In this document: piece by piece, positions 1 to 64,000 of the stretch
How positions within the stretch are numbered: the stretch's first letter is position 1
How the letters are laid out: each line of letters opens with the position of its first letter
Translations under genes and position numbers: made by a program
The notes under the pieces: generated by a model
The model's input: only the letters and a program-made list of their open reading frames with translations
Told to the model about the DNA's origin: nothing
The model's database searches: none
Source: an uncultured bacterium
GTDB taxonomy: Bacteria > Arandabacterota > Arandabacteria > Arandabacterales > Arandabacteraceae
Reading direction: 5' to 3'
NCBI GenBank assembly: GCA_964356335.1
Contig: CAYHHI010000013.1
Location: forward strand, 2,974 to 66,973
Length of the DNA stretch: 64,000 nucleotides

Positions 1-2081
1 ACGGCCTTCTTGGTTCCGACGAGGACGACCAGCCTCTTAGCCCTCGTAACAGCGGTGTAGAGCAGATTCCGGTAGAGCATTATGTAATGCTGCGTTAGCA
101 TAGGTAACACGACACACGGAAACTCGCTGCCCTGGCTCTTGTGCACAGTTATGGCATAGGCAAGCGTGATTTCGTCAAGCTCGGACCTGGCGTAATCCAC
201 ATCGGCATCGAAACGGACAATCACTTTGTCCTCTTCGGGATCGTAGGCCACAACTCGGCCTATGTCGCCGTTGAAAACCATCTTGTCATAGTTATTCCTC
301 AGTTGCATCACCTTGTCCCCGACCCTGAATCGGAGATCTTCAAGTTTCGCACCCATGGGATTGAGGGCTTCCTGAAGCCTTGTGTTCAGATTGATCGCCC
401 CGGCATCGCCCTTGTACATGGGTGCAAGCACCTGGATGTCGTTAACTGGGTCGAGACCAAATCCTGCCGGCAACTTCCTGGAGACTAGATCGACGATATT
501 GTTGGCAACCTCAGCTGGATTCTCCTCTTCAATCAGGAAGAAATCGCCCGAGCCCTTGCTGAGAACGGGGAACTCACCCTCGTTTATTCGGTGCGCATTC
601 TCCACAATGGTGCTTCCCGCCTCCTGCCTGAAGATGTGGGTGAGCCTGTGAACAGGAAACCGCCTCGCCTCTATGACATCTCGCAAGAAGTTGCCGGGGC
701 CTACGGGCGGAAGCTGGTCAATGTCACCGACCATAATGACCGAAGTTGACGGCTTTATGGCCTTCAGCAGCGAGGCGGCAAGCAGGACGTCAAGCATCGA
801 GGCCTCATCGACCACGACGAGGTCGGCTTCGATAGGGTTCTGGGCATTCCGCCTGAAGATTCCATCCTGAGGACTATACTCAAGCAGCCGGTGAATGGTC
901 CTTGCTTCGCTTTGAGTGATCTCATTCATTCGCTTGGCAGCGCGGCCCGTGGGTGCTGCAAGGCACACTCTGAGCCCATGTGATTCATAGAGCCGGGCAA
1001 AGGCACGAACGATCGTCGTCTTCCCGGTTCCGGGTCCACCCGTGATTATTGCCAGTCTTGACTTCAGACCCTGCTTGATGGCTTCGATCTGCGACTTGCC
1101 GAATTGCATGCCCTGCTCGGATTCGATCAAGGCAAACACTTCGTCAGATGAGGGAATTGCGGGATCCTCTTCGCTTTCATGGAGGCGCTTGAGATTCGCT
1201 ACGATCGCCTTCTCTGCCTCGAGCAGATGGGGCAGGTAAATCCTTCCTCGCTCGCGCCCTATCTCGCCATCACCGGCGAGATTTGAAATGGCTTCATCGA
1301 AGGCGCTCTCCTCTATACCCAGCATCGAGCCGCACTTGGCTCGCAGAAACTGCTCATCCAGAAAGACATGGCCCTCATCCGAGGCTTCAGCAAGCACGTA
1401 CACTATGCCTGCCCGAACTCTCACGGGAGCATCCGGCTCGATGCCAAGCCTGTACGCTATTCTGTCAGCTGTCGCAAAGCCGATTCCCCATATATCAGAG
1501 GCCAATCTATAGGGATTCTCCCGTATCATCTCGATAGACTTGGCTCCATATTGCTTGTAGATCTTGAGGGCACTGCCTGCACGGATACCGTGGGACTCGA
1601 GGAAGACGACCAGCTCGCTGATCTCGCGCTGCTCCTTCCATGCCTTCTTGATGGCCTGCACCCGCTTCGGCCCGAGGCCATCGACTTCGAGCAGCCTTCT
1701 GGGTTCTTTATCTATTATCTCAAGGGTCCGTTCGCCAAATCGCTCGACGATCCTCGCGGCGATTCCTTCGCCTACGCCCCTCACGAGACCTGAAGAAAGG
1801 TAACGTGCGATGCCTTCAGCCGTGTGAGGCGGGACTATCTCATAGGTGTTGATGCCGAACTGGGTGCCGTACTTGGGGTGGGCTACCCACTTACCTTTAG
1901 CCCGGATACGGTCACCGGGGCCGATCCTGGCGAAATAGCCGACGCAAGTGATCTGCGTTCCGGAAGCCTCCAGCCGAAGCACGGTGTAGCCGTCTTCCGA
2001 GCGATATGTGACCCGCTTCACTTCGCCCTTGATCTCGATTTCCTTTTCCTGGAACAGATCCTCAGTCAATCTGACAATCAC
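1..2081 (-). CDS. recD2: RecD2-type SF1 DNA helicase (ATP-dependent RecD-like); C-terminus runs off the left window edge
   Basis: Minus-strand translation from a GTG/TTG start near 2081/2069 gives LTEDLFQEKEIEIKGEVKRVTYRSEDGYTVLRLEASG...GKWVAHPKYGTQFGI, an HhH region (LEVDGLGPKRVQAIKKAW) and Walker A ITGGPGTGKTT (rc of ~1020-1052). It is absent from the ORF track because the frame stays open to position 1. Confidence 0.8.
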   Translation of the reverse strand, partial: MIVRLTEDLFQEKEIEIKGEVKRVTYRSEDGYTVLRLEASGTQITCVGYFARIGPGDRIRAKGKWVAHPKYGTQFGINTYEIVPPHTAEGIARYLSSGLVRGVGEGIAARIVERFGERTLEIIDKEPRRLLEVDGLGPKRVQAIKKAWKEQREISELVVFLESHGIRAGSALKIYKQYGAKSIEMIRENPYRLASDIWGIGFATADRIAYRLGIEPDAPVRVRAGIVYVLAEASDEGHVFLDEQFLRAKCGSMLGIEESAFDEAISNLAGDGEIGRERGRIYLPHLLEAEKAIVANLKRLHESEEDPAIPSSDEVFALIESEQGMQFGKSQIEAIKQGLKSRLAIITGGPGTGKTTIVRAFARLYESHGLRVCLAAPTGRAAKRMNEITQSEARTIHRLLEYSPQDGIFRRNAQNPIEADLVVVDEASMLDVLLAASLLKAIKPSTSVIMVGDIDQLPPVGPGNFLRDVIEARRFPVHRLTHIFRQEAGSTIVENAHRINEGEFPVLSKGSGDFFLIEEENPAEVANNIVDLVSRKLPAGFGLDPVNDIQVLAPMYKGDAGAINLNTRLQEALNPMGAKLEDLRFRVGDKVMQLRNNYDKMVFNGDIGRVVAYDPEEDKVIVRFDADVDYARSELDEITLAYAITVHKSQGSEFPCVVLPMLTQHYIMLYRNLLYTAVTRAKRLVVLVGTKKA

Positions 2082-2095
2082 TCCCGGGTGAGCAT

Positions 2096-3442
2096 CTAGA
2101 GCATGAAAACGTCTACCAGGTCATTTGCTGAGACTGATGCTTTGGCTTCCCCTATGCATATGAGGCAATCGGCTTCAGCAATATGAAGCACGTCTCCGGC
2201 ACCGCGCGATTTCAGTGGTTCGACTGCCATGCCTGCCTCGGGGCGAGGCGCCTGACCCCTGGTCGTTGTCGATTCATCTGGCGTAAGATTGGCCCGACAC
2301 CTGGCCGGTGCCCACCCATCCGGCTCGATATAAGCCTGCCGCACCACGCCCGGTATGAGTTTCGTGTAGCCTCTCTCCTTCTCTATCCCCGCTGTGGTTC
2401 TTGCCTTGAAGGGAGTGGGCAGAAAGTCGGCACATCCCATCATTCTCAGCAATCCCGGCTTCACCACCATCTCAAAGGAAACTATCGCAGCGCCAGGATT
2501 GCCGGGCACACCGAAAAACACAGTATTGCCTCTCCTGCCAAATACCATCCGTCTTCCTGGACTCATTCTGATCTCTCTGAGCCCTATCTCGGCGCCGATC
2601 TTCTCAAGGGCTCCAGGCACAAGGTCATACTCACCATCCGAGACACCGCCGCTCACAATCACGACATCGCAATCCCTGCAAGCCTCAATATGCCGGCCAA
2701 TATCGTCCCCGCTGTCGCCGCTTATCCCCACATCAACAACGTCACACCCAAGCCGAGATGCAAGCCCTGCCAGCGTTGGCGCATTCGAACTTCTCAGGCA
2801 TCCCGGTGAGGGATAAGTATCATAAGGGACTATCTCATCGCCCGTGGCAAAGACGCCGACGCGCGGCATCTTTGTAACAAGCACAGGATCTTGACCGAAG
2901 GCCGCAAGGACACCGGCAGTCCGCGGGGTGATACGCCTGCCCCTGAGATCTATCCGATCACCTTTCCTCGCGATCTCGCCCTTCTTTCGTACGAAAGTGC
3001 CCGGCGGTATGGGTTCCCGTAAGACAACCCGGGCGTCTCTTATCTCGGCATCTTCGGATTTGAGGACGGCATCACAGCCAGGAGGTAGAGTCGCTCCGGT
3101 CATGATAGAAACACATTCGCCGCGGTCAAGTCGCCGAGAAGGCATCTCGCCGGCCTTCACAACGCCGGCGATGCGAAGCAGAACAGGCTCGGCCGGGGTC
3201 GCCTCCAGCGTGGCAGAAGATTCGAAGCCGTAACCATCCATCGCCGACATGTCTGAGGGGGGGTAGTCAATGTCACTCGTGATGTCCTGTCGGATGATCC
3301 TGCCGAGAGCGTCCTTGAGAGGGGCCTTCTCAGATGCAAGGATTTTCACTGCTCCTGTCACTATAGCCTGCGCTTCTTCGAGACTCGCCGCGCGCTTTGG
3401 GTCACTGTGCATGGTAGGCTCCGAGGCTATCATCGGGTGCAA
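2096..3442 (-). CDS. moeA: molybdopterin molybdenumtransferase MoeA
   Basis: 448 aa with MoeA signatures (SAMDGYG, GDEIV, VIVSGGVSDGEYD, GNPGAA) and the MoeA C-terminal domain; TTG start codon. Confidence 0.85.
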   Translation of the reverse strand: MHPMIASEPTMHSDPKRAASLEEAQAIVTGAVKILASEKAPLKDALGRIIRQDITSDIDYPPSDMSAMDGYGFESSATLEATPAEPVLLRIAGVVKAGEMPSRRLDRGECVSIMTGATLPPGCDAVLKSEDAEIRDARVVLREPIPPGTFVRKKGEIARKGDRIDLRGRRITPRTAGVLAAFGQDPVLVTKMPRVGVFATGDEIVPYDTYPSPGCLRSSNAPTLAGLASRLGCDVVDVGISGDSGDDIGRHIEACRDCDVVIVSGGVSDGEYDLVPGALEKIGAEIGLREIRMSPGRRMVFGRRGNTVFFGVPGNPGAAIVSFEMVVKPGLLRMMGCADFLPTPFKARTTAGIEKERGYTKLIPGVVRQAYIEPDGWAPARCRANLTPDESTTTRGQAPRPEAGMAVEPLKSRGAGDVLHIAEADCLICIGEAKASVSANDLVDVFML

Positions 3443-3459
3443 GAGGTGTCAAGCGCGGC

Positions 3460-4611
3460 CTAAGTCCAGACACCCGGGATCGTGGTGCCGCATTTCGAGC
3501 ACTTGCCGTTGTCAAGATGCATCGAGAGAAGCGTGTAGCCGGCCCGCTTTATGACGTTCTGGCCGCATTGAGGGCAATAGGTGGACTCCCCCGGGTGACC
3601 TGTAGGCACGTTACCCACATAGACGAATTTGAGCCCCCGTGCCAGAGCGATTTCGCGAGCTCGCTCGACAGAGGAGACAGGCGTCGGAGGCAGATTGGTC
3701 AGGCGGAAGGTCGGATAGAAACGGGTGAAGTGAAGCGGAACCTGATTGCCGACATTGTCGGAAAGCCACTTGCACATCGTGTCTATCTCTCTCTCGTTAT
3801 CGTTGAGGGTAGGAATCACGAGATAGACAATTTCAACCCAGGTCCCAGCCCTCTTCACAGTCACTATCGAATCCAGGACCGGCTTGAGCGTTGAATTGCA
3901 CATCTTGGAGTAGAAGTCCTGTGTGAACGCCTTGAGGTCGATCTTTATGGCATCCATCTCGCGCGCAAGGAGAAGCAGGGGATCGCGGTTTATGTAGCCC
4001 GCCGATATCATGACGTTCCTGAGACGGGCGGCGCGGCCCTGCCTCGCAGTATCAAGCATGTATTCATAGTAAACAGTGGGTTCCGTGTAGGTGTACGCGA
4101 TCGTCGGAGCGGCGAGTCTTCGGGTTGCCTCAACCGCCTTCTCGGGAGGCATGTTTGACGCATCCACATTCTCCGGCCTTTCCTGCGATATTTCCCAATT
4201 CTGGCAGAACTTGCATTCCATGTTGCAGCCGACAGTGGCAAGTGAGAAGGCCATGGTCCCGGGAAGAAAGTGGAAGAGGGGTTTTTTCTCTATGGGGTCA
4301 ACGTGGTAGGTGCACACCCGGCCGTATACAACCGTGTAATACGTGCCCTTGAGATTCTCCCGGACTCCGCAATAGCCTCGCTCGATGTCATCAATCACAC
4401 ACTGTCTCGGACAGACCAGGCAGCGAATCCGTTCATCCGGAAGCTTCTCATAGAACATCGCCTCTTTGTAGAACTCATTCTGCCCGGTTGCGCTCCCTTG
4501 TGCAAGGAGCCGACCGGGAGTGAGCGGCCCGGAGACTAGCCCTCCACCCATGGCACCGCAGGCACTGGCGCACACCGTCCTCACGAATTCCCGTCGCTTC
4601 ATCCCACGCAC
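3460..4611 (-). CDS. AmmeMemoRadiSam-type radical SAM enzyme (AmrS-like) with an N-terminal twin-arginine-like extension
   Basis: CNMECKFCQNWEIS (a Cx3Cx2C radical SAM motif plus the QNWEIS signature), RCLVCPRQCVI...GYCGVREN, PIEKKPLFHF and a C-terminal CPQCG...CSKCG zinc ribbon. The first ~45 aa, MRGMKRREFVRTVCASACGAMGGGLVSGPLTPGRLLAQGSA, look like a Tat signal. Confidence 0.75.
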   Translation of the reverse strand: MRGMKRREFVRTVCASACGAMGGGLVSGPLTPGRLLAQGSATGQNEFYKEAMFYEKLPDERIRCLVCPRQCVIDDIERGYCGVRENLKGTYYTVVYGRVCTYHVDPIEKKPLFHFLPGTMAFSLATVGCNMECKFCQNWEISQERPENVDASNMPPEKAVEATRRLAAPTIAYTYTEPTVYYEYMLDTARQGRAARLRNVMISAGYINRDPLLLLAREMDAIKIDLKAFTQDFYSKMCNSTLKPVLDSIVTVKRAGTWVEIVYLVIPTLNDNEREIDTMCKWLSDNVGNQVPLHFTRFYPTFRLTNLPPTPVSSVERAREIALARGLKFVYVGNVPTGHPGESTYCPQCGQNVIKRAGYTLLSMHLDNGKCSKCGTTIPGVWT

Positions 4612-4699
4612 CCCAATCGCTTACAAGCCTCCCGATGCTCCCGATGAAGGGATCCCTGCCGATCCCCTTGATATCGGTCCGCAATGCTGCCAGCTCGCA

Positions 4700-5695
4700 T
4701 CAATCTTGAATCTCCACGATTTCGATCTTCTCGAGATCACTGCACCCGACGCCTCTTCTGCCTGCAGTGAAAACATACTCCGCCCTGCGGCCTTGCTCGG
4801 CAAGAGAGGGAATCCCGGCTTCTCGCCTTTTCTTCTCGATGAGATCAAGGCATACGCGGTCAACTGCCACCGCATCAAGGCCAATGACAAGACCTTTGAA
4901 TTCCCACCGGTACTTTGATTTGTAGCCTGGGCCGCCGTTGTAAGCTCCGACAAGTCCGTCGACCACAGAGAGTCTATGCCTTTCTCTGATAACAGGTGCC
5001 TGGTACAGATCGGCAACATATGGATCACAACCGTTGGGATGATACTTGTTCGGATTGTGTATGACACCGTAGAAATTCTTCATGCACCCGGAAATGCCGG
5101 CAATCCCATGGTCTTTGAGGACCGCAAGGCTTATCACGGAATCACAGTGTTCGGTGAGGACCCTGCTAAACTTGGAGCCTACGGCGCCGGACTCCCTCAG
5201 GGAGCTCTCGTAGCCCATCCCTTCCGAGTCGGTGGCAAGACACTCGATATTTCCATCACGCTTGATTTGAAAACCCGCGCTTGCCATCTCGTGCTCACTC
5301 CGATCCCAGATGGTGACCCTGGCGCTCTCGATCTTGCTGACGATAAGGTCTGCAAGCCCATAGGCCACTTCCCTCCTGGTCGCGAGCGGTCTCCCTCCAA
5401 GGCAGTTGATCTTGATCCCAATCCGGCTTGAGCCACCGAGAATGGCCTTCAAGGGTTCCGCTGGCCTTGGATCCAAGAGCTCGCGGAGACCGGTTTCAAG
5501 CAACACGGAGACTCGCTGCGGGACAGGCTCGCCATCCCTGAGAACTCCGCTGTCTCGAGCTATGACAACTCTGGATTGGCCGGGCGGTTTGGTTTCACCT
5601 GCACGAAGGACTGAACTGAGCAGGCTCGCAGACAGGGGAAGGCCGACCGAAAGAGCGCCGAGCTCTTTGATGAACCGCCTTCTGGTTTTACCCAT
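4700..5695 (-). CDS. DUF362 domain protein with Tat signal peptide
   Basis: N-terminus MGKTRRRFIKELGALSVGLPLSASLLSSVL fits the RRxFxK Tat consensus followed by a hydrophobic region. The body matches DUF362 (IKINCLGG, LKDHGIAGISGCMKNFYGV, VVDGLVGAYNGGPG, GLDAVAVDRVCLDL). Confidence 0.7.
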   Translation of the reverse strand: MGKTRRRFIKELGALSVGLPLSASLLSSVLRAGETKPPGQSRVVIARDSGVLRDGEPVPQRVSVLLETGLRELLDPRPAEPLKAILGGSSRIGIKINCLGGRPLATRREVAYGLADLIVSKIESARVTIWDRSEHEMASAGFQIKRDGNIECLATDSEGMGYESSLRESGAVGSKFSRVLTEHCDSVISLAVLKDHGIAGISGCMKNFYGVIHNPNKYHPNGCDPYVADLYQAPVIRERHRLSVVDGLVGAYNGGPGYKSKYRWEFKGLVIGLDAVAVDRVCLDLIEKKRREAGIPSLAEQGRRAEYVFTAGRRGVGCSDLEKIEIVEIQD

Positions 5696-5753
5696 CTTTG
5701 TGGCCTCTTCCTCAATCTAAAAGATGGGTAAAGTCAATGTCAACAAAACAAGA

Positions 5754-5794
5754 GGGTTGTGCCCTCGCCGCGGGGAATCACGAAGGCACAACCC
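5754..5794 (-). terminator. Rho-independent terminator downstream of the sigma factor gene
   Basis: Perfect 10-bp inverted repeat GGGTTGTGCC (5754-5763) / GGCACAACCC (5785-5794) with a 21-nt loop. On the minus strand it is followed by UCUUGUUUUGUUG (rc of 5741-5753). It sits 12 nt past the stop codon at 5806. Confidence 0.55.
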
Positions 5795-5805
5795 GAGAGA
5801 GAAGG

Positions 5806-6759
5806 TCACATTCTTGTTACGAGTAGTCTCTGCATCCTCCTCTTTTTCATCAGCGTTCGCATTTTTTGAATTGCTCTCTTCTCGATCTGCCTGATTCGCT
5901 CGCGCGTTATCCCGACCATCTTACCTGTTTCGGCGAGCGACCTCAGGTTCCCGTCCTCAAGCCCGAAACGGTAGGCCAGTATCTGCCGTTCTCGCTCGGA
6001 GAGATCATTAAGAAGAGCATCAAGCCGCCTCGAATCTATCCTGCCGAGAGCGTCCTCATCGGGCGGCATGTTTGACTGGTCGGTAAGGACCTCATGGAGG
6101 CTGACCTCACCGTCAGGAGAGCATGGCGAATCAAGTGATACGGTGGACGCGGCATTCGTTATCTCGGCATATCTCACCGCAGAGATGCCTATGCGGCGGC
6201 ATACCTCGGTTTCACACGGCAGGGTGTTTCTCGTCTGTATAAGACTCTGCTCCATGACCCTGACCCTGCGCATGATGTCAATCACGTTCGCGGGCAATCT
6301 CACCGTTCTCGAGTCTGTTGCCAGCGCCTTTGTTATCGCCTGTCTTATCCACTTCGAGGCATAAGTGCTGAATCTGAAGCCCTTCTCATACTTGAAACGC
6401 TCGACAGCCTTTATGAGGCCGAGGTTGCCTTCGCCTATCAAATCAGTAAGCGGCAGGCCCATGCCCCGATATCTCCGTGCAATCGCCACCACAAGCCTCA
6501 GGTTGGCTCCGATCATCTTCTCCTTGGCCATCGGGTCCCCCCTTCTCACGCGCAAAGCGACAACCTGCTCTTCGCCTTTTGTGAAGAGAGGAATCCGGCT
6601 TATGGCTTTAAGGTAAAGAGCCAAGCTCTCCGCTGCCCATTCAGCACCGACACCTGGCGATCGCGTTAGCAAGGATTCATCCTCTGCTTGATATTGCCTC
6701 AGGGAGATCTCGGGATCCTCTTCGTCGATGAAGGGTCGGTCCAACATCGCCTCATCCAT
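5806..6759 (-). CDS. sigma-70 family RNA polymerase sigma factor (group 1/2, RpoS/RpoD-like, 317 aa)
   Basis: Regions 1.2 to 4 recognisable: LRLVVAIARRY, DLIGEGNLGLIKAVERFKYEKGFRFSTYASKWIRQAI, region 4 LSERERQILAYRFGL...ITRERIRQIEKRAIQKMR. Confidence 0.85.
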   Translation of the reverse strand: MDEAMLDRPFIDEEDPEISLRQYQAEDESLLTRSPGVGAEWAAESLALYLKAISRIPLFTKGEEQVVALRVRRGDPMAKEKMIGANLRLVVAIARRYRGMGLPLTDLIGEGNLGLIKAVERFKYEKGFRFSTYASKWIRQAITKALATDSRTVRLPANVIDIMRRVRVMEQSLIQTRNTLPCETEVCRRIGISAVRYAEITNAASTVSLDSPCSPDGEVSLHEVLTDQSNMPPDEDALGRIDSRRLDALLNDLSERERQILAYRFGLEDGNLRSLAETGKMVGITRERIRQIEKRAIQKMRTLMKKRRMQRLLVTRM

Positions 6760-6846
6760 CCTTCGGTGCCCACCCCTGGTTCTGGCCCCGCCTGGAGCCT
6801 CGACCTACAGGAGACGAGGGGCTCACCGTAGTCACTAAGGTAAACC

Positions 6847-6862
6847 GCAAGTTTTGTGCCGG
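6847..6862 (-). promoter_or_regulatory. sigma-54 (-24/-12) promoter candidate upstream of the sigma factor gene
   Basis: The minus strand reads cCGGCAC-aaaac-TTGC (forward GCAA 6847-6850, N5, GTGCC 6856-6860, GG 6861-6862), with GG-N10-GC spacing exact. It lies ~90 nt upstream of the ATG at 6759, in the 314-bp gap between the EBP gene and the sigma factor gene. Confidence 0.5.
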
Positions 6863-7073
6863 AACGTAACCCTGCACTGCAATTTCGTTGCAATCTATTT
6901 GGCTCTAAATCAACAGGTTACAAATGCTGCTCTCTCGAGATCGCAGAGTATGATGTGGGAATGATTCGTCTGTGTAACCGAACTTCACACGCAGATGGGC
7001 TGAAACGTGGAGATGTAGGAAAGACGGGACTTCGCGATGGGAACAAGAGTCACAGAACAGGTGTGAACTTACT

Positions 7074-10000
7074 TCACGGAACGATGCGGTAGCGTTGGAT
7101 TTTGTTGAGGAGCCCGCGCCTACTGAGGCCCAAGTTCCTGGCAACCTTGCTCTTGTTGCCGTTGAAACGATACAGCGCCTCCCTGATCATCTGCCTCTCG
7201 ATCTGTTCAACAGCTTCGACGAGGCCATGCCTACCGTCAGAGCCGACAATGCTTCCCCAGGTGCGCAGCTCATCAGATAAGAAAGCCGGTGTGATCGCCT
7301 CTCCGTCCTCAACGAAAGTGACCGCCCTCTCGACCTCGTGCTCGAGCTGCCTGACGTTGCCCGGCCACGAGTAACTCACGAGAAGGTCCATTGCAGAGGG
7401 AGCGAACCCCGCCACCGCCTTTTCCATCTCGCCGGTGTATTTCTCGAGGAAGTACTCGGCAAGAAGCGGTATGTCATCGCGCCTATCGCGGAGAGCCGGC
7501 AGCTTCAAGGATATGACCTTCAACCTGTAGTAGAGGTCTTCAAGAAATCTCTCGCCTTCCACTTCTTTGGCAAGATCCTTATTGGTTGCACATATCAGCC
7601 TGAAATCAGCCTTCTTCGAGACCGTTGACCCCATGGGCTTGAATTCTCGTTTGTCAACGACCTGGAGCAACCTGTCCTGGAATTTTCTGGAAGTCTTGTC
7701 TATCTCATCCAGGAAAACCGTACCGCCCTCCGCGGCTTCGAAAAGACCGGTTCTGTCGGCCCTTGCATCAGTAAAGGCACCCTTCACATGACCGAAGAGC
7801 TCACTCTCCACAATCTCAGTCGATAGTGCCGAGCAGTCAATCGTCACGAAGGGCCTACTGCACCTGTCTCCGCTCAGATGAATAGCCCTTGCAAGCATCT
7901 CCTTGCCGGTCCCCGTTTCACCCTCGACCAGGACCGTGGTTGATGTCTTTGCGAGGAACCTCACAGACTCGAGAATCTCCAGCATCTTCTTGTTCTGGCT
8001 GATGATCCCCTGGACGTGACAGGATGCCTCGAGCTTGCTCCTCAAGAACCTTGCCTCTTCCATGAACCTCGCCAGCTGCGCCTCGGAGAGCACGCTCTTC
8101 AAGATGCCGACTATGGCGACAACGAACTCGACGTCACTTCGGGTGAAGAAGTGATCCGCACAGTCGGTATCGAGGTATATGCAGCCTACCGTGTCGCCTC
8201 TCAGCGTAAGGGGAACGCACATCACGGCGCCCTGGAGGACTCCTGCCGTGGCCAGGCCGGCCAGCCGTTCATCTTTACCAATGTTCGCGCTGACAAGCGG
8301 CCTGTTCAAATCCTCTGCAATCCTGAGTATCGTCTCCACGGCCGGTACGGCTTGCGTACACTGCCGGGTCTCAAGATCCTTCGACGCGAGAGGTTCGAGC
8401 TTCCCATTGCGCCTGAGAAGGATCAGCCCCCTCTCAGCCGAAGTCCTGTCCACACAGGCGTCAAGCGCCAGCTGCAACTTACTCGCCTGGTCTCCGGCAC
8501 CGAGGATGCGAGCCATAATCACATTGAAGACTGACAGATCCCCGGAGTCACTCACCGACAGGCATGAAATCTGCTCATCCGCCTGCTTCTGAATGCTTTC
8601 GATATCATCAGCGAATATGCTGGGAATGTCACCGCCAAATATCTGCATCAGCTTGTCGAGATACTTGCGACACTGCTCTACGTCTCCCCGCACAGCCGCA
8701 ATCCTGCCTAAGGCCACAGCGGAGAGCCCAGCTTCATAAACCATCTCAAGCTCTTCAAAAATCCCCAACGCCTCGGTAAGATAACTCGCGGCAATGTCGC
8801 CGGAAGATGATTGGGTGGAAAGCAGCTGTCCCGCTCTCAGATAGGTCAACCCCAGCTCTTTCCTCTCCCCCAGGGAATAGAGCAAGTTTATCGACTTGGC
8901 GAAGGTCTCTCTAGCTTTTTCCCACTCTCCGAGTCCAAACTCTGCACAAGCCTTTGACCGCAGGGCACAACCCTGCTCGAAGACCTCCTTGAGGTCCACT
9001 GCCAGTCTATACGCCTCTCGAGCGAGCTCAAGGGCGGCAAGGTAATTCGTGCGAGCCGACTCGACGTCCGCAAGCCTTCGCTTGACCTCCACGACAACGT
9101 CGCCCTGGGGTGCGATCTCCTCGCCGATCTCAAGCGCCTGAAGGTAATGGCGATGAGCCGAATCGATCCGGCCGCACGCCATTTCCACGTCGCCCACATA
9201 TTCGAAGCTCAGCGCAGACCCGCGGGCATCACCGTTGTCGGAGCTTTCTTTCATCGCAAGCACATAGTATTGCTGGGCCCGCTCGACATCCCGGTAGGTA
9301 AGGTAGTAGTGGCCGAGAGCGAGATATACCGACACCAGCTCCCACCTGTTGCCGATCCTTGCAAGGACTTCCAAGGCCTCAGTCCAACACCTGTGGGCCT
9401 TCTTCCAGTACCCTCGCTTCGAGTAGATTATGCCGAGATTGGTGAGGCGCACACCTTTCTGAAGATGCTGCCCGACTTCCTCAGAGATCCGCAAGGCTTC
9501 CTCAAGATAGGCCTGAGACTCAGACCAAAGCCCGAGGTTCTTGCACGCAAGACCGAGGTTATTGAGGCACGTGCCTACCAGTTCCTTGTCATTGACGACC
9601 CGCGCCACCGACAAGGCGGACCGAAGGAACTCAAGGGCTCTCTCGGTGTCTCCCTTCCTGGCGTACACTCCGGCGAGGCAGTTATAAGTGTCGACCAGCT
9701 CTTTTCCCCTGCCCCCAGCAAGCATTATCTCCAGAGCTGATTCGCAATCTGCCTGGGAAAGATCGTACTCCCCTATCTTGAAATGCACCCATGCCCTCTC
9801 GCTAATTATGCGCGCGAGCTCGACCGTGTCTTCGCCCTCTGATACCAGCATGAAAGCCTTGTCCAGGAGCTCAAGGGCATGGTCGCACTTGCCAATCCGC
9901 ATATAGCAGATGGCCAATCTTCTGAGCAAAGAAGCTCGTCGAGGGTTGAGATCCTTGGAGTTGCCGGTTAGAGCCAGGAGCTTCGTAAAATAATCTATTG

Positions 10001-10157
10001 CAGTAGAGAATTCCCCACTGGCCAGACAGAAGTCACCGAGATCTTCAATCGATGCGGCTACGCCCTTCTGGCCTTCTCGTCCTTCATCTCTCTCTGTAGG
10101 CTCACCGCCGTGTGACTTGTCCATCTCACCCTTTCCCCGCTGATAAAAGGGTGACAA
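7074..10157 (-). CDS. sigma-54-dependent transcriptional activator (enhancer-binding protein) with N-terminal TPR repeats and a GAF domain
   Basis: 1027 aa: ~530 aa of TPR-like repeats, a GAF-like region (aa ~545-690), an AAA+ sigma-54 interaction domain (GETGTGKE, ESELFGHVKGAFTDA, GNVRQLEHEVERAV) and a C-terminal Fis-type HTH (KSKVARNLGLSRRGLLNKI). No receiver domain. Confidence 0.9.
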   Translation of the reverse strand: MSPFYQRGKGEMDKSHGGEPTERDEGREGQKGVAASIEDLGDFCLASGEFSTAIDYFTKLLALTGNSKDLNPRRASLLRRLAICYMRIGKCDHALELLDKAFMLVSEGEDTVELARIISERAWVHFKIGEYDLSQADCESALEIMLAGGRGKELVDTYNCLAGVYARKGDTERALEFLRSALSVARVVNDKELVGTCLNNLGLACKNLGLWSESQAYLEEALRISEEVGQHLQKGVRLTNLGIIYSKRGYWKKAHRCWTEALEVLARIGNRWELVSVYLALGHYYLTYRDVERAQQYYVLAMKESSDNGDARGSALSFEYVGDVEMACGRIDSAHRHYLQALEIGEEIAPQGDVVVEVKRRLADVESARTNYLAALELAREAYRLAVDLKEVFEQGCALRSKACAEFGLGEWEKARETFAKSINLLYSLGERKELGLTYLRAGQLLSTQSSSGDIAASYLTEALGIFEELEMVYEAGLSAVALGRIAAVRGDVEQCRKYLDKLMQIFGGDIPSIFADDIESIQKQADEQISCLSVSDSGDLSVFNVIMARILGAGDQASKLQLALDACVDRTSAERGLILLRRNGKLEPLASKDLETRQCTQAVPAVETILRIAEDLNRPLVSANIGKDERLAGLATAGVLQGAVMCVPLTLRGDTVGCIYLDTDCADHFFTRSDVEFVVAIVGILKSVLSEAQLARFMEEARFLRSKLEASCHVQGIISQNKKMLEILESVRFLAKTSTTVLVEGETGTGKEMLARAIHLSGDRCSRPFVTIDCSALSTEIVESELFGHVKGAFTDARADRTGLFEAAEGGTVFLDEIDKTSRKFQDRLLQVVDKREFKPMGSTVSKKADFRLICATNKDLAKEVEGERFLEDLYYRLKVISLKLPALRDRRDDIPLLAEYFLEKYTGEMEKAVAGFAPSAMDLLVSYSWPGNVRQLEHEVERAVTFVEDGEAITPAFLSDELRTWGSIVGSDGRHGLVEAVEQIERQMIREALYRFNGNKSKVARNLGLSRRGLLNKIQRYRIVP

Positions 10158-10173
10158 TCTGAGGCTACGCCAT

Positions 10174-10500
10174 CTATCTCCGGCCAGCGATCGGCTCGGA
10201 CACAGAAGGAAGCCTCTTCCCCTTAACCGTAGCGCTATTCCTGTACTCTTGCTGTCTCAAGTTCGTCTTGAATACGACGAGGTCAACCACGATTGATTTG
10301 ATGGACGAGATGGTCCCCGGATTGCTCGAAAACGTGGTCGCTGGTCTTGCCCTCTCCCAGATGTCCGGATCACCACCCATAGGGTGCTTCGGCCCTGCTA
10401 CCACCGCACTCGCCCAGACAAAGGCGAAGACGACAGCAAGAGATACAAGCCATATTGCCTTCATAAACCACCGCCTCCGGCTTGAATCCTCACGCTTCAA
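10174..10500 (-). CDS. hypothetical small secreted/membrane protein (108 aa)
   Basis: N-terminal hydrophobic segment (FMKAIWLVSLAVVFAFVWASAVVAG), no recognisable domain. Tightly packed between the dksA-like gene and the EBP gene, so operon context supports it. Confidence 0.4.
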   Translation of the reverse strand: MKREDSSRRRWFMKAIWLVSLAVVFAFVWASAVVAGPKHPMGGDPDIWERARPATTFSSNPGTISSIKSIVVDLVVFKTNLRQQEYRNSATVKGKRLPSVSEPIAGRR

Positions 10501-10524
10501 CTATAATCCATGCGCCCTTTTTTG

Positions 10525-11211
10525 TCAATCCTCAAAAAGGTCATCGGCAGACGGAAGCACAATCTTTCCGGTTGCTTCTTCCTTGGTCTTGCATTTCACG
10601 CAAAGCCTTGCCGAAGGCATAGCTTCAAGCCGCTTCACCCCAATCGGCTTGCCGCACCGCTCACATATGCCATAGGTTCCTTCCTTCAACTTCTCGAGAG
10701 CCGTAGCGATTTCCCTGAGAGCGTTGACACCGGCTTCACTATACTCAAAAGCCTTCTCTTTCTCGACGGAGGCCGAGACAAGATCGCCGACTTCGGCAAA
10801 GCTGGTACGGTCGATTTCCAAGCTATCAGCACGGGCACGCTTGATCTTCTCCAGAACCTCTGCTCCCTTGGTCTCAAGCATAGCCTTCAGCTTCTGTACT
10901 CTGGGTGAAACCACCCTGGCCCGGACCCGTGGCCTTCTGCTTGCGGCAGGGCCCACCCTCTTGGTTGGCGCCCCCCCTTTCCGCACAGTGGCGATCGCGG
11001 GCTTACGAGGCTTACGTCGCGCACCAGTCTTCGCCCCCGGTCTTCTGGGAGCTTTCCTAACGGCTTTCCGGGTAGGCTTCTTAGCCGCTTTCTTGCTGAT
11101 TTTCTTAGGAGTCTTCTTCCTGGCTTTCATCTTAGGTTTTCTCTCGCGCTTACCGGCCGGTCTACGAGTGCGTCCTCGCCGCCTTGCCTTGAGTGTCGTC
11201 CCAGAAGCCAT
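10525..11211 (-). CDS. DksA/TraR-family C4 zinc-finger protein with a ~110-aa lysine/arginine/proline/alanine-rich (histone H1-like) N-terminal tail
   Basis: C-terminal CERCGKPIGVKRLEAMPSARLCVKCK (Cx2C-x17-Cx2C) preceded by a coiled-coil-like region. The N-terminal 113 aa are KARRRGRTRRPAGKRERKPKMKARKKTPKKISKKAAKKPTRKAVRKAPRRPGAK... (>45% K/R). Confidence 0.75.
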   Translation of the reverse strand: MASGTTLKARRRGRTRRPAGKRERKPKMKARKKTPKKISKKAAKKPTRKAVRKAPRRPGAKTGARRKPRKPAIATVRKGGAPTKRVGPAASRRPRVRARVVSPRVQKLKAMLETKGAEVLEKIKRARADSLEIDRTSFAEVGDLVSASVEKEKAFEYSEAGVNALREIATALEKLKEGTYGICERCGKPIGVKRLEAMPSARLCVKCKTKEEATGKIVLPSADDLFED

Positions 11212-11527
11212 ATCCTCCTCAGCCTGTTACTGATCCCTAACTAGGATAGGCATAAGAGGCCTCTACCGCCCTCTGCCCCGCCGCCAACCCGGGGGTAAGC
11301 GGCCAATCCTCCTGCCAAAAACATTGTTAGGATTATCACCATCTTGCTCGGCCCAGTCAAGTGCATTGTCAAGCCCATGGAAATCTCGGCTGTCCCAACT
11401 GCCGAGACCCGGTGGAGAAGAACAACCGGGGAGGCCGTCGCGAGAATCGCTGCCCCACGAGCAATCTGCCGAGCAGCCGCCGAACCGCTTCCATCATAGG
11501 GTGCGATCTCGGGTCATTGACGCCCCG

Positions 11528-12070
11528 TTAGAGAACCAAGACCGCCGCGGCGACAACCGTAGTCCAGAGCCCCCTCTTGTCGCCTATTGCGGACTGGGTG
11601 ATGTTGGTTGTTCGGACGATCTTCCCGGAGATCTTCCAGAGCTCCTTCTTGGTATCGTAACTGGCGTCGGGATCGAATTCGACACCGAGAATAGTCGCAA
11701 GCATCGACGCAGCCAGGTCCTCAGCATAATCTCCCGATTTTTGGTCGGTCTCGCCGAAGCTGCTGTACTCCGACAGATAACCATGCTGGTTGGGATCTTT
11801 GGGAATAGCCATCCCCACCGATGCGGCTATGAGCCTGTGGGGCTCGTTGGTTGCGTTCTCACTAAGGACCACATACGTGATCTCGCCGGCGGAAAGCTGC
11901 TCCAGCCCCTGCTCCCTGGATATCATCTTGCACTTAGGCGGGAAGATGCTCGAGACTCTTACGATATTCAGGCAAGCGATCCCAGCATTGCGCAGGGCAA
12001 GCTCGAAGCTGGTGAGCTTGTCCTTGTGCCTTCCCACACCCTTCGTGAGAAATATCCTTCGAGGAGTCAT
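11528..12070 (-). CDS. pdaD: pyruvoyl-dependent arginine decarboxylase
   Basis: 180 aa; NIVRVSSIFPP matches the PdaD self-cleavage site region (archaeal NLIRISSIMPP); AIPKD is also conserved. Confidence 0.8.
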   Translation of the reverse strand: MTPRRIFLTKGVGRHKDKLTSFELALRNAGIACLNIVRVSSIFPPKCKMISREQGLEQLSAGEITYVVLSENATNEPHRLIAASVGMAIPKDPNQHGYLSEYSSFGETDQKSGDYAEDLAASMLATILGVEFDPDASYDTKKELWKISGKIVRTTNITQSAIGDKRGLWTTVVAAAVLVL

Positions 12071-12169
12071 CTTGTCCGCCTCCTGATCTTAGGGATTGCC
12101 ACCGGGGAGACTCCGCCGGGCAGCAAACTCAAAGACCCCACGCCACATGGCCACCGGCAGTTTTTTCAC

Positions 12170-12197
12170 CGAGCCAAGATGATTATTTACTGCAACC
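12170..12197 (-). promoter_or_regulatory. possible sigma-70-like promoter for pdaD (perfect TTGACA -35, AT-rich -10 region)
   Basis: The minus strand reads TTGACAaaagggttgcagtAAATAATcat. The -35 hexamer is perfect, but the -10 assignment and spacing (14-16 nt) are ambiguous. Confidence 0.25.
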
Positions 12198-12420
12198 CTT
12201 TTGTCAAGACATTATTCTGCGCCCCTAAATCCCGCATGCCATTGGGGCAGCGGGTTTGCCGAAGCTCGAGTCCAAGAAGGCCAAGGAGATCCCGATTCGG
12301 GTCTCCTGATGAGACTGGGGGAGGCGTCGCCACCTCCCCCAAGACCTCTGCCCTTTGCGTTTCAGGCGTGACCGCTGACCGCGAACCTCTAGCCCGCCTT
12401 CCTGCTACGCCGACTGCCGT

Positions 12421-13731
12421 TCACGGATATACCCTGTACATCAGCCGTGGAAACGGGATCGTTTCCCTGATGTGCTTTATTCCGCATATCCACGCCACTG
12501 TCCTCTCAATGCCGAGGCCGAAACCCGCGTGAGGCACCGAGCCGTATCTCCTGAGATCCAGGTACCACTCAAATGCCTCTCTCGGCAGATCGAACTGCCT
12601 GAGCCTTTCCTCGAGAAGCGCAAGGTCGCAAATCCTCTCACTGCCACCGATGATCTCACCATAACCTTCGGGCGCGATGAGATCGGTGCAGAGCGCTAGC
12701 TCCGTATTCTCTGGATCAGGCTGCATGTAAAATGCCTTGGCTCTAGCCGGGTACCTGTGGACGAACACGGGTGTATCGAACTCGAGGGAAAGTGCAGTCT
12801 CTTCATCACCGCCAAGATCCGCCCCTCGCTCGATCGTATACCCTTTACCCTGGAGGATCCCCAGCGCCTTGTCATAAGTGATCCGAGGAAACGGTTTTCG
12901 AACTCTTTCGAGGAATGACGGATCCCGCTCGAGATTTGCCAGATCGTCTCGCCTCTTTTCCAGGACCCTTTCCAGAACGTAGACAACGAGTCCCTCGGCC
13001 AGTTCAAACACAGTCTCAAGATCGCCAAAGGCAACCTCGGGTTCAAGCATCCAGAATTCGGTCAGGTGTCTTCTTGTCTTGGACTTCTCCGCCCGGAAGG
13101 TCGGGCCGAAGCAGTACACTCGGCCAAAGGCCATGCATGTGGCTTCGTTATAGAGCTGCCCGCTCTGAGACAGGTACGCCTTGGAGCCGAAGTATTCTGT
13201 TTCGAAAAGCGTGGTGGTTCCTTCGGCCGCCGATGGTGTGAGGATGGGCGCATCAACCTCGATGAAACCTCGTCCATCAAGGTAGTCCCGGCAGGCCTTC
13301 ATAACCTCGGCCCTGATTCTTATCGCTGAGTGCTGTCTTGAAGAACGCAACCACAGGTGCCGATTCTCCATCAGGAAGGCAACGCCGTGCTCCTTTGGGG
13401 TTATGGGATAGGGAAGTGCCTTACTGACGATCTCAAGGTCGTTCACCAGCAGCTCGTACCCGCCAGGGGCCCGACTATCATCCCTCACGGTTCCCGTCAC
13501 TGTGCAGGAGGTTTCCTGAGTAAGCTCGTCGAACCTCCCGAGAGCCGCACCCGAGTCCTTTCCAGTAAAGACGCATTGGATCATGCCGGTCCCGTCCCGC
13601 ACCATGGCAAACTTGATCTTCCCGCTTGGCCTCAAATGCGACACCCAACCCTTGATCGCTACTTCCTTTCCGCCGTACCCGCCCACGTCACATATATAGA
13701 CCCACTTCATGTTGCTCTCCATCCAGTCCAT
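12421..13731 (-). CDS. asnS: asparagine--tRNA ligase (class II aaRS; archaeal-type AspRS not fully excluded)
   Basis: 436 aa with an N-terminal OB fold, class II motifs [24 protein letters not shown] and [12 protein letters not shown]. The EFWM.EPE pattern favours AsnRS. Confidence 0.7.
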
Positions 13732-13796
13732 GGCTCCTTTTCAGGCTTATAACCCGCTCGCCATCTTCTCAGTATCCTTCCAAGAAAACCCTCACC

Positions 13797-15848
13797 TCAG
13801 AGCCTACCGAGGACCGCATAAGCTATACCCGAAGCATACGAATTGATTCGCTTGAGATCGCTGATCACGTCAAGATAGACAGTGCTTGTCTCAACCACTT
13901 CTTCCCTGCTTCCCCTGAGAAGCGACAGATGCTCCTTGTGGAGCTGCCGCTCGAGAATATTCATCTCTGACTTGCGCTCGACAACTTCCTCGGCAAGTTT
14001 CCTGTCCTGGGAAGCAAACGAGTCGATCGCCATCTGGAATGTCTTTTCGATCTCGCCGTGGTATTCCCTGATGCGCTGAAGCGCTTCCTTTGAGAATCGC
14101 GGCGATACCATTATCTTCTTCAGGGCCAGATCCATCAGGCTTTTCGAGACTATGTCGCCGATCAGCTCGAGATTCTTTACAGTGAAGAGAAGAGAAACTG
14201 CCCGCTGGGCCTCTTCCTCAGACATCTCCTTGCCCGAAACCTCAGTGAGATAGGGAGTGATAGATTCCTCGAGCATGTCAATCTTGTCATCCTCCTCGAT
14301 CAGTCTCTCTCTAAGAACCTCATTATCATTGAGGAAGACATCGATGGACTTTGAGAAGACACCATAGGTGATGTCAGCCATCCTGAGGGTCTCGCGAGTC
14401 GCTTGGCCTAAGGCGAGTGATGGAGTGTCGAGCACGCGCTGGTCCAGGTATGCGGGCTTGAAGACCTCGACGTCCACCTCCTCCTCTTTGACCAGGAACC
14501 TGAAAAGGCGCCCCCAAGGGGTCATGAACGGAATGAAGAAGAGAGCAGCACCGATGTTGAAAAGGCTGTGGGCATTGGCGATCTGGCGCGTCAAGCTCGG
14601 GGCGGTCGAGGCAACGAAGTTTGTGAATGGCTTAAGGAAAGGAAAGATCAGGATCACTCCGACGATCTTGAAGAAGGTGTGTGCCCACGCGATTCTTTTT
14701 CCCTCGGCATTGCTGTTCACGCTTGCCATCAGCGCAGTCGCGCATGTGCCTAGGTTCGCCCCGAGCACGAGTGGTATGGCGCTCTTCAGGCTTATCACGC
14801 CCTCAAACGCCAGAATCAGCACGAGTCCTATGGTTGCAGCGCTTCCATGGATCAGCGCCGTGAACAATGCTGAGATCACTATGGCAAGCACCGGATTACG
14901 CTCGACGCCAAGCATGAAGTGGACGAAAGCGGGATGGTCCTTGGCGGGTTCGACGGCTGATGACATGATCGTCATGCCGAAGAAAAGCAGGCCGAAGCCC
15001 ATGATTATCTGGCCGAACCTTGAATAGCGTTCGATCTTCGATGAGAAGAGAACAAAACCAAGGGCAACGACCAGGAGTGCATAATCGAAGAGCCTGAAGG
15101 CAATCAGCTGAACTGTCAGAGTTGTGCCGATGTCCGCGCCGAGGATCACGCCGAGCGCCTGCTTAAGCCCGATGATGCCGGCGTTGGCGAAACTTACGAG
15201 CATTGCGGTTGTCGCACTGCTGCTCTGGATTATGACAGTGATGATCACTCCAGTTACGAGTCCCATGAACCTGTTTGAGGTAAGTCTGATCACCGTGTCC
15301 CGCAGTTTCTTACCCGCAGCCTTCTGGAGACCGCGCCCTCCAAATCTGATTCCAAACAGGAAGATGGCAAGCCCGCCGCTTATACCCACGAGCATGAAGA
15401 CGAGCCAGTGCTGCCTGTAGGCCTTGACGGTGAAAACCAGAGGGTTCCCCTGGTGAGATTGCGGCGAGCAGACGACATGGAACACTCCGTTGCGCGAGCC
15501 GAAGACGAGCGAAGTGGAGGCGTTGCCGTCGGAACCTGTCACAACAAGGGGCGTGTCAAGCGTTGGGAAACCCGAGACCATCTCAAGCCTCGTGCTGGCC
15601 TCAATCACCCTGAATTCGACTGTAACGCCGCTCGCGCTCTGGCCCTGCTCGTCCGTAACGTGGACTCTCAAGGGCCGGTGGAGATACTCCCCCGCCAGGC
15701 CGATCTGGCCGTTATTCGAGATGTCTTCCCCATCCATCCCCTTGGCAAAATCGATATGAACCAGGGCTGCGGGAAGGCATGGCGCCGCAGGAAGCCCGAG
15801 GAGTACGAAAACCAAGAGGCCCTGCAAAACCTGTTTTGTCAGTTTCAT
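13797..15848 (-). CDS. Na/Pi-cotransporter II-related protein with C-terminal PhoU-like domains and an extra N-terminal secreted Ig-like/beta-sandwich domain
   Basis: 683 aa: a signal peptide, ~130 aa of beta-rich region (VTVEFRVIEASTRLEMVSG...VFHVVCSP), the NptA-type membrane core (repeated GANLGTC/GADIGTT-like motifs) and PhoU-like helical repeats at the C-terminus. Confidence 0.75.
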   Translation of the reverse strand: MKLTKQVLQGLLVFVLLGLPAAPCLPAALVHIDFAKGMDGEDISNNGQIGLAGEYLHRPLRVHVTDEQGQSASGVTVEFRVIEASTRLEMVSGFPTLDTPLVVTGSDGNASTSLVFGSRNGVFHVVCSPQSHQGNPLVFTVKAYRQHWLVFMLVGISGGLAIFLFGIRFGGRGLQKAAGKKLRDTVIRLTSNRFMGLVTGVIITVIIQSSSATTAMLVSFANAGIIGLKQALGVILGADIGTTLTVQLIAFRLFDYALLVVALGFVLFSSKIERYSRFGQIIMGFGLLFFGMTIMSSAVEPAKDHPAFVHFMLGVERNPVLAIVISALFTALIHGSAATIGLVLILAFEGVISLKSAIPLVLGANLGTCATALMASVNSNAEGKRIAWAHTFFKIVGVILIFPFLKPFTNFVASTAPSLTRQIANAHSLFNIGAALFFIPFMTPWGRLFRFLVKEEEVDVEVFKPAYLDQRVLDTPSLALGQATRETLRMADITYGVFSKSIDVFLNDNEVLRERLIEEDDKIDMLEESITPYLTEVSGKEMSEEEAQRAVSLLFTVKNLELIGDIVSKSLMDLALKKIMVSPRFSKEALQRIREYHGEIEKTFQMAIDSFASQDRKLAEEVVERKSEMNILERQLHKEHLSLLRGSREEVVETSTVYLDVISDLKRINSYASGIAYAVLGRL

Positions 15849-15947
15849 ACGGATCCGCCTCAGTAGTAGCTAGCCCCTAAGGTTAAGTTCCCTGTTTCCA
15901 ATATGTCAACACAAAAGCGCCTCCAGCGCCAATCTTAATAAGTCTCT

Positions 15948-15962
15948 GCAAACTTAGTGCCG
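15948..15962 (-). promoter_or_regulatory. sigma-54 (-24/-12) promoter candidate upstream of the Ig-NptA-PhoU transporter gene
   Basis: The minus strand reads cGGCAC-taagt-TTGCa (forward GCAA 15948-15951, N5, GTGCC 15957-15961), ~100 nt upstream of the ATG at 15848, in a lower-GC divergent intergenic region. Confidence 0.45.
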
Positions 15963-16064
15963 AACCCGCTAAAGACGGACAATCAATCTGCCGAACAGGT
16001 AGGTAGATATCGTGTATTGGGGTCGTAGCCATAGACTTAACGAAAGACTCAGAGAGGATCTAGT

Positions 16065-17798
16065 TTGCTCAAGAAAGGCATATTAGCCTATCTGTCGATA
16101 GTGTTGCTGTCGCTTGCCATCTGCGAGGCTGCCGGCGAGGTAGCTGATCAGACCGGCGACTCGATACTCCTCTCAAACACATATCTTTGGAAAGGTCACC
16201 AATATTTCAAGCAAGGCCGGACAGATCTTGCGGCGGAGGCTTTCAGGACAGCGTCCGGACATATGCGGGCGTCACCCTATCCCCATTTCATGCTGGCAAG
16301 GCTGTATCTCAAACGATCACCGATGGATGCAGTCTTGGAGTTTGGGACCGGAGTCAAGCTCTTGACGGGAGGCTTCTTTTATCAGTCGATTCTGGTCTCC
16401 AACCTCCTGCTCACGGCTTTACTGGCAGTGGCCATCGCGGCTTATGTTGCTGTGCTTGTCGTACTTGTGAGGCACGGCAAGACCGTTTGGTTCTCCATTC
16501 TCTTGACCTTCTCCCCCGTCGTCGGCGAAAAGTATCTGGGTATACTCGTTGCAGGCTGCCTTGTCTCATTCCTGACAATGCTTTCGGGGCTGAGCATCGT
16601 TGCCATGGTGACATGGGCAATAGTGATTGGCTGTGGGCTCGCCTGGCGGCACGCCAGCGGCTCCGAAAGAAGGACGATGGCAGGTTTCGTCGTTTTCCTC
16701 ATAGCCTTCGTGCCTCTCTTCGATCTGACTGTGCAGGTTGTGTCAACCCAACACCCGGACTCCCCAACGCGGATTGCCGCCCTCGCTGGCGAGACAACCG
16801 AGGCTGAAATCGCAAAGGTAGCGGAGACCAACAAGGTCCTCTCTGAGAATGATCCCATAGGCGAATTCATGCGCGGCCTCCTCTATCTAAAGAATGGAGA
16901 GTACGTTGCCGCAATCGAACACTTTAACCTCGCATCGAAGTTTACCCGTAATAATGCAGCCATACTCAACAACATCGCGGTGGCATTTCATAATCTGGGA
17001 AGATACAAGGAAGCCCAGGCTAAGTTCGAGGATGCCCTGAAGTTCGGACCCAGAGAAGCCTTGATTCACTACAACTACTCTCAGACCCTTAATGCTCTTC
17101 TGTACTACGACCTTGCCCAGGGGGAACTCACCAAGGCCTCGGGCCTGGATTTCGACCTCACGAGATCCCTGGTTACGGGAAAGGAGAGGCCCACGCTGAT
17201 CCCCATGAATCTTGAAACAGGAGTACTCTGGGAATTGGCGATGAACCCGTCGAACAAGATGTTGAAGTCGGCGTATCATCCGACGGAAGCAGGCTGGCCC
17301 GGAATACTGCTGCTAGTATTGCTCACGGCTTCTGCGTTTGTCCTGATGAAGAACGCTAAACTGCCAGCAAGATGCGATATCTGCGAGTGCGTGGTCAAGG
17401 CACAGGTGATCAAGCGAAAGCGGCGCGAAGTGCTTTGTCCGGCCTGCAAAGCCATAAAGCAGCAAAACGCAGATGACAACGACGCCCTCGAGAAGCAACT
17501 CGAGCAAAGGGTCACAAATTTGGAAACCCATCATGGCATCTTCCATCTGGTGCTCGGGCTTGTTCTACCCGGTAGCACGTACCATCTCCTTGGCTCGAAA
17601 ATGAAGGGATTCCTCCTGTCGGTCGTAGTCTTCATGCTCCTTATCATTATGGTGACCAGCGGGGGACCGGTCAAGCAGGTACCCGAGCTCGACCTCGGCC
17701 ATAACTATGGGTGGGCGGTCGTTCTTTTCATCGCGGTTTACGCTCTCTATGCATGGAGATCGGTGATGCTGGTACTGAGGACGCAGGGAGAAGAATAG
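16065..17798 (+). CDS. polytopic membrane protein with TPR repeats and an internal Cys4 zinc ribbon
   Basis: 577 aa: an N-terminal hydrophobic/signal segment, TPR-like repeats, a block of 5-6 TM helices, a second TPR block (AAIEHFNLASKF...GRYKEAQAKFEDALKF), CDICECVV...CPACKA, then more TM helices. Confidence 0.6.
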   Translation: MLKKGILAYLSIVLLSLAICEAAGEVADQTGDSILLSNTYLWKGHQYFKQGRTDLAAEAFRTASGHMRASPYPHFMLARLYLKRSPMDAVLEFGTGVKLLTGGFFYQSILVSNLLLTALLAVAIAAYVAVLVVLVRHGKTVWFSILLTFSPVVGEKYLGILVAGCLVSFLTMLSGLSIVAMVTWAIVIGCGLAWRHASGSERRTMAGFVVFLIAFVPLFDLTVQVVSTQHPDSPTRIAALAGETTEAEIAKVAETNKVLSENDPIGEFMRGLLYLKNGEYVAAIEHFNLASKFTRNNAAILNNIAVAFHNLGRYKEAQAKFEDALKFGPREALIHYNYSQTLNALLYYDLAQGELTKASGLDFDLTRSLVTGKERPTLIPMNLETGVLWELAMNPSNKMLKSAYHPTEAGWPGILLLVLLTASAFVLMKNAKLPARCDICECVVKAQVIKRKRREVLCPACKAIKQQNADDNDALEKQLEQRVTNLETHHGIFHLVLGLVLPGSTYHLLGSKMKGFLLSVVVFMLLIIMVTSGGPVKQVPELDLGHNYGWAVVLFIAVYALYAWRSVMLVLRTQGEE

Positions 17799-17802
17799 AA
17801 AA

Positions 17803-18867
17803 ATGACCATGAGAGGCGAACTGGGCACTTTCAGCGCGGCCGAGATCTTGCAGCTGATAGGCTCACAGGAGAAATCGGGCGTGCTCCAGGTGAGGAACAA
17901 AGGCCGGACGGCTGTCATCTTTTTCGATTCGGGCAAGATAATCTCGGCAAGAGACAGAAGACAAAGTGCAAGTGATCCCTTCCTGACCTACCTCCTTGAG
18001 AACGGCGAGATCAGTATCCAGGATTTGCACAAGGTGCTCGAGGCCAAGAAGAATGAGGGCGGGGACGCAATCGAGATAATGCTCAGGGACAAGATCATTG
18101 ATGAGAATAAGCTCGGTGACTGGTTATCGCGGTACACCCTCCAGATAGTCACGAATATAGTGAAGTGGGAGGCCGGGACTTATGAATTCGCTGCCTCATG
18201 CGATGGCATGCCAGACAAGATCATCGGAACACCCCTGAGGCTTGAGCCCATCCTGATGGAAGCTTTGAGGCGCAAGGATGAGACTGAGGAGATAAGGCGG
18301 TTCCTGCCGGGACTTGATGCAAGGCTTGAGATAGCCGAGCCCAATTACGAGACCCTTCCGCTTGAGCAAGAGGATCTGACGGTATTGAGGCTCGTCAATG
18401 GTGACAGAACCCTTGACGAGATCATTGAAGAAAGCGGTGTGGACGAAGTCGAGACTTTGGATATTCTCGAGAAGCTGTTTGCTCTTGGAATAATATCGAT
18501 AGCTGCCACAACCACACAGACCACTAGCACTAAGAAAATCTCTGCAAAGAAAACATTGGTCATGACAGGTGTGATGATCGCGGCCTCAGTCGGTCTGAGA
18601 TTCGGTCTGATCGCGCCCGGGCACACCCGTTATGCGCCCGCAGTCGAAATGAGGATGGCGGTTGCAGATTTTGTGGAAGTCAGAGAGATCAGAAACGTCC
18701 GCCTTGCCCTTGAAGCCTACAAGACCACCGAGGGGACCTACCCGGACAATCTACAAAGACTCGTAACGGCCAGATTGCTCACCGCTGATGAGATAAGGGA
18801 CAGATACAGACGCCCCTACCCATACAGACATCTTGTTTCCAACGACTCGTACTTGCTGTCCCAATAG
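17803..18867 (+). CDS. DUF4388 (PATAN-like) domain protein
   Basis: N-terminus GELGTFSAAEILQLIGSQEKSGVLQV fits the DUF4388 start; a second similar module follows (LTVLRLVNGDRTLDEII). Begins 5 nt after the preceding gene. Confidence 0.55.
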   Translation: MTMRGELGTFSAAEILQLIGSQEKSGVLQVRNKGRTAVIFFDSGKIISARDRRQSASDPFLTYLLENGEISIQDLHKVLEAKKNEGGDAIEIMLRDKIIDENKLGDWLSRYTLQIVTNIVKWEAGTYEFAASCDGMPDKIIGTPLRLEPILMEALRRKDETEEIRRFLPGLDARLEIAEPNYETLPLEQEDLTVLRLVNGDRTLDEIIEESGVDEVETLDILEKLFALGIISIAATTTQTTSTKKISAKKTLVMTGVMIAASVGLRFGLIAPGHTRYAPAVEMRMAVADFVEVREIRNVRLALEAYKTTEGTYPDNLQRLVTARLLTADEIRDRYRRPYPYRHLVSNDSYLLSQ

Positions 18868-18898
18868 TTATTGCACGCATGCTCTCGATCTCAATGCC

Positions 18899-19930
18899 CT
18901 ACTCGATCTTGCTTCCGTCTATATTTGCACCTGTGAGCCTCGGATAGCCCACCCCGAAGCGCCTGGCGTAATAAATCCTTGCGAGGACATAAGTGACAAC
19001 ACCCATGCCCGCGAGAATCGGGGCTGCCGCGCATACGAGGACGAAAAGCACCCGTGCTGTGAGCTGGCTTGCGACCACTGAGTTGGCCGATGTTGGTTCG
19101 ACGGCCACAGCGGCAAAGGCTGGGACCGCACCCATGGCTGCTATCACACAGACAGGCTCATCCAGCATGATTCCGGCCGGAACCGCCGAACACATAAGAA
19201 CCAGCGCTGCGATGCTCACAATCTTCTTCCCAAAGGCAACACAGGCCGTGCAGTCACCCGCTGCCCTGTCGCCTTCTTCATCGGGGATGCACGTATTGAG
19301 GAAGATCGCTCCCATGGCGATCGCATAGGGCGCGGATCGTACGAGGGATTCTCTTCCGAAGTCCGAGAAGCCAAGCCAGCCCATCAAGAATCCAATCCAG
19401 CCAAAGCCTGCCACGTTCGCGAGAAGGTCGGCAACAGGCCTACCTTTAAGCCTCACGGGCGGTGTGGAATAGCAGACACCGAGCGCAAGTCCGCCACACA
19501 CCAGGAGTATCATGAGCCTATCCCTCCCATGAAGGAGGACCGCCACTGCAGCACACAGCAGGCCCAGAAAAACTATGCTTTCGACCCTAGTGACAGCATT
19601 GAGAGGCAATATGAAGTTCTTCTTATTGATGGCGTCGCTCTTGATGTCGAAAATCTGGTTCACCACAAAGGCGACGGATACGACCAGAACGAAGAGCGCG
19701 AGGTTGGGCATCGCCTGGGGCATCAGACTGATCCTGTATGAACCGGACACCGCCCGAAGTGATGAGATGGCGCCCGCGAAAAAGAAGGTCGAAGATGCGC
19801 AGACCAGCGGCGGCCGCGCCAGAAAGAGGAGATCAGCAAGTTTCACGAGCGGTGAAGATCGCCTGGTCACGGACCCGATCACCTCTTGACCAGCGTAGTT
19901 CCATGTGACAGCCGTGCTACGATTCTGCAC
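18899..19930 (-). CDS. UbiA-family prenyltransferase (integral membrane)
   Basis: NQIFDIKSDAINK (N/DxxxDxxxD prenyl-diphosphate binding motif), 8-9 predicted TM helices. Confidence 0.7.
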   Translation of the reverse strand: MQNRSTAVTWNYAGQEVIGSVTRRSSPLVKLADLLFLARPPLVCASSTFFFAGAISSLRAVSGSYRISLMPQAMPNLALFVLVVSVAFVVNQIFDIKSDAINKKNFILPLNAVTRVESIVFLGLLCAAVAVLLHGRDRLMILLVCGGLALGVCYSTPPVRLKGRPVADLLANVAGFGWIGFLMGWLGFSDFGRESLVRSAPYAIAMGAIFLNTCIPDEEGDRAAGDCTACVAFGKKIVSIAALVLMCSAVPAGIMLDEPVCVIAAMGAVPAFAAVAVEPTSANSVVASQLTARVLFVLVCAAAPILAGMGVVTYVLARIYYARRFGVGYPRLTGANIDGSKIE

Positions 19931-20784
19931 TTCAAGGCCTCAAAGCGGTAACCCCGGACCACACCCAGTTTTCTCAGCAGGCTTCGTGAGTCATCGATGC
20001 AATATACTGACATTCTGCCGATTGCCATCTTCGCCCCCATCTCCCCACCTGCCTCTCCATCTAGGGGCACCTCGCCTCCTCGATCCATCATACCCATCCT
20101 CTTCCCTCCTGGAGTGCCTTCTTGCGCCTTGGAGCACGTTCTTGCGGGCGCGCTGAGGAAGCCGCACTTATAACCTGCCGCACGCGCCGCTTCAAGGACC
20201 CTTTGATTGACCTTTCCGAACGGATAGGCTATGGCCCTTACGTCAATCCCTATATGATCCTCGAGCGACAATCGAGACGTTCTCAGTTCTTCCTTGAGAT
20301 CGGGTTCCGCCAGTCGAGTGAGATCACGGTGAGACATAGTGTGCGAGCCCAATTCGAAACCGTGTCTCACGAGCTCTCCGATCTGCGACCACGAAAGATG
20401 TCTGAAGGGCTTGAACGAGAGTCTCACGTCCCAGCTGTTGTCTCTCCCTATGGCGCCGACCACAGGAAATATCGTACCGGCCATTCCTCTCGCCGCCATC
20501 TCCGGAAAGGCATTTGTATAAACTGTCTCGTAGCCATCATCGAACGTAAGCGCAATCTTGCCTTCATGGTTGCCAGGCATCACACCGTCGCTTGCCATGA
20601 CAAGGTCCTTACCCGTGCTCAGTATCACATCCAGATGCTGCGCGAAGCGCCGTCTCGTCACGGATGTGATACCGACCTCAAATTGGTGACCGATCTTGTG
20701 ATAGGTGAGTATCTGCGTCAGGCTTACTATCTGATGCCTAGTCGCTCCCGCTGCCTTACTATCAATCAACCGGCTTCCGGTCAA
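19879..20784 (-). CDS. polysaccharide deacetylase (NodB/CE4 family)
   Basis: LTFDDGYETVY, GSHTMSHRDL and AYPFG motifs typical of CE4 deacetylases. Confidence 0.75.
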   Translation of the reverse strand: MTGSRLIDSKAAGATRHQIVSLTQILTYHKIGHQFEVGITSVTRRRFAQHLDVILSTGKDLVMASDGVMPGNHEGKIALTFDDGYETVYTNAFPEMAARGMAGTIFPVVGAIGRDNSWDVRLSFKPFRHLSWSQIGELVRHGFELGSHTMSHRDLTRLAEPDLKEELRTSRLSLEDHIGIDVRAIAYPFGKVNQRVLEAARAAGYKCGFLSAPARTCSKAQEGTPGGKRMGMMDRGGEVPLDGEAGGEMGAKMAIGRMSVYCIDDSRSLLRKLGVVRGYRFEALKCRIVARLSHGTTLVKR

Positions 20785-20799
20785 ACCTCTCTCCCCGTG

Positions 20800-21255
20800 T
20801 CACATGCCCGTGTGACCGAAGCCTCCTTCCCCTCTGGTGCTATCCTCGAGGCGGTCAACATCCTCGAATACAGGCTGGCAGACTCGAGCGAATACCAGCT
20901 GCGCTATCCTGTCCCCTCGCTTTACGGTGAAAGGCGTCTTGCCAAAGTTGATCAGCACGACTCCGACTTCGCCCCTGTAATCAGAGTCAATCGTGCCCGG
21001 TGTGTTGAGGACAGTGATGCCGCTCCGGAAGGCCAGGCCTGACCGAGGCCTGACCTGAGCTTCATATCCTTCGGGGATCTCCAGGCAGAAACCCGTTGGA
21101 ACCAAGATCACTTCTCCCGGCGCGAGATCGACTTCGCTGTCTACACAGGCCAGAAGGTCAAAGCCAGACGAACCGCTGCTGGCTCTTGCCGGCAGACCGA
21201 GGCCTTCGGTCTTGGGGAGTCTTCTGATCCTGACTTTGATCTTGTTCACATTCAA
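20800..21255 (-). CDS. dut: dUTP diphosphatase
   Basis: [29 protein letters not shown] and RIAQLV motifs. Confidence 0.9.
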
Positions 21256-21279
21256 AGGAAATGGGAAAAGGGAAATGGC

Positions 21280-21588
21280 TTATCTCGTGCCCGGCAAGCG
21301 GAGCCGGTACTCGCACTCATAATCGGACCGGTAAAGATACCTGATGGGACCCATGCACCTAATATCAACGAAATCAGGGCAATACACCACGGGAATGAAG
21401 TGCGATTCCATCGGAACGCAATGCGCCTTGCACATCGTGCAGAGCTTCTGGCATGCGCAGCATCTGCAATGCTCGCAGGGATGCTTCGGGCACACGCCTC
21501 GCAATCGAAAATATGAAACGAGATCGCCCCCTCGCCGCTCCTCTGCCAGCGAAGAAAGCACCACCAATTTCGGCCTTATCACTCCCAT
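21280..21588 (-). CDS. hypothetical cysteine-rich small protein (102 aa); coding status uncertain
   Basis: CPKHPCEHCRCCACQKLCTMCKAHC cluster. It sits in a lower-GC 470-bp gap, and its third-position GC is lower than in neighbouring genes. Confidence 0.25.
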   Translation of the reverse strand: MGVIRPKLVVLSSLAEERRGGDLVSYFRLRGVCPKHPCEHCRCCACQKLCTMCKAHCVPMESHFIPVVYCPDFVDIRCMGPIRYLYRSDYECEYRLRLPGTR

Positions 21589-21725
21589 AGCAATATTGAA
21601 AGTATCTAACCCGAACGCGCTTTGTCAAACTAATTCTGCCTGGACTCTGGCGAACGAGCGCCGGAACTCAGAATGACGACCCCATGGTACTCGGCGGGGC
21701 CGCCCCAGACTGGCACAAGATCAGA

Positions 21726-22991
21726 TCAAAAACAGAGGTCTTCTTTTGAAGGGAAGTCCGTCGTGGATGGACCTACGGTGATAAGTGAGAAAGTGGAAGG
21801 CTCGAGCAAGAGGTGAGCCTCCTCCATAATATCATCTTCACGCACTCGGCTGATCCGTTTCAGAGACTCCTCAATAGGATGATAACCGTCGAGATAGAAT
21901 TCGTGCCTCACGAGCCTGTTCATCCTTGCGGCACTGCTTTCGAGGCCAAGAAGAATGCCACCCTTCAGCTGCCGTTTGACACTGCGGAGCTCACCCGGAG
22001 CAAGCCCGTTCCTCTTGAGCCGTCTGAGCTCCTTCACAACTCGATCGACGGCTTTTCTGGCTCTCTTGGGGTCGACGGCAAGAAAAACAAGGAAAATGCC
22101 TGTGCTTCTGTAGAACTCGCATGAACTGTAAACGGTATAGGCAAGGCCTTCCCGTTCTCTCACCTGCTGGAAGAGCCTCGATGTCATTCCACCGCCGATA
22201 ATCATGGAAAGCAGCATGTTGGCGTATCTTCGGCGGTTCGCATACGGCGGTGCCTCTGTACCCAGACAGATATAACACTGAGAGACCTTCCGCGTTTCGT
22301 TGCGAATCTTGGCTATTCCGCTCGCGAAGGTCTGGGGTGCAGCCGGAGGGCACTTGGTCGCAACCTTGAGCATCCTGCCGACGCTGTCCACCATCTTCCG
22401 GTGATCAAGCCGTCCGCTTGCCGCAACGATTGTGTCGGGCGATACATAATAGGATTTGAAAAACGGAAGAATGCTTTTCCGTGAGAGTCCTCCGACCGTA
22501 TCTATGGTCCCCAGCACCGACTTGCCGACGGGGTTTGAATTCCATACAGACCCCGCCAGGAGCTCATGGGCGACATCCTCAGGCGTATCCTCAAGATTCC
22601 TGATTTCCTCGAATATCACTCTCTTCTCAAGCTCGATATCCTTCTCCCTCATGGCTGGCCGGCACAACATGTCACTTATCACGTCAACTGCTCTTCCCAT
22701 GTGCTCGGACAGGCATCTCGCTACAAAAGCCGTGGCTTCCCTGCCCACAAAAGCATCGATGCTTCCGCCGACTGACTCAAGGGCATTGGCGATGTCAAAT
22801 GCGGACCGCTTCAGAGTTCCCTTGAATAGAATGTGCTCGATGAAGTGGGAAACACCCGCGAGCTCCGGAGGCTCAAGGCTGGCGCCAACACCAAGCCAGA
22901 AACCGAGGGAAACCGAACCCGTGTCCTTGCTGGATTCGGTGACGATCCTTATGCCATTGGGCAGGACATCTTTGCGGTAGGAAAACCTCAT
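21726..22991 (-). CDS. M16-family zinc peptidase (pitrilysin/insulinase-like)
   Basis: HFIEHILFKGT (inverted HxxEH zinc motif), 421 aa; conserved position directly downstream of pnp. Confidence 0.85.
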   Translation of the reverse strand: MRFSYRKDVLPNGIRIVTESSKDTGSVSLGFWLGVGASLEPPELAGVSHFIEHILFKGTLKRSAFDIANALESVGGSIDAFVGREATAFVARCLSEHMGRAVDVISDMLCRPAMREKDIELEKRVIFEEIRNLEDTPEDVAHELLAGSVWNSNPVGKSVLGTIDTVGGLSRKSILPFFKSYYVSPDTIVAASGRLDHRKMVDSVGRMLKVATKCPPAAPQTFASGIAKIRNETRKVSQCYICLGTEAPPYANRRRYANMLLSMIIGGGMTSRLFQQVREREGLAYTVYSSCEFYRSTGIFLVFLAVDPKRARKAVDRVVKELRRLKRNGLAPGELRSVKRQLKGGILLGLESSAARMNRLVRHEFYLDGYHPIEESLKRISRVREDDIMEEAHLLLEPSTFSLITVGPSTTDFPSKEDLCF

Positions 22992-25081
22992 TGAGGGCGT
23001 TCTCGAGCGCCCAGGAGCGCCTTTCTGCTCAACCTGATCTTGCCGTCTCTCTCCAAGCCTATCACTTTGACGAGAACCTCATCGCCTTCCTTGAGAACAT
23101 CGGTCACCTTGTTGACCCGCCCGTGTTCGATCTCGGAGATGTGAAGCAGACCGTCCTTGCCGGGAAGAATCTCGACAAATGCACCGAACTCGACGATGCG
23201 CTTGACCGTGCCGCTGTAAGTCTTCCCGATCTCAGGATCCTCGATTATGGCTTTGATCATGTCGAGCGCCTTCGTGCAGGCAGCGGAGTCAGGGGATGCA
23301 ATCTTCACTTCGCCGGTATCCTCAATGTCAATCACTGTGCCGGTCTCCTCAATGATCTTTCTGATGGTCTTGCCGCCGGGGCCGATTACCTCCCTGATCT
23401 TGTCTCTGTCAATCATGATGGCGATGATCCTTGGCGCATATGCGGAAAGTTCGGGCCTGGGAGCCGCGATCGTGCGCTCCATCAGGCTGAGTATGTCGAG
23501 TCTATTCTGAGTCGACTGGGTGACGATTTCCCTCACCAAGTCAAACCCGATTCCGGACATCTTCAGGTCCATCTGGACAGCGGTGAGACCCTGGCGGGTA
23601 CCCGTGATCTTGAAATCCATGTCGCCGTGGTGATCCTCAAGCCCGAGAATGTCCGTGAGGATACGGTAGTCATTCCCTTCCTTGACAAGGCCCATCGCAA
23701 CTCCGGCGACTGGTGCTTTTATGGGCACGCCCGCATCCATGAGGGACAGCGTTCCACTGCATACAGTTGCCATCGAAGAAGAGCCATTGGACTCGAGTAT
23801 GTCAGAGACTATTCTTATGGTGTACGGGAAAACCTCTGCCAGCGGGATCATGGGCTGAATCGCCCGTTCAGCCAACGCGCCATGCCCGATTTCACGTCTT
23901 GCTGGGGACCTCAAGGGTCTTATCTCACCCACACTGAAGGGCGGGAAGTTGTAGTGCAGCATATAAGCTTTTGTGGTCTCGCCTTCAAGGTCCTCCACGC
24001 GTTGTTCATCCATCGAGGTGCCAAGGGTTGTGACGGCAAGCGCCTGGGTCTGGCCTCGCGTAAAAAGGGCTGACCCATGCGTCCTGGGAAGCACGCCGAT
24101 TTCACAGGTGATCTGTCTAAGGTCATGCATTCCTCGCCCGTCTACGCGCCTGCCCTCCTCAAGGATCATCCTTCTTACAATGGTGCGCTCAATCTTTGCG
24201 AGCGCCTCGGAAATCTCAGTCTCATGCTCGGGGAATCTCTCCCTAAAAGATTCAAGCGCTTCACCCCGAAGTCTATCCAGTTCATCCTGCCTGTTGGTCT
24301 TCTCCGACGTGCGAAGGGCCTCAGCAATCTGACTCTCGAACTGGCCCTTCACCGCATCGAAAATCTCAGCATTTGGCGCCTTGGGGGTAAACTCGATGGG
24401 AGCACAGCCACACTTGGCCATCAGGGCCTGCTGTACTTCGATGGTCTTGGGCAGGACATCCGTGGCGAACTTTATGCTTTCAAGAAACGCATCCTCACTC
24501 ACCTCTTTCATCCCACCTTCAAGCATAACCACCCGGTCGCCCACTCCCACCACAACGACGTCAATGTCCCCTTCCTCCCTATCGCTGAAAGTCGGGTTGA
24601 CCATGTATTGACCGTTCTTCCTTCCGATTCTCACAGCACCCAGGGGGGCACAGAAAGTTGCACCTGCCAGGCCGAGTGCAGCAGACGCACCGATCAGCGC
24701 GAGCACGTCGGAATCGTTCTGTTGATCGGATGAAAGCACACTGGCGATGATCTGGATCTCGTTTGTGAAGCCATCGGGAACAAGAGATCGAATAGGCCTG
24801 TCGATCAATCTGGCACTCAGGATCTCTTTCTCAGTAGGCCTCCCCTCCCGTTTGAAAAAACCACCGGGAATCTTACCGGCGGCATATGATTTTTCCCGGT
24901 ACTCAACAAGAAGGGGGAGAAAACCTGCACCTTCCAGCGGCTCTTTCGCAACCACCGCCGTTACTAAGACAACCGTATCACCGTAGCGGACAAGTACGGC
25001 TCCGTCAGCCTGCTTCGCAACTCTGCCCGTTTCAATTGAGAGGGTCCTTCCACCTATTTCAATCTTTTCCTCATGGATCAT
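22988..25081 (-). CDS. pnp: polyribonucleotide nucleotidyltransferase (PNPase)
   Basis: 697 aa with two RNase PH domains, KH and S1 (GTVKRIVEFGAFVEILPGKDGLLHISE); follows rpsO as in the canonical operon. Confidence 0.95.
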   Translation of the reverse strand: MIHEEKIEIGGRTLSIETGRVAKQADGAVLVRYGDTVVLVTAVVAKEPLEGAGFLPLLVEYREKSYAAGKIPGGFFKREGRPTEKEILSARLIDRPIRSLVPDGFTNEIQIIASVLSSDQQNDSDVLALIGASAALGLAGATFCAPLGAVRIGRKNGQYMVNPTFSDREEGDIDVVVVGVGDRVVMLEGGMKEVSEDAFLESIKFATDVLPKTIEVQQALMAKCGCAPIEFTPKAPNAEIFDAVKGQFESQIAEALRTSEKTNRQDELDRLRGEALESFRERFPEHETEISEALAKIERTIVRRMILEEGRRVDGRGMHDLRQITCEIGVLPRTHGSALFTRGQTQALAVTTLGTSMDEQRVEDLEGETTKAYMLHYNFPPFSVGEIRPLRSPARREIGHGALAERAIQPMIPLAEVFPYTIRIVSDILESNGSSSMATVCSGTLSLMDAGVPIKAPVAGVAMGLVKEGNDYRILTDILGLEDHHGDMDFKITGTRQGLTAVQMDLKMSGIGFDLVREIVTQSTQNRLDILSLMERTIAAPRPELSAYAPRIIAIMIDRDKIREVIGPGGKTIRKIIEETGTVIDIEDTGEVKIASPDSAACTKALDMIKAIIEDPEIGKTYSGTVKRIVEFGAFVEILPGKDGLLHISEIEHGRVNKVTDVLKEGDEVLVKVIGLERDGKIRLSRKALLGARERPQ

Positions 25082-25118
25082 AACAGCTTCCTTAATACTC
25101 CTTTACCTCGCGGACCCG

Positions 25119-25388
25119 CTACTTGCGCAGACCCAACTCCTTCACTATCTGTCGGTACTTATCTGCCTTGCGGGACTTGAGATAATCAAGAAGCCTCCTG
25201 CGCTGGCCGACCAGCTTGAGAAGGCCTCGCCTAGAATGGTAATCCTTCTTATGAACCTGGAAATGCCCGGTAAGCTGGTTGATGCGCTCGGTCAGGAGCG
25301 CGATCTGAACCTCGGGCGAACCGGAGTCATTCTCATGAACCTGGTACTTCCTGATCACTTCCTGCTTCTTGTCCTTGTCTAAACTCAC
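25119..25388 (-). CDS. rpsO: 30S ribosomal protein S15
   Basis: [11 protein letters not shown]...[50 protein letters not shown]. Likely GTG start at 25386-25388, preceded by GGGGGTGA as an RBS; the track ORF extends 8 codons further to 25412. Confidence 0.9.
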
Positions 25389-25447
25389 TTCTCTGTCACC
25401 CCCTCTGAACATAATTAATTAGACATTTTTCGCTAACAAATCAAGAG

Positions 25448-26359
25448 CTAATTCTCAAGGAGGCTACGGGCCCGTGTCACATCCGCCGCGATGGCCCGCT
25501 TCAAAGCCTTGTCATCCTTGAATTCCCGCTCGTCTCTTATTCTATCGACAAAGTGGACTTCAATCTCCTGCCCATAAAGCCCGGCCTCGAATCCGATCAA
25601 ATGGACCTCAATGGTGGTCGCTTCACCCCCGTAGGTCGGCTTGGTCCCGATGTAGAGCACGCCGGGGTAGAGAGCCTTTCCCACCATCACTCGCACGGCA
25701 TAAATCCCGAGGCGGGGCAACATTTTTGTCGCATCTCCTATCTCAAGATTGGCAGTAGGATATGTGAGGAGCCTTCCCCTGCCTTCTCCCCGTACAACCC
25801 ACCCGGCCAGGCTGTATGATCTGCCGAGCATCTTCGATGCGGACTTGACATCCCCCCTTGCAAGCGATGTTCTCACCCGCGTTGAGCTCACAGGGTGAGC
25901 ACCGAACTTGACGGGCGGCACGATGTCAACGCCGAAGCCCATATTTTCACCCAGAGCCTCCAGGTACTGCGCGTCGCCCTCGCGGCCTTTTCCGAAACGA
26001 AAATCATAGCCGATCACAAGCCTCGCCATGTTGAATTTCGCCATGAGGACGTTCCTCACAAACCATTCGGCCCGCCGGCGGGCGAAGTTAGAAGTAAATC
26101 TCAATACGACGGTCTCGTCAAGACCCATCTCTTCAATCAGTGCCAGCTTTTCCGCCAGGGTTGTGAGCATCATGGGAGCTTCGTCGGGTGTGAACACCGA
26201 GATGGGGTGAGGCTCAAACGTTATGACCACGCCTCGCACGCGAAGCCCCCGCGCGAGCAACGCCACCTCATCGAGGATCCGCCTGTGCCCCATGTGTATC
26301 CCGTCAAACGCGCCGATCGTCACAACGGACTTCGCGGACCTTCCGGCCAATCCCGCCAA
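25448..26359 (-). CDS. ribF: bifunctional riboflavin kinase / FMN adenylyltransferase
   Basis: GAFDGIHMGH at the N-terminus and a riboflavin kinase C-terminal domain; conserved truB-ribF-rpsO-pnp order. Confidence 0.9.
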   Translation of the reverse strand: MAGLAGRSAKSVVTIGAFDGIHMGHRRILDEVALLARGLRVRGVVITFEPHPISVFTPDEAPMMLTTLAEKLALIEEMGLDETVVLRFTSNFARRRAEWFVRNVLMAKFNMARLVIGYDFRFGKGREGDAQYLEALGENMGFGVDIVPPVKFGAHPVSSTRVRTSLARGDVKSASKMLGRSYSLAGWVVRGEGRGRLLTYPTANLEIGDATKMLPRLGIYAVRVMVGKALYPGVLYIGTKPTYGGEATTIEVHLIGFEAGLYGQEIEVHFVDRIRDEREFKDDKALKRAIAADVTRARSLLEN

Positions 26360-26388
26360 GCTTCTTGTTATTCGCAGATTCGGCCCCC

Positions 26389-27279
26389 TCAGATTATCCG
26401 CTCGGTCTTGAGACCGGCCGCCGGCTCTTCCGACCGCGCCGCAATGCCGATTATGGTGCCCGCCTCGTCGGTCAGCGCCACGTACTTGCCTTTGAAATCG
26501 AAATCCGTCCTCCCGAGATCGGCCGACGATGGCTGCCGACCTGATCTTATGCCTTGGACGCTGCTTCCCTTGAGGCCTATCTTCGGCAGATGCCCAAGGG
26601 CTTTCTCTATCGAGAGCATGATCTCCTCAGGTCTTTTCCGGCTCTCGACGAGATCACTCAAGGGCGTGGCACTATCTATATTGAAGCTGCCGATCCTCAC
26701 TCGCCTGAGGCTCGATACGGTCGCGCCGCAGCCCAGATGCCTTCCCATGTCCCGCGCAAGCGACCTCACGTAAGTCCCAGATGAACATACCACGCGGATG
26801 GCGACACAAGGCATAGATATGTTGAGCACCTCGAACTCTCTTATCTCGACAACCCTGGTCTTGAGCGGAGTCGCAAGGCCCCGCCTGGCCAGCTTATAGA
26901 GGGGCGTACCTTGATGTTTGATCGCCGAAAGGGATGGGGCTATTTGCTGATATCTGCCCCTGAATCTTGACGCCGAATCAAGTATGCGTTCCGAGTCCAC
27001 TCCCGATGTGCTCCCGACACTCAGGACTTTGCCCCACCTGTCAAGCGTGTCCGTTTCAATCCCCAACTCGATCGAGAATAGGTACTCCTTCTCCAGGCTC
27101 ATAAGGAACCTTGAGATCTTGGTGGCCTTGCCCACTAGACCGATCAAGACCCCGGTGGCATTGGGATCGAGGGTCCCTGCATGGCCGACTCTGGCCCCGG
27201 GAAGCAGGCGGCGAAGCTCGACCACCACATCGTGGGAAGTCATCCCGCCTGGTTTGTCGAGTATAAGGATACCGTCCAT
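26389..27279 (-). CDS. truB: tRNA pseudouridine(55) synthase
   Basis: MDGILILDKPGGMTSHDVV, GHAGTLDP and a PUA-like C-terminus. Confidence 0.9.
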   Translation of the reverse strand: MDGILILDKPGGMTSHDVVVELRRLLPGARVGHAGTLDPNATGVLIGLVGKATKISRFLMSLEKEYLFSIELGIETDTLDRWGKVLSVGSTSGVDSERILDSASRFRGRYQQIAPSLSAIKHQGTPLYKLARRGLATPLKTRVVEIREFEVLNISMPCVAIRVVCSSGTYVRSLARDMGRHLGCGATVSSLRRVRIGSFNIDSATPLSDLVESRKRPEEIMLSIEKALGHLPKIGLKGSSVQGIRSGRQPSSADLGRTDFDFKGKYVALTDEAGTIIGIAARSEEPAAGLKTERII

Positions 27280-27283
27280 AGAT

Positions 27284-28267
27284 TCAGCTATTGGCGGACA
27301 GGTCGCGATGCTTGAGGTGGGAATAGATGCTCTGGCGCACCTTGGCCTTGACGCTCTCGAGATCTCCCTCTATTCGGAAGCCTGCGGCGGCCGCGTGTCC
27401 TCCGCCCCCAAAGACCTTCGCCACCGCGTCAACGTCATAACCCTCAGCCGCCCTCAGGCTTACTCTGAAGCAACCCTCGCTGGTTTCCCTCAAAAACACT
27501 CCAACTGCGACACCATTGATTGACCGCGGGTAGTTTGCAAGGCCTTCGGTATCCACAGCCGACGCTCCGGCAGCACGGTACATGTCGCGCGTTACCTGCA
27601 TCATCGCAATCTTGCCGTCATCCGTCACCTCGATAGAGGAAAGCGTATTGCCGAGTATCTTCAATGACGCGAGAGACTTCTTCCAGTAGATCTCCGACGC
27701 CGCGTGATACGGCCTCACGCCCAGGTCAAGCAGGTGAGCCGCGATCTTCAAGGTGCCAGCGGTCGTACTCGGGAACCGGAAACAGCCCGTATCACTCAAG
27801 ATTGCCACATAGAGCGCCTCGGCCTCGCTCTTCACCAACCCGGCCCCGAGCTCATCCAAGACCTTGTAAACGATCTCGCCGCAAGCCCCGGCCGACATAT
27901 CGACGATGTTGATGTCTCCGAAATAGGTGTTTGACATATGGTGATCTATGTTCACAACCGTCCGACACTGCTTCACGACCTCGCCAACCCAGCCCGTCCG
28001 ATCAAGCCCACCCGAATCCACGACGACCGCCACGTCACAGGGGTCGGCACGCGAGGTAAGGACTTCGCTCGCTCCTTCAAGAAAAGTGTACGATGGCGGG
28101 ACGCCATCTTCGGATAACACTTTAACTGTTTTGTTTAACCTCTTTAGAACAGAGAACATAGCAAGCGCACACCCGATCGCATCACCGTCAGGATCGATGT
28201 GTGAAGTCACTATGAAAGATTGCGAATTCCTGATGAGATCAGATAGGGTCTTGTAGGCCTGGGTCAT
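27284..28267 (-). CDS. nrnA: DHH/DHHA1 phosphoesterase (NrnA-like nanoRNase/pAp phosphatase)
   Basis: SHIDPDGDAIG, DHH motif (NIDHH), a DHHA1 C-terminus with GGGH. Confidence 0.8.
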   Translation of the reverse strand: MTQAYKTLSDLIRNSQSFIVTSHIDPDGDAIGCALAMFSVLKRLNKTVKVLSEDGVPPSYTFLEGASEVLTSRADPCDVAVVVDSGGLDRTGWVGEVVKQCRTVVNIDHHMSNTYFGDINIVDMSAGACGEIVYKVLDELGAGLVKSEAEALYVAILSDTGCFRFPSTTAGTLKIAAHLLDLGVRPYHAASEIYWKKSLASLKILGNTLSSIEVTDDGKIAMMQVTRDMYRAAGASAVDTEGLANYPRSINGVAVGVFLRETSEGCFRVSLRAAEGYDVDAVAKVFGGGGHAAAAGFRIEGDLESVKAKVRQSIYSHLKHRDLSANS

Positions 28268-28619
28268 CCCTGCTTTCCTTGAGGTGTTTCAATATCGAAT
28301 CGATCCGCGCACCTTTTGTGCATGAGTCATCATGATGGAATCTTATCTCGGGGATATGTCTTATTTGAAGCCTCTTCGCAAGCTCAGATCTTATGAAGCT
28401 CGCGGCACCACCGAGGCATGCGATGCTCCTCTCAATATCCTCGGGGCTTCCCATAACACTGACATATATGCTTGCATAACTGAGATCTGCACTCACCTTC
28501 ACGCCGGTCAGAGTGACGAAGCCGATCCTGGGATCTCGGAGCTTGCGCGATATGATCTCGCTGACTTCTTCCTGTATCTGGGCGCACAGTCTGTCCAGTC
28601 TTCTCGTCTGCAAGATCAC
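28239..28619 (-). CDS. rbfA: ribosome-binding factor A
   Basis: RRLDRLCAQIQEEVSEIISRKLRDPRIGFVTLTGVKVSADLSYASIYVSVMG; overlaps nrnA by 29 nt. Confidence 0.85.
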   Translation of the reverse strand: MILQTRRLDRLCAQIQEEVSEIISRKLRDPRIGFVTLTGVKVSADLSYASIYVSVMGSPEDIERSIACLGGAASFIRSELAKRLQIRHIPEIRFHHDDSCTKGARIDSILKHLKESRDDPGLQDPI

Positions 28620-28903
28620 CTGACCTCGAAGTCTGTCTCCACATCGATCACACTTATGTCCCTGTCAGACTCGATCAGCCCGACAACATTCGATATCACT
28701 TGGTTGGCGAACTTGCTGTCCTTCGAGACCGTCGCTATGCCAAGCGTAGAGCGCTGCCACAGATCACAATCGTCCACCTCGGCTATCGCGACATTGAATT
28801 TGTTCTTCACCTTGTCCTTGAGCCTTCGCAGGACAAGCCTTTTAGCTTTGAGTGATCCGCCATCGGGAATATGCAGCGTGATCCTGCAGGTTCCTACGAC
28901 CAA
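28616..28903 (-). CDS. DUF503 family protein (YlxP-like)
   Basis: 95 aa; ITLHIPDGGSLKAKRLVLRRLKDKV pattern; conserved position between infB and rbfA. Confidence 0.7.
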   Translation of the reverse strand: MVVGTCRITLHIPDGGSLKAKRLVLRRLKDKVKNKFNVAIAEVDDCDLWQRSTLGIATVSKDSKFANQVISNVVGLIESDRDISVIDVETDFEVR

Positions 28904-28912
28904 CTCGCGCTC

Positions 28913-31054
28913 CTACGTCCTCTTCACCTCTTCGAGGACGTACGCCTGAAGGATGTCACCCTCTCTCATATCGGTGAAGCCTTCAAGCCCAATGCCGCAC
29001 TCGTATCCCTGAGTGACCTGCCTGGCGTCGTCCTTAAAGCGCTTGAGTGAGGAGATCTTGCCTTCGAAGACCTTCTCGCCAACCCTCAACACTCTGACGA
29101 AGCAGTTCCTCGTCATCGTGCCTTCAGTCACATATGTGCCTGCTATCGTACCTACACGCTTTATCGCGAAGACCTTCCTGACTTCCGCGCTGCCCATTAC
29201 CTTCTCTTCGATCACGGGACCGAGCAGTCCCTCCATGGCAGCCTGGATGTCTTTGGTGACTTCGTAAATGATGTCGTAGTTTCTCACATCGACCTGTTCA
29301 CGTTTCGCTATCTCCCGGGCCTTCGGGAGTATGCCCACGTGGAAGCCGATGACGATTGCATCTGATGCCGCAGCCAGAAGAACGTCCGACTCGTTCACCG
29401 GGCCCACGCCCCTGTGAATCGTCTTGATCGTCACCTTATCCGAGCCGAGCTTCTGGAGCGCATCGCTCAAGGCCTCGACCGATCCATCCACATCTCCCTT
29501 GGTGACCACTCTCAATTCCTTGATCTCGCCGGTCTGGATCCTGGCATAAAGCTCCTGGAGGCTTATGTGTACCGTCTTGCGTAGATCTTTCTCGCGCTGG
29601 AGAAGCTGTCTCTTTGTCGCAATCTCTCGTGCCTCTCTATCGTCCCGTGTAACCATGAAGGAATCACCGGCCTGGGGAACACCCTGACACCCAAGGACTT
29701 CCACTGGCGACGAAGGATGAGCAAGATTCACGATCTTGCGGCGCTCGTTGAACATGGCCCGCACCTTCCCCGCCCATATGCCTCCGACGAAGGGGTCACC
29801 GAGGTTGAGCTCGCCCTTCTGGCTCAACATGGTTATCACTATGCCCCGGCCCTGTTCCACTCTTGACTCGATCACCACGCCGCTTGCTCTGCCTTCCTGC
29901 GGTGCCTTGAGATCCAGCATCTCAGCCTGCAAAAGGATCATCTCGAGCAAACGCTGGACCCCGTCACCCCTCTTGGCGGAGACAGGCACCATCAAGACAT
30001 TTCCACCCCATTCGTCGGGTGTGAGGCCATTGGATGCCAACTCATGCTTTATCCTGTCCACATTTGCATCGGGGAGATCAATCTTGTTGATGGCGACAAT
30101 GATGGGGACCTCGGCAGCTTTTGCATGGTCAATCGCCTCAACGGTCTGAGGCATGACGCGTTCGTTTGCAGCGACCACAAGCACCACGATATCTGTGGCC
30201 TGGGCGCCTCGCGCCCTCATCGCCGTGAAGGCCTCGTGGCCCGGCGTATCGAGAAAGGTTATCTTCCCTCCGGTGGTCTCGACCTCGTAAGCTCCAATGT
30301 GCTGGGTTATGCCGCCTGACTCGCCGGCCACAACGTTGCTTCTCCTGACATAATCGAGGAGCGAGGTCTTGCCATGGTCAACATGGCCCATTATGGTCAC
30401 AACGGGATGCCTCCGGGTCTCAGGTACTTCCTCCTCTTCCCCGATTTCTGCCCCGTATTCCTTTATGAACTCGACCCCATAGTCAAACTCGTCCGCAATG
30501 GCCTCTATGGTATCGGCATCAAGCCTCTGGTTTATGGTTGCCATCACTCCCATTCTCATGCAGCAAGTGACAACCTCAGCGGACTTGACCCCCAGCACCG
30601 AAGCGAGCTCCCCCACGGAGATGAATTCTGTGACTCTGATCACCTTTGCTTCTTCTTCCGCAAGTTCCTCTTCTTGCGCAGATTTCCTCTTCCGCCGCTT
30701 CGCTCTCTTGCCTTCGATCTCCGCAAGGGTCTTCCTCACGCTTTCCTTAACCGATTTTTCATTTACGCGACGCCTGAGACCCACACGTTTGGGAGGTTCA
30801 ACCACCTTCTCTTGAGGCTTCGGCTTGACTTCGACTTCTTCGACAATCAGTTTCTTCCGTGCCTCTTCCCTCTTGACTTCCTCTTTCTTGAGTCTGAGCT
30901 TCTCGCGCAGGGCTACTATCGTCTCATCCTCGATGGCGCTCATGTGGCTCTTTACCTTGAGGCCCATACCTCTCAGCATTTCAAGGAGAGCTTCACTTGA
31001 GAGGTTGAAATCTCGTGCAATTTGATAGATTCGCTTCCTAGCCAATGGCACCAC
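28913..31054 (-). CDS. infB: translation initiation factor IF-2
   Basis: 713 aa, G domain ([24 protein letters not shown]), a charged N-terminal region and C-terminal beta-barrels. Confidence 0.95.
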
Positions 31055-31361
31055 CTCCGCTCACTCGATCGGATACGTGCCTCTCGCCCGTTCCACCACC
31101 ACCGCCCTCTGTTTCCATTATCACTTGCCTGAGCGCGGCAAACGCCGAATCACACGGTCGCATTGCCACAAGCCCTTTAAGGTTCCTCCGTTTAAGTGCC
31201 TTCTCGAGACAAGCCGCACTCCTACAGAGATAGAGGCCGCGTCCGCTCGCATTGCCGAGCCCGATGCCCTTGTCGCTTATGACGAAGCGCACAAGGCGAC
31301 CCTTGGGAAACCTCTCAAAACAACCCACGCATGTTCTTATGGCAATGTGCTCGCCCCTCAA
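31038..31361 (-). CDS. ylxR: YlxR/RnpM family (DUF448) RNA-binding protein
   Basis: RTCVGCFERFPKGRLVRFV...GRGLYLC; sits between nusA and infB. Confidence 0.7.
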   Translation of the reverse strand: MRGEHIAIRTCVGCFERFPKGRLVRFVISDKGIGLGNASGRGLYLCRSAACLEKALKRRNLKGLVAMRPCDSAFAALRQVIMETEGGGGGTGERHVSDRVSGGGAIG

Positions 31362-32716
31362 GATGCTTCTCCCTTCGACTCCGTCCCCTTTGCCTCGGCC
31401 TCCCCGGGCGCGGCCTTGCCCGCCTCACCCTCCTCGGCCGGCTTCGCGGCTCTGAACTTCTCCCTGATCTCCGCGATCCTCGACTTGGCAACCTCAATCA
31501 CTGCCCTGGCCTTCTCCTCGCCAACGCCCTCAAGGCCCGCGAGCTCACCCACATCGGCCTTGCTGACATCCTCAGCGGTCTCATATCCGGCCCCGACAAG
31601 CTTAGCGCGGACTTCATCATCCAGACCGCCGAGCTCCGAAACAGGTATCCTCGCCATCTTCCGAAACTCCAGCCGCTCGGCATACTGGGACTCGTTTATC
31701 AGGTCTATCCTGAGATTGGTCAGTTTGGCAGCAAGTCTCGCATTCTGCCCACCCTTACCGATAGCAAGCGAAAGCTGATCATCAGATACCACGACTGTGG
31801 CCCTGTTATCTTTATCATCCATCTCAGCATGCACAACCTTCGCAGGGCTCAGGGCTCTTGTGACGAACACCATCGAATCGTCGTTCCAGAGAACCACGTC
31901 GATCCGCTCCCCACCCAGCTCGCGCACCACTGACTGGACTCTCGATCCTTTCATGCCCACGCAGGCCCCTACTGCATCAACCTTATCATCCTTTGAGAAG
32001 ACCGCGATCTTGGATCTTGAGCCGGGCTCCCTGGCAACAGCCTTTATCTCGACGATGCCGCTATCGATCTCCGGCACTTCCATCGTGAAGAGCTTCTTCA
32101 TGAAATCGCTGTGGCTTCGCGAGAGCACGATCTGCGGACCCTTTGCGGCCCTGGAAACTTCTATGATATAGGCCTTGATGCTATTGCCTTGCCTGAATTG
32201 CTCTCTCGGTATCTGTTCTCGCTGGAGCAGAATGGCTTCGGTCTTGCCGACATTGACGATTATGTTGCCCCTGTCAATCTGCTGGACGCCCCCGGTTACA
32301 ACCTCCCCTATTCGCTTCTCATACTCCCTGAAGACTCTGTCTCGCTCCGCCTCCCGGATTCTCTGGATCACGACCTGCTTGGCAGCCTGGATTGCGTTTC
32401 GCCCGAAGTGTTCGGGTGGAATCTCGATCCTTACTTCCTGGCCGACTGCCGCATCCGGCGAGATCTCAAGGGCTTCGGCGAGGCAGATCTGCGTCTGAGG
32501 GTCTTCGACCTTCTCAACCACGTTCTTGGAACAGTACACCTGAAGACGCCCAAGATTCTCGTCTATCTCGGCCACAATGTTGCTCGAGGCCCCGTACTTC
32601 TTTCTTGCAGCGCTGACCAAAGCAGCCTGAAGCGTCTCGATGATGAGGTTCTCATCAACATCCTTTTCCCTAGCAATCTGCTTCAGTGCCTGGATGATTT
32701 CGAAGCTCATGTCCAT
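31358..32716 (-). CDS. nusA: transcription termination/antitermination factor NusA
   Basis: N-terminal domain, S1, two KH domains and a C-terminal acidic repeat region; 452 aa. Confidence 0.95.
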   Translation of the reverse strand: MDMSFEIIQALKQIAREKDVDENLIIETLQAALVSAARKKYGASSNIVAEIDENLGRLQVYCSKNVVEKVEDPQTQICLAEALEISPDAAVGQEVRIEIPPEHFGRNAIQAAKQVVIQRIREAERDRVFREYEKRIGEVVTGGVQQIDRGNIIVNVGKTEAILLQREQIPREQFRQGNSIKAYIIEVSRAAKGPQIVLSRSHSDFMKKLFTMEVPEIDSGIVEIKAVAREPGSRSKIAVFSKDDKVDAVGACVGMKGSRVQSVVRELGGERIDVVLWNDDSMVFVTRALSPAKVVHAEMDDKDNRATVVVSDDQLSLAIGKGGQNARLAAKLTNLRIDLINESQYAERLEFRKMARIPVSELGGLDDEVRAKLVGAGYETAEDVSKADVGELAGLEGVGEEKARAVIEVAKSRIAEIREKFRAAKPAEEGEAGKAAPGEAEAKGTESKGEAS

Positions 32717-32731
32717 ACGTACAGCCTTCTC

Positions 32732-33208
32732 TCAGATCGAAAGGTTAGCGCCCAGGATATCGGCAAACCGGACGCTTACTTCGGCTCTACCCTCCGGCTC
32801 AAGCACAAGCACATCGTCCTTGAAGCTTCCTATCGTGCCAACCAGATCCGCCACATACCCACCACCTTCTCTGAACCTGATCTTGGCTTTCCTCCCTACG
32901 AAACACTGAAAATCCTCTCTGGTCCTAAGTTTCCTCTCGGCACCGGGAGAGGAGACCTCCAAATAGTACTTGCACGCGAGGAGATCATGCTGGTCGAGCT
33001 CGGCGCTGAGGGCTTTACTCGCCCTTGCGCAATCATCAAGCGTGACGCCACCCCTTCGGTCAATGAACACCCTTAAGGTCCGCCTCCCATGCGACCCCAC
33101 CAGAACCACTTCCACCACGTGATAGCCGAGCCGATCCAATACAGGCAAAACGATATTTCTGATTTTTTCCAGTAACTCGGCCCCGCCCACCGGAGAGCCT
33201 CCCTGCAC
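32732..33208 (-). CDS. rimP: ribosome maturation factor RimP
   Basis: LLEKIRNIVLPVLDRLGYHVVEVVLVGSHGRRTLRVFIDR pattern; GTG start; leads the nusA-infB operon. Confidence 0.85.
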   Translation of the reverse strand: MQGGSPVGGAELLEKIRNIVLPVLDRLGYHVVEVVLVGSHGRRTLRVFIDRRGGVTLDDCARASKALSAELDQHDLLACKYYLEVSSPGAERKLRTREDFQCFVGRKAKIRFREGGGYVADLVGTIGSFKDDVLVLEPEGRAEVSVRFADILGANLSI

Positions 33209-33221
33209 ATAGAAACTTTAA

Positions 33222-33240
33222 GAGTGGGCTTTGCCCACTC
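33222..33240 (-). terminator. short stem-loop between the giant gene and rimP (candidate terminator/attenuator)
   Basis: GAGTGGGC (33222-33229) / GCCCACTC (33233-33240) is an 8-bp perfect stem with a 3-nt loop. On the minus strand it is followed by UUAAAGUUUCU. It lies 46 nt after the giant gene stop and 14 nt before the rimP start. Confidence 0.35.
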
Positions 33241-33285
33241 ATGGACAAACTTACAATAGGGCCGATTGGAATGCAAGCAAAAACA

Positions 33286-36200
33286 TTAGAAGCGGATGAG
33301 GACGGAAACGCTCAGACCAATGGTTCTCCAGGTCTGTTCGAGCTTGCGGTCGGTGGTCTGCTCGAAGCGTGCATCGGCGGAGCCTGTGACGCTGGTGCTG
33401 AAGCTATAGCTTGCTTTGGGACTGATGGTAAATGTCCTCGTGCTGCTGTCTATCCTGTTCTTGAACGAAGGTGTGGTGCCCACACGTGACTCGAAGGACA
33501 AGTCCAGAGATACTGTGAGGCTGCTCTTGAACTTCAATGTCCTGCCAGCGAGCGGGATGTACATGCCTTCCGGAGCGCTGAAGGAATGTCTCAGCGAGAA
33601 GTTAGCGGAATTTGAGACGAACTTCTTCTCGCTTCCAGTACCCTTAGTGTCCTCAGTGGTGTTACTGCTACGCCGGAGATTGAAGGTCGTCCGCACACCG
33701 TTCTTCCACGTTGCATCCCAGCCGATGACCGGCAGCCACTCCGACCGGTGCCCGCGATTGGTCTCTGTGGCACCCACGCCACTCGCCTGCCTCGACCGCT
33801 TGTAGCCCACCGTGATCGAGGAAGTCTTTACGGCTCCCCTGAAAAGCGGCAGATAGACCGTCGAAGAGATGTTGCCGGCAACATCAGGCCAGACGGTTTG
33901 CCTGTCAAAGGTTGTCGCACCGGCATAGGTCCTCGTTTTCTTGTCATGCTTGTACTTGGTGGTCAGGGAAACTGTCTCGACAGGCTTGAATTCCGTGGAA
34001 ACGTCGTAGCCGTCATTCCTCGTGATCTCATCAGTGGGCAGTCCGGCTCCGCCTGACGTTCCTGCGCCCGAGGGCCTCAGGATAGCGTCCTTATCCACCT
34101 GAGGATCTATTCCGAGTTGAAACCTCAAACCCGGCCGTTTCATAAGCTTGTTGTATCTGGAGCTTCTGTCAACGAAGTAGCCGACATCGATATCTGGAAT
34201 CATGGCAAGGACTCGCCTGTAAATGGGCACTCCGGTTGTATCGGCTCCCTTTTGCGGGGCAGACAAGAACGAAGAAGGCTGAAGCAGGAGATCAATGCTC
34301 GACCTGCTTGAGACGGATGCTCGTCTGACCCCTGGCGGATCATTCGCCGAGCGCACGGAAGGATCGGAATTCTCATCATAGTTGACGTCATAACTCACGG
34401 ATGGTTTGAGTATCTTGCCTATGGTAGGCCTCAGGGTGGCACCCGCTCTCTGGTTCCGATTGAGTTCCCATCCCAGACCGACGCTTGACAGTATCGGCAC
34501 CTGCTTGTTTTGATCGAGGTCCCGCATGGTCTTCAGGCTGTAGTCAGTCTCCAGCGAAGGACCGGTGAGAGGTTTGACCGAAATGGCAAAGTTACCTCTG
34601 ATCTCCCTCGTGTACTGGTTTTTCTTCATAATCTTCTGGCGCTTGTCGAACTCCTTTTCGGTCTTTGTCCAACCGGAAACGGCGAAATCCATACCTTCAG
34701 GAAAATAGGATATTGCATAGCCCCTGTAGATTCTCAGTGAATGGTTCCACCAGGGCTTGAAGGCGTAAGCAAGATTCCCATTGTAGCCGTTTGAGGCGGC
34801 ATCCGACTCGGGTGACTTTCCCTGCCTGCGTGCAAAGGACACCCTTCCGGAAAGGGCGTCGAAGGTAAGCTTCATGAGCAGGTTGTTCGATTTCTGCCTC
34901 CGAGAGAAGGCCAGACTGTAGTTGTTATCGACCGACGTTCGCTCCTCTTTTTTTCGCTGCTGCGGCGTCGTAAGAGCGACATCGGACCGGCTGCTCAGAG
35001 TGGGCAACGACCGGGCAGTGTGATAACCCACCGAGAACGGCAGGGACATCCCGAGTGGGGGAAGGAATCTGTCAAGTGAGGTGGATCCTGATAGGGAGAG
35101 ATCGGTATCATCAGATCCTCTTCTGGTGCCCCCGAGGTTCTGAAATTCGGTGTCGGTCTGCTTGAGATCGGCACTGACGCTCATCACATCCGACAAGGCC
35201 GCCCCCACCGAGATTCGCTTTGCAACCCCCATCTCACGGCGCACATCAGTCAGTCTCAGATCATCAAACCAGACTTCAACCGCAGTGTCGCTCGTTGGAG
35301 CTGTCCCGCGGTTCACCACACCCGCGCCGATCCGCGATACCCTCGTTATGGAAGGCTCACCATAGACTGCGATCCAGGTGGCTTCAGTCAGGGGCCTCTC
35401 CCTCCTCAAAACCGGCTTGCCATAGAGGGTGACCGTCGTCGTATCCATGCTTGTCTTGAGGTTGGTTATCTCATCAAGCTTCAACCGGACGTCACTCCAG
35501 CCAGGGGTCACCTTCATGCCGTATTCGTAGAAGTTGATACTGTCCGCACCTATCCTCAGGAAGAAGCTCAGATCTTCAGCGGATGCATTCGGGTCGCCAT
35601 GGACATAAAACGCGAGGGTATGGTAGAGGGTGTAGTCACCGGCATTTCCCGGCAAGGTCTTGTAAACCGACCCGCAGTTTCCCGCTTCGAGGTTCCGGAG
35701 GCCGAATACCAGCGACTGCTCCCGCTTCTTGTAGCCCTCAGGATCTGTACCGGGATCATAGGGTGGATCATAACTCGGGTCATCTCGCGTGTTCTTGGCT
35801 GATATTTCAAAGGACTCTCGGGGAAGCCGCTCGACGCGGGCCATGTCTTCCTTCCTGCGTATTCCCTCCTCGAGCCAACTCGCGCCCGAGATTTGCAGGT
35901 AGGCTAGCTGGAAGACTGAAGGTGTATCGACGCCGGTGAAGAAGAAGCGGACATATCTTATTGATTTCCAGCTGGGCGAGCCGCCGAGCGCGTCCGCATC
36001 GGCCAAAGGAATCATGTAGTGGCACCAATCCCCCGAACGCCCCACAATGTAAGTGGTGTCGGAGAGGTCAAAACCTAGTCTAAAGAGGACCTCGTCTTTG
36101 TCGAGGTTCCCATTACCGTCAATGTCTTCGGTATCGGGTACCAAATTGGGGTCGCCCTCGGTGCCGTTTATGTGGGAGTAGTCTCCTTCACTGTAAGACC

Positions 36201-38940
36201 AGTTGTCCTCATACTCCACCTGGTCGTCGCCTGGCTGGCCATCGGGTATGCCGTCAAGTCCCGTGTTCTCGTCTTCACTCAGCTTGCCGTCACTATCCTT
36301 GTCCTCGGTGTTAAGCGTGTCGGCCCAGGGATGGTAGAAGTTCTCGCTCACGGCACCAAGGTCAACGTACATCTTCCCCCTGTGGCCCTCCTTCTTCCTG
36401 AGCCAGACTTCGAGAAACCTGAGATCCGAGTAATCGCTTCCGGTCTTTGACACAAGCCGCTCAAGCCCCGACCACTGCTTGGCTGTGTCAGGATCCGGAG
36501 CAACCCAGCCATATGCGAACTTCCTGAAGTTGATTTCAAGAACCGGAATGAAGGCTTCCCCTGGACGGGACTCCGCCTCTGGGAAGAGATCCTGCTCCTT
36601 GACTTCCCTGTCCTTGACGTACCACCAGATCTTGCGGTTGTCCCTGTAGTAGAAATCTGTCGGGGGACTTGCGGGCACCCAGGCTTCCCGGATCAGCGAA
36701 AAAGACCTCAAGTCCCTCACTCCTTCCATATCATCTATGTAGACATCACGCTTGGTATTGGGATTGGGAAAACTTGCCGCCACTTCGGCTGAGATTGACA
36801 GTCTTGAGGGGCTTTGTGCCTGGACCATGGGAAGCGCATTGGTGATCGCGGTCATCCACTTCGGCTGGAATTCCAGCCGCGTATTGACGTCGCCGACCAT
36901 GATCTGAGAAGGTTCCTGGCCCAGCCTGGGCCGTTCCTCGGGGGATTTCTTGCTCTGGTAGATCCAGGCCGTACTCAAGTAGGACTGTTCCGAGAACTTG
37001 TAGGTGCCCTGGATGCCCAAAAGAGATTGCTGGGCTAAAGCGAGGAAGGGCACATATTGGTAATCTACGGTTATCTGTGCATCGGGACTCGCCGCTTCGT
37101 CGATCTTGAATCTTATCTGCCCCACGTCATAATAGATCTCATAGTCAACATTGCGCGTGAGCCGCCTTCCGTTGAGCGTTACGGTCTCGCTTCCCTCAAG
37201 GATATTGACATTGTTCAACTTGAATATGGTCTGCGGGGTGGAGAACCAGACCACCATATAGTACTTGCTGTTCTCGGGCTTGAGCTTCCTGGGATGAATG
37301 TCGTAAATATCGGGGTTTCCATCATCGAGAGTCTCCGGTCTGGCATCCATCAGCTGTATGTCGGGATCGAAGGGCCTGAGGTCTGGAAACAGGAGCAGCC
37401 CCAGCTCGCCGTTTACGGTTCCGCCGTCGGCATACCCGTCCGTGCGCCAGCCGTTTGCCGGGCTCGCTTTCACATTGCTCTCATCCTCAAGGTCTATCCC
37501 GAGAACCTTCGAATACTCATACTGCCGCTGGACGTCCTTGACATCTCCGCCCGGGTCCTTGCGGTAAATCTTCACCAAGACCTTCCCCTCGGAGACGTAG
37601 CTCGCGCCGAGCGAATAGACGTTCTTGCGCTCATACCTGAGGGTACCGCCCCAGAGTCCCTCCTTTTCTATCATGTCCGTCTCGGTCGGGCGTATCATCT
37701 TCAGCAAGCGCACGTTCTTGTCACCATACCCACCATACCCGCCCACCACCATGTCGCCCCACTTGTAAGTGACAGCCAGCGTATGCGCGGCATCGAGGGC
37801 TCTGAGGAGCGAGATCTCACCGGTACGCTGGTCTATCGCATAGTCTCTGTTACGCTCAAGGATGTCGAAGAAGCCGTGATAGGTCGAGTCCGCCCAGCCG
37901 GCGGAATCCGATGGCACCCTGTCAGGATCAAGCAAAGCATAAGCCTCGACCGCACCCTCACCGATGTTGTTATTGCCGTTGCCGTCATCCAGGTAAACTT
38001 CGACCTCGGTGACTTCAGGGCAGGGCTCGGGCGCAATCTTGCGGCAGTATTCAAGCCTCTCATAGGGATCAATCATGAAGAAGTATTTGTTCTTGACAAA
38101 GTCCATGTCTGAGAGTCTTACCGAATCTCGCTCAGCCGCTCCCACGAATCGCGCCCCGGCAGTTCTGCCTTCCTGCTTGCTGGCGATCACGGTCATATCC
38201 ATGGCCCCTAGCTTAGCAAGCACCTTGGCTCCGAAAAGACCCTGGTGCTGTTCGCTGTAGCCCACAAACTGGGAACCCGGCATGGACAGGTTGGTATTAC
38301 CCATTTCCACACTCTGCACGATCTCGTCGTCATCGCCCTTGTAATTGAGCTTTATGCGGTTCTCAAGGGGTGTTTCGACATCGCTATCGTGATGAACCAG
38401 TACGTTTATTTTCTCGCCCACGGTTCCCTTGAGGTCTATCCTGAGATGCTGCTTCATATTGAGCTGAGGAAACTTAGATGGTCTTCCGTATTCGGTCAAA
38501 GGTTGATTTACCCTGTATCTTGTCTGGCCGCCGAAGGTGATCTGTTCGCTGCCGGTGACGCTCAAGTTTGCTCCCTGCCCGATCACTCGGCCTATGGTCT
38601 TGGGGAACTTGACCGGTATGTCTATGCTGCTGAAGTCTCGAAGGGACATCGCATGTTCCTCAAAGACCCTGCCCGAGCCGGCTTTGATCCAATTCTCCCT
38701 GAGAGCGCCGTTGAAATCCTGCTCAAGCACCGGCTTCTGCATGAATTCGGGGAAGGCGAACCGCGGGCCGAGATTTGTACCGCTCGAAGGAAACCTGAGC
38801 GAGACTTCCGATGTGGGGCCGGCCGAGAGGCTGTCAGAGGACGTTCCGAAGCCAAGGGAGTCAGCGCCCTCGGAGACGCTTACGTATCCGAAGACCAGAA
38901 GCCCAAAGATTATGGCCCAGTAACCATCATGTGCTCTCAT
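33286..38940 (-). CDS. giant (1884 aa) secreted outer-membrane protein with Asp-rich Ca-binding-like repeats and a C-terminal beta-barrel; possibly SprA/Sov-like (T9SS translocon family), unverified
   Basis: Signal peptide MRAHDGYWAIIFGLLVFGYVSVSEGA; Asp/Gly-rich segment DKDSDGKLSEDENTGLDGIPDGQPGDDQ...DIDGNGNLDKDE; alternating beta-strand-like C-terminal ~600 aa ending ...GLSVSVLIRF (terminal Phe, OMP signature). One uninterrupted ORF. Confidence 0.8.
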   Translation of the reverse strand: MRAHDGYWAIIFGLLVFGYVSVSEGADSLGFGTSSDSLSAGPTSEVSLRFPSSGTNLGPRFAFPEFMQKPVLEQDFNGALRENWIKAGSGRVFEEHAMSLRDFSSIDIPVKFPKTIGRVIGQGANLSVTGSEQITFGGQTRYRVNQPLTEYGRPSKFPQLNMKQHLRIDLKGTVGEKINVLVHHDSDVETPLENRIKLNYKGDDDEIVQSVEMGNTNLSMPGSQFVGYSEQHQGLFGAKVLAKLGAMDMTVIASKQEGRTAGARFVGAAERDSVRLSDMDFVKNKYFFMIDPYERLEYCRKIAPEPCPEVTEVEVYLDDGNGNNNIGEGAVEAYALLDPDRVPSDSAGWADSTYHGFFDILERNRDYAIDQRTGEISLLRALDAAHTLAVTYKWGDMVVGGYGGYGDKNVRLLKMIRPTETDMIEKEGLWGGTLRYERKNVYSLGASYVSEGKVLVKIYRKDPGGDVKDVQRQYEYSKVLGIDLEDESNVKASPANGWRTDGYADGGTVNGELGLLLFPDLRPFDPDIQLMDARPETLDDGNPDIYDIHPRKLKPENSKYYMVVWFSTPQTIFKLNNVNILEGSETVTLNGRRLTRNVDYEIYYDVGQIRFKIDEAASPDAQITVDYQYVPFLALAQQSLLGIQGTYKFSEQSYLSTAWIYQSKKSPEERPRLGQEPSQIMVGDVNTRLEFQPKWMTAITNALPMVQAQSPSRLSISAEVAASFPNPNTKRDVYIDDMEGVRDLRSFSLIREAWVPASPPTDFYYRDNRKIWWYVKDREVKEQDLFPEAESRPGEAFIPVLEINFRKFAYGWVAPDPDTAKQWSGLERLVSKTGSDYSDLRFLEVWLRKKEGHRGKMYVDLGAVSENFYHPWADTLNTEDKDSDGKLSEDENTGLDGIPDGQPGDDQVEYEDNWSYSEGDYSHINGTEGDPNLVPDTEDIDGNGNLDKDEVLFRLGFDLSDTTYIVGRSGDWCHYMIPLADADALGGSPSWKSIRYVRFFFTGVDTPSVFQLAYLQISGASWLEEGIRRKEDMARVERLPRESFEISAKNTRDDPSYDPPYDPGTDPEGYKKREQSLVFGLRNLEAGNCGSVYKTLPGNAGDYTLYHTLAFYVHGDPNASAEDLSFFLRIGADSINFYEYGMKVTPGWSDVRLKLDEITNLKTSMDTTTVTLYGKPVLRRERPLTEATWIAVYGEPSITRVSRIGAGVVNRGTAPTSDTAVEVWFDDLRLTDVRREMGVAKRISVGAALSDVMSVSADLKQTDTEFQNLGGTRRGSDDTDLSLSGSTSLDRFLPPLGMSLPFSVGYHTARSLPTLSSRSDVALTTPQQRKKEERTSVDNNYSLAFSRRQKSNNLLMKLTFDALSGRVSFARRQGKSPESDAASNGYNGNLAYAFKPWWNHSLRIYRGYAISYFPEGMDFAVSGWTKTEKEFDKRQKIMKKNQYTREIRGNFAISVKPLTGPSLETDYSLKTMRDLDQNKQVPILSSVGLGWELNRNQRAGATLRPTIGKILKPSVSYDVNYDENSDPSVRSANDPPGVRRASVSSRSSIDLLLQPSSFLSAPQKGADTTGVPIYRRVLAMIPDIDVGYFVDRSSRYNKLMKRPGLRFQLGIDPQVDKDAILRPSGAGTSGGAGLPTDEITRNDGYDVSTEFKPVETVSLTTKYKHDKKTRTYAGATTFDRQTVWPDVAGNISSTVYLPLFRGAVKTSSITVGYKRSRQASGVGATETNRGHRSEWLPVIGWDATWKNGVRTTFNLRRSSNTTEDTKGTGSEKKFVSNSANFSLRHSFSAPEGMYIPLAGRTLKFKSSLTVSLDLSFESRVGTTPSFKNRIDSSTRTFTISPKASYSFSTSVTGSADARFEQTTDRKLEQTWRTIGLSVSVLIRF

Positions 38941-38989
38941 CGATTGAGTCTTTCAACCAATATACTAAGCCCCGCAGACCCCAGCAAGG

Positions 38990-39004
38990 GCAACTTTTGT
39001 GCCA
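38990..39004 (-). promoter_or_regulatory. sigma-54 (-24/-12) promoter upstream of the giant OMP gene
   Basis: The minus strand reads TGGCAC-aaaag-TTGC, a perfect consensus (forward GCAA 38990-38993, N5, GTGCCA 38999-39004), ~50 nt upstream of the ATG at 38940. It shares 13/14 nt (GCAAnTTTTGTGCC) with the site at 6847-6860. Confidence 0.55.
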
Positions 39005-39140
39005 TGCCTGGGCTCAGAACCTCCCTCTCGTCCACACCCGCAAATAGCACAGGAATAATAGGCTTGCCCTTGCCGGACCCCTGTAGTAACTTGGCTCTGA
39101 AAGATTTGCGGTGACCCCATTTAGGTACGTTGGTGTACAA

Positions 39141-40466
39141 ATGAAGACACTTCATAAATACATCCTCACCCAGCAGGTAGCACCTTTCCTTTTCGGCATT
39201 TTCATCATTATCTTCATTCTTGTCCTGGATTTTCTTTACAAGAACCTCGAAATGCTCATCGGCAAAGGCGTGCCGATAGCCATCTCAACAGAGCTCCTGG
39301 TCCTGAGCCTCGGCTGGATGATCGTGATGGCCGTCCCCATGGCGGTCCTGATAGGCACGCTGATCTCCTTCATGCGCCTTGCTTCCGACAACGAGATCGT
39401 GGCCATGAGGACAAGCGGGATAAGCCTGTTCGCGATTGCCAAGCCCCTCCTTGTGGCCTCCTTGCTGCTGTCCTTCGGGATGATACCCGTCCACAACTAC
39501 CTCGTTCCCGAAACCAATCATAGATTAGCAAATCTGCTTGTATCAATACACAGAAAAAAGCCTGCGCTCCAGCTCAGGGACGGCGTTTTCATCAATGACA
39601 TAAAGGGCATCAGTATCCTTGCTGAGAAGGTCAGGGGCAACCGGATTGAAGGAGTAACAATTTCGAAGCTGGTCGAGGACAAACCTGCACAGACCATCAG
39701 GGCCGAGCGAGGGGATGTACATTTCGCCGAAGATGGCAACACGCTTGTCCTCAAGCTTTATGACGGTGAGATCCACGATGTTGACCAGAAGGATCCAAAG
39801 CGTTACTTGAGGCTCAAGTTCGCCGAGCACACGCTTAACATCCCGGATGCAGGGGGCAAGCTCATGATGATAGAGCGGGAATACCGCGGCGAACGCGAGA
39901 TGAGCATAAGTTCCCTGAGAGGTGAGGTTGCCAAGATCAAACGAAAGATGGCGGATGGGAATGGACAGGTGAGAGAGATCATCGAGAAGGCTGCCCAGGA
40001 ACTCCCTGAGATCAGGAAGGCTGACTTGTCAGATGAAACGCGGCCTAAGTCGAGTGGCAAGATCGTTGCCCTCTTGACCTCGACGCAGGATAAGCTTCAG
40101 AGTCTCAAGAACCAGGAGATGGGCTACAGGAGAAGTATGAGAGCGTACTCAGTTGAGATACATAAGAAGATTGCGATTTCATTCGCCTGTGCCGTGTTTG
40201 TGCTTCTCGGAGTGCCGATAGGCGCCAGAACCAAGGAAGGCGGGACCGGTGCGGGCATGGTCGGGAGCATCTCGGTGTTTGCGATCTACTATGCTTTCCT
40301 CACTGCAGGCGAGAAACTCGCAGACCGAGGTTTCGTGCCGCCCTTCCTGTCCATGTGGGCCGCCAATATACTGCTGGGCACAATCGGTCTGTGGCTCTTC
40401 ATAAGAGCCAACAGGGAGCTTCCCTTCATCCCCCATAAGATCCGCGCCCTGGTAGGGAGAACCTGA
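39141..40466 (+). CDS. lptF: LptF/LptG-family LPS export permease (YjgP/YjgQ)
   Basis: Start MKTLHKYILTQQVAPFLFG (the track ORF begins 10 codons earlier), six TM helices around a periplasmic beta-jellyroll insert; 442 aa. Confidence 0.8.
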   Translation: MKTLHKYILTQQVAPFLFGIFIIIFILVLDFLYKNLEMLIGKGVPIAISTELLVLSLGWMIVMAVPMAVLIGTLISFMRLASDNEIVAMRTSGISLFAIAKPLLVASLLLSFGMIPVHNYLVPETNHRLANLLVSIHRKKPALQLRDGVFINDIKGISILAEKVRGNRIEGVTISKLVEDKPAQTIRAERGDVHFAEDGNTLVLKLYDGEIHDVDQKDPKRYLRLKFAEHTLNIPDAGGKLMMIEREYRGEREMSISSLRGEVAKIKRKMADGNGQVREIIEKAAQELPEIRKADLSDETRPKSSGKIVALLTSTQDKLQSLKNQEMGYRRSMRAYSVEIHKKIAISFACAVFVLLGVPIGARTKEGGTGAGMVGSISVFAIYYAFLTAGEKLADRGFVPPFLSMWAANILLGTIGLWLFIRANRELPFIPHKIRALVGRT

Positions 40467-40467
40467 T

Positions 40468-41556
40468 TTGAGAACCCTGGACAGGTATGTTCTCGCCGAG
40501 TTTACCAGGATGATATTGATAGGCGCGCTGGCCTTTATCGCGGTCTTTGTCACCCTGGATATGGTGGAGAACGTCGATGATTTTGTGGATAACGACGTCG
40601 GCGTCCTTACTGTGCTCAAGTACTACGCCTTCCAGATCCCTTACATTTTCACACTCACCTTACCTGTGGCGGTCCTCATATCTTCACTTTTCACGATCGG
40701 CCAGATGGCAAGGCTTAACGAACTGGTAGCGATGAAGGCGTCCGGCATTCGCTTCGCAAGATCAATCGTGCCGCTGGCTGCGGCAGGCCTCGTGGCTAGC
40801 CTGGTGGCGCTGAGTGTTGCCGAGTTTGTCGAGCCCGGTGCGGATGCTATTGTGAGGAGCATCAAGAACAATGAGATCAGGAAATCCTCGGCTAAGACCG
40901 AGCCAAGAATAAGGTCCAACGTAACCTATCGAGGCAAGGCCGGCCTTTTTTACTTCGCACCTGAGTATGATACTAGACTCAATACCATGAAGGATCTTGT
41001 CGTTGAACAATCACAAGCAGGGAAACTGATCTTCCGCCTCAACGCGACTGAGGCAGTCTGGAAGGATTCGATCTGGATACTATCGGAAGCCTGGGTGAGA
41101 TGGTTCTCAGAGGATGGTGAAGTGGAACGCGAGACTTACATAACCCAGGGCTCCCTCCCGATGGTCAAGGATTACCCCAGAGACATTCTGCGAGAGCAGC
41201 GAAACCCTGAAGAGATGAGCTACAGGGAACTGGCGCGCCTGGTGCGGAAGATAGATGAGAGCGGAGGGGATTCGGCGAAGTATCGCGTAGGCCTCGCCAT
41301 GAAGATGTCGTTCCCTTTTGCCAATCTTATAGTTGTGCTCATCGGCTCACCTCTTTCCGCGCGGCTCCGCAGGGGTGGCCTGGCTGTGGGCGTGGGCACA
41401 GGACTTGGGCTATGCTTTGTCTATTACGGCTTCGTGAGGGTCGGTCAGGCACTGGGCGATCATTCGGTGCTGCCGCCACTTGTCGCGGCATGGGCAGGCA
41501 ACGTCTTCTTCGCCGTCTGCGGAATCGTCCTGATACTCAGGGCTGAGAAGCGCTAA
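40468..41556 (+). CDS. lptG: LptF/LptG-family LPS export permease (second paralog)
   Basis: MRTLDRYVLAEFTRMILIGALAFIAVFV, same architecture, 362 aa; starts 1 nt after the lptF stop. Confidence 0.8.
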   Translation: MRTLDRYVLAEFTRMILIGALAFIAVFVTLDMVENVDDFVDNDVGVLTVLKYYAFQIPYIFTLTLPVAVLISSLFTIGQMARLNELVAMKASGIRFARSIVPLAAAGLVASLVALSVAEFVEPGADAIVRSIKNNEIRKSSAKTEPRIRSNVTYRGKAGLFYFAPEYDTRLNTMKDLVVEQSQAGKLIFRLNATEAVWKDSIWILSEAWVRWFSEDGEVERETYITQGSLPMVKDYPRDILREQRNPEEMSYRELARLVRKIDESGGDSAKYRVGLAMKMSFPFANLIVVLIGSPLSARLRRGGLAVGVGTGLGLCFVYYGFVRVGQALGDHSVLPPLVAAWAGNVFFAVCGIVLILRAEKR

Positions 41557-41599
41557 CTTCGAGACCGCTCCGCTCCGGGAACCGGGGTTGTTAACCTGC

Positions 41600-41636
41600 A
41601 AGTCAGGGAGTCACTCAGTTGCTATGTTCCTGACTT
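41600..41636. terminator. imperfect hairpin between convergent lptG and ahcY (possible bidirectional terminator)
   Basis: AGTCAGG (41601-41607) pairs with CCTGACT (41629-41635), 21-nt loop; overlaps the ahcY stop codon; no clear U-tract. Confidence 0.25.
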
Positions 41637-42875
41637 CCAGGATGCCAGGTAGATTCGCTGTTCTTCTGTGAGCGTGTCAATCTTCACCCCGATAGCAGCA
41701 AGCTTGAGGCCGGCGACCTTCCGGTCTATGTCGGCCGGGACGGGGTAGACATCCGGCACGAGCTTGGTCTTTGATCGAACCAGGTATTCCAGCGAGAGGG
41801 CCTGATTGGCGAAACTCATGTCCATCACAGATGCCGGATGCCCTTCGGCAGCAGCAAGGTTTATCAAGCGGCCCTCGCCCAAGAGATAAACACGCTTGTC
41901 ACCTATCCTGTACTCATCAACCTCGCCGCGTATACGCCGCTTCGAGGTCCCCATCTTTTCCAGTGCTTCGATGTCGATCTCAACATTGAAGTGCCCCGAG
42001 TTGCAGATGACGGCTCCGTCCTTCATCGCTTCGAAATGCTCCACCCTCAAGACCCCCTTGTTGCCGGTCAGAGTGATGAAAAGATCGCCGACCTTCGCTG
42101 CATCGGCCATGGGCATAACGGCGAACCCATCCATCACGGCTTCAAGCCCCTTCAGGGGTTCGACCTCGGTCACGATCACATTGGCACCCATTCCCCTTGC
42201 CCGAGTTGCGACCCCCCTCCCACACCAACCGTAACCGCAGATTACGACTCTGGATCCGGCTAGCAGCATGTTGGTGGACCTTAAAATGCCGTCAAGAGTG
42301 CTCTGTCCCGTCCCGTACCTGTTGTCGAAAAGATGTTTGGTGAGAGCATCGTTCACGGCGATGATGGGGTATCTCAAGGCACCTTCTTTGGCCATACTCC
42401 GGAGCCTTATCACACCCGTTGTAGTCTCCTCGGTACCTCCGATCACGGAGGAAGCCAGCGCCGGCGTCTCCGAATGTATAGTGAAAACCAGGTCAGCACC
42501 ATCATCCATCGTGATCTGCGGAGAGAAAGCAAGGGCTCCCCTTATGTGCTCATAGTAACCTTTGGTGTCAACCCCCCGCCTTGCAAAGACGCTTATCTTG
42601 CCATCCTCCACGAGTGATGCCGCCACATCATCCTGGGTGCTCAGGGGATTGGAAGCACAAAGCCGCACGTCTGCACCACCGGCCTTGAGCGTGGTCATCA
42701 GGTTAGCGGTCTCGGTTGTGACATGGAGGCACGCCGCTATCCTTATGCCTTCCAGCGGTTTCTCTGCTGCAAACCGCTTCCTTATGTCGTTGAGGACAGG
42801 CATGCTTGCTCCCGCCCACTCGATCCTGAGTTTGCCCTTCTGGGCGAGCCCTGGGTCATGGATATCGTGGTCCAC
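41622..42875 (-). CDS. ahcY: adenosylhomocysteinase
   Basis: 417 aa with a NAD-binding GYGWCGRG motif and a highly conserved SAHH core. Confidence 0.95.
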   Translation of the reverse strand: MDHDIHDPGLAQKGKLRIEWAGASMPVLNDIRKRFAAEKPLEGIRIAACLHVTTETANLMTTLKAGGADVRLCASNPLSTQDDVAASLVEDGKISVFARRGVDTKGYYEHIRGALAFSPQITMDDGADLVFTIHSETPALASSVIGGTEETTTGVIRLRSMAKEGALRYPIIAVNDALTKHLFDNRYGTGQSTLDGILRSTNMLLAGSRVVICGYGWCGRGVATRARGMGANVIVTEVEPLKGLEAVMDGFAVMPMADAAKVGDLFITLTGNKGVLRVEHFEAMKDGAVICNSGHFNVEIDIEALEKMGTSKRRIRGEVDEYRIGDKRVYLLGEGRLINLAAAEGHPASVMDMSFANQALSLEYLVRSKTKLVPDVYPVPADIDRKVAGLKLAAIGVKIDTLTEEQRIYLASWKSGT

Positions 42876-42923
42876 TTGAACCTCCTCGGAGATGCTCCAC
42901 GAGAGACGTTTCTATGTATGCTC

Positions 42924-44075
42924 TCAGAGATATTTCTTGAGATCAGCGGCCCTGTCGGTGACCTCCCAGGTGAACCCTTCCTCCTCACGTCCGAAGTGGC
43001 CGTAGGCAGCCGTCCGCCGATACACAGGGCGTCTGAGCTTAAGCTGCTCGATGATGGCCCTGGGTCTAAAGTCGAATTGCTTCAGCACGATCTTCGCCAA
43101 CTCCTCGTCATCCATGACGCCCGTGCCCTGGGTGTCGACCATTACCGAGACGGGCTGGGCCACACCGATCGCATACGCGATCTGGACCTCGCACTCTCCG
43201 GCAAATCCCGCTGCCACAACGTTCTTGGCGACGTAGCGCGCCATATAGGAACCCGACCGGTCAACCTTCGTAGGATCCTTTCCCGACAGGCAACCACCGC
43301 CGTGACTGCCGAAACCACCGTAGGTGTCAACCACAATCTTCCTTCCCGTGAGACCGCAGTCCCCCTGAGGCCCTCCGATCACGAACCTGCCGGTCTCGTT
43401 TACGAAGATCTTCATTCCGGCTTTGTCAACAAGTGACTTAGGAATGACCTGGTTTATCACCTTTGCTTCAATGTTCTGCCTTATCTGTTTGTCAGAGGCA
43501 TCCGGGTGGTGCTGAGCAGCAATAACCACGGATCTCACAGCGACCGGCTTGCCGTCATCGTACTCGACAGTCACCTGGGATTTGCCATCAGGTCTCAAGT
43601 AAGGTATGGTGCCGTCTTTCCTTACCTCAGCCAGCTTCCGCACCAGCCGGTGTGCCAGTAAGATGGGCAGAGGCATCAGCTCCGGAGTCTCATTGACGGC
43701 ATACCCAAACATCATGCCCTGGTCGCCGGCCCCTTCCCTGTCCACTCCCATAGCAATATCGGGTGACTGCTCGTGGATTGAGGTGAGCACGGCGCAGGTC
43801 TCGAAATCGAACCCATACGTTGCATCGGTGTACCCGATATCCCTTATCACGCCCCTCACCACGCCGGGTATCTCGACATAGCAATCAGTGGTTATCTCAC
43901 CTGCGACAAGAGCCAGACCCGTTGCTACAAGTGTCTCACACGCAACTCTCCCGTTAGGATCCTTCCCAATAATCTCGTCAAGGATCGCATCGGATATCTG
44001 GTCGGCTACTTTGTCCGGGTGACCCTCAGTGACTGACTCCGACGTGAACAGGTGCTTCTGCTTGTTCATATCCAC
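42924..44075 (-). CDS. metK: S-adenosylmethionine synthase
   Basis: [23 protein letters not shown]-like and DTYGG motifs; 383 aa. Confidence 0.95.
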
Positions 44076-44089
44076 CCTCCATGCTTTGC

Positions 44090-45064
44090 TTAAGTGAAGT
44101 CTATCTCCGATGAATCGCCAACGTTGAGGCGTTTGAAAGTGCCGCGCACTACCGCGTTATCCCCAACCAGAGATGAATCCAGGAGAGCGTCCTCAACAGA
44201 GGCACTCTCGCCTATTATGGAATTCCTTATTATGGACTTCTTAACGACTGATTTCTCGGCGATTGAAACGTAAGGTCCGACCACCGAGGCCTCAACCCGC
44301 GCATCCGGTGCGATATAGACGGGCCCGACAATTATGCTCCCGGGGATGTCCGCTGCAGGAGCCGACATCTCCAGAAGCGCTCGATTGGTCTCAAGCAGGG
44401 TCTCGGGTTTGCCGCAGTCAAACCAACCATCGATGTCAAACGCCCTGAGTTCGATCCCCTCACACATCATCATGTTGAGGGCATCCGTAAGCTGGAACTC
44501 GCCTTTGGTTCTTGTCTCCGAAGATATTATGGAATCGAGGGCACCAAAAAGAGCTGCCGTGTCTTTTATCCAGTACACGCCGACGACGGCGAGGTCGGAC
44601 TCGGGTCTCTCGGGCTTTTCAACAAGGTTCACGATGCGCCCGCCCTCCACCTTCACGACTCCGAATCTCTCAGGCTCCGCCACTTTCTTCACACCGATGT
44701 AGTTGCCATCCGATTCAATCATCTTCTTGAGGTCGCCCTTGAAGATGCTGTCACCAAGCACGATAAAGACCGGATCAGTGCCAACGTACTTCCGCGTAAG
44801 ATAAATAGCATGCCCCAGGCCGAGGCGCGCCTCCTGCTCCACAAAATTCACGTGAACATCGTAATTGGCCCTGACATAATCCACGATCTCCTGGCCCCGG
44901 TACCCTACGATCAAGATTATGTCGTTGATCCCGAGTTTGACTGCATCATCAAGAATGTGTCCCAGAATGGGCTTTCCTGCGACTCTGATCAGGGACTTGG
45001 GGACCGTATGGGTGTGAGGCCTAAGCCTGGTTCCTTCTCCAGCAACGGGGATTATCGCTTTCAC
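44090..45064 (-). CDS. sugar-phosphate nucleotidyltransferase (NTP_transferase domain + C-terminal left-handed beta-helix; Glc-1-P thymidylyl-/Man-1-P guanylyltransferase-like)
   Basis: [23 protein letters not shown] (G-x-G-T-R-L motif), EKP motif and a hexapeptide-repeat C-terminus. Confidence 0.75.
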
Positions 45065-46111
45065 CTAATCTTCCATTCCACCCTGTTTGAGCAAGGTCTT
45101 GATCCTGTCGATCGTTTTTATCGGGGTCGGATCAACACCCCTGGCAAGCGCAAGATAGACACTTCCATAATCACCCAGTAATATCAGTGAAAACATCCTG
45201 CTTAGCAAGCTGGATCCGCTCGTCCAGAACTCTCCGCAAAAAAAGGCATTGTCCCCGATGACGTCCTTAATCAGGGCAAGGCTCCGGGCGGCCTGCGGAT
45301 GCTCATCCGAAGTCCTCAGCACGATAACTCCCGCGGTTATGCCTCGGGCTTCGACTTCCCAGCCCATGATCTCATTGTGGTTCGCCTCGGGGACGACGCT
45401 TGTAAACGCCAACGTCTTGGCATTCTCGCAGAACTGGTTCTTCCACCTGAGGCCTACGGCATCCAGGTCGGTGCCACAGTAGATTAGGGGTATGCGCGAT
45501 ACGAGATCCCTTGCCAGGCGCACCGCCGGATTGGCATCCGTCTCGTGTCGGACATAGACCTTGGTCAGACTCTCCAGGGTATCGGCGCATTCGCACAGCT
45601 CATCTTCAGGATGCGCGCACAGACCTGCCTTCCAGGCAAGAGCCAGCAGGGTCGCGAAGCAGTAGCCAAGACCGGCTCTCGGCGGAAACCCCATGGGGAT
45701 CTTCACATACGGTATCCCTCGCAGGCGTGCTTCCTCGAGCAGGTGGCCATCAGATGTTATGCACACCACAAGGGCGTTTCTTGAAATGGCTTCGCGGAAG
45801 CATGAGAGTGCTTCCTCGGTATTGCCTGAGTAAGAGGAGATGACAACCAGCGAACCCTCGCCGACGAAGCGCGGCAGGCCGTAATCCCTTAAGACAAAGA
45901 CCGGAATGCCTGAGTGCCTCGAAAGATAGATCCTCAGGAGGTCCCCGCCTATGGCAGAGGCTCCCATGCCCGCAATCGCGAGGGTTTTCGGCTCGATCCT
46001 CTCCAGGGATCGCCATGCTTCTTCGCCAAGCCTGAAGCCCAGTCGAAGCTGCTCAGGAAGGCTTCGAATCTTCCCCAACATGTCAGATGAGTCCAAGGTG
46101 AGACTCCTCAT
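45065..46111 (-). CDS. bifunctional phosphoglucose/phosphomannose isomerase (archaeal-type PGI/PMI, SIS domain)
   Basis: 348 aa, a SIS fold with SYSGNTEE; the architecture is typical of TIGR02128-type PGI/PMI. Confidence 0.7.
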   Translation of the reverse strand: MRSLTLDSSDMLGKIRSLPEQLRLGFRLGEEAWRSLERIEPKTLAIAGMGASAIGGDLLRIYLSRHSGIPVFVLRDYGLPRFVGEGSLVVISSYSGNTEEALSCFREAISRNALVVCITSDGHLLEEARLRGIPYVKIPMGFPPRAGLGYCFATLLALAWKAGLCAHPEDELCECADTLESLTKVYVRHETDANPAVRLARDLVSRIPLIYCGTDLDAVGLRWKNQFCENAKTLAFTSVVPEANHNEIMGWEVEARGITAGVIVLRTSDEHPQAARSLALIKDVIGDNAFFCGEFWTSGSSLLSRMFSLILLGDYGSVYLALARGVDPTPIKTIDRIKTLLKQGGMED

Positions 46112-47871
46112 AGAAGCATTTCAGGACGGTCTTTGCCAATGATCTCCATGGCGAGCCTCCTTGTCCGGGCCGGGTCGACGGTGGTGAGGGCCTCTTCCGC
46201 AACTCTCCGGGCATCCGCATAGCTCACCGAGCGCACCATTTCCTTTACCTCGGGCACCACATAAGGGCTGGCGCTCAACTCGTCAATGCCCATTCCCAGC
46301 AACACCAACGCGCAGACGAGGTCACTGGACATCTCACCGCACAGGCCGACCCAGATGCCGGCCTCTTTTGCCTTGCAGATGGTCTCACTGATAAAGCGGA
46401 GCACGCCGAGATGTAAAGGCTCATAGAGATAGGCAACCTTCTCGTTGCCGCGGTCGGCGGCAAGCGCATACTGGATCAGGTCATTGGAACCTATGCTGAA
46501 GAAGTCAACATGCTGAGCGAGCTCCCGCGCGATCATCACTGCGGCCGGCGTCTCGATCATTATTCCGACCTCGGAGTCAGCGTCGAACTTATGGCCTTCG
46601 CCCGCAAGTTCTCGCTTTGTTTCATCGAGGACCTCGATCGCCTGAATGATCTCTTCAAGATTGGAAATCATGGGATACATTATCTTCACATTGCCGTGGA
46701 CACTTGCCCTCAGGATCGCCCGCAGCTGCGTCTTGAAGATGTCCTTCCTCGCGAGACAGAACCGAATGCCGCGCCAGCCGAGATATGGGTTCATCTCTTT
46801 CGGGCTCTCGAATTCGGAAAGAAACTTATCCCCACCCAGGTCCATGGTCCTTATTATGACGGGGTCGGGTTTCACCTTTGAGGCCACGGCCTCATAAATC
46901 CTGAGCTGTTCGTCCTCGCTGGGAAGGCCTTCCCTTCCAATGTAAATGAACTCCGTTCTGTAGAGACCGATGCCATGCGCCCCGTGTTCTAGAACCGAAT
47001 CGACCTCTTCATGAGACTCTATGTTAGCCGAGAGCATTATTGAATGGCCATCGATCGTGACCGCCGGCAGGTCCCTGAAACGGAGAAGCCCCGTGGTCAC
47101 ACTGGCGAAATGCTGAAGCTCATGGCTGTATCTGTCGATGGTTTCAGGCGAAGGCGAAACGATCACCCTTCCCCTGTTCCCGTCAACGATGACGAAGTCG
47201 TCGTCCTGCACTCTCACCGTCACGTTGTTCAAGCCAACCACGGCGGGGATCTCGAGGGACCTGGCCATTATTGCCGTGTGAGACGTCCTGCCCCCGACGT
47301 CAGTAGCAAATGCCTTCACCTTTTCTCTGCGCATCTGGGCAGTGTCAGCGGGCGAAAGGTCGTGCGCGATGACCACCACATCGGAGCCTAGATTGGACAG
47401 GTCATTGGCATCCCTGTTTGTTCCCGAAAGGTTCGAAAGCACCCTTATCCTGACGTCCCTTATGTCCGCGGCCCTGTCCTTTATGTAAACGTCCCCCTTT
47501 GCCCAGAGCAGTCTCTCATGTCTTGAGAGAACGGCGCTCAGGGCAAATTCAGCGTTGTTGCCACTGCGCACCCCCGCAATCACCTCATCGATTGACATCT
47601 TGTCTTCGAGTATCATTACGTGAGCATCGAAGATCCTTGCGTAGGACTCGCCCATCTCGTGCGCAACCTTATTTCTAACGTCCAGAAGCTGTGCCTTCGT
47701 GACCCCAAGCGCCCCCATAAGCCTCTCGATCTCACCGTCAATCTCATCGGGTGAGAGCCGCCGCCTGGGCACCCTCATGTCGGTCCGTGCAAGGACAAGC
47801 GCATTGCCCATTGCAATGCCCGGTGAGGCAGCAACGCCGTTTGCCACACCCTCCACCTTCTTGCCTGTCAA
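46108..47871 (-). CDS. ptsI: phosphoenolpyruvate-protein phosphotransferase (PTS Enzyme I)
   Basis: 587 aa; phosphohistidine domain (GGRTSHTAIMARS...) and a PEP-utilising C-terminal domain. Confidence 0.9.
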   Translation of the reverse strand: MTGKKVEGVANGVAASPGIAMGNALVLARTDMRVPRRRLSPDEIDGEIERLMGALGVTKAQLLDVRNKVAHEMGESYARIFDAHVMILEDKMSIDEVIAGVRSGNNAEFALSAVLSRHERLLWAKGDVYIKDRAADIRDVRIRVLSNLSGTNRDANDLSNLGSDVVVIAHDLSPADTAQMRREKVKAFATDVGGRTSHTAIMARSLEIPAVVGLNNVTVRVQDDDFVIVDGNRGRVIVSPSPETIDRYSHELQHFASVTTGLLRFRDLPAVTIDGHSIMLSANIESHEEVDSVLEHGAHGIGLYRTEFIYIGREGLPSEDEQLRIYEAVASKVKPDPVIIRTMDLGGDKFLSEFESPKEMNPYLGWRGIRFCLARKDIFKTQLRAILRASVHGNVKIMYPMISNLEEIIQAIEVLDETKRELAGEGHKFDADSEVGIMIETPAAVMIARELAQHVDFFSIGSNDLIQYALAADRGNEKVAYLYEPLHLGVLRFISETICKAKEAGIWVGLCGEMSSDLVCALVLLGMGIDELSASPYVVPEVKEMVRSVSYADARRVAEEALTTVDPARTRRLAMEIIGKDRPEMLL

Positions 47872-47873
47872 GT

Positions 47874-48143
47874 CTACTCCCCTTCGTTGAACTTTGCTTC
47901 GATGAGCCCAATGACGATCATCAAGGCGTCTTCTTCATCCGGTCCATCTGCTATCACGGTGAGCTCAGTCCCGATTGCAGCCTCAAGCCCAAGGACCCCC
48001 ATTATGCTTTTGGCGTCAACCTTGATGTCATTCTTGCGGATGTGAACATCCGATCGAAAGGCAGACGCCGCCTGCACAAGCAAAGCAGCGGCCCTCAGGT
48101 GAAGGCCCATCTTATTTGTTATAGTCACCTTACGCTCGACCAT
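47874..48143 (-). CDS. ptsH: phosphocarrier protein HPr
   Basis: MVERKVTITNKMGLHLRAAALLVQ with His15, and KSIMGVLGL with Ser46. The ATG at 48141-48143 is preceded by GAGGT, so the real start is there; the track ORF extends 52 codons upstream. Confidence 0.85.
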   Translation of the reverse strand: MVERKVTITNKMGLHLRAAALLVQAASAFRSDVHIRKNDIKVDAKSIMGVLGLEAAIGTELTVIADGPDEEDALMIVIGLIEAKFNEGE

Positions 48144-48341
48144 ACGTACCTCATAATGCCGAGGCCTCGCAGAAAAGTCAACCCACCATTCTCGGCCGGC
48201 CGCGACAGGCTTTCTGCGGGACCAGTTGGAACCGGGCGTTGGCTGGCGTTCGCGGGACGATCTTCGGGCCCCCCAGGGACCACCAAGCCCTCTTTTCACC
48301 CAGGGTCGAACCTGGCCCGAGGAGAGACCGAGGCGGTGTCG

Positions 48342-49316
48342 CTACTCGATATCTCTCGGAACGAAACCCACCTTGCCGGCCTGCTTCAGCCGCTCGACCA
48401 GCTTCTCGCGCAGACTGTCAGCGGCGTCGTAGCCATAGACACCAAGGATGTGGCTGAGAGCAACAACTTCGACTATGGCGCTCACACTCTTGCCGGCAAC
48501 CAGCGGTACTGCCATCGAGGGGATTCTGACGCCGAGTATCTCCACTTGCTTGCACTCAAGCCCGGATCTGTCGTAAGAAAGCCCGTCCTCACCCCATTCC
48601 TTGAGGTTGACCTCTATTTCGATGCGCTTCTGCCTGCGCAGGGCCCTTATGCCGAAGATGCTGCCTATGTCCACGAGACCGATGCCTCTCACCTCGACAT
48701 AGTTCTGAAGAGGCTCAGAGCTCCTGCCAACCAGTATACCAGGAGGCGTGGCTATCACGCGAACCAGGTCATCGGCCACGAGTCTGTGTCCGCGTTCAAC
48801 AAGGTCCAGGGCGCATTCGCTCTTGCCGATACCGCTCTTGCCTCTGAGCAATATCCCGACGCCATAGACATCAACCAGAGTCCCGTTGATACGGGTCTCG
48901 GGTGCAAGCTCAACGAGCAGATAATCGCTGAGATGCTGGACCGTTTCGGTCGGTGAAAGCGGAGTGGAGAAGAACGGCACCCGTCTCTCGACTGCGATCT
49001 CGATCAAGGGTTCAGGTAAAGCCATTGCCTGCGTGACGATCACACACGGTATCTTCTTTGTCAGAAGATCACGGAACGATCTCATACGGGCCTCGGCGTC
49101 GAGCTTTCCGAGGTAGAGCACCTCAGCCTTGCCAAGAATCTGAATCAGCTCGGAGGCAAAGCCCTCGCCGAAGCCGGCGAGCATGAGCCCGGGCCGGCCC
49201 ATATCGGCGTGCGTGACCGCAATGTCAAGGTCTATGCCCTCGGTGACGAGCTCGAGCTTGAGCTCCTCCCTGCAGTCAGCGAAAATCTTGGACACGAGTA
49301 TATGTTTTGAGTTCAC
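48342..49316 (-). CDS. hprK: HPr kinase/phosphorylase
   Basis: Walker A GKSGIGKSECALDLVERGHRLVADD and an HprK C-terminal domain; 324 aa. Confidence 0.9.
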   Translation of the reverse strand: MNSKHILVSKIFADCREELKLELVTEGIDLDIAVTHADMGRPGLMLAGFGEGFASELIQILGKAEVLYLGKLDAEARMRSFRDLLTKKIPCVIVTQAMALPEPLIEIAVERRVPFFSTPLSPTETVQHLSDYLLVELAPETRINGTLVDVYGVGILLRGKSGIGKSECALDLVERGHRLVADDLVRVIATPPGILVGRSSEPLQNYVEVRGIGLVDIGSIFGIRALRRQKRIEIEVNLKEWGEDGLSYDRSGLECKQVEILGVRIPSMAVPLVAGKSVSAIVEVVALSHILGVYGYDAADSLREKLVERLKQAGKVGFVPRDIE

Positions 49317-49327
49317 CGCTTACTCCC

Positions 49328-49690
49328 CTAGAACTCCTCCGCAAGGTCATCCGTGTCTTCAGGCTCAGTGCTGGCGACCGGTGCCGCTCCCGGCCGGCGG
49401 ACCCTTTTGTGCCTCATCTTGTCCTTCAACTTCATCACCTGGCGCTCCATCTTATCTGCGGCACCGTCGAGGGCCGCGTAGAGGTCTTCCGCACTACTTT
49501 CCGAGAAAAAGTCGAAACCCTGTCCGTGAAGGGTTATCTCGAACCTGTATATGAAACGCTCCACCCGGAGGATAACATGGCAGTCCAGCACTCCGTCAAA
49601 GTACCTTTTGAGCTTGATGAGCCGCTTCTCGATATGGTCCCTCATGCTATCCGTCAGTTCCAATGACTTCGAAGTTACTTCTATGCGCAT
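49328..49690 (-). CDS. hpf: ribosome hibernation promoting factor (HPF/RaiA, short form)
   Basis: MRIEVTSKSLELTDSMRDHIEKRLIKLKRYFD...; conserved position downstream of rpoN. Confidence 0.85.
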   Translation of the reverse strand: MRIEVTSKSLELTDSMRDHIEKRLIKLKRYFDGVLDCHVILRVERFIYRFEITLHGQGFDFFSESSAEDLYAALDGAADKMERQVMKLKDKMRHKRVRRPGAAPVASTEPEDTDDLAEEF

Positions 49691-50580
49691 GTCTGCCTCC
49701 TCAGTTTAGCCTCATGGAAGGCTGGCCTGGCACGAAAGGAGCTGCGGACGCACGGTCCACACACGGGGATAAGACCCAATTGGCGTGCGTGACGGCCGAG
49801 CTCCTCAAAGATAGCGGGATGAACGTATTCCTCAACGGGCAGATGCATCTTCGATGGGCGCATGTATTGACCCATCGTGATGATGTCACAGCCAACTTCC
49901 GCGATATGGCGTACCGCCGTTCTCACCTCCTCTATCGTTTCGCCGATTCCAAGGATAAGGCCAGACTTGACTATTACGTCTTGAAAACCACGCCGGACAT
50001 ACTCGAGTATGCCAAGCGATCTGCGGTAGGAGGCCCGGTCCCGAACTGTACCGTAAAGCCTCTCAACCGTCTCAATGTTGTGGCCAAAAACATCGATGGA
50101 GGTAGCTGCGACCTTCCGGACGGCACTGCGGTTACCTCCGAAATCCGGGGTCAGCACCTCAACCGTCGGGACCACCTCCACCTGCCGGAGCGCCCTGATG
50201 CAAGCCTCAAAATGCCGCGCGCCGCCATCCGGAAGGTCGTCCCTCGTGACAGAGGTGATTATCACATGTTCAAGGCCCATCTCGGCGGCAGCTCGTTTCA
50301 ACTTTTCGGGCTCGCCTCGGTCCAGGGGCCCGGGAGTCGCACTGGCAACATTGCAGAACCGGCAATTGCGCGTGCAATTCCTGCCCATTATTAGGAATGT
50401 GACAGCGCCTCCCTCAAAGCAATGTCTCTTGTTGGGGCATCTTGCCTCGAAGCAAACCGTGTTGAGTCCGAGATCTGAGACCCTTGATCGAACCTTGCTG
50501 AGTGAGTACGCGTCAGGGAGCCCCGACTTCAGCCACTGGGGAATCCTCCGGCCGCCGTACGTCGAAGAAACCGAATTCAT
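49681..50580 (-). CDS. lipA: lipoyl synthase
   Basis: CPNKRHC....RNCTRNCRFCNV (both LipA Cys clusters), 299 aa. Confidence 0.9.
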   Translation of the reverse strand: MNSVSSTYGGRRIPQWLKSGLPDAYSLSKVRSRVSDLGLNTVCFEARCPNKRHCFEGGAVTFLIMGRNCTRNCRFCNVASATPGPLDRGEPEKLKRAAAEMGLEHVIITSVTRDDLPDGGARHFEACIRALRQVEVVPTVEVLTPDFGGNRSAVRKVAATSIDVFGHNIETVERLYGTVRDRASYRRSLGILEYVRRGFQDVIVKSGLILGIGETIEEVRTAVRHIAEVGCDIITMGQYMRPSKMHLPVEEYVHPAIFEELGRHARQLGLIPVCGPCVRSSFRARPAFHEAKLRRQTCA

Positions 50581-50582
50581 CG

Positions 50583-52001
50583 CTAGTAGTGCTTCCTCAT
50601 CCTTGCAGGGAATATTGCAAGCAGGTCTCTGTACTTGGCGACCGTGCGGCGGGCCACGTAGAAACCTTCCCGCTTGAGAATCTCGCCAATCTCCTGATCG
50701 CTCAGGGGCTTATCTTTGTCTTCCTTGTCTATCAGTTCCTGGATTATCGCTCTGATCTTTTTCGAGGAGGCCACATCCCCACTCTCTGTCCTCAAGCCTG
50801 TCGAGAAGAAGTACTTGAGTTCGAACACGCCCCTGGGCGTCTGAACGTACTTGCTGCTAGTCACTCGGCTCACAGTGGACTCATGCATCCCCACTCTTTC
50901 GGCTATCTGCTGGAGAGTGAGGGGCCTGAGGTGCTCGACCCCTTTTTCCAAGAAGTCCATCTGAACCTCAAGGATGGCTTCCATTACCTTGACCATGGTT
51001 CTTCTCCGTTGGTCGATCGTCCTTATGAGCCATCTTGCCGAATTGAGCTTGTCAACAACGTAGTCATGGTCCTGTTTGTTTCTACCACCGGAATTGGAAA
51101 GAATATCCCTATAGGCACGATTGATTCTCAAGCGAGGAACATTCCGGTCGTTAAGCTGAACCACATAGCGATCTTCAACCTTCTCGACGATGAGGTCAGG
51201 CAGGATATACCTTGGCTCCTCAGTTGCATATCTTGTGCCCGGGCGAGGATCGAACCTCGCGACAACCTCGGCAGCGGCCTGCACCTCCTTGATAGTCTTC
51301 TTGACCTTCCTTGCGATGTCCGGGTACCGCCGCTGAAGCAGATCGTCAAGATACTCTCTCACCAGGGTTGCCGCCAGCGTGTCCGCAAGACCGGCTTGCT
51401 CCAGCTGCATGAGCAAACACTCCTTGAGATCCCGTGCCCCGACGCCGGGTGGATCAAATGTCTTGATCAGGGCAACTACCTTCGCGGCGTCGTTCTCCTC
51501 AATCGAAAGCAGTTTGGCGATCTCCTCCGCCGAAACCGTGAGGAAGCCGTTTGCGTCCAGGCTGCCGATTATGAACTCGCCTATCCGACGCTCTTCCTCC
51601 GACGCGGTCGCCATTCTGAGCTGGGATAACAGGTATTCTTCCAGGGTTGGCCTCGCCGCCGGCACCTTATCCTGGAATTCCTCCTGTTCTTCCATCTCAC
51701 CAGAGGAGCGTGCACCCATCTCAAAACCGTCCTTGAGGTAGCGGTCCCAGTCTATACTCTCCTCACTGGTCTTCAGCTCCCCCTCATCCTCACCCTCCGG
51801 CACCTCCTCGGCAGGCTCATCCTGGGCTTCGTCATCGACCTCGTCGACTTCTTCCAACATAGGATTGATCATCAGCTCGCACTTTAGTATCTGCTGGAGT
51901 TCAAGCGCCGGTACCTGGAGGAGCTTTATCGCTTGCTGCAGCTTGGGAGTCATCACCAGTCTCTGGCTCAACTCAGGTCTCATTTCCTGTCTCATGTCCA
52001 T
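50583..52001 (-). CDS. rpoN: RNA polymerase sigma-54 factor
   Basis: N-terminal Gln/Leu-rich region I, a core-binding domain and a C-terminal RpoN box (ARRTVAKYR). Confidence 0.95.
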   Translation of the reverse strand: MDMRQEMRPELSQRLVMTPKLQQAIKLLQVPALELQQILKCELMINPMLEEVDEVDDEAQDEPAEEVPEGEDEGELKTSEESIDWDRYLKDGFEMGARSSGEMEEQEEFQDKVPAARPTLEEYLLSQLRMATASEEERRIGEFIIGSLDANGFLTVSAEEIAKLLSIEENDAAKVVALIKTFDPPGVGARDLKECLLMQLEQAGLADTLAATLVREYLDDLLQRRYPDIARKVKKTIKEVQAAAEVVARFDPRPGTRYATEEPRYILPDLIVEKVEDRYVVQLNDRNVPRLRINRAYRDILSNSGGRNKQDHDYVVDKLNSARWLIRTIDQRRRTMVKVMEAILEVQMDFLEKGVEHLRPLTLQQIAERVGMHESTVSRVTSSKYVQTPRGVFELKYFFSTGLRTESGDVASSKKIRAIIQELIDKEDKDKPLSDQEIGEILKREGFYVARRTVAKYRDLLAIFPARMRKHY

Positions 52002-52027
52002 CGCTTAAACCCCCGAATCAAACTGAT

Positions 52028-52756
52028 CTAATGCAATGAAAACTTCTCGCCGAGATACGCTTCTCGTGCAATAGGATCGTTTGCCAGATCTTCTGATTTG
52101 CCTGAAACCAGGACCTTCCCCTCCAGCATTATGTATGAACGATCGGTTATCGAAAGGGTCTCCCTTACGTTGTGATCCGTAATAAGGAGGCCGAGGGCCT
52201 TCTCCTTCAATCTACCTATTATCGCTTGGATGTCCTGAACCGCTATGGGATCTATCCCCGAGAAGGGCTCATCGAGCAGCATGAAGCGCGGGTTGGTGAC
52301 AAGCGCCCTTGCGATCTCGAGCCTGCGCCGCTCGCCGCCCGAAAGGGTATAAGCCTTGGACCTCCTTAAGTTTTCTATGCCGAGGTCCTGCATCAGCATC
52401 ATGAGTCTGGAGTTCATCTCTTGCTTGTCTATGCCAAGGGTCTCAAGAATCGCCTTGATGTTGTCTTCAACGGTCAGTTTCCGGAACACCGAAGGCTCTT
52501 GCGAGAGGTAGCCTATTCCCATCCTCGCACGAACGTGCATCGGCAGATCGGTGACATCCGCATCACCAAGAAAAATCGAGCCGCTTGCGGGTCGGACAAG
52601 ACCCATGATCATATAGAAGATTGTGGTCTTCCCTGCCCCATTTTGACCAAGCAGCCCCACGATCTCTCCCTGTCTTACCTCAATCGAGATACCATCCACC
52701 ACCCTGCGGCCTCTGTAAGACTTGACCAATCCTTCTGTCCGGAGCGTCTCGGTCAT
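52028..52756 (-). CDS. lptB: LPS export ABC transporter ATP-binding protein
   Basis: Walker A GQNGAGKTT, signature LSGGERRRLEIARAL, 242 aa; sits immediately upstream of rpoN as in the canonical arrangement. Confidence 0.9.
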   Translation of the reverse strand: MTETLRTEGLVKSYRGRRVVDGISIEVRQGEIVGLLGQNGAGKTTIFYMIMGLVRPASGSIFLGDADVTDLPMHVRARMGIGYLSQEPSVFRKLTVEDNIKAILETLGIDKQEMNSRLMMLMQDLGIENLRRSKAYTLSGGERRRLEIARALVTNPRFMLLDEPFSGIDPIAVQDIQAIIGRLKEKALGLLITDHNVRETLSITDRSYIMLEGKVLVSGKSEDLANDPIAREAYLGEKFSLH

Positions 52757-53340
52757 GATCCCGTTCCTTCCGGCCTGGCCTTGGCCGGTTTGATGGTTGC
52801 TTTCATGCTCCTGAGGATCTCGAACTTGCCGAGATCGGGGTCACCTCTGAAGCCCCAGCCCGACAAGATGTCCCCATGCTTCACGACCGTAACAGAATCC
52901 TGTGAGACTATCTGGCGCGTCCGGCTCTGCCATGTGAGACTCTCAGTGCGGAGCACCACGTCGTCCGAACCGGTCACGACCACATCATGTCTTGCTTCCA
53001 TATCGTTAGTGTTGCGGTCAAGCCTTCCATCTCTGGCCGTGAGCACCGATCGTACGCTGCCCTCGTCGTCAAAAAAGGTGACCTGGATCAGCTGGGCCTC
53101 GAGCACGTTACGCTTCTCGTAAACGTAAGCTTTCTGGGCCACCATGCTCCATTCCTTCTTACCCTTGGTCGTCTCGGTTATGCTGAAGTTCGATATCACC
53201 TGGTCGGGCAGCGGTTTCTCCGTGACCTGAGAAGGGCTTCCGGCTTCCTCTTTGGCACAGGCCATAAACCCGACGGCGCATGAGACAAGAAGACCCAGAG
53301 CAAATCTCACGAATACATGTCGGAAGCAACAGATTTCCAT
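52753..53340 (-). CDS. lptC: LPS export periplasmic protein LptC-like (start codon uncertain)
   Basis: An N-terminal hydrophobic anchor and an OstA-like beta-jellyroll (NFSITETTKGKKEWSMVAQKA); the track ORF start at 53361 overlaps lpxL. Confidence 0.6.
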   Translation of the reverse strand: MEICCFRHVFVRFALGLLVSCAVGFMACAKEEAGSPSQVTEKPLPDQVISNFSITETTKGKKEWSMVAQKAYVYEKRNVLEAQLIQVTFFDDEGSVRSVLTARDGRLDRNTNDMEARHDVVVTGSDDVVLRTESLTWQSRTRQIVSQDSVTVVKHGDILSGWGFRGDPDLGKFEILRSMKATIKPAKARPEGTGS

Positions 53341-54221
53341 CGCTTGTGCATCCATACCCACTGTGAGGGCTCGGCGCGAATGAAGGTCTCCACCGCCTTA
53401 GAGCACCTCTCCACATCGTTTACCAGTGAGGCTTCTTCCCCACTCACAAAAATGGGTTCCTTGACTTCGATACGGTATTCCCCGTCTTTGGTCGCGAGCA
53501 TAGCAAGGGGAACTATGGCTGCTCCTGTCCGGGACGCTAGCTTAACCGGCCCGACAGCGGTTTTCGCCGGCCTGCCGAGGAAATCCACAAGCACACTGTC
53601 AACTGAGGTATCCTGATCGATCAAAACCCCGAGGATCTCACCCCGCTTGAGGCAGCGCAGGGCTCCCTTAAGGCCCCGGGAACGCTCGAGCACCGCGAGG
53701 CCAGCTTTTCGCCTCAGGTTCACAATGAGATTGTTGAGCCTCGCGTCCTTAAGCTCCGTGGCGAGCACATTGATGCGATAGCCCATCAGCGAAAGATAGG
53801 CTCCGAGAAGCTCCCAATTGCCAACATGTCCAGTCAGAGCTATGACACCCTTACCCCTTGCGAGAGCCCCGTCCAGGTTCTCAAGGCCAGCAACTGCAAC
53901 TATCTTCTCGATTCCCTGGGGAGTCACGCTGTTGAGCCTTGCTACATCGAAAGCGAACTTGCCGAGGTTTGCGAAGGCCTCCCGCGCAGTGCTCCTCATC
54001 TCCTTATCGGAAAAGGCACAACCGTAAATGAGCCTTAAGTTCGCAAGCGCCACCTTCCTTGATTTCCTGAGGATAAGGTAAGCCATGACTCCAAGATTGC
54101 CGAACATGGCTCTACCCGCTCGCCTCGGAAGTATTTCAGCGACAATGAACAGCATCCTGACGGCGAGGTAGACGAAGTGGTAGGCGAAAAACCTGCGAAG
54201 GCTCTTAAGCATAGCCGTCAC
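53307..54221 (-). CDS. lpxL: lipid A biosynthesis (Kdo2-lipid IVA) acyltransferase, LpxL/HtrB family
   Basis: LTGHVGNWELL (HX4E/D acyltransferase motif), 304 aa with an N-terminal TM. Confidence 0.75.
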   Translation of the reverse strand: MTAMLKSLRRFFAYHFVYLAVRMLFIVAEILPRRAGRAMFGNLGVMAYLILRKSRKVALANLRLIYGCAFSDKEMRSTAREAFANLGKFAFDVARLNSVTPQGIEKIVAVAGLENLDGALARGKGVIALTGHVGNWELLGAYLSLMGYRINVLATELKDARLNNLIVNLRRKAGLAVLERSRGLKGALRCLKRGEILGVLIDQDTSVDSVLVDFLGRPAKTAVGPVKLASRTGAAIVPLAMLATKDGEYRIEVKEPIFVSGEEASLVNDVERCSKAVETFIRAEPSQWVWMHKRWKSVASDMYS

Positions 54222-54382
54222 CGGTAGGCAAGATCGAACATTTCCTGGCTCACACCAAGATGTTAGATGAGCAGAGACCTCATGTCAAGCATGTTCTGTG
54301 CCAGATTCGCGCGATTGAGCGAGATTCGGATGTTCCGCGCGTGACGAGAACGTGTCCGCCTGAAGTCGGCCATTCTGCCTGA

Positions 54383-55423
54383 TCACGCTATGCCAGTTCT
54401 CAGGCAATCGTGCATGTGGACTATGCCGATGGGACGATCCCCCGCATCCACGACCACGAGACAAGTGATGAGCCGCTTAGGGTCTTCCTCCATCTTCTGG
54501 ATGGCCCTGGCAACAAGCGCTTCCTTTGCTATGGTTCTGGGCCGAAGGGTCATGACACTGCCGACCTTTGCTTCTCGGATATCCTTGACATCGGGGTTCC
54601 CCATGAGGATGCGCTTGATATCGCCGTCAGTGATTATCCCCGCCAGTTTCCCCTTGGCATCGACCACACCGGTCACACCCAGCTTCTTCTCGATGATCTC
54701 CACCAGAGCATCGCGCATGGTAGCATCCTCCCGCACAAGGGGAAGGCTCGGGCCACTGTGCATGATGTCTTCGACCTTGACAAGAAGCCTCTTGCCCAGC
54801 GAACCTCCAGGGTGATGAAAGGCGAAATCCTCCGGCTTTAGGCCGCGCATCACGAAGACTGCTATCGCGAGAGCATCTCCCATTGCAAGCGCACATGATG
54901 ACGATGCCGTCGGAGCCAACCCAAAGGGACAGGCTTCCTGCCTGACGCTTGCGTCGAGCACGAGATCACTCTCGCGAGCAAGATCGGATGCGGGGTCTCC
55001 GGTGATCGCAATTATCTTGGTGCCAAGCCGCTTGAATGTCGGCAGGAGTACAGCAAGCTCCTCGCTCCTGCCGCTCTTCGAGATGGCTATCACGATATCC
55101 CGCGTGCCCACCATTCCCAGGTCACCGTGCGCTGCCTCGACGGGATGCATGAAGAAGGCCGTCGTGCCTGTGCTGTTCATGGTCGCAGCGACTTTCTTTG
55201 CAACCAGACCGCTCTTGCCTATGCCTGTGACGATTACCTTGCCACCGCGTTCCATGCAGGAGACTGTCAAGGAAACTGCGTCAAGGAATTCCTTGCCCAG
55301 CCTTTCTTCGAGGCGGGCAACCTCCTCAGCTTCGATCCTTATCACGCTCTTCGCAGTCTCGAGCACATCGAGACCATTCTTGCTGTTGACGCACGCCATT
55401 GCCTGGTCTTTGTGTCTAGCCAC
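54383..55423 (-). CDS. kdsD: arabinose-5-phosphate isomerase (KpsF/GutQ family; SIS + tandem CBS)
   Basis: SIS domain (GKVIVTGIGKSG) followed by two CBS domains; 346 aa. Confidence 0.9.
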   Translation of the reverse strand: MARHKDQAMACVNSKNGLDVLETAKSVIRIEAEEVARLEERLGKEFLDAVSLTVSCMERGGKVIVTGIGKSGLVAKKVAATMNSTGTTAFFMHPVEAAHGDLGMVGTRDIVIAISKSGRSEELAVLLPTFKRLGTKIIAITGDPASDLARESDLVLDASVRQEACPFGLAPTASSSCALAMGDALAIAVFVMRGLKPEDFAFHHPGGSLGKRLLVKVEDIMHSGPSLPLVREDATMRDALVEIIEKKLGVTGVVDAKGKLAGIITDGDIKRILMGNPDVKDIREAKVGSVMTLRPRTIAKEALVARAIQKMEEDPKRLITCLVVVDAGDRPIGIVHMHDCLRTGIA

Positions 55424-55958
55424 TTCTCTCTCCCGGCTCTTGACCTGACGGATGCGCAGAAATCAATGCTTCCCACTGGCCGTTAAGCCTTAAGGCCCAC
55501 TCACACGCCTCTCGCACCGCCCCGTTGCCGCCACCAGACGAGGTCACGAATTTCGCCGCCCGCTTCACTTCATCCCTGGCATTGGCGACAGCTATCGGGA
55601 ACCCCACGTGCAGCAAGATGTCCAGGTCAGAAAAATCATCCCCGACGTAGGCTACCTCATCCGGTGACGTGCCGTATTTTGCCGTCAGAACCTTGAGACA
55701 AGCCAACTTGTTGTCAACTCCCTGGTGAACTTCCGTGATGCCAAGCTCCAGCGCCCTTCTTATGACGGCATCGCTGCGCCGCCCAGTTATCACAAAAGGC
55801 GTCAGGCCTGCTTTCCTCACCAGGGCCACGCCCATCCCGTCCTGGGCGTGAAAGCGCTTGATCTCCAGGCCCATGTCGCCATAATATATGCCGCCGTCCG
55901 TGAGGACGCCGTCAACATCCATGCCAAACATCTTGATCTTGGTGCGGCTCTCCTGCAT
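55416..55958 (-). CDS. kdsC: 3-deoxy-D-manno-octulosonate 8-phosphate phosphatase
   Basis: HAD fold: FGMDVDGVLTDG...GDDFSDL; 180 aa. Confidence 0.85.
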   Translation of the reverse strand: MQESRTKIKMFGMDVDGVLTDGGIYYGDMGLEIKRFHAQDGMGVALVRKAGLTPFVITGRRSDAVIRRALELGITEVHQGVDNKLACLKVLTAKYGTSPDEVAYVGDDFSDLDILLHVGFPIAVANARDEVKRAAKFVTSSGGGNGAVREACEWALRLNGQWEALISAHPSGQEPGERSG

Positions 55959-55982
55959 AGATACCTCTCCTGGACGATACCC

Positions 55983-56819
55983 CTATTCGAAGGTCCTTAC
56001 AAGTCTATCTATTGCCGCAACCTGGGACAAGAGCCAATGAACCCGCGAGAGGGGGAGCATGCTTGAGGAATCACACATGGCACGCCTGGGTTCAGGATGG
56101 GTTTCGAGGAAAAGGCCGTCCACACCGCATGCGACCGCAGCTCTTGCAAGATACGGAACATACTGAGGCTCGCCGCCTGCCGGATCACTTGAGGGAAAAC
56201 CATATACCCTCACGGCATGGGTCACATCAAAGATCACGGGGCACTCGAGCGACCTCATTATGGGAAGGGCTCTCATGTCAACCACAAGCCGCCGATAGCC
56301 AAAGCAGCTGCCTCGCTCGGTGAGGATGATGTTGGTGTTGCCCGTGCTTCTTATCTTCGAGACCACGGCCTTCATGTCCTCGGGAGCGACGAATTGCCCC
56401 TTCTTCACGTTCACGGCTCTGCCGGACCGGCCGACAACCAGGGCCAGCTCCGTCTGCTGGCTCAAATAAGCAGGTATCTGGATCACATCCAGCACTTCTC
56501 TAGCCTGCTCGACCTGCTCGCGGCAATGCACGTCCGAAAGCACGGGGATAGCGAGCCGGGATTTCACTTCGGCAAGAATGCGGAGCCCATCCTCGAGCCC
56601 CGGCCCCTTAAATCCCGATGCGCTCGACCTGTTGTCTTTCTCAAAAGACGATTTGAAAATGAAATTGAGACCGAGTTCCTGGGTCACAGACTTGAGATGG
56701 CCTGCCACCTCGAGACACGTGTCAAGATCCTCTATTACACAGGGACCTCCGATGACGGTGAATCTGTCCCCGCCGATTTCGAAATGGCCCAGTTTTACCT
56801 TAGACACCCCGGATTTCAC
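55983..56819 (-). CDS. kdsA: 2-dehydro-3-deoxyphosphooctonate aldolase (KDO8P synthase)
   Basis: 278 aa, DAHP-synthase-I-like TIM barrel, FKSSFDKANRSS-like motif. Confidence 0.9.
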
Positions 56820-58447
56820 GATATCCTTTCTGCGATCAGTCGGTTCTTGAGCTTATGGGCCTTGGCCGCACGAACGAACTCCCGGAAAAGGGGATGCGCC
56901 CTGGCGGGACGGGACCTGAGCTCGGGGTGGAACTGGCAGCCCACAAACCAGGGATGATTGGTTATCTCTACCATCTCCACCAGGCTGCCATCGGGCGAGG
57001 TGCCGCTCACCACGAGGCCTTTCTCCGTCATCACTTCCTTGAAAAGATTGTTGAACTCATATCTGTGCCTGTGCCTTTCGCTGATCACTCTGACTCCATA
57101 GGCGGCATAGGCGAACGTGCCTTCTTCAAGATGACATGGACAGGCACCCAGGCGCATGCTCCCCCCCATTCGTGCGATGGAACGCTGTTCAGCCATCAGG
57201 TCAATCACGGGATAGGCCGTCGCCGAATCGAATTCCGAGCTGTTCGCACCCTTAAGCTCGCACACGTTCCTGGCAAATTCTATCACCGCGCACTGCATCC
57301 CCAAGCAGATGCCGAAGAACGGTATCCGGTTTTCGCGCGCGTACCTGACGGCTTCGAACATACCGTCAGTTCCTCTCTCACCGAAGCCGCCCGGGATCAG
57401 TATACCATCGAAGCCGCGAAAGACACCCTCGGCAACCTGGGGCGTCACCCGTTCGGAGGCAACCCAGGTGGTCTCCACTCTGACGTCATTGGCGATTCCG
57501 GCGTGAATGAAGGCCTCATTTATACTCTTGTAGGCATCCTGGAGTTCGGTGTACTTGCCGACTATGGCAACACTCACCTGGCCGCCGGGGCGCTTTATCT
57601 TTTCAACCAAGGTCTTCCAATCGGTCAAGTCGGGCTCGGGACATGTGAGCCGGAGCATCGAGACCACATGTGCATCCAGGCCTCCCTCGTGAAATATCAG
57701 GGGCACCTGATACACGGATTCCACATCTTTCGCTTCTATGACGGCGTCCGTCCTGACGTTACAGAAAAGCGCCATCTTTTGGCGGGCATCCTCGCTGATA
57801 TGTCTCTCAGTACGACAGAGCAGTATATCAGCCTGGATCCCGATCTCCCTGAGCTCGCGCACGCTGTGCTGCGTGGGTTTGGTCTTGAGCTCCTTGGCCG
57901 CTTCGATGTAGGGAACGAGCGTAAGATGGACGAATACCGTGTTGTTCCGGCCCAGCTCTAACCTCATCTGCCTTATGGATTCCAGAAAAGGCAGGCTTTC
58001 TATGTCGCCGACGGTGCCGCCGATCTCACTGATGCAGACGTCAACCCCACGTGCTTCCCCGACTTTCATGATTCTCGATTTGATCTCATCGGTGACGTGC
58101 GGAATCACCTGGACCGTGCGGCCGAGATAGTCGCCCCTGCGCTCTCGCGCGATGATGGTATCGTAGATCTGTCCGGCGGTCACGTTGTGGTCGCGGGTCA
58201 AGTCTTCATCCAGAAACCTCTCATAGTGACCCAGATCAAGATCGGTCTCGGCGCCGTCATCGGTGACAAAGACCTCTCCATGTTGGAAGGGGCTCATCGT
58301 GCCGGGGTCAACATTGAGATAGGGATCGAACTTCTGAAGCGTGACCTTGAGGCCGCGTTTCTTCAATAACATCCCAAGCGAGGCCGATGCTATGCCCTTG
58401 CCCAGGGACGAGACCACACCGCCGGTGACGAACACATATTTGGCCAT
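56816..58447 (-). CDS. pyrG: CTP synthase
   Basis: [18 protein letters not shown] at the N-terminus and a glutamine amidotransferase C-terminus (GICLGMQ); 543 aa. Confidence 0.95.
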
Positions 58448-59214
58448 TATGCCGTGCCTCTAGTGCTGAGCAGATTCTCCACCTTCGCTATGTCTGCCGG
58501 GACGTCAACACAGGGGCTTCGGGAGTCGACAACCGCCACCTCTATCTTGATGCCGAGGAAGAGGGCCCTCAGCTGCTCCAGCGACTCCAATTCCTCGGTC
58601 TCGCAGGGTGGGGCCTGAGTGATCTCGAGCAATGCAGCGCGGCTGTATCCATAGGTGCCCACATGCCTGAAATACGTTGAGGCCTCAAGATCGATGTCGG
58701 CTCCCCTGTCAAGATACTTCTTCGGAAAGGGGATTGCATGTCTCGAAAAATACATGGCATGGCAATCCTTCGTCACGACCACCTTGACCACGTTCTGGTC
58801 GAAGAGCCCGCTCCTCGCCGCGATCCGTGTGACCAGTGTTGCCATGGGCGCGCCTTCAAGGAGCATCCCGGCGCACCTGTCGACCAGGCGAGGGTCTATC
58901 AGAGGCTCATCCCCCTGCACATTTATGTAATAAGGGGCTTCAAGGCGGCCCGCAACCTCAGCAACCCTGTCGGTGCCAGATCTGTGCTCCGCCGATGTCA
59001 TCATCACCTCGCCCCCGAAGACCTCCACAGCCCGTCTTATCCTCTCGTCGTCGGTGGCAACGATCACTCGCGAGAGCAGGTGAGCCCTGGATGTCATCTC
59101 ATGAACATGCTGGATCATGGGCTTGCCCGCAATCAGCGCAAGGGGCTTGCCGGGAAACCGCGTAGAACCGTACCTCGCGGGAATTACGCCTATGATTGGG
59201 CCCGTCTCAGGCAC
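58447..59214 (-). CDS. kdsB: 3-deoxy-manno-octulosonate cytidylyltransferase (CMP-Kdo synthetase)
   Basis: [18 protein letters not shown], 255 aa. Confidence 0.9.
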
Positions 59215-59767
59215 TTATCTTGTAAGCCTCCTTACCCTTCTGGTAGAGGTCGTCACCAAACATATCTATGGCTACGATCAGGGGTAAGTCCTTCACTTCC
59301 ATGATCCTTATCGCCTCGGCACCTAGCTCCTGGTAGGCAATGACGTCAGACTTGGTTATCGACTTCGAGATCAGGGCGCCGGCGCCGCCGACCGCCGCAA
59401 AGTAAACCGCGCCGTGCTGCTTCATGGCCAGCTTCACCTGTTCGGAGCGAGGCCCCTTGCCTATCATACCTTTGAGGCCCTTGCTGATAAGAAGCGGAGC
59501 ATAGGCGTCCATTCGGCCCGACGTGGTGGGCCCTGCTGAACCCACTGCATAACCCGGTTTCGCGGGCGAAGGTCCCACATAATAGATGACCGCGCCTTCG
59601 AGATCAAACGGCAGCTTCTGGTTCTTATCGATCAGATCCACTATCCTCTTATGAGCTGCATCCCGTGCCGTATATATTGCACCGGTGAGCGTCACCTTAT
59701 CCCCTATCTTGAGGTCTTTGAGATCATCGTTGGTAAGCGGTGTGCTTAGGCTTTTGATCTTTGCCAT
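59207..59767 (-). CDS. class I (Fe-S) fumarate hydratase / tartrate dehydratase beta subunit
   Basis: 186 aa; GPSPAKPG and GKG motifs of the FumB/TtdB C-terminal-domain family. Confidence 0.8.
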   Translation of the reverse strand: MAKIKSLSTPLTNDDLKDLKIGDKVTLTGAIYTARDAAHKRIVDLIDKNQKLPFDLEGAVIYYVGPSPAKPGYAVGSAGPTTSGRMDAYAPLLISKGLKGMIGKGPRSEQVKLAMKQHGAVYFAAVGGAGALISKSITKSDVIAYQELGAEAIRIMEVKDLPLIVAIDMFGDDLYQKGKEAYKISA

Positions 59768-59785
59768 GTCGATCCTCCAGTGTCC

Positions 59786-60688
59786 CTATATCACTCTGTG
59801 TCCGTGCCTTGATGCATGACAGTTGATGTTAACGGCAGCCGGTAGGGAAGCAATATGACATGGATAGGTCTCGATGTGCACGTCTAGCGCCGTTACTCTT
59901 CCCCCGAGCCCCTGAGGCCCTATGCCAGTGGCATTCACGCGCCTCAGCAGTTCATCTTCGATCTCGGCGTAAAAGGGATCGGGATGGCGGCTCCCCAGCG
60001 GCCGCAGAAGCGCCTTCTTGGCAAGAAAAGCGCATTTCTCAAATGTGCCTCCTATGCCCACACCAACAACGATGGGGGGACACGGGTTTCCGCCGGAGGC
60101 CTCGACCCTTTCGACAACGAAATTCTTGACACCCTCTATACCATCAGAGGGCTTGAGCATCTTCACGCCACTCATGTTTTCGCTACCGCCGCCCTTCGGA
60201 GCCACGGTCACCCTGACCTTGTCCCCGGGCACGATGCTAAAGTGGACGACGGGAGGTGTGTTGTCGCCCGTATTGACGCGCCTTATCGGATCGGAGAGAA
60301 TTGACTTCCTCAAGAAACCCTCGGTATATCCTTTCCCCACACCGTCTGCGATCGCCTGATTGATGTCTCCCCCAACGAAATGCACATCTTGCCCGACGTC
60401 AAGGAAGATCACGGTGAAGCCGGTGTCCTGGCAAATCGGAATCCTCTCTTCCCGTGCGATGCGCGCATTATCGAGCAACATCGCAAGGATCTCCTTACCG
60501 GTCGGTGACTCCTCAACATCGATCATTTTCTTGATATAGGCAATCTCCTCATCGCCAAGAACCAAGTTTGTCGAAATCGAAAGATCCTTTACGGCATTGC
60601 TGACCAATTTGACGTCAACTTCCCGCACAGATTGACCTCCACTTGTTGGCCCTGGGCCTCTTGCCCCCAACTCAGAGCGCGTGTTCAA
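59786..60688 (-). CDS. class I (Fe-S) fumarate hydratase / tartrate dehydratase alpha subunit
   Basis: 300 aa; CQDTGFTVIFLDVG (Fe-S ligand region) typical of FumA/TtdA. Confidence 0.8.
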   Translation of the reverse strand: MNTRSELGARGPGPTSGGQSVREVDVKLVSNAVKDLSISTNLVLGDEEIAYIKKMIDVEESPTGKEILAMLLDNARIAREERIPICQDTGFTVIFLDVGQDVHFVGGDINQAIADGVGKGYTEGFLRKSILSDPIRRVNTGDNTPPVVHFSIVPGDKVRVTVAPKGGGSENMSGVKMLKPSDGIEGVKNFVVERVEASGGNPCPPIVVGVGIGGTFEKCAFLAKKALLRPLGSRHPDPFYAEIEDELLRRVNATGIGPQGLGGRVTALDVHIETYPCHIASLPAAVNINCHASRHGHRVI

Positions 60689-61325
60689 GCACGACTATCC
60701 GCTCACCGCAAAGATTCTCTTTCTTGATCTCGATCTCGGAGTTACCCGGTCTCTCATGGTTGCCTGCAAGCGACAGGAAATCCTCGACCGGCTTCACGGG
60801 AAAATTAAGGGACTCGGTTTTGAAGTGCATGGGAATCACGATGGAAGGCCGGAGCGATTTCATCACGGCAACGGCCTCCTTCGGGCCTATAGTGAAGAGC
60901 CCGCCGACAGGAATCAGCAAGACATCCACCTTGCCTATGGCGCTCACTTCTTCATCGGAAAGGGAATGCCCTAGGTCGCCCAGATGGGCAATCCTCAGCC
61001 CATCCATCTCGATCACGTGGACGATGTTCCGTCCTCTTTCCTTACCCTGTCGGGCGTCGTGGAAGGTCTTGACCCCGATCACTGAGATGCCTGCGGCGTC
61101 GTGTTTGCCCGACGTAGCGATCGTCTCGAAGCCTTCCGGGATGCCGTCAAGGCAGAAGTGATCATCGTGATCGTGGCTCACCGTCACGACGTCGACCTTC
61201 TCCTTGATGGGTCCATATCCGACTGCCCCATCGAAGCCGCCACTCTTGTAGGGATCGGTGAGAACCTTTGTTCCAGTATCAGAGGTCAAGACAAAAGACG
61301 CATGACCCAGCCATCTGATCTTCAT
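60672..61325 (-). CDS. MBL-fold metallo-hydrolase
   Basis: MKIRWLGHASFVL...VTVSHDHDDH (HxHxDH metallo-beta-lactamase motif); 217 aa. Confidence 0.75.
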   Translation of the reverse strand: MKIRWLGHASFVLTSDTGTKVLTDPYKSGGFDGAVGYGPIKEKVDVVTVSHDHDDHFCLDGIPEGFETIATSGKHDAAGISVIGVKTFHDARQGKERGRNIVHVIEMDGLRIAHLGDLGHSLSDEEVSAIGKVDVLLIPVGGLFTIGPKEAVAVMKSLRPSIVIPMHFKTESLNFPVKPVEDFLSLAGNHERPGNSEIEIKKENLCGERIVVLEHAL

Positions 61326-61374
61326 GCTTTCACTCCCTCGAAGGACCGGAACGTCAAAAGGTAAAACTAAAAAA

Positions 61375-61392
61375 CCGGAGACTATTCTCCGG
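61375..61392 (-). terminator. Rho-independent terminator of the rplU-rpmA operon
   Basis: CCGGAGA (61375-61381) / TCTCCGG (61386-61392) is a 7-bp stem with a 4-nt loop. On the minus strand it is followed by UUUUUUAGUUUU (forward A-run 61363-61374). It lies 32 nt after the rpmA stop. Confidence 0.6.
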
Positions 61393-61423
61393 CATCATTT
61401 ATGAAAAGATAAACGAGACTCGG

Positions 61424-61675
61424 CTAGGCGTAAACACTCACTCTCTTTTTCGTCTTTCCTTTTCGCTCGAAAGCGACCTTGCCACTTATAAGCGCAAAAA
61501 GGGTGTTATCCTTCCCCATTCCCACGTTCTCACCGGGAAGGATCTTGGTGCCTCGCTGCCTCATGATTATGGTTCCCGCATTTATCAACTGGCCTGCATA
61601 CCTCTTGACGCCCAGCCGTTGCGCATTGCTATCGCGCCCGTTGCGGGAGCTTCCAACACCCTTCTTGTGTGCCAT
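61424..61675 (-). CDS. rpmA: 50S ribosomal protein L27
   Basis: [29 protein letters not shown]... is the canonical L27 N-terminus (no Prp-type leader). Confidence 0.95.
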
Positions 61676-61691
61676 GACCTAATGGACCTCC

Positions 61692-62003
61692 TCACCCAAC
61701 AATCTGCGAAATCTTCACTTCGGTGAAGGGCTGTCTGTGTCCCCTCTTCCTCCGGTAGAATTTTCGCCTTCTGTACTTGAAAATGATCTCCTTGTCAGCC
61801 TTACCGTGACTCACGACCGTGCCTATTACCTTTGCACCCTCAAGCGCAGGTGCCCCGACTTTGAAATCCCCGTCGGTCCTCACCGCGAACACGCGGTCAA
61901 AGGTCACCGTCGAGCCGACCTCGGCACGGAGCCGGGGAACGCGCACGGTCTCCTCAGGCGCAACCTTGAGCTGCCTGCCACCTACATCAATCACAGCGTA
62001 CAT
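61692..62003 (-). CDS. rplU: 50S ribosomal protein L21
   Basis: MYAVIDVGGRQLKVAPEETVRVPRL..., 103 aa. Confidence 0.95.
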   Translation of the reverse strand: MYAVIDVGGRQLKVAPEETVRVPRLRAEVGSTVTFDRVFAVRTDGDFKVGAPALEGAKVIGTVVSHGKADKEIIFKYRRRKFYRRKRGHRQPFTEVKISQIVG

Positions 62004-62048
62004 GTCTTTCTCCGATTTTCATCTCCGAGTGATGCTTTATAACCAGAC

Positions 62049-62077
62049 TATTTAACATGCCGGAGTGCTGGTGTCAA
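62049..62077 (-). promoter_or_regulatory. possible sigma-70-like promoter for rplU-rpmA
   Basis: The minus strand reads TTGACA-17 nt-TAAATA (forward 62072-62077 and 62049-62054), ~45 nt upstream of the rplU ATG. Confidence 0.3.
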
Positions 62078-62138
62078 GGCATATCTTGGCGGGCCTTGAG
62101 CGAACCTCGCTATCGGCGAAGGTGTGACAACAGCAAGC

Positions 62139-63683
62139 TCAGGCTTCAATCAGAGGCGACAGGTCCTCGCGCGTCCTGGATGAACGGATCACCGCGTCGG
62201 TGCGCCTCAGGCTGGCATCATCCTTGACGTCGATCTCGATCCCGAACTGCTTTTCCAGCCTCATTATGCGCCGCGATCTCTCCGAGAGCATATAGAAGGC
62301 AACTTCGGGGTTGAGGTAGACCTCAATGCGCTTCTCCGAACTCCTGGATTTGAGCCGTTTGAGCATCCTCTCTATGCGCATCTCCATCGACTCGAGTGAG
62401 AGCACCCTGCCCGAGCCGCCACAGTTGGAACAGGTTTCACTGAGGATCTGGCCGAGGCTCGGCCTCACCCGCTGGCGCGTCATTTCCACCAGGCCCATCT
62501 CGCTCACCCTGAGGGTCTTGGTGCGGGACCTGTCGCGCCTGAGGCCCGTCCTCAGCTCCTCCAAAACGCGTTTCCGGTTTTCCTCGAGCTGCATGTCTAT
62601 GAAATCGATCACGATGATGCCGCCCAGGTCCCTGAGCCTCAGCTGGTGGGCAATCTCACTTGCCGCCTGGACATTGGTCCTCAGAGCGGTCTCTTCCTGG
62701 TCGCGTGCGCCCCTGTATCTTCCAGTGTTGACGTCGATGGCGACCAGGGCCTCGGTGTGGTCGATCGAGATGAACCCACCCTTCTTCAAGGGGACTATCC
62801 TGCTCAAGATCTTTTCAGTCTCTTTCTCTATCTCATAGGCATCGAAGATGGGGGTGTCTTCCTTGTAGAGATGAACCCGGGACCGCAGGTTAGGTGCGGA
62901 AGAACGAAGATAGGAAAGGATCTCTTTGAATTCGCTCTTGGAATCCACAACGATTCTCGTGACATCGTCAGTGAATATGTCACGGACAAGTCTCGTTATT
63001 ATCTCGATATCTTTGTGAATCAGGCTGGGCGTCCTGGCCTTCTGGGTCCGCTTTGCGACCTTGTTCCAGAGCTTCATCAGGAACCTTATGTCGGAGGCAA
63101 ATTGCTTCTTGCCCATCCCGACGCCAGCCGTCCTCACTATGAGGCCCATATCGGCAGGCTTCAGGGGCAGGACGATTTCCTTAAGCCTGTGCCTTTCCTC
63201 TCTGTCATCGATCTTGCGGGAGATGCCCATGAGGCCGGCGTTGGGTAATAGCACCACGTACCTGCCTGGAAGCGAAATCTGGCTGCTCACCCTCGGCCCC
63301 TTGGTACCAATGGGTTCCTTGGTGAGCTGGACCAGGATTTGATCACCCTTGGAGAGCATCTGCTCAATAGCCAGGCCCTTTCCCCTCGCCGCAGGCTCCT
63401 GGGCTACCTCACTTTCCACATCGAATCTCTCCTCGATGCTTTCGAAATCCTTGATCTCACCGCCCATGTCTGAGACATGCAGGAAAGCGCTCTTCTCATG
63501 TCCGATATCAAGAAAAGCCGCCTGCATGCCAGGCAGCACCGCGGTCACCCTGGCCTTGTAAAGATCGCCCACCGAGACCCTCTCGCCTGAGCGCTCGACC
63601 ATGAACTCAACCAGTTCCCCATCTTCCTTGATGCCTATCCTGGTCTCATTCGGTTCGACGTTAATGACTATTTCTTTCTTCAC
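62139..63683 (-). CDS. rng: ribonuclease G/E family endoribonuclease (Rng-like, 514 aa)
   Basis: S1 domain at the N-terminus (GDLYKARVTAVLPGMQAAFLDIGHEKSAFLHV), a DNase-I-like catalytic region and a Zn-link CSNCGGSG. Confidence 0.85.
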   Translation of the reverse strand: MKKEIVINVEPNETRIGIKEDGELVEFMVERSGERVSVGDLYKARVTAVLPGMQAAFLDIGHEKSAFLHVSDMGGEIKDFESIEERFDVESEVAQEPAARGKGLAIEQMLSKGDQILVQLTKEPIGTKGPRVSSQISLPGRYVVLLPNAGLMGISRKIDDREERHRLKEIVLPLKPADMGLIVRTAGVGMGKKQFASDIRFLMKLWNKVAKRTQKARTPSLIHKDIEIITRLVRDIFTDDVTRIVVDSKSEFKEILSYLRSSAPNLRSRVHLYKEDTPIFDAYEIEKETEKILSRIVPLKKGGFISIDHTEALVAIDVNTGRYRGARDQEETALRTNVQAASEIAHQLRLRDLGGIIVIDFIDMQLEENRKRVLEELRTGLRRDRSRTKTLRVSEMGLVEMTRQRVRPSLGQILSETCSNCGGSGRVLSLESMEMRIERMLKRLKSRSSEKRIEVYLNPEVAFYMLSERSRRIMRLEKQFGIEIDVKDDASLRRTDAVIRSSRTREDLSPLIEA

Positions 63684-63686
63684 TTT

Positions 63687-64000
63687 TCAACCTCTCACAA
63701 CCTCACCAAAAGGAGAATAGAGGACGCCCTCTTTCTCCAGGTAAAGGCCCTTTCTTATCACCTTGAAGGGTTTAGCCGCTTGCCTCAGGACTCGCTCAAT
63801 TATCTTTTCGGGCGCCCCCCCGTCAAGCTTCAATCTCGCCAAAAGCTCCAGGTAACCCTCACCACCAGCCAACCCTTGCTCGATCTTTAAGAGGCCTGCC
63901 TCAGAGAAAGCATGCCTCATGGAATCCCCAAGAGCAAGCACTGTTTGAGGGTCGCATTCCCAGACAAGGACCCTGTATTCCGCAGCATTGAGAAACGCCA
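63687..64000 (-). CDS. C-terminal part of a hypothetical protein running off the right edge (possibly a DUF2344/TIGR03936-like protein, given its rng-rplU-rpmA context)
   Basis: The frame stays open to position 64000 (…AFLNAAEYRVLVWECDPQTVLALGDSMRHAFSEAGLLKIEQG…VVRG*). The family assignment is from context only. Confidence 0.35.
   Translation of the reverse strand, partial: AFLNAAEYRVLVWECDPQTVLALGDSMRHAFSEAGLLKIEQGLAGGEGYLELLARLKLDGGAPEKIIERVLRQAAKPFKVIRKGLYLEKEGVLYSPFGEVVRG

Follow-up and report, generated by a model that had tools for sequence, protein, structure and literature searches.

Can a radical SAM (rSAM) enzyme be a substrate of the twin-arginine (Tat) pathway? Classical Tat-exported Fe-S proteins transfer electrons and can do without a diffusible co-substrate, whereas radical SAM enzymes use SAM and a low-potential reductant in every turnover. 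If exported, such an enzyme would act where neither SAM nor reductant is known to be available. The question is raised by a 64,000-nt stretch of DNA from an uncultured bacterium (GCA_964356335.1 CAYHHI010000013.1:2974-66973), called the window here, in which positions 2096-5695 hold a gene set that includes an AmrS-type rSAM gene. A first-pass annotation had proposed that the rSAM protein and its DUF362 neighbour both carry twin-arginine signals, and had remarked on an adjacent moeA gene and on the absence of the usual Memo and AMMECR1 partners.

Gene order and context of the locus

The DUF362 gene, the rSAM gene and the moeA gene follow one another in the same direction on the minus strand (Table 1), and their ORF coordinates agree with those of the first-pass annotation. 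In a consensus scan, a promoter-like TTGACA-18-TAGATT site was found 19 nt 5' of the DUF362 ATG, and no terminator-like site was found between the DUF362 and rSAM genes on the minus strand. These promoter and terminator sites are suggestive only, since their total in the region was not above the shuffled expectation. The gap between the two genes is 5 nt in the relative L081, and in L082 the rSAM ATG follows immediately on the DUF362 stop codon; the genes are thus predicted to be translationally coupled in these relatives. The window ORFs include LPS-transport and lipid A genes, so the source organism should be a diderm that possesses a periplasm. The Pfam-scanned ORFs of the window included no tat genes.

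Table 1. Features of the DUF362-rSAM-moeA locus (coordinates within the window).
Feature	Position (nt)	Strand	Basis
DUF362-family gene, 331 aa, first of the pair	4700..5695	-	PF04015
rSAM gene (AmrS), 380 aa from ATG	3460..4602	-	TIGR04337, PF04055
Alternative rSAM start (GTG), adds MRG	3460..4611	-	Sequence
MoeA-family gene, downstream	2096..3442	-	MoeA_N, MoCF_biosynth, MoeA_C (Pfam)
DUF362 twin-arginine leader, residues 1 to about 33	5597..5695	-	TIGR01409 score, homologue conservation
rSAM twin-arginine leader	4495..4602	-	Homologue conservation
Canonical AmrS core from internal Met (MFYEKL...)	3463..4458	-	TIGR04337 match
Radical-SAM motif CNMECKFC	4227..4204	-	Alignment of 34 homologues
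DUF362/rSAM intergenic spacer, 88-97 nt	4612..4699	-	Sequence
Terminator-like hairpin of upstream sigma-70 gene, then promoter-like site	5714..5766	-	Consensus scan

The rSAM protein belongs to the AmrS family

The rSAM protein scored 386.8 bits against the AmrS model TIGR04337 (cut-off 220) and was also matched by PF04055. The TIGR04337 match covered residues 52-382 of the ORF numbered from the GTG, starting at the internal Met (residue 52) of AMFYEKL. Among relatives, Tat-leadered, Sec-leadered and leaderless forms likewise passed the model, with 355-394 bits. The core contains an N-terminal CxxCPxxC...C motif, the CxxxCxxC motif (CNMECKFC) and a C-terminal CPxC...CxxC motif, and every Cys of the three was invariant in a 34-sequence alignment (A1) that included the window protein. 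Since the catalytic core is strongly conserved and its Cys motifs are invariant, the enzyme is predicted to be functional.

The best PDB match of the AlphaFold2 model (pLDDT 87 overall) was 3cb8, the PFL-activating enzyme of E. coli (E = 2e-12; target-normalised TM-score 0.79), and JGI labels most of the rSAM homologues as PFL-activating enzyme. Assignment as a glycyl-radical activase was rejected, as PFLA gave 44.2 bits (cut-off 231.75) and PFLE_PFLC 37.5 (cut-off 174.35); activase NCBIfam models reached 44-46 bits, far under cut-offs of 232-250. The likeness to glycyl-radical activases is therefore structural only. The window ORFs that were scanned included no gene for a glycyl-radical enzyme.

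Both proteins carry conserved leaders of the twin-arginine type

As quoted in the first-pass annotation, the window rSAM protein begins M(RGM)KRREFVRTVCASACGAMGGGLVSGPLTPGRLLAQG... and the DUF362 protein MGKTRRRFIKELGALSVGLPLSASLL.... The rSAM leader, MK-RREFVR-TVCASACGAMGGGLVSGPLTPGRLLAQG, has RR and F in the consensus stretch K-R-R-E-F-V-R, with atypical residues at +4 and +5. In the DUF362 leader, MGKT-RRRFIK-ELGALSVGLPLSASLLSSVLRAG, the consensus T-R-R-R-F-I-K is present. The h-region of each leader is rich in G, A, S and L. The rSAM leader ends LLAQG|S, only a plausible signal-peptidase site, and the DUF362 leader has no clear AxA site. In the AlphaFold2 models the rSAM leader lies outside the fold (pLDDT <50 at residues 11-40), and the DUF362 fold (pLDDT 89 for the model) begins near residue 41, with pLDDT 49-63 over residues 1-40.

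Scores against Tat models differed between proteins. The window rSAM leader matched no Tat HMM at E<=1. PF10518 matched 38 of 73 orthologous rSAM leaders (best E = 1.5e-6), the Rieske Tat-leader model PF10399 matched 14 of the 73, and the orthologue P0117 passed TIGR01409 with 17.9 bits (cut-off 16.7). Against this last model the DUF362 leader scored 16.4 bits, i.e., 0.3 bits under the cut-off.

The motif xRRxF(L/I)(K/R), together with a hydrophobic stretch after it, was present in about 100 of the 120 best rSAM database matches, and a twin-arginine motif was present in 110 of 120 DUF362 matches; both sets span many phyla. Across the 34 aligned rSAM sequences (53-78% identity), RR was invariant and F(+2) was conserved in at least 90%, and outside RR and F the leaders varied in length and sequence. 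RR was likewise invariant, and F nearly so, among 37 aligned DUF362 homologues. Matches of either protein that seemingly lacked the motif look like miscalled starts, since they begin within the hydrophobic region; one such truncated call was checked (P0011/L082), and its true ORF start, MRRRRFLRTLCMGTCG, places an RR leader in frame upstream. Four variants carry a CxxCH motif after the leader, and Omnitrophota relatives in the same clade have very hydrophobic, Sec/SRP-like leaders. The two extensions are thus real, conserved leaders of the twin-arginine type whose RR is retained by orthologues. The first-pass annotation had named two observations that would speak against it, namely non-Tat N-termini and orthologues that begin at the downstream Met; for the family as a whole, neither was found.

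The DUF362 protein is an apparently optional partner

The DUF362 protein matched PF04015 with 68.5 bits (cut-off 24) over the full length of the profile (1-200). When its model was compared with the PDB by Foldseek, the best matches were 9q3k, 9q3j and 4nar, which are LarA-like nickel-pincer-nucleotide enzymes (prob 1.0, TM 0.3-0.44). No PDB entry was matched by sequence or profile, and in Pfam there was no DUF2088 match at E<=0.01. An H..AG.SG..K motif was invariant among the 37 aligned homologues and may resemble the His/Lys cofactor-binding stretch of LarA. Judged from the model, the fold may be remotely LarA-like. DUF362 and DUF2088 belong to the same Pfam clan (PMC11770544).

The DUF362-rSAM pair moves as a unit among unrelated neighbourhoods. 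The close relative L084 lacks DUF362, which is therefore dispensable there. Thus, DUF362 appears to be an optional rSAM partner that is limited to one sub-clade and is also Tat-leadered.

Leader-bearing rSAM proteins form one clade with envelope-directed partners

All leader-bearing rSAM proteins fell into one NJ clade, apart from the leaderless archaeal and bacterial forms. This clade is a large, apparently undescribed branch of AmrS. Five of its members have no leader at all, and in three of these five the adjoining Memo-AMMECR1 fusion has a signal peptide. The earlier premise of a cytoplasmic AmrS thus applies to only one of the two clades recovered.

The loci counted comprised 47 of the Tat class (window included), 11 of the Sec type and 23 leaderless ones. 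A Memo-AMMECR1 fusion that passes the AmrB and AmrA models adjoins the rSAM gene in 21 of the 47 Tat-class loci and in 5 of the 11 Sec-type loci, and most of the listed fusions have a Sec-like or lipoprotein-like signal peptide of their own. A polytopic membrane protein with a SpeE (spermidine-synthase) domain was encoded in 25/47 Tat-class loci, compared with 3/23 leaderless loci; in the Sec class it was found in 7/11 loci, or in 11/11 by ORF clustering, and DsbD_2 in 6/11. Neither tblastn over the 64-kb window nor Pfam scans of 46 window ORFs turned up a homologue of Memo or AMMECR1. The reported absence of these partners is thus correct for the window and does not extend to related systems, where the fusion often adjoins the rSAM gene.

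Export and alternative explanations

We give a little better than an even chance to the reading that the DUF362 and rSAM proteins are genuine Tat substrates and that the window encodes a reduced form of an envelope-associated AmmeMemoRadiSam variant. Starting from the family membership, leader conservation, clade structure and gene neighbourhoods observed here, we infer Tat export, leader cleavage, the site of catalysis and the substrate as follows. Both proteins would fold and load their cofactors in the cytoplasm, the rSAM protein its [4Fe-4S] cluster and the DUF362 protein possibly a LarA-like bound cofactor or a metal, and would then be exported, with probable loss of the leader, or tethered to the inner membrane on its outer side. 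The two genes would be a reduced version of a widespread variant whose full form has four to five parts: a leader-bearing rSAM protein, a Memo-AMMECR1 fusion with a signal peptide, a polytopic SpeE-like (SAM/dcSAM-binding) membrane protein and, additionally, a DsbD_2-type membrane protein in some lineages and DUF362 in one sub-clade. The rSAM enzyme probably acts on a protein or an envelope-bound substrate, like the PFL-activating enzyme, and the DUF362 protein may be its substrate or a cofactor-bearing partner.

Export is favoured by the conservation of RR and F under selection, by the structural separation of the leaders from the folds and by the envelope-directed nature of the same-locus partners (Memo-AMMECR1, SpeE-domain protein, DsbD_2). 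The single leader-bearing clade, the four CxxCH variants and the Tat-HMM matches of orthologous leaders point in the same direction, as do the conserved rSAM core, the presence of a periplasm and the joint travel of the DUF362-rSAM pair. This reading is weakened by the missing Tat-HMM match of the window rSAM leader, the lack of a clear AxA site in the DUF362 leader, the five leaderless clade members and the dispensability of DUF362 in L084; in addition, the Sec/SRP-like leaders of the Omnitrophota clash with export of a pre-folded Fe-S enzyme. We also know of no periplasmic source of SAM or low-potential electrons.

An unlikely alternative is that the rSAM enzyme acts in the cytoplasm on a partner bound for export (DUF362 and/or Memo-AMMECR1) and that its RR leader serves co-targeting. 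The maturase could be held at the Tat translocon or at its substrate, the complex could be co-exported, or the leader could serve later disposal, in each case without an active periplasmic enzyme. Such a role fits the PFL-activating enzyme, the closest by structure, which modifies a protein substrate, as well as the predicted translational coupling in relatives, the clade members that are leaderless though their partner has a leader, and characterised rSAM enzymes with periplasmic products, which act before export, e.g., in HXS (PMC13128918). However, it gives no reason for the RR leader that the enzyme itself has kept, invariantly, in some 100 or more orthologues, and the Memo-AMMECR1 partners have Sec-type rather than Tat signals, so that each would have to cross the membrane unfolded and on its own. 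We know of no other maturase that bears a Tat leader.

It is rather improbable that the rSAM leader is a Tat-like segment that is vestigial or stays uncleaved and is used as a membrane anchor or as a chaperone/proofreading handle, with the catalytic domain on the cytoplasmic face beside the SpeE-like protein. Such a handle function is ascribed to the remnant Tat leader of NarG. Retention in the cytoplasm would remove the problem of SAM and reductant supply, and it is consistent with the atypical window leader that fails Tat HMMs, with the anchor-like N-termini of the Omnitrophota homologues and with the tight association with polytopic membrane proteins. However, textbook Tat signals (SRRxFLK and a moderately hydrophobic, G/A/S-rich h-region) with small residues before an acidic mature N-terminus are seen in many of the orthologous leaders. 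Moreover, most of the Sec-like forms have positive charges on the N-terminal side of the hydrophobic segment, from which an N-in, C-out topology is predicted, and the partner proteins have ordinary, cleavable-looking signal peptides.

A link to molybdenum-cofactor biology through moeA, such as the maturation of a Tat-exported molybdoenzyme, is highly improbable. Molybdoenzymes are classical Tat substrates, moeA follows the rSAM gene on the same strand after 17-47 nt in which no terminator-like site was found, and the order rSAM-MoeA-RecD2 is shared with L084. However, a MoeA homologue occurs in the flanks of only 1 of 80 other loci (L018, 4 kb from the rSAM gene) and is absent from the other 79, the gene 3' of rSAM in the Eisenbacteria relative L081 lies on the opposite strand, and the DUF362 protein has no similarity to molybdopterin-binding folds. 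The order in L084 is sigma70-rSAM-MoeA-RecD2-UvrA, and since the block runs on into RecD2 and UvrA, its rSAM-MoeA adjacency looks like housekeeping synteny. The window MoeA itself stayed below the equivalog level (best equivalog 288 bits, cut-off 440). The gene singled out earlier as a neighbour of interest thus recurs as lineage synteny only, and functionally it is probably not part of the module.

Finally, the possibility that the rSAM extension is an annotation artefact, the protein being a cytoplasmic AmrS that starts at the internal Met of AMFYEKL (nt 4458) behind an RR stretch in the 5' UTR, is effectively refuted by orthologue conservation: TIGR04337 begins exactly at this Met, AGAGG lies 2 nt 5' of it and several automated gene calls begin 3' of the RR motif, but the in-frame extension with invariant RR is kept across phyla at 41-78% core identity, AGAGG belongs to conserved K-E-A codons at a spacing too short for a ribosome-binding site, and the truncated call P0011 has its RR leader in frame upstream.

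Comparison with known systems

The S/T-RR-x-F-L-K leader of Tat-exported Fe-S proteins (hydrogenase small subunits, Rieske proteins, NrfC/DmsB-type ferredoxins) is shared with the rSAM family, and in both groups the Fe-S clusters must bind before transport. A literature search found no description of a radical SAM enzyme that is exported, secreted or located in the periplasm or elsewhere outside the cytoplasm. HxsB/HxsC of the HXS anti-phage system and the anaerobic sulfatase-maturating enzymes are cytoplasmic rSAM maturases with a periplasmic end product; the shared features are a PFL-AE-like enzyme and, as predicted here, action on proteins. In HXS, the effector HxsA alone has a signal peptide and the rSAM proteins were inferred to be cytoplasmic (PMC13128918), whereas the window rSAM enzyme itself bears a conserved leader.

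PFL-AE lacks the additional N- and C-terminal Cys-rich modules of the rSAM protein. LarA and the nickel-pincer-nucleotide racemases (CL0471, DUF2088) gave the only significant PDB matches of the DUF362 model, at TM of only 0.3-0.44; the DUF362 protein differs from LarA in its length of about 290 aa, the absence of the LarA C-terminal domain and its predicted Tat targeting.

For the canonical AmmeMemoRadiSam system (AmrA/AMMECR1, TIGR04335; AmrB/Memo, TIGR04336; AmrS, TIGR04337), no biochemical function has been established to our knowledge. The window rSAM protein passes the AmrS model and keeps the three Cys motifs. The canonical AmrS forms sampled (archaea, Nitrospira, Desulfobacterota) start directly at MKEAMFYEKL, are leaderless and form a separate clade. 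In contrast, the leader-bearing clade has an RR or Sec-like leader on the rSAM protein and a signal peptide on the Memo-AMMECR1 fusion, and it adds a SpeE-domain polytopic membrane protein, DsbD_2 or DUF362; the window itself holds the rSAM and DUF362 genes alone.

Conservation of the N-Terminal Leaders

The N-terminal leaders of AmrS, the AmmeMemoRadiSam-type radical SAM enzyme (rSAM), and of the adjacent DUF362 protein are real. Among the 120 database sequences most similar to the rSAM (52–99% identity), about 100 carry xRRxF(L/I)(K/R) at the N-terminus; a hydrophobic segment rich in G, A, S and L comes next, then small residues, and then the conserved (E)AxFYEKL strand. Across 34 aligned sequences, RR was invariant and the next F at least 90% conserved, and the rest of the leader varied freely in sequence and length, as would be expected for a targeting signal. 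For DUF362, the motif was present in 110 of 120 database matches and RR was invariant across 37 aligned sequences. AlphaFold2 models built from these alignments were confident (pLDDT of 89 for DUF362 and 87 for the rSAM), with folds beginning at about residues 41 and 45, respectively, and the leaders modeled as low-confidence helix and coil. Thus, the Tat-like N-termini proposed for both proteins in the first-pass annotation were borne out.

That annotation had also considered a start at the internal Met (nt 4458), which is residue 52, where the TIGR04337 match begins. Matches that seemingly lacked the motif start within the hydrophobic region. In the one such case checked, P0011 (a homologue in locus L082), the open frame extends upstream to MRRRRFLRTLCMGTCG, and the ATG of the rSAM directly follows the DUF362 stop codon. 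Therefore, leader conservation in orthologues, the corrected start of P0011 and the models refute the start at nt 4458. The AGAGG preceding it was dismissed as a ribosome-binding site: it consists of conserved Lys-Glu-Ala codons and lies just 2 nt from the ATG.

On TIGR01409, the DUF362 leader scored 16.4 bits (cut-off of 16.7), and the window's rSAM leader (KRREFVR) gave no Tat-HMM match, even at E ≤ 1. Pfam TAT_signal matched 38 of 73 orthologous rSAM leaders, at best with E = 1.5e-6, and the Rieske Tat-leader model matched 14; one rSAM orthologue passed TIGR01409. Judged by these profiles, the predicted Tat signal of the rSAM family is clear, and the window's own leader is a weak representative.

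In the sub-clade of the window, the h-region of the rSAM leader contains a conserved C-x3-C-G (VCASACGA, LCVGTCG, VCTGSCG). A lipoprotein reading was rejected, since the Cys lies only 7–11 residues after RR, too near for a normal lipobox, and charged residues occur within the span from which the PROSITE-type lipobox rule excludes them. Four RR-leader variants (L026, L035, L045 and L070, loci of other genomes) have a CxxCH segment inserted between leader and rSAM core (e.g., NCGTCHD, DCLKCHT, DCAACHS), which resembles a haem-c attachment site.

Leader Classes in the AmrS Family

When one genome per GTDB species was scanned, at least 598 AmrS loci were recovered; the best 80 of these were analyzed and their N-termini classified. 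An RR leader (KR in Bacteroidota and Ignavibacteriota) was found in about 47 loci from many phyla, a very hydrophobic Sec/SRP-like leader in about 11, mostly from Omnitrophota, and no leader (start MKEAMFYEKL) in about 23, typically from archaea, Nitrospira and Desulfobacterota. All three classes passed TIGR04337. A neighbor-joining tree of the AmrS cores split cleanly, with 18 leaderless enzymes on one side and all leader-bearing enzymes plus five short leaderless forms on the other. The leader-bearing clade spans Eisenbacteria, Acidobacteriota, KSB1, Zixibacteria, Planctomycetota, Desulfobacterota, Bacteroidota, Ignavibacteriota, Verrucomicrobia and Omnitrophota.

The Sec/SRP-like forms (L017, L019–L022, L027, L029, L032, L036, L037 and L040; e.g., MKKSLLLLILLLSVLFPAIGADQS) group with the Tat forms in one clade, often with a DsbD_2 membrane protein adjoining. 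Sec export of an Fe-S enzyme is contrary to expectation. The short enzymes of L024, L041, L053, L061 and L065 lack the leader and the first beta-strand, yet belong to the leader-bearing clade; the adjacent fusion of Memo (AmrB) and AMMECR1 (AmrA) keeps its signal peptide in L024, L041 and L065. In L033, tandem AmrS paralogues (6724–7722 and 8001–9116) are present: the downstream one begins with an RR leader, and the match to the upstream one starts at the core.

Database names for AmrS are "AmmeMemoRadiSam system radical SAM enzyme" or "pyruvate formate lyase activating enzyme"; membership of the PFL-AE/glycyl-radical activases was ruled out by profile scores. Sequence and profile searches of the PDB with the rSAM and DUF362 returned no matches.

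Partner Genes of Leader-Bearing AmrS

Neighboring ORFs in the window and the best 80 of the at least 598 loci were clustered and annotated with Pfam and NCBIfam. The Memo-AMMECR1 fusion, which passes the AmrB and AmrA models and in most copies has its own Sec-like or lipoprotein-like signal peptide, was found in 21 Tat-class and 5 Sec-class loci. Leader-bearing AmrS is also accompanied by a polytopic membrane protein of 700–800 aa with a central spermidine-synthase (SpeE) domain, detected by tblastn in 25/47 Tat-class, 7/11 Sec-class and 3/23 leaderless loci, and by ORF clustering in all 11 Sec-class loci. A DsbD_2 membrane protein occurred in 6/11 Sec-class loci. Therefore, partners are normally present in the leader-bearing clade and are themselves envelope-directed. 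Homologues of Memo, AMMECR1, the SpeE-domain membrane protein and DsbD_2 were not found in the 64-kb window. Hence, the earlier remark that the usual partners are not adjacent stands for the window and fails for the clade.

The SpeE-domain protein is the commonest neighbor of leader-bearing AmrS (L003–L080; e.g., L006:3004–5274 and L009:10688–13021), with 5–8 predicted transmembrane segments before and 4–7 after the domain (GGGxG...VELDP). A crude hydropathy scan with a positive-inside estimate gave 6 or 7 segments before the domain and assigned it to no side of the membrane.

The adjacency of moeA, to which the first-pass annotation had drawn attention, is treated as incidental. Among the other loci examined, MoeA homologues were found close to the rSAM in L084 alone, within a longer housekeeping block, and 4 kb from it in L018; in the Candidatus Eisenbacteria MAG, the gene after the rSAM is on the opposite strand. 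A functional link was rejected on the rarity of linkage, the Eisenbacteria gene order and the synteny of L084. The MoeA-family protein of the window (448 aa vs. 393 aa in L084) has an additional low-complexity stretch of about 40 residues ahead of or within domain IV, matches MoeA_C at residues 381–446 only and scores below every NCBIfam equivalog cut-off.

The DUF362 Partner

In 12 loci, all within one sub-clade (the window, L001–3, L005–10, L016 and L023), a DUF362 gene directly precedes the rSAM gene, and at least 8 of the 10 other DUF362 partners checked have RR leaders. Since the pair is found in unrelated neighborhoods, a functional unit is argued for. The partner is optional, however, because L084, a close relative with the exact synteny of the window (sigma70-rSAM-MoeA-RecD2-UvrA), has no DUF362.

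The only significant PDB matches of the DUF362 model were LarA-like nickel-pincer-nucleotide enzymes (prob 1.0, TM 0.3–0.44), in agreement with the Pfam clan CL0471 assignment (PMC11770544). The invariant family motif LKDH..AG.SG..MKN..G.IHNPNKYH...C.PY looks like a putative site for a cofactor or metal, and such a site would accord with Tat targeting. Extracellular DUF362 proteins have precedent, since fusions of DUF362 domains with CBM9 and dockerin modules are on record (PMC5742341).

Gene Context and Host

Directly upstream of the DUF362 ATG, a terminator-like hairpin is followed by a promoter-like site (TTGACA-18-TAGATT), and no terminator-like site was found in the interval from DUF362 to the rSAM gene or from there to moeA; all of these assignments are by consensus matching only. 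An Rfam scan of the window gave no matches.

Features of the window discussed in the text
Feature	Position	Strand	Remarks
RecD2-like helicase gene	after moeA, past left window edge		partial
MoeA-family protein	2096–3442	-	assigned by domain/profile matches
AmrS radical SAM enzyme	3460–4611	-	383 aa (GTG start, 4611) or 380 aa (ATG start, 4602); TIGR04337 386.8 bits (cut-off 220)
C-x3-C-G in AmrS leader	4549–4563	-	
DUF362 protein	4700–5695	-	331 aa; PF04015 68.5 bits (cut-off 24)
Sigma-70 gene and TPR-GAF sigma-54 activator	upstream of DUF362		
ORF with one hydrophobic segment	10174–10500	-	108 aa
DksA/TraR zinc-finger protein	10525–11211	-	
ORF with SprA_N domain (type IX secretion)	33286–38940	-	1884 aa
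SAH hydrolase, SAM synthetase (MetK); lipoyl synthase	41622–44075, 49681–50580	-	

The rest of the window is housekeeping and includes LptC/F/G, lipid A acyltransferase, Kds genes and a SprA-like protein; the host is therefore a diderm with a periplasm, and its gene content suggests that it is probably a member of the FCB group. The closest named genome is the Candidatus Eisenbacteria MAG, which shares the upstream gene order, and the SprA_N ORF is consistent with an FCB-group, Eisenbacteria-like origin.

The adjoining SAH hydrolase and MetK genes, about 37 kb from the rSAM gene, and lipoyl synthase, the second radical SAM gene of the window, look like ordinary housekeeping genes. The DksA/TraR protein has an unusually long N-terminal extension (about 110 residues, Lys/Arg/Pro/Ala-rich). 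Between its gene and the sigma-54 activator lies the 108-aa ORF, at whose position L081 (an Eisenbacteria relative) and L084 have a gene of 95–97 aa without Pfam match.

Possible Role at the Cell Envelope

Strong purifying selection acts on the rSAM core, which is structurally closest to PFL-activating enzyme; this argues for an active enzyme that probably acts on a protein or bound substrate. On balance, we lean towards both DUF362 and the rSAM being true Tat substrates: both would be exported by Tat, and the window would represent a reduced, two-gene form of an envelope-associated AmmeMemoRadiSam variant. The chief obstacles are that we know of no SAM or low-potential reductant in the periplasm, that enzymes from Omnitrophota carry Sec-like leaders, and that some members of the clade have no leader. 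Two rivals therefore still compete with this reading. The rSAM may work in the cytoplasm on partners that are soon exported, its leader serving co-targeting, which we consider unlikely. Slightly less likely still, the leader is a membrane anchor or a vestigial handle and the enzyme stays at the cytoplasmic face. The invariant RR leaders of AmrS together with the export signals of its partners imply either SAM-dependent radical chemistry in the periplasm or an unrecognized role of Tat leaders on maturases.

A whole radical-SAM pathway outside the cytoplasmic membrane is conceivable, although we regard this as doubtful. AmrS would be Tat-exported with its clusters loaded, Memo-AMMECR1 would be secreted, and in the sub-clade of the window a cofactor-bearing DUF362 would also be exported by Tat. 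The conserved SpeE-domain protein might provide or process SAM or dcSAM on the outer side of the membrane, electrons might come from DsbD_2 or from haem-c (CxxCH) modules, and the target would probably be an envelope lipid, isoprenoid or protein.

Radical SAM enzymes depend on SAM, on oxygen-sensitive clusters and on a donor of low-potential electrons and, to our knowledge, are treated as strictly cytoplasmic. Full-text literature searches found no paper on a radical SAM enzyme that is periplasmic, exported, secreted or extracytoplasmic, and none on a connection between AmrS and Tat. The abstract of Burroughs et al. 2019 (JBC) on Memo-AMMECR1-rSAM contexts reportedly ties Memo to nucleotide-base and isoprenoid modification, and part of the neighborhood picture may already have been published, most likely there. 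If true, the extracytoplasmic pathway would be the first radical SAM chemistry outside the cytoplasm. The leader-bearing clade as such assigns the Memo/AMMECR1/AmrS system, long an enigma, to a specific place that can be tested, the cell envelope, and ties the uncharacterized DUF362 family to it, which is relevant to radical-SAM and Tat specialists. In the papers found, "radical SAM" occurred with "twin-arginine" or "Tat signal" only in unrelated contexts or for the HXS system. There, the signal peptide is on the effector only (PMC13128918), whereas here the AmrS enzyme itself bears the leader.

Follow-up and report, generated by a model that had tools for sequence, protein, structure and literature searches.

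Genes and features of the locus

The window (the whole 64-kb stretch of DNA that was analyzed), from an uncultured bacterium of soil or sediment (Eisenbacteria), carries on its minus strand a gene for a sigma-54 enhancer-binding protein (EBP) followed by a gene for a sigma-70-family factor, with a spacer of 314 bp (6760-7073) between them. The original prediction named open reading frames of 1027 and 317 amino acids for these genes, and both were confirmed, with the likely start of the EBP refined so that it has 1016 residues; the minus-strand -24/-12 match that it placed in the spacer is present, and rpoN lies where it was predicted, with three sigma-54 domains. The features of the locus, in order of coordinates, are:

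5743-5714, minus strand: TTGACA-18-TAGATT site, past the hairpin that follows the sigma gene and before the next gene (consensus scan only)
5752-5766, minus strand: terminator-like hairpin and T-run 3' of the sigma gene (consensus scan only)
5806-6759, minus strand: sigma-70-family gene, 317 aa, with Sigma70 regions 1.2, 2, 3 and 4 and without region 1.1
6810-6824, minus strand: 5'-UTR block GAGCCCCTCGTCTCC, conserved in most Eisenbacteria-type loci
6835, minus strand: predicted transcription start (a G), placed by standard sigma-54 geometry 12 nt beyond the C of the -12 GC
6847-6860, minus strand: sigma-54 (-24/-12) promoter core GGCACaaaacTTGC, an exact match to GGCAC-N5-TTGC, 87 nt before the sigma ATG
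6907-6922, minus strand: element C TGTAACCtgTTGATTT, with conserved columns in spacer alignment A1, including the invariant A162 and T169
6973-6989, minus strand: UAS-B TGTGAAgttcgGTTACA, centred at -146 from the predicted start, proposed main EBP site
7038-7054, minus strand: UAS-A' TGTGACtcttgTTCCCA (ortholog consensus TGTAACCCTnnTTCCCA), centred at about -211, proposed weaker EBP site
7062-7078, minus strand: UAS-A palindrome cGTGAAgtaagTTCACA, centred at about -235 from the predicted start, proposed EBP site
7074-10124, minus strand: EBP gene, likely start ATG 10124, 1016 aa
10174-10464, minus strand: gene for a small exported protein of about 97 aa, directly upstream of the EBP gene
10500-10528, minus strand: near-consensus sigma-70-type promoter TTGACA-N17-TATAGT, preceding both the small ORF and the EBP gene (read from the sequence)
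50583-52001, minus strand: rpoN (sigma-54), with Sigma54_AID, Sigma54_CBD and Sigma54_DBD all present

The enhancer-binding protein and its putative operon

The longest reading frame of the EBP (7074-10157, minus strand, 1027 aa) begins at TTG 10157; ATG 10124 is the likely true start because a product of 1016 aa fits an NCBI protein of 100% identity (P0134) and orthologs of 1015-1018 aa. The protein consists of a TPR array (approximately residues 30-520), a GAF domain (approximately 560-690), an AAA+ sigma-54 interaction domain, an AAA lid and a Fis-type HTH, with Pfam matches to Sigma54_activat (6.8e-61), TPR_12 (5.2e-40), GAF (4e-7), HTH_8 (3.5e-13) and AAA_lid, and the Pfam search found no receiver domain, as predicted. 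The C-terminal two-thirds aligns with solved ZraR, NifA and NtrC1, the TPR region aligns with the TPRs of LGN and kinesin light chain, and the sensor region has approximately 28% identity to Gemmatimonadota-type members. Walker A (GETGTGKE) and Walker B (VFLDEI) motifs are present, and all family loci keep the recognition helix LG[LI]SRRGLLNKIxRY unchanged. In its loop the EBP has GAFTDA, as do all nine orthologs inspected, rather than the canonical GAFTGA. GAFTDA, found also in DVU2106, is among the variants expected to retain activation (PMC4641369); for VfmH, another GAFTDA protein, no sigma-54 interaction was detected (PMC10714721).

The sigma-70-type promoter at 10500-10528 overlaps the stop codon of a DksA-like gene, and in six of eight orthologous loci checked a pattern scan located TTGACA-N17-TATAGT about 60 nt ahead of the small ORF; a TTGACG variant was seen by eye in L015. 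A gene of 96-100 aa occupies the small-ORF position in 8 of 9 distinct Eisenbacteria-type loci with gene calls, being absent from L014, and the alignment of its orthologs has a signal peptide followed by the motif AGPK..P..GDPDI.E..RP; the small protein has no Pfam match. The small ORF and the EBP gene are likely to be co-transcribed, and are read here as one operon.

A conserved, probable sigma-54 promoter with upstream palindromes

On the minus strand the promoter match reads cCGGCACaaaacTTGCg; its GG (6860-6859) and GC (6848-6847) have the exact GG-N10-GC spacing of a -24/-12 element. The base before GG is C instead of T, and the one after GC is G instead of A or T. The exact core occurs three times in the window versus 0.65 expected, each time in an intergenic position and correctly oriented upstream of a gene, whereas the 16-mer consensus with two or fewer mismatches has 23 matches in the window versus 28 expected, so that a match in a single genome is only suggestive. 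The site owes its significance to its conservation: the order of EBP gene then sigma gene is kept in 22 of 22 related loci, some of them Gemmatimonadota-type, down to 43% identity of the sigma factor, and each of the 22 EBP-sigma spacers has one GGCA[CT]-N5-[TC]TGC, always on the strand of the sigma gene. The GG/GC motif is thus conserved in orthologous loci, where its absence would have counted against the original prediction. Among the 21 distinct sites, GGCA and TGC are invariant at 2.0 bits per position, the flanks carry 0 to 0.7 bits and the N5 is variable; GGCA and TGC are two of the invariant blocks of the spacer, whereas the aligned spacers have a mean column identity of 47%. The relaxed pattern has only 10 other matches in 220 kb on both strands. 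In L004 and L005, two control loci that are not members of the family, no such match directly precedes the sigma gene; the closest one on its strand, in L004, is about 1.4 kb upstream.

Transcription from the predicted start at 6835 would give the sigma mRNA a 5' UTR of 76 nt. The conserved block within it yielded no consensus fold, inconsistent single-sequence folds and no Rfam match. Consensus scans found no sigma-70-type promoter in the spacer. Nor did they find a terminator between the EBP and sigma genes in the window; therefore, read-through from the sigma-70-type promoter ahead of the small ORF could provide basal expression of the sigma factor. Downstream of the sigma gene, the terminator-like hairpin and the TTGACA-18-TAGATT site suggest that the gene is monocistronic.

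Upstream of the promoter lie candidate binding sites for the EBP. UAS-B is the sole exact match to the palindrome pattern in the whole 64-kb window, and it contains the invariant columns A96, A97 and T104 of spacer alignment A1; nine loci have a site centred at -146 to -148, and further centres are conserved at -201 to -255. UAS-A, which overlaps the stop codon of the EBP gene, matches TGTRAA-N5-KTYACA with one mismatch, and its block GTTCACA is conserved in alignment A1, with orthologous sites at -218 to -235. The invariant columns G28, A31 and T38 fall inside UAS-A'. Three loci, L011, L014 and L018, have degenerate versions of the pattern, and TGTGAA-N5-KTYACA was not found outside the EBP-sigma spacer in the 64-kb window and the fetched loci.

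Between these palindromes and the promoter lies element C, whose reverse complement (AATCAAcaggTTA, at 6908-6920 of the plus strand) agrees with the IHF consensus WATCAANNNNTTR when read by eye. Element C may be a site for a DNA-bending (IHF-like) protein or a fourth half-site for the EBP; a search of the 64-kb window for IHF and HU genes found none. GGTTACA (6979-6973) and TGTAACC (6922-6916), originally proposed as a single inverted repeat, are both present as parts of two separate conserved elements: GGTTACA is the right half of the 17-bp palindrome TGTGAA-N5-GTTACA, and TGTAACC belongs to element C.

Class of the sigma factor and alternative explanations

The 317-aa sigma factor belongs to a distinct clade marked by the sequence STYASKWIRQ, with Lys at the position of the first Trp in the group-1/2 Trp pair. 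S-K-W is found in 120 of its 120 top hits. Among the 150 closest 50%-cluster representatives, by contrast, K-W occurs in only 7 and x-W-W in 134, and x-W-W is found in every solved group-1/2 sigma factor that aligned to the protein. Its top family models are rpoS_proteo and RpoD, both below cut-off: the rpoS model gives 252.7 bits versus a cut-off of 378.7, and all RpoD models score far under their cut-offs. The residues with which group-1/2 sigma factors read -35 and -10 elements are kept (TRERIRQIE, IRQAIT). Sequence identity is 57-79% within Eisenbacteria and 43-45% to Gemmatimonadota-type members, versus 35-53% to unrelated sigma-70-family representatives.

These characteristics bear on the possibility that the protein is the primary (housekeeping) sigma factor, short and without region 1.1, with a sigma-54 promoter that boosts or controls it. 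The bacterium appears to be a member of the FCB group, judging by an SprA-like type-IX secretion gene and relatives named Eisenbacteria or Gemmatimonadetes, and the primary sigma factor of Bacteroidetes (sigma-A) is likewise short, at roughly 290 aa, and without region 1.1. The retained -35/-10-reading residues accompany near-consensus TTGACA/TATAGT promoters in the locus, no second group-1/2 sigma gene was found in the 64-kb window, and the JGI and PGAP pipelines name family members "primary sigma factor" or "RpoD/SigA"; but such names are automatic, and 64 kb is too small to exclude a separate rpoD. The Lys substitution throughout the clade, the low RpoD scores and the rapid divergence of orthologs, some of which are no closer than unrelated sigma factors, are unlike a primary sigma factor, and a housekeeping gene whose only conserved promoter depends on an activator would be unprecedented. 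This assignment is improbable, though it is the most credible of the alternatives.

It is considerably less probable that transcription of the sigma gene is chiefly read-through from the promoter that serves the small ORF and EBP gene, or comes from an unrecognized promoter, and that the -24/-12-like block and the palindromes have some other role, for example in autoregulation of the EBP or in termination. EBPs are sometimes autoregulated, UAS-A overlaps the EBP stop codon, and nothing resembling a terminator separates the two genes in the window; however, sigma-54 reads precisely the positions that are invariant, and these have the right spacing on the correct strand in all 22 loci, the enhancer-type sites are at canonical upstream distances, spacers of 250 to 640 bp are kept throughout, and one Gemmatimonadota-type locus with a strong hairpin and T-rich tract directly after the EBP gene still keeps its -24/-12 site. 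An explanation of the -24/-12 match as a chance occurrence in a GC-rich spacer could draw on the unremarkable number of relaxed 16-mer matches and the nonconsensus bases that flank GG and GC, but it is effectively refuted by the presence of the site in 22 of 22 loci of two named lineages despite the low identity of the spacers, when approximately 0.01 relaxed matches are expected per spacer of 300-600 nt on one strand.

Comparison with known systems

In Borrelia burgdorferi, a sigma-54 promoter is directly upstream of rpoS and requires the AAA+ EBP Rrp2, so that one alternative sigma factor controls another (PMC3037356, PMC2940757). The likeness to Borrelia that was originally proposed holds for this logic, an AAA+ EBP and a sigma-54 promoter directly upstream of an RpoS/RpoD-like sigma gene, but not for orthology: Rrp2 is a phosphorylation-activated response regulator with a receiver domain, whereas the EBP has TPR and GAF domains instead, and the sigma factor, with S-K-W in place of T-W-W and its subthreshold rpoS score, is not an RpoS ortholog. 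Another difference from Borrelia is that the EBP gene lies right beside the sigma gene, with two to four conserved putative EBP sites upstream of the promoter. Activation of Borrelia rpoS has been reported to be enhancer-independent and to need BosR.

The HrpR-HrpS system (or HrpS) of Pseudomonas syringae and Erwinia is also similar, in that EBPs without a receiver domain activate the sigma-54 promoter of hrpL, whose sigma-70-family product then drives a regulon (PMC3105312). HrpL, however, is an ECF (group 4) sigma factor, unlike the 317-aa protein; HrpR and HrpS lack any sensor domain and are under the control of HrpV and HrpG; and Hrp is a virulence island of Proteobacteria, whereas the present cassette is chromosomal, syntenic, and common to Eisenbacteria and Gemmatimonadota-type lineages. 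With NifA the EBP shares a GAF-AAA+-Fis-HTH core, palindromic TGT...ACA upstream sites and an IHF-like element between these sites and the promoter, and NifA 9qq6_C, aligned to EBP residues 613-1011, is the nearest solved chain to cover some of the GAF region, but the score against the NifA model, 311.5 bits, does not reach the cut-off of 528.85. The EBP differs in its additional N-terminal TPR array of about 520 aa, its GAFTDA loop, its palindrome of TGT-N11-ACA (17 bp) rather than TGT-N10-ACA, and its target, a sigma-factor gene rather than nif genes. Sigma-54 is likewise upstream of another sigma-factor gene in the FleQ/FlrA-sigma-54-FliA cascades of Vibrio, Pseudomonas and Legionella and at promoter P6 of rpoH in E. 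coli; FliA and RpoH, unlike the sigma factor described here, are group-3 sigma factors of flagellar and heat-shock regulons, and no flagellar or heat-shock context was seen around the cassette in the window and the orthologous loci.

Predicted two-sigma cascade

The anatomy and orientation of the locus are established, as is the deep conservation of each cis element and of the gene pair, and the prediction of a pathway from the EBP through a sigma-54 promoter to a sigma-70-family factor is supported by phylogenetic footprinting, conserved upstream sites, the invariant EBP helix and the presence of rpoN in the window. In all probability, judging from these features, the locus encodes a dedicated two-sigma cascade of its own, which is of an already known kind, analogous to but not homologous with Rrp2-RpoN-RpoS of Borrelia or HrpRS-HrpL. 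Since the promoter of the EBP operon is conserved, near-consensus and of the sigma-70 type, the activator is probably always present. An EBP oligomer would use its Fis-type HTH to bind two to four TGTGAA-N5-KTYACA sites in the spacer, approximately 80 to 235 bp upstream of the sigma-54 promoter. The GAF domain and the TPR array of about 500 aa would hold the AAA+ ATPase off, as the analogy with NifA, NorR and FhlA suggests, until a small-molecule or protein signal releases it. With its GAFTDA loop, the active ATPase would then contact sigma-54 holoenzyme bound at the promoter, perhaps aided by DNA bending at element C, and open the promoter for transcription that is predicted to start near 6835 and to produce a monocistronic mRNA for the 317-aa sigma factor. 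Thus expressed, this sigma factor, predicted to be alternative rather than primary, would probably redirect RNA polymerase to a stress or physiological-state regulon with promoters of the -35/-10 type.

Organization of the locus

The window carries on its minus strand, in this order, genes for a DksA-like protein, a small exported protein and a TPR-GAF-AAA+-HTH enhancer-binding protein (EBP) of sigma-54, a spacer of 314 bp (6760-7073), and genes for a sigma-70-family factor, a DUF362 protein and an AmmeMemoRadiSam radical-SAM protein. The original prediction was that the EBP activates a sigma-54 promoter in the spacer to drive the sigma gene, and its coordinates were all found to be correct when the sequence of the window was read again.

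Genes of the locus, and rpoN
10525-11211, minus strand: DksA-like gene (zf-dskA_traR domain)
10174-10464, minus strand: small exported-protein gene, about 97 aa, directly upstream of the EBP gene
7074-10124, minus strand: EBP gene; its open reading frame reaches a TTG at 10157
5806-6759, minus strand: sigma-70-family gene, 317 aa, with regions 1.2, 2, 3 and 4
4700-5695, minus strand: DUF362 gene, encoding a twin-arginine-like signal sequence
50583-52001, minus strand: rpoN, with AID, CBD and DBD domains

The predicted length of 1027 aa for the EBP is that of the open reading frame from the TTG, but the true start is probably the ATG at 10124, giving 1016 aa, because a database protein with 100% identity (P0134) has 1016 aa and orthologs have 1015 to 1018 aa. 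The DUF362 gene separates the sigma and radical-SAM genes only in the window; elsewhere, in loci with gene calls, the sigma gene adjoins the radical-SAM gene. The DksA-like protein is extended at its N terminus by about 100 aa rich in lysine, arginine, proline and alanine, resembling a histone H1 tail, and its gene is syntenic with the cassette of EBP gene, spacer and sigma gene in those Eisenbacteria-type loci long enough to show this. The small exported protein, for which no Pfam family was found, has the conserved motif AGPK..P..GDPDI.E..RP, is replaced by three small ORFs in Gemmatimonadota-type loci, and may act together with the EBP in signalling.

The candidate sigma-54 promoter element and its conservation

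Sequence elements of the cassette and its flanks
10500-10528, minus strand: near-consensus TTGACA-N17-TATAGT, upstream of the small ORF, overlapping the DksA-like stop codon
7062-7078, minus strand: UAS-A, proposed EBP palindrome, overlapping the EBP stop codon
7038-7054, minus strand: UAS-A', proposed EBP palindrome
6973-6989, minus strand: UAS-B, proposed EBP palindrome
6907-6922, minus strand: element C, TGTAACCnnTTGATTT, fourth conserved element in the spacer
6846-6861, minus strand: sigma-54 promoter match, cGGCACaaaacTTGCg, 87 nt before the sigma ATG
6810-6824, minus strand: conserved 5'-UTR block, GAGCCCCTCGTCTCC, kept in most Eisenbacteria-type loci
5752-5766, minus strand: terminator-like hairpin after the sigma gene

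As predicted, a -24/-12 match (cCGGCACaaaacTTGCg) precedes the sigma ATG within the spacer, with its GG (6860-6859) and GC (6848-6847) exactly 10 nt apart and oriented to the sigma gene, and rpoN, encoding all three domains of sigma-54, is in the same window. The element differs from the 16-mer TGGCAC-N5-TTGCW by two mismatches, one at each end. Three exact copies of the core GGCAC-N5-TTGC are present in the window versus 0.65 expected, each in an intergenic region and directed at a gene, and a scan of the window for the 16-mer with up to two mismatches found 23 matches versus 28 expected, which is the level of chance, so this relaxed scan was dropped as evidence for the promoter. Within this one genome, the promoter match is weakly beyond chance.

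A perfect core TGGCAC-N5-TTGC (aTGGCACaaaagTTGCc, 38990-39003, minus strand) is located about 50 nt upstream of a SprA-like gene of type-IX secretion (33286-38940, 1884 aa), in the intergenic region between it and a divergent LptF/LptG gene, suggesting that sigma-54 controls a component of type-IX secretion. Another core (cGGCACtaagtTTGCa, 15948-15961, minus strand) is about 100 nt upstream of a gene for a Na/Pi-cotransporter-PhoU fusion (13797-15848, 683 aa).

The nearest named relatives of the source MAG are designated 'Candidatus Eisenbacteria bacterium', and the window is Eisenbacteria-like. In a first set of 18 loci with sigma orthologs at 57-100% identity, the order DksA-like, small ORF, EBP, sigma, radical-SAM is common to those with enough flanking DNA, except that the small ORF is absent from one (L014); most extend upstream to TrkH and downstream to MoeA, RecD2 and UvrA. 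Each of the 18 has one GGCA[CT]-N5-[TC]TGC in the spacer between the EBP and sigma genes, on the sigma strand. When 15 spacers were aligned with MAFFT, mean column identity was 47%, and invariance was confined to the GGCA and TGC of the -24/-12 element and to a few columns within three blocks further upstream.

A second tier of sigma matches, at 43-52% identity and including several from MAGs named Gemmatimonadetes, was sampled by fetching four loci (L021-L024). These might have been paralogs, possibly including a primary sigma factor, an idea abandoned because the loci show the same layout of EBP, sigma and RecD2, the same promoter and the same upstream sites; by these sequence features the tier consists of orthologs in other lineages. 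The gene adjoining the sigma gene upstream encodes a sigma-54 EBP in all four, of which two (L021, L023) have the full TPR and AAA+ gene, with a GAF match listed for L021, and two (L022, L024) include only its truncated 3' end; RecD2 follows the sigma gene in L021-L023. The -24/-12 sites are TGGCAC-N5-CTGCA in L021-L023 and GGGCAC-N5-CTGCG in L024; in L021 and L022 they precede the probable sigma start codon by about 110 nt, and palindromes of the TGTGAA-N5 type are found further upstream in 4/4.

Over the 22 spacer sites, which comprise 21 distinct sequences and one from a duplicate of the contig that contains the window (L006), the distinct sequences have invariant GGCA and TGC (2.0 bits at each position) with flanks of 0 to 0.7 bits. 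When both strands of 220 kb of fetched loci were scanned, the relaxed pattern gave 22 matches in the spacer, one for each family locus, and 10 in other places; two unrelated control loci (L004, L005) had none directly upstream of their sigma gene. The original prediction was to be given up if the GG/GC motif were not conserved in orthologous loci, and the motif is present in 22 of 22. Conservation across loci thus supports the arrangement of EBP, sigma-54 promoter and sigma-70-family gene.

The EBP and its predicted binding sites

The EBP consists of a TPR array, a GAF domain, a sigma-54 interaction AAA+ domain (PF00158, 6.8e-61; Walker A GETGTGKE, Walker B VFLDEI), an AAA lid and a C-terminal Fis-type HTH (HTH_8, 3.5e-13) for which there are candidate cognate sites upstream of the promoter; there is no receiver domain among the matches, as had been predicted. 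The C-terminal two-thirds align best to the solved structures of ZraR, NifA and NtrC1, and the N-terminal part to protein-binding TPR scaffolds. The score of the EBP with the NifA model (TIGR01817) is 311.5 versus a cut-off of 528.85, and no nif genes are present in any locus with gene calls. Only 164 database proteins match the TPR plus GAF sensor region at E<=0.001, about 45 of them full-length orthologs, by which measure this region is lineage-restricted. The loop that contacts sigma-54 is GAFTDA rather than GAFTGA in all nine orthologs inspected. GAFTDA is among the natural variants expected to retain activation according to Kazakov et al., and a regulon has been assigned to the GAFTDA protein DVU2106 (PMC4641369); the effect of a Gly-to-Asp change in the loop of VfmH is regarded as unknown (PMC10714721).

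The pattern TGTRAA-N5-KTYACA, allowing one mismatch, is matched in the 64-kb window at UAS-A, UAS-A' and UAS-B, all in the spacer, versus 0.88 matches expected, and in the fetched loci its matches are confined to the spacer between the EBP and sigma genes. Nine loci have a site centered at -146 to -148 relative to the predicted transcription start, and the centers of the other sites fall mostly at -201 to -255; EBP sites are classically found at such distances. The recognition helix LG[LI]SRRGLLNKIxRY does not vary between EBPs of Eisenbacteria type and of Gemmatimonadota type, which fits the conservation of the palindrome. The sequences GGTTACA and TGTAACC, originally proposed as arms of one inverted repeat, are both present, but the first belongs to UAS-B and the second to element C; the alignment, the pattern matches and the positions of the sites led to replacement of the long repeat by separate 17-bp palindromes. 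Element C may be an IHF-like site, as its reverse complement (AATCAAcaggTTA) fits the IHF consensus, or alternatively a further EBP half-site. The IHF reading is unsupported by gene content, because tblastn of the window and the loci with an approximate E. coli IhfA sequence found no IHF/HU gene.

Transcription units and the 5' UTR

A pattern scan located the TTGACA-N17-TATAGT promoter about 60 nt before the small ORF in six of eight orthologous loci (L012, L016-L020), and a TTGACG variant of it was recognized by eye in L015; its conservation indicates that the lineage uses canonical -35/-10 promoters. A consensus scan of the spacer's sigma strand detected no site of the sigma-70 type, and the sigma gene is followed by the terminator-like hairpin and a new TTGACA-18-TAGATT site. 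The simplest reading of these sequences is that the activator would be made constitutively and the sigma gene would be a monocistronic, activator-dependent unit. Some read-through from the EBP gene is possible, since there is no terminator between the two genes in the window. In the Gemmatimonadota-type locus L021, a strong GC-rich hairpin and then a T-rich tract (7449-7486) directly follow the EBP gene.

An RNA element in the sigma 5' UTR was considered and rejected: RNAalifold gave no consensus structure for 12 orthologous leaders, single-sequence folds were inconsistent, and Rfam had no match at E<=1 in 5700-11400. The conserved block at 6810-6824 hints at a further post-transcriptional layer; candidate roles for it are those of an anti-Shine-Dalgarno sequence or of a binding site.

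The class of the sigma factor

The best family models for the sigma factor are rpoS_proteo and Firmicutes RpoD, and it scores below the cut-off of every model: 252.7 versus 378.7 and 236.2 versus 394 for RpoS (TIGR02394 and PRK05657), and 252.9 versus 572 (Firmicutes RpoD) and 232.7 versus 354 for RpoD/SigA. Among solved structures, SigA of Firmicutes is the closest, followed by HrdB, SigB and RpoS. Pfam matches cover regions 1.2, 2, 3 and 4 but not r1_1, the domain content of a group-2 sigma factor in the broad sense. The residues that read the -35 and -10 elements are kept (TRERIRQIE, IRQAIT), the N-terminal 44 aa vary among orthologs, and the region-2.3 motif FSTYATWWIRQ reads FSTYASKWIRQ, with S-K-W for T-W-W.

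6350-6380, minus strand: clade signature STYASKWIRQ, sigma residues 131-140, with Lys for the first Trp of region 2.3

In sigma factors of groups 1 and 2, as structural studies have established, the Trp pair stabilizes the upstream edge of the transcription bubble. Lys occupies the first Trp position in all 120 top matches, but in only 7 of the 150 closest cluster representatives at 50% identity, of which 134 have x-W-W. An exhaustive HMMER search of 1.84 billion cluster representatives returned a continuum of sigma matches at 35-53% identity.

Three features (no region 1.1, orthologs that diverge fast and a promoter predicted to depend on an activator), taken together, point to a distinct, specialized clade rather than a housekeeping sigma factor. 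An improbable alternative is that this is the primary factor, the only RpoD-like sigma of the Eisenbacteria and Gemmatimonadota-type genomes; the DNA covered was 64 kb plus flanks of 6-8 kb, and the 64-kb window contains no second sigma factor of group 1 or 2. Sigma-54 and a TPR-GAF sensor would, on this alternative, gate expression of the primary sigma factor, wiring that we know of in no bacterium, and which, if true, could account for the rigid retention of the EBP-sigma pair; the greatest gain from study of the cassette would come in this case. A milder version of this reading is more likely, in which the cassette would be an undescribed master switch common to both lineages, acting through a new sigma clade in which the change of Trp to Lys would alter promoter melting.

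The predicted cascade and its significance

The predicted cascade from EBP to sigma-54 promoter to sigma factor is supported by strong comparative evidence. The EBP is predicted to be expressed constitutively and to occupy its upstream sites until a signal, presumably perceived by the GAF or TPR domains, frees the AAA+ ATPase, which would remodel the sigma-54 holoenzyme at 6847-6860; transcription would begin near G6835 and yield the sigma factor, which would redirect RNA polymerase to a regulon with -35/-10-type promoters.

The FleQ/FlrA-FliA cascades and rpoH P6 match the logic of this circuit. The same logic is found in the Rrp2-RpoN-RpoS cascade of Borrelia (PMC3037356, PMC2940757) and in the HrpRS-sigma-54-HrpL cascade (PMC3105312). 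The likeness to Borrelia that was originally predicted holds for the logic but not for orthology of the parts: compared to these systems, the sensor architecture of the EBP differs, the sigma factor falls in a separate clade, and the cassette, which is chromosomal, occurs in both Eisenbacteria and Gemmatimonadota-type lineages. A search of the literature on sigma-factor regulation in Eisenbacteria and Gemmatimonadetes found nothing relevant and no description of the cassette. The circuit is of a kind already known and not a new principle.

To our knowledge, every cascade from sigma-54 to another sigma factor that has been studied is a master switch, as in host adaptation of Borrelia, type-III secretion of Pseudomonas and flagellar hierarchies. 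The cassette, conserved from Eisenbacteria to Gemmatimonadota-type genomes, is a complete and computationally well-defined example (sensor-activator, predicted binding sites, promoter and target sigma gene) in lineages with little or no genetics, and combines a new TPR plus GAF sensor architecture with a distinct sigma clade. Its cis elements are suited to tests in a heterologous host, and it would be directly testable if cultured Gemmatimonas strains carry it. Eisenbacteria and Gemmatimonadota-type bacteria are abundant in soil and sediment, and the cassette offers an entry point to their global regulation.

Follow-up and report, generated by a model that had tools for sequence, protein, structure and literature searches.

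The fusion of a basic, histone H1-like region to a DksA-like module is known from Streptomyces coelicolor. In DdbA (SCO2075), a 93-residue basic H1-like N-terminal domain precedes a DksA-like C-terminal domain (Aldridge et al., 2013, Nucleic Acids Res 41:4813, PMC3643593). [quoted passage not shown] In a ddbA mutant, nucleoid condensation and the supercoiling response to osmotic stress were altered, and overexpression of DdbA suppressed a relA phenotype (PMC3643593). Orthologues of DdbA were found by Aldridge et al. only in streptomycetes (PMC3643593). DdbA has barely been followed up since; in the literature that was searched, only three papers name it alongside DksA.

The DksA-like half of such a protein can be compared with the RNA polymerase (RNAP) secondary-channel factors of Escherichia coli. 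Residues D74 and A76 are essential in E. coli DksA, where A76 fits the bridge-helix cavity, and ppGpp site 2 is made up of R91, K94, L95, K98, R129 and K139 (bioRxiv 10.1101/188680). The DxxDxA motif at the coiled-coil tip has also been shown to be required in TraR homologues, and R125 of DksA, which is equivalent to R48 of TraR, provides the rim-helix contact (PMC9239242).

The locus described here lies in a stretch of 64,000 nucleotides (64 kb), referred to in full as the window. One of its open reading frames had been predicted, from the letters alone, to encode a DksA/TraR zinc-finger protein carrying a polybasic tail. The length of the frame (228 codons before the stop), Pfam, the AlphaFold2 (AF2) model with its Foldseek matches, and the amino acid composition bear this out. 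The gene product is a DksA/TraR-fold protein with a translated polybasic N-terminal tail. The architecture is the one already known from Streptomyces DdbA; what the window adds is an uncharacterised example from an uncultured phylum and no new type of protein. The features of the gene and its flanks are collected in Table 1. A canonical second dksA was not found in the 64-kb window, which also gave no matches in Rfam or tRNA scans.

Table 1. Features of the tailed DksA/TraR-family gene and its flanks (positions in the 64-kb window).
Feature	Position	Strand	Basis or remark
Tailed DksA/TraR-family CDS, complete	10525..11211	-	228 aa + TGA stop, ATG start; ORF list
N-terminal polybasic tail, aa 1-104	10900..11211	-	Composition, AF2 disorder, in-frame conservation in 16 loci
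DksA/TraR-fold domain, aa 105-228 (coiled-coil hairpin, C4 zinc ribbon, C-terminal helices)	10528..10899	-	Pfam PF01258, NCBIfam, PDB, AF2/Foldseek
Coiled-coil tip E140-V-G-D143-L-V145	10777..10794	-	Counterpart of E. coli DksA D71-x-x-D74-x-A76; DksA2 alignment
C4 zinc finger C183-x2-C186 ... C204-x2-C207	10591..10665	-	Pfam; alignments; R194, K208 invariant
Shine-Dalgarno-like GAGGAGG	11214..11220	-	2 nt 5' of ATG at 11211
Sigma-70-type promoter-like TTGACT-17-GATAAT	11332..11360	-	About 120 nt 5' of start, inside decayed trkH 3' relic
Sigma-70-type promoter-like TTGACA-17-TATAGT	10500..10528	-	-35 overlaps TGA stop; 11/12 consensus matches

The C-terminal part of the protein is readily placed in the DksA/TraR fold. 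Pfam PF01258 (zf-dskA_traR) matches aa 178-212 with 53 bits against a cut-off of 24.9, and the four cysteines of the CxxC-x17-CxxC finger (C183, C186, C204 and C207) are invariant in a 39-sequence alignment. The NCBIfam DksA-like, YteA and DksA models all align over aa 105-212 with scores under their curated cut-offs (77 bits against 105, 77 against 134 and 65.6 against 115.5, respectively). The cut-offs of the DksA equivalogs TIGR02420, NF033459 and NF008045 were thus not reached (77 against 105, 65.6 against 115.5 and 44.7 against 289 bits), which sets the window protein apart from DksA. A sequence search of the PDB with the protein matched DksA, Pseudomonas aeruginosa DksA2 and TraR. In the AF2 model, built from the 39-sequence alignment, residues 1-102 have no secondary structure (pLDDT about 50). 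Next come two long helices (103-136 and 146-177) packed as a hairpin, then the zinc ribbon and a pair of short helices; over the DksA/TraR domain pLDDT is about 90. The best Foldseek matches of this model in the PDB were 4ijj (P. aeruginosa DksA2), 7khi, 1tjl and 5vsw (E. coli DksA, free or on RNAP) and 6ptg (Chlamydia Dks), with a probability of 1.00 and target TM scores of 0.5-0.68.

The residues that matter in E. coli can be read off directly, as the distance from D143 to the first cysteine is 40 residues, the same as from D74 to C114 in E. coli DksA, and the correspondence is gapless. Of the two tip aspartates that the original prediction had singled out for a conservation check, the second (D143) is indeed invariant, whereas the first position holds a glutamate (E140), which is itself invariant. 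V145 is kept in at least 90% of the 39 aligned sequences, and the E, D and V of the tip are present together in 92 of 93 family members. The DxxDxA motif is therefore absent from the window protein, but both acidic positions are still acidic. The nearest outgroup proteins, P0121 and P0124, share the ExxDxV tip; most other DksA/TraR matches have DxxDxA. R194, the equivalent of DksA R125 and TraR R48, is invariant (93/93 members), as is K208, the equivalent of DksA K139. Within ppGpp site 2, K208 is the only residue retained, since R91, K94, L95, K98 and R129 of E. coli DksA correspond to A160, N163, A164, E167 and M198. Judged by these alignments, the module retains the predicted RNAP-docking features and an acidic tip, lacks a ppGpp pocket of the E. 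coli kind, and has a bulkier side chain where DksA has A76. Because most of the ppGpp-binding residues are missing, the factor is probably ppGpp-independent, like TraR, or uses other contacts. With valine at the position of A76, the tip may have a different mode of action or none.

The window protein thus has the fold of E. coli DksA and TraR, their coiled-coil length, the two acidic tip positions, the C4 zinc ribbon, and the arginine (R125/R48) and lysine (K139) counterparts. It differs from them in its 104-aa polybasic N-terminal tail, in the ExxDxV tip in place of DxxDxA, and in the changed site-2 residues R91, K94, L95, K98 and R129. A description of this half as a standard DksA/TraR protein is right for the C4 finger and the coiled coil, but it does not extend to the NCBIfam DksA cut-offs, the tip, or five of the six site-2 residues.

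No other segment of 100 residues in the six frames of the 64-kb window is nearly as basic as the tail; the runner-up combines 33 K+R with 18 acidic residues. Residues 1-104 comprise 24 Arg, 20 Lys, 16 Ala, 12 Pro and one acidic residue (K+R 42.3%, D+E 1%, net charge +43). An initial estimate of more than 45% Lys/Arg over 113 residues captured the strongly basic character but was slightly too high, the content being 40.7% over aa 1-113 and 45/100 in the best 100-residue segment. The peptide quoted with that estimate, KKTPKKISKKAAKKPTRKAVRKAPRRPGAK, is found in the tail. Single copies of TPKK (aa 34-37) and KAAKK are present; (S/T)(A/T)AKK pentapeptides are not repeated in the window's tail, and no tandem DNA repeats were found in it. 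Searched alone against Pfam at E<=1, the tail matched no family, HC2 included. Homology to H1, Hc2 or other families was rejected on this basis, and "histone-like" therefore refers to composition and not to descent. The proposed resemblance to H1, Hc1 and AlgP holds in the first sense only.

The same distinction applies to the individual H1-like proteins. Chlamydial Hc1/Hc2, P. aeruginosa AlgP and the C-terminal tail of Streptomyces HupS have in common with this tail a Lys/Arg/Ala/Pro-rich low complexity and predicted disorder, but no sequence homology to it is detectable, and in the window's tail Arg is as frequent as Lys. A weak Pfam match to HC2 is given by the tail of a Streptomyces DdbA-like protein and not by that of the window protein. 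The tail here is also an appendage of an RNAP-factor fold, unlike the stand-alone H1-like nucleoid proteins. Polybasic tails in general can alternatively bind RNA, polyphosphate or acidic membranes.

Whether the tail belongs to the protein at all depends on the start codon. Translation might begin at Met111, the only plausible internal start, and the tail would then be an untranslated leader; or a 169-aa ORF that is open on the opposite strand (10724..11233, +) might be the real gene. Met111 is kept in at least 90% of homologues, and gene callers have picked internal starts in two relatives, giving proteins of 128 aa (P0019) and 201 aa (P0001). Sixteen loci were compared, namely 14 species-level loci from genome collections, one from a metagenome, and the window. 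In each of them, the reading frame ahead of the domain contains no stop and is in phase with it, and the tails measure 75, 77, 79, 84, 86, 87, 88, 97, 100, 104, 106, 142 and 177 codons. This variation implies many indels, every one a multiple of three. Tandem-repeat expansions in the tails of two relatives are likewise in frame (a 48-nt unit encoding 16 aa in 4.8 copies, and a 36-nt unit encoding 12 aa in about 5 copies). A frame that survives such changes argues against an untranslated leader.

The start sites point the same way. In most of the other loci, GAGGGGGAG or AGGAGG occupies the homologous site where the tail begins, and the start codon comes five codons after the stop of the upstream gene. 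A homologous order is seen in the window (TAA ... GAGGAGG AT ATG), with a short gap of 2 nt between the Shine-Dalgarno-like sequence and the ATG. No consistent Shine-Dalgarno sequence precedes Met111 across the loci, and two of them (L005 and L011) have Ile at this position. In close pairs, differences in the tail are more frequent at third codon positions than at first and second ones (15, 16 and 34 differences at positions 1, 2 and 3 between L002 and L015; 22, 17 and 36 between L004 and L008), an excess that is somewhat favoured by alignment at the protein level. K and R are exchanged between family members with the charge retained. The domain is far more constrained than the tail (3, 3 and 26 differences).

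The shorter protein calls do not alter this picture. Short family members (128-155 aa) had been candidates for naturally tail-less forms; the one whose upstream DNA was inspected, P0019, was rejected as a gene-calling artefact, this DNA encoding an in-frame basic tail. P0001, which is nearly identical to the window protein, was called from Met28; this start is a possible alternative and would preserve 77 residues of the tail. The antisense ORF was rejected as a gene: it is the mirror-image artefact to be expected opposite Lys codons (AAG/AAA), and it runs across the DksA domain, which is strongly conserved. An internal start at Met111 was rejected on the comparison of the loci. On the pattern of indels, start sites and codon positions, the proposal that the functional protein lacks the tail appears largely refuted already and is extremely improbable. 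The start downstream of the basic region that the original prediction had named as its own possible undoing was thus not found, and the aligned loci indicate that the protein includes the tail.

Tails of this kind are not confined to the window. A full-length search at E<1e-36 gave about 92 close homologues, and nearly all of these are extended at the N-terminus by 65-140 aa (30-48% K+R, 0-5% D+E). Organism names are given for few of them and point to Candidatus Eisenbacteria or to unclassified "bacterium" MAGs. The domain was also used by itself as the query, free of any bias from tail composition, against 1.84 billion cluster representatives. This search recovered only three representatives of the tailed family at E<1e-30, then P0121 (116 aa, 51% identity), and then a generic DksA/TraR continuum. 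Among the next 147 representatives, about 20 (about 14%, or one in seven) begin with a Lys-, Ala- and Pro-rich tail of 60 aa or more, a proportion that is probably a lower bound because the label "tail-less" is unreliable in metagenomic proteins, given uncertain start calls and truncation. These 20 or so fall into several groups, which resemble one another no more than they resemble tail-less proteins. Two of them, P0103 and P0107, are bona fide proteobacterial-type DksA proteins with the tip FPDPNDRATQEEEF and a tail of about 120 aa. The question of how widely the tail is spread among DksA/TraR homologues can thus be answered at two levels, in nearly all of the close homologues and in about 14% of unrelated representatives.

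The combination of a basic tail with a secondary-channel factor is therefore recurrent, being found in the well-conserved Eisenbacteria/uncultured clade, in proteobacterial-type DksA and in about one in seven of diverse representatives. This makes the tethering of RNAP-channel factors to DNA worth testing as a general strategy and not as the oddity of one lineage. The Eisenbacteria clade, with its ExxDxV tip and no ppGpp site, offers a natural variant for probing what the tail contributes.

The comparison with DdbA was made through two Streptomyces DdbA-like proteins, P0110 and P0106, as stand-ins for SCO2075 itself. The order of domains is the same, with a basic, H1-like low-complexity N-terminus of about 90-140 aa followed by a DksA-like coiled coil and C4 zinc finger, and in both families the length of the tail varies among orthologues. 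The differences are more numerous. DdbA belongs to Actinomycetota, while the present family comes from Candidatus Eisenbacteria and unclassified MAGs. The domain is 33% identical to that of P0110, which is no closer than to tail-less DksA/TraR proteins, and outside the tailed family it is most closely related to P0121 and P0124 and not to the Streptomyces group. The window's tail is K/R/P/T-rich and lacks (S/T)(A/T)AKK repeats, whereas the DdbA tail is rich in Ala and Lys. DdbA retains both tip Asp residues, in contrast to ExxDxV here. DdbA is encoded in the ftsZ region, and the present gene lies among trkH, a small ORF and the genes for a sigma-54 enhancer-binding protein (EBP) and a sigma factor; no synteny with the ftsZ region was seen among the neighbouring genes examined. 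Judged from the aligned sequences, the window protein is an analogue of DdbA and not an orthologue, and the fusion probably arose independently.

A similar design built on another fold is found in myxobacterial CarD, in which an RNAP-interacting module is joined to a basic, low-complexity DNA-binding region resembling those of eukaryotic chromatin. The CarD_TRCF fold is unrelated to DksA/TraR, however, and the basic region of CarD is C-terminal. Some CarD orthologues carry an H1-like instead of an HMGA-like domain. The HMGA-type C-terminal DNA-binding domain was reportedly found by Garcia-Heras et al., in PNAS in 2009, to be functionally equivalent to histone H1-like domains. CarD_TRCF is described as a family of RNA-polymerase-interacting proteins (PMC2919716).

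On the whole, the protein seems reasonably likely to be a two-part factor of the DdbA type, in which a disordered polycationic tail tethers a secondary-channel module to DNA or enriches it there, and which probably acts with no E. coli-type ppGpp site. By homology with DksA and TraR, the C-terminal 124 residues would dock on the beta' rim helices, with the tip entering the RNAP secondary channel. The N-terminal residues, about 104 if translation starts at the ATG at 11211 and fewer if it starts at Met28, would form a disordered polycationic tail. Like the N-terminal domain of DdbA, this tail would most likely bind DNA electrostatically and with no sequence specificity. Such binding would enrich the RNAP-binding module on the nucleoid, or allow it to contact DNA near the polymerase. 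The factor would probably act without ppGpp, as TraR does, or through different contacts, as the altered site-2 residues suggest. Binding to RNAP and to DNA would be expected from homology and from DdbA, which also provides the experimental precedent that makes the tethering of a secondary-channel factor to the nucleoid plausible (PMC3643593). The tail has no detectable homology to H1, Hc1/Hc2 or DdbA, and the domain is 33% identical to its DdbA-like counterpart; function is therefore transferred by analogy.

Two other readings accept the tail and differ over what it, or the domain, would do. The main ligand of the tail could be a polyanion other than DNA, such as polyphosphate granules, rRNA, nascent RNA or ribosomes, to which the factor would be localised or by which it would be regulated. 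The H1-like AlgP of P. aeruginosa has been linked to the organisation of polyphosphate granules (PMC9239181). The tail here has no sequence-specific motif, and a conserved charge cannot by itself discriminate between polyanions. Set against this are the behaviour of DdbA, the only experimentally studied protein of this architecture, which binds and condenses DNA through its tail, and the nature of the partner domain, whose fold acts on RNA polymerase, an enzyme that is itself on DNA. A polyanion other than DNA as the main ligand is accordingly a credible but unlikely alternative. The other reading makes the protein mainly a nucleoid-associated one, with the DksA-like module inactive in the secondary channel and serving, for example, in zinc or redox sensing or in oligomerisation. 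It would account for the valine at the functionally critical position of Ala76 in the ExxDxV tip, for the scores under the NCBIfam DksA cut-offs, and for the loss of the ppGpp site-2 residues. It sits poorly with the conservation of E140, D143, R194 and the four cysteines, all invariant, and of V145, nearly so (92/93), across about 93 diverged sequences, since this argues for a specific interaction surface where DksA and TraR contact RNAP. The coiled coil has also kept the length of that in E. coli DksA (40 residues from tip Asp to first Cys). An inactive module is for these reasons considered quite improbable.

The preferred reading, a secondary-channel factor held on DNA by its tail, has to be seen beside the genes around it. 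The order runs from a NaPi/PhoU transporter through AsnRS, a pyruvoyl arginine decarboxylase and, in some loci, TrkH to the tailed DksA gene, and then to a 96-aa signal-peptide protein, a TPR-GAF sigma-54 EBP and an RpoS/RpoD-like sigma factor. It is conserved across the loci as far as the contigs extend. In 10 of the 16 loci the tailed gene lies 15 nt downstream of the gene for the TrkH potassium transporter, an arrangement that is read as ancestral. Synteny was considered as evidence for an operon and was downgraded, as it reaches AsnRS, the arginine decarboxylase and the Na/Pi transporter and as a promoter inside the proposed unit is conserved. Spanning housekeeping genes, it reflects kinship as much as function and gives no functional link by itself.

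A bolder version of the tethering idea takes the independent fusion to be a switch sensitive to ionic strength, in which intracellular K+ would tune the hold of the tail on DNA and hence how much of the factor is free for the RNAP secondary channel. Its context is the TrkH gene on the 5' side and, on the 3' side, the sigma-54 activator that would drive the RpoS/RpoD-like sigma factor gene. We regard this as speculative and very unlikely to be right as it stands. If it were true, osmotic or K+ status would be coupled directly to global promoter kinetics with no need for ppGpp.

The gene had also been proposed to head an operon containing the sigma-54 EBP gene. No terminator was found in the gap between the tailed gene and the downstream genes, and read-through into the small ORF and the EBP gene is therefore possible, but the proposal is only partly right. 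At the stop codon, the sequence TTGACA-17-TATAGT is conserved in 15/15 loci, including those with a shifted stop codon, so that the small ORF and the EBP gene are predicted to have a promoter of their own. Ahead of the tailed gene, no sigma-54 promoter was found within 2 mismatches of TGGCAC-N5-TTGCW; a candidate picked by eye, TGGCAGGAGGATTGGC, has 3 mismatches and was rejected. The upstream TTGACT-17-GATAAT is the likely promoter of the tailed gene, judging from its conservation. It is retained with its 17-nt spacing in 13/13 loci that hold the stretch, and TTG and ACT are rare codons of the TrkH frame.

The gene for the tailed DksA protein is preceded by the remains of a TrkH-family K+ transporter gene. 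In 10 related loci, trkH is intact and stops 15 nt upstream of where the tailed DksA gene begins. The relic in the window was recognized by comparison with the intact TrkH (588 aa) of the related locus L006. Residues 522-557 of this protein match window positions 11423..11316, residues 556-582 match 11320..11240 in a different frame, and a weak match to residues 8-25 lies at 11497..11444. These matches imply that the trkH of the window has undergone an internal deletion of approximately 1.5 kb and a frameshift. A promoter-like element, TTGACT-17-GATAAT, lies within the relic and was found by a consensus scan. Its nucleotide sequence is kept in 13 of 13 loci, despite its use of TTG, which makes up 11% of Leu codons, and ACT, which makes up 17% of Thr codons. 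The element looks like a promoter set into the 3' end of trkH and kept after the gene decayed.

Features in and around the tailed DksA gene and sigma-54-type sites of the window
Feature	Position	Strand	Remarks
Acidic C-terminal motif, ...P(S/P)AD-x-x-FED-COOH (aa 218-228)	10528..10560	-	conserved in the subclade of the window
96-aa ORF	10174..10464	-	conserved; flanked by the DksA-like and EBP genes
trkH relic	11240..11497	-	decayed; matches to intact TrkH of L006
TTGACT-17-GATAAT	11332..11360	-	promoter-like; within trkH relic
Sigma-54-type promoter cGGCAC-AAAAC-TTGCg	6846..6861	-	between EBP stop and RpoS/RpoD-like gene
RpoS/RpoD-like gene	5806..6759		sigma-70 family
Sigma-54-like site, one mismatch	15947..15962	-	upstream of Na/Pi-cotransporter-PhoU gene (13797..15848)
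Sigma-54-like site, one mismatch	38989..39004	-	upstream of 1884-aa ORF (33286..38940)

Downstream, the sigma-54-type promoter that follows the gene for the sigma-54 activator (EBP) is kept in 10 of 11 loci. Its position and conservation suggest a regulatory cascade in which the EBP acts on this promoter to drive an alternative sigma factor. Across the 64-kb window, the total number of sigma-54-like sites was no higher than chance. The 96-aa ORF was found in at least eight related loci; it has its own ribosome-binding site (GGAGGCGG) and an N-terminus resembling a signal peptide (MKAIWLVSLAVVFAFVWASAVVAGPKHP...), and it had no match in Pfam or NCBIfam.

In the alignment, the acidic C-terminal motif of the tailed DksA protein is conserved in the subclade of the window and other subclades have different endings. 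This motif could fold back onto the basic tail or contact RNAP. In two related loci, the tail is lengthened by in-frame tandem repeats (L004 5954..6185, 48 nt in 4.8 copies; L005 224..446, 36 nt in about 5 copies) that encode RKTARKVTRKPAKKTA-like units. P0103 and P0107, two DksA proteins of the proteobacterial type whose tip (FPDPNDRATQEEEF) resembles that of E. coli DksA, also have N-terminal tails, which are rich in K and about 120 aa long. The occurrence of the histone-like tail thus extends beyond divergent DksA/TraR paralogues.

Follow-up and report, generated by a model that had tools for sequence, protein, structure and literature searches.

A compact SprA/Sov-family gene preceded by a conserved sigma-54-type promoter in an uncultured bacterium of the FCB superphylum

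Between the divergent lptF/lptG genes and the rimP-nusA-infB operon of an uncultured bacterium lies a single giant open reading frame, and the question that it raises is which outer-membrane protein, if any, it encodes. A first-pass annotation, made from the letters of the 64-kb stretch of DNA that was analysed (hereafter the window), had proposed an SprA/Sov translocon of the T9SS (type 9 secretion system) rather than LptD or BamA, and had named HMM searches and AlphaFold modelling as ways of checking this. On the evidence presented below, the product of the gene is very probably SprA/Sov, the T9SS translocon in the outer membrane of an FCB bacterium whose relatives include MAGs with the label Candidatus Eisenbacteria. 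The protein is an ordinary, somewhat compact member of this family, the conserved sigma-54 promoter of its gene being the one mildly new feature; the result is thus mainly one of annotation and leaves the understanding of type 9 secretion unchanged.

Integrity of the gene and its family

The reading frame (33286-38940, minus strand) starts with ATG and continues without interruption for 5.65 kb, encoding 1884 amino acids, so that its earlier description as one unbroken frame is upheld. Approximately 30 full-length homologues of 1818-2048 residues, with 52-73% identity, are colinear with the protein, which rules out a frameshift or assembly artefact, and a near-identical copy of 1882 residues is present on an independent JGI contig. 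The GC content across the frame (0.54-0.57) is the same as that of the adjoining genes. Against these observations, no point was found in favour of an artefact of assembly or a pseudogene in decay, a reading that we regard as scarcely conceivable.

The protein scores 521.4 bits against the NCBIfam model TIGR04189, the Sov/SprA equivalog (cut-off 200), and 78 bits against Pfam SprA_N (PF14349; cut-off 27), the same two models that recognize SprA of Flavobacterium johnsoniae, whereas the LptD/OstA, BamA and TonB-dependent-receptor families gave no match at E ≤ 1 in the Pfam and NCBIfam scans. In a phmmer search of the PDB, SprA alone was matched (6h3i/6h3j, E = 6e-31), the query by itself giving three colinear stretches. 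A profile of 40 homologues, which takes in the query protein, aligned with 6h3i_A in one stretch of 1154 bits, from profile positions 56-1921 of 1946 to SprA residues 31-2375 of 2403; the similarity to characterised SprA therefore extends over the full length, beyond a common domain. Porphyromonas gingivalis Sov (PG0809/PGN_0832) belongs to the same TIGR04189 family, the likeness being one of family model, and its role is presumed to be the same.

At E ≤ 1e-10 there are 303 homologues, some of which, from Gemmatimonadota, Krumholzibacteria, Ignavibacteria and unclassified MAGs, are labelled 'cell surface protein SprA', and metagenomes hold hundreds of comparable forms of 1800-2100 residues. 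Identity to SprA of Bacteroidota, including that of F. johnsoniae (2403 residues), is only about 23%; it is 28-33% to the MAG proteins from Gemmatimonadota, Krumholzibacteriota and Ignavibacteria (about 25% for the last), and the homologues of Gemmatimonadota and Krumholzibacteria are similarly compact (about 1945-2160 residues).

The host is an uncultured bacterium of the FCB superphylum, distinct at the phylum level from F. johnsoniae. Its PNPase is closest, among named relatives, to those of Candidatus Eisenbacteria (70%), Latescibacteria (64%) and Zixibacteria (60-61%), and an Eisenbacteria-labelled MAG has the same gene order from SprA through rimP to pnp. SprA has been called FCB-specific, Chlorobiota being the only FCB phylum without it (PMC12611786), and a T9SS has been considered possible in further FCB phyla (PMC11285876); the literature searched gave nothing specific joining the Eisenbacteria candidate phylum to type 9 secretion. 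With the present gene a candidate phylum gains a clear SprA orthologue, which supports the view of the translocon as a trait of the whole superphylum, beyond Bacteroidota. The homologues in Gemmatimonadota, Krumholzibacteriota and Ignavibacteria show how widely SprA occurs across the FCB superphylum.

Predicted fold and protein segments

F. johnsoniae SprA (PDB 6h3i, 6h3j, 8gl6, 8gl8), the T9SS translocon, is a capped barrel of 36 strands with a lateral opening. The present protein was modelled with AF2, on an alignment of 50 sequences, as two overlapping parts, residues 701-1884 (pLDDT 84.8) and 24-1150 (pLDDT 78.3). The segments considered below are these (all on the minus strand):

38866..38940, residues 1 to about 25: probable Sec signal peptide, read from the sequence only (charged start, 15-residue hydrophobic stretch, SEG/AD)
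36055..36327, residues about 872-962: Asp/Gly-rich block, from a motif scan and alignment columns
34996..36030, residues 971-1315: SprA_N region, from the Pfam match
33295..35280, residues 1221-1882: C-terminal beta-rich region with 27 long predicted strands (DSSP on the AF2 model of 701-1884, mean pLDDT 84.8)
33289..33309: C-terminal strand VSVLIRF with a terminal Phe, similar in sequence to a beta-signal

In Foldseek searches of the PDB, the top matches of both parts were SprA chains (8gl8_A, 8gl6_A and 6h3i_A), with E = 1e-53 and TMq 0.54 for residues 701-1884 and E = 7e-54 and TMq 0.45 for residues 24-1150; the best matches other than SprA reached 2.6e-5 or 4e-5. The AlphaFold check, carried out in two parts, thus returned the SprA fold as the best and sole strong match, and together with the family models and the end-to-end colinearity it supports the original proposal of an SprA/Sov translocon. 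Should the gene instead encode a different giant outer-membrane barrel, of the LptD/OstA, BamA/TamA or TonB-dependent/SusC-like kind, or a barrel-anchored surface adhesin, the adjoining lptF/lptG genes, the beta-rich C-terminus with its final Phe and weak Foldseek matches to SusC, LptD and TonB-dependent receptors would all be in keeping. Such matches, however, have E values of at least 2.8e-4 and TM scores of 0.13-0.18 (for LptD structures against residues 701-1884, E of at least 2e-3 and TM of about 0.13), to be set beside the values for SprA and the empty family scans. Taken over both parts, LptD and SusC-type barrels come no closer than E of 1e-3, with TM scores around 0.13-0.14. The LptD, BamA and TonB-dependent-receptor readings were dropped on this HMM and fold evidence, and another type of giant barrel is, in our view, wildly improbable.

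Strand assignment with DSSP in the two partial models gave 27 long strands in residues 1221-1882, about six in 124-277 and about four to six in 638-808, a tally in keeping with about 36. The first of these regions agrees with the long beta-rich C-terminal region of the first-pass annotation and is predicted to form the bulk of the barrel wall. By analogy with F. johnsoniae SprA, Sec would export the product and BAM insert it, and the single chain would fold into a very large beta-barrel with an extracellular cap and a lateral opening; the figure of approximately 36 strands is an estimate, because the models cover the barrel in two overlapping parts (TMq 0.45-0.55). Cargo tagged with a C-terminal domain (CTD) would then leave through the lateral opening, attached to a carrier, for example PorV.

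The features expected of outer-membrane targeting can be recognized at both ends of the sequence. The N-terminus, MRAHDGY followed by WAIIFGLLVFGYVSV and SEG/AD, can be read as a Sec signal peptide, as had been claimed, and a comparable hydrophobic segment begins the protein of a relative (locus L001). At the other end, the ...LIRF terminus noted earlier was confirmed: a terminal [IL][RK]F is common to the relatives within the lineage, with the final F conserved, while the Bacteroidota-type homologues examined end without the LIRF motif.

The Asp/Gly-rich segment had been described as similar to calcium-binding sequences and placed at 35500-36300; such a block is indeed present, in the narrower interval 36055-36327, which corresponds to only the top of that range. 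Within it lie two EF-hand-like loops of canonical form and 12 residues each, DKDSDGKLSEDE at nt 36268-36303 and DIDGNGNLDKDE at nt 36091-36126, which may bind calcium, to judge from their sequence. In 40 homologues, residues E879, D880, G894, D896, D912, N925, D936, E938 and D939 are invariant or nearly so, and the block is shared with F. johnsoniae SprA (TED..DG...EDxGLDG...INGTE...PDTEDLNGNG); it therefore belongs to what the SprA family conserves as a whole and is no extra module. Both models had secondary Foldseek matches to folds of the CBM11/CBM30 type, which probably fall within the SprA_N region that follows, this region being predicted to include jelly-roll/CBM-like cap domains.

Compared with SprA of Bacteroidota, the protein lacks about 500 residues but no domain, a shortfall explained by many shorter inter-strand loops. 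When it is set against Bacteroidota-type homologues, the missing length is distributed among many blocks and is largest at residues 1550-1600 and 1650-1700, both of them loops between predicted strands; in the comparison with F. johnsoniae SprA, residues 1-100 are a further site of large difference. The compact size shows which stretches of SprA are loops that can be dispensed with.

Partners of the translocon

An SprA translocon operates with other T9SS components, of which none had been noticed in the window by the earlier reader. The same was found here: carriers of the PorV/PorP family, Plug, PPI, SprE/PorW, GldKLMN/PorKLMN, PorU/PorZ and CTD cargo (TIGR04183/PF18962) were all missing among the approximately 55 ORFs scanned in the 64-kb window, as they were from the syntenic loci of relatives, each of about 25 kb, and a working T9SS is therefore only presumed here.

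This absence could be taken to mean that an SprA-family barrel has been repurposed and serves as a large outer-membrane channel or export pore of general function, which does without the canonical T9SS partners and cargo, and both the shortfall of some 500 residues from characterised SprA and the position of the gene amid envelope and housekeeping genes (lptFG, the rimP operon) in conserved order could be read in the same way. T9SS genes are, however, normally scattered around genomes, so that little can be concluded from not finding them in 64 kb. Further, the equivalog-level cut-off of TIGR04189 is exceeded and the colinearity with SprA runs from end to end, both of which argue for the canonical role, and in a Gemmatimonadota relative (locus L007) genes with Por_Secre_tail domains, that is, CTD cargo, adjoin sprA, showing that SprA outside Bacteroidota can co-occur with cargo; that locus differs from the present one in these cargo genes and in having neither the sigma-54 element nor the rimP operon. 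As regards gene order, the lineage conserves the whole 25-kb arrangement from hprK to pnp, which is absent in Gemmatimonadota, and a functional link of sprA with lptFG or with the rimP operon was for this reason set aside. Repurposing of the barrel is thus an unlikely explanation, and we prefer to see the protein as the translocon of a T9SS.

The sigma-54-type promoter and the neighbouring genes

The gene neighbourhood agrees with the earlier description: rimP-nusA-infB lies downstream on the sprA strand, and lptF/lptG upstream in divergent orientation. The elements around sprA are the following:

39111..41556, plus strand: lptF, its ATG probably at 39141, and lptG, both divergent from sprA (Pfam LptF_LptG, 270 and 265 bits; the gene call in locus L003 has 441 aa)
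39054..39059, plus strand: AATAAT, the likely -10 box of lptF/lptG (ATTATT invariant in alignment A4; sigma-70-like match)
38990..39004, minus strand: sigma-54 (-24/-12) element TGGCAC-N5-TTGC, TGGCACAAAAGTTGC, 50 nt upstream of the sprA ATG
33246..33280, minus strand: conserved promoter-like blocks TTGCTTGC ... TATTGTAAGTTTG, just past the sprA stop (alignment A5)
33222..33240, minus strand: 8-bp GC-rich hairpin or palindrome GAGTGGGC-AAA-GCCCACTC, followed by TTAAAGTTT (dG -14.6 kcal/mol, z = -2.95)
28913..33208, minus strand: housekeeping operon rimP (probable GTG start 33190), nusA, ylxR and infB (from Pfam and the gene calls of L003, the identical locus)

The consensus sigma-54 promoter that had been placed before the gene withstands closer inspection. 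The element has GG at -24 and GC at -12 with the fixed spacing, on the strand of sprA and upstream of it, and is the sole exact TGGCAY-N5-TTGC in the 64-kb window, where 0.23 would be expected by chance. Each of the five distinct relatives that were examined (SprA identity 53-73%) has it at the homologous place, amid flanking DNA that has diverged, and six loci (L001, L003, L004, L005, L006 and L008) each have one exact match, just upstream of sprA and on its strand. The window also encodes rpoN (50583-52001) and an enhancer-binding protein with a TPR-GAF-AAA+-HTH arrangement (7074-10157).

Transcription of sprA would most likely start from this promoter, in which case production of the translocon would need RpoN and an enhancer-binding activator. 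The broader proposition, that the translocon gene is not constitutive and is gated by sigma-54 and such an activator, with a translocon of a streamlined, short-loop form of about 1.9 kaa, is drawn from sequence features, and we consider it evenly poised between right and wrong. If it is true, the lineage turns its secretion pore on upon a signal and also supplies a smaller natural SprA for structural work. An extension of this gated reading, in which the compact SprA functions without the canonical T9SS partners, is less likely, and we give it very little credence.

A sigma-54-type promoter also distinguishes this gene from the T9SS genes of P. gingivalis, which are under PorXY and the ECF sigma factor SigP (PMC4800418); its conservation suggests a regulation of the T9SS unlike the PorXY-SigP route known in Porphyromonas. 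F. johnsoniae SprA differs from the present case in this promoter as well. There is a precedent within the FCB group for sigma-54 control of T9SS-related genes, since the gliding/T9SS-cargo operon remFG-sprCDBF of Flavobacterium psychrophilum has a sigma-54 promoter (PMC9723704), although that operon codes for an adhesin and its carrier, and the present gene for a translocon. The literature searched yielded no account of an sprA that depends on sigma-54.

The other end of the gene is followed by a non-coding spacer that is also conserved, with a mean identity of 72% over the six loci of alignment A5. In it, the promoter-like blocks form a candidate promoter of the rimP operon, TAAGTTTG fitting the sigma-A box TAnnTTTG quoted in PMC9723704. 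Rfam at gathering thresholds gave no match in the window, and the terminator scan of the window did not flag the hairpin, because its T-tract is interrupted. The short hairpin that had been said to separate sprA from the rimP operon is nevertheless present and conserved in six loci, where one G-C pair changes to G-U and compensatory double changes are absent; what is less secure is its role as a simple terminator of sprA, since it lies downstream of the promoter-like blocks and may therefore belong to the leader of the rimP operon. The essential rimP-nusA-infB operon has a conserved promoter-like region of its own, together with the hairpin.

Identity and architecture of the SprA protein

The gene at 33286-38940 runs on the minus strand from an ATG at 38940 through 1884 codons without interruption, at a GC content (0.54–0.57) equal to that of its neighbours. 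Its product scores 521 bits against NCBIfam TIGR04189 (equivalog, T9SS outer-membrane translocon Sov/SprA; curated cut-off 200) and 78 bits against Pfam SprA_N (versus 27), and a Pfam scan at E ≤ 1 yielded no other family. When all PDB sequences were searched, the sole match was F. johnsoniae SprA, which aligned over three colinear segments (E = 6e-31); a profile of the query and 39 homologues aligned with this protein in one stretch, covering residues 31–2375 of 2403 (1154 bits). Two overlapping parts of the protein, residues 701–1884 and 24–1150, were modelled with AlphaFold2 on 50-sequence alignments (mean pLDDT 84.8 and 78.3), and for both parts the four SprA entries were the top Foldseek matches in the PDB (E = 1e-53 and 7e-54, TMq 0.54 and 0.45), with the next folds at E about 1e-5. 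On these four lines of evidence, which bear out the proposal of the first-pass annotation, the gene is a SprA/Sov orthologue, a further member of a known family from a little-studied FCB lineage.

Characterised SprA forms a 36-strand barrel (PMC10994853). Twenty-seven long antiparallel strands are predicted in the C-terminal 660 residues of the model and more at residues 124–277 and 638–808, a pattern compatible with such a barrel, although partial models allow no exact count. SusC, LptD and TonB-dependent receptors were rejected as matches (Foldseek E 1e-3 or worse, TM about 0.13–0.14). At the N-terminus a short charged segment precedes a hydrophobic stretch of 15 residues (MRAHDGYWAIIFGLLVFGYVSVSEG/AD), and the protein ends in ...VSVLIRF. 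The Asp/Gly-rich segment described from the sequence does exist, at a smaller extent than claimed: it spans residues about 872–962 (nt 36055-36327), taking up just the upper end of the range originally assigned to it. Within it are two canonical EF-hand-like loops of 12 residues, DKDSDGKLSEDE and DIDGNGNLDKDE, whose spacing makes calcium binding a reasonable expectation. The block is common to the whole SprA family (consensus TED..DG.L...EDTGLDG ... INGTE.N....PDTEDLNG.G.LD), its acidic and glycine positions being invariant or nearly so in 40 homologues, Bacteroidota-type proteins among them; it is no added module.

Bacteroidota-type homologues share about 23% identity with the window protein, which is about 500 residues shorter. 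Block-by-block comparison scatters this deficit over many places, the largest being the first 100 residues and the regions around residues 1550–1600 and 1650–1700, the latter two being loops between barrel strands in the AlphaFold2 model; no domain has been lost. Such compact proteins are no rarity: among 1.84 billion cluster representatives searched, 1252 relatives turned up at E ≤ 1e-3 (447 at E ≤ 1e-30), and lengths of 1800–2100 aa are frequent among the nearest. The 61% identical SprA of MAG M3-30_Bin_374 carries past its signal peptide an additional N-terminal repeat (GPVEPRPGDS.., twice; positions 9761-10000 of its locus) that is absent here. The modest interest of the window gene lies in its compact size and in its conserved sigma-54 promoter.

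Lineage, gene order and other T9SS components

The nearest SprA homologues belong to MAGs and metagenomes labelled only as uncultured "bacterium", one near-identical and the others at 73–52% identity, followed by Gemmatimonadota and Krumholzibacteria proteins (33–28%), some annotated "cell surface protein SprA". The window PNPase is 70% identical to that of a Candidatus Eisenbacteria MAG, 64% to Latescibacteria and 60–61% to Zixibacteria, and the Eisenbacteria MAG encodes an SprA of 1879 aa, after which its genes run in the order of the window to pnp and further. Taken together, these data place the organism in the FCB superphylum, as an Eisenbacteria-like bacterium. A near-identical region, with a few spacer SNPs and an 1882-aa SprA (2 aa shorter), occurs on an independent metagenome contig (JGI 3300035659, Ga0373628_0002002), so the organism has been sampled at least twice. 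SprA has been described as "FCB-specific" and missing in just one FCB phylum, Chlorobiota (PMC12611786), and a T9SS is considered possible in several FCB phyla outside Bacteroidota (PMC11285876); in the literature searched, no paper names both Eisenbacteria and T9SS.

The surroundings are as first described, with an intact reading frame, rimP-nusA-infB downstream and divergent lptF/lptG upstream.

Genes around sprA
Downstream of sprA, minus strand: rimP, nusA, ylxR, infB, then DUF503, rbfA, DHH phosphoesterase, truB, ribF, rpsO, pnp
Upstream of sprA, divergent: two LptF_LptG permease genes
39111-40466, plus strand: lptF, 441–451 aa versus a 353-position Pfam profile
46108-54221, minus strand: proteobacterial-style cluster of lipid A acyltransferase, lptC, lptB, rpoN, hpf (sigma-54 modulation protein), HPr kinase, HPr, enzyme I

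The order hprK-ptsH-ptsI-...-metK-ahcY, lptG-lptF (opposite strand), sprA-rimP-nusA-ylxR-infB-...-pnp is kept in relatives with 100, 73, 55 and 53% SprA identity. It is not kept in a Gemmatimonadota relative (CP070758.1), where sprA lies near cargo genes; the position beside lptFG and rimP is thus a lineage-wide order and no evidence of a functional link. The lipid A acyltransferase-to-enzyme I cluster is also conserved in relatives. By its length, LptF has an insertion of ~80–90 residues relative to typical LptF/LptG, and its translation probably begins at the ATG at 39141, the start assigned in the near-identical JGI contig. Four ORFs matched no Pfam or NCBIfam family: 20122-21042 (+), 21344-21676 (+), 1368-1793 (+) and 10174-10500 (-), of 306, 110, 141 and 108 aa.

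A scan of the ~55 window ORFs found no match to a T9SS component and no T9SS C-terminal domain (CTD), and the syntenic loci of relatives added neither. Since T9SS genes usually lie scattered over a genome, these negatives do not speak against a T9SS; a complete machine in this organism is presumptive. In the Gemmatimonadota locus (positions 1-4738), two large Por_Secre_tail (T9SS CTD) proteins, one a 2038-aa beta-helix protein, are encoded less than 10 kb from sprA, which shows that cargo and SprA co-occur outside Bacteroidota.

The sigma-54 element and the divergent spacer

Promoter-related features of the window
38990-39004: sigma-54 element TGGCACAAAAGTTGC, 50 nt before the sprA ATG
39054-39059, plus strand: AATAAT hexamer (ATTATT on the other strand)
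50583-52001: rpoN
7074-10157: the one enhancer-binding protein
6847-6861, 15948-15962 and 54289-54303, all minus strand: one-mismatch sigma-54-like elements (CGGCAC-N5-TTGC twice, TGGCAC-N5-ATGC once)

The consensus sigma-54 promoter reported before sprA is present as a sequence element. It is the one exact match to TGGCAY-N5-TTGC on either strand of the window (0.23 expected). Six related loci, from five distinct relatives, each have a single exact match too, directly upstream of sprA on the sprA strand, within a spacer that has diverged past easy alignment. We consider it probable that sprA transcription is sigma-54-dependent in this lineage; nothing was found to link the window's enhancer-binding protein to sprA. 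There is precedent in the sigma-54-type, T9SS-related operon remFG-sprCDBF of F. psychrophilum (PMC9723704), whereas the T9SS genes of P. gingivalis are under PorXY-SigP control (PMC4800418). The AATAAT hexamer, invariant in all six loci and preceded by a conserved CTTGCC, is likely the -10 box of a divergent lptFG promoter.

Each one-mismatch element is intergenic and directly upstream of a minus-strand gene. The first precedes the gene of an RpoS/RpoD-like sigma factor (5806-6759), which lies a short way downstream of the enhancer-binding protein, the second that of a Na/Pi-cotransporter-PhoU fusion (13797-15848), and the third that of the lipid A acyltransferase at the head of the lptC-lptB-rpoN cluster. 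Their placement is suggestive; at a tolerance of one mismatch the window has six matches in all against 4.5 expected, a number not above chance.

The sprA-rimP spacer

Features of the spacer
33222-33240, minus strand: hairpin, 8-bp stem GAGTGGGC/GCCCACTC with a 3-nt loop
33246-33280, minus strand: conserved blocks upstream of the hairpin, TTGCTTGC ... TATTGTAAGTTTG, resembling a promoter

The short hairpin noted between sprA and the rimP-nusA-infB operon is present (dG -14.6 kcal/mol, z-score -2.95 versus shuffles). Its stem is kept in all six loci, and the trailing TTAAAGTTT in all except that of M3-30_Bin_374, within a spacer whose mean identity of 72% is unusually high for non-coding DNA of genomes so distant. 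The stem shows no compensatory double changes across the six loci, only one G-C to G-U change and loss of the innermost pair in two, so that these data do not distinguish an RNA hairpin from a palindromic site for protein binding. The perfect palindrome could serve the rimP operon as a leader element, terminate transcription weakly or bind a protein. TAAGTTTG agrees with the sigma-A box TAnnTTTG given for flavobacteria (PMC9723704); if the conserved blocks were the rimP-operon promoter, the hairpin would stand at the very 5' end of the rimP transcript, where it might stabilise the leader or work as an attenuator, besides serving as a weak sprA terminator.
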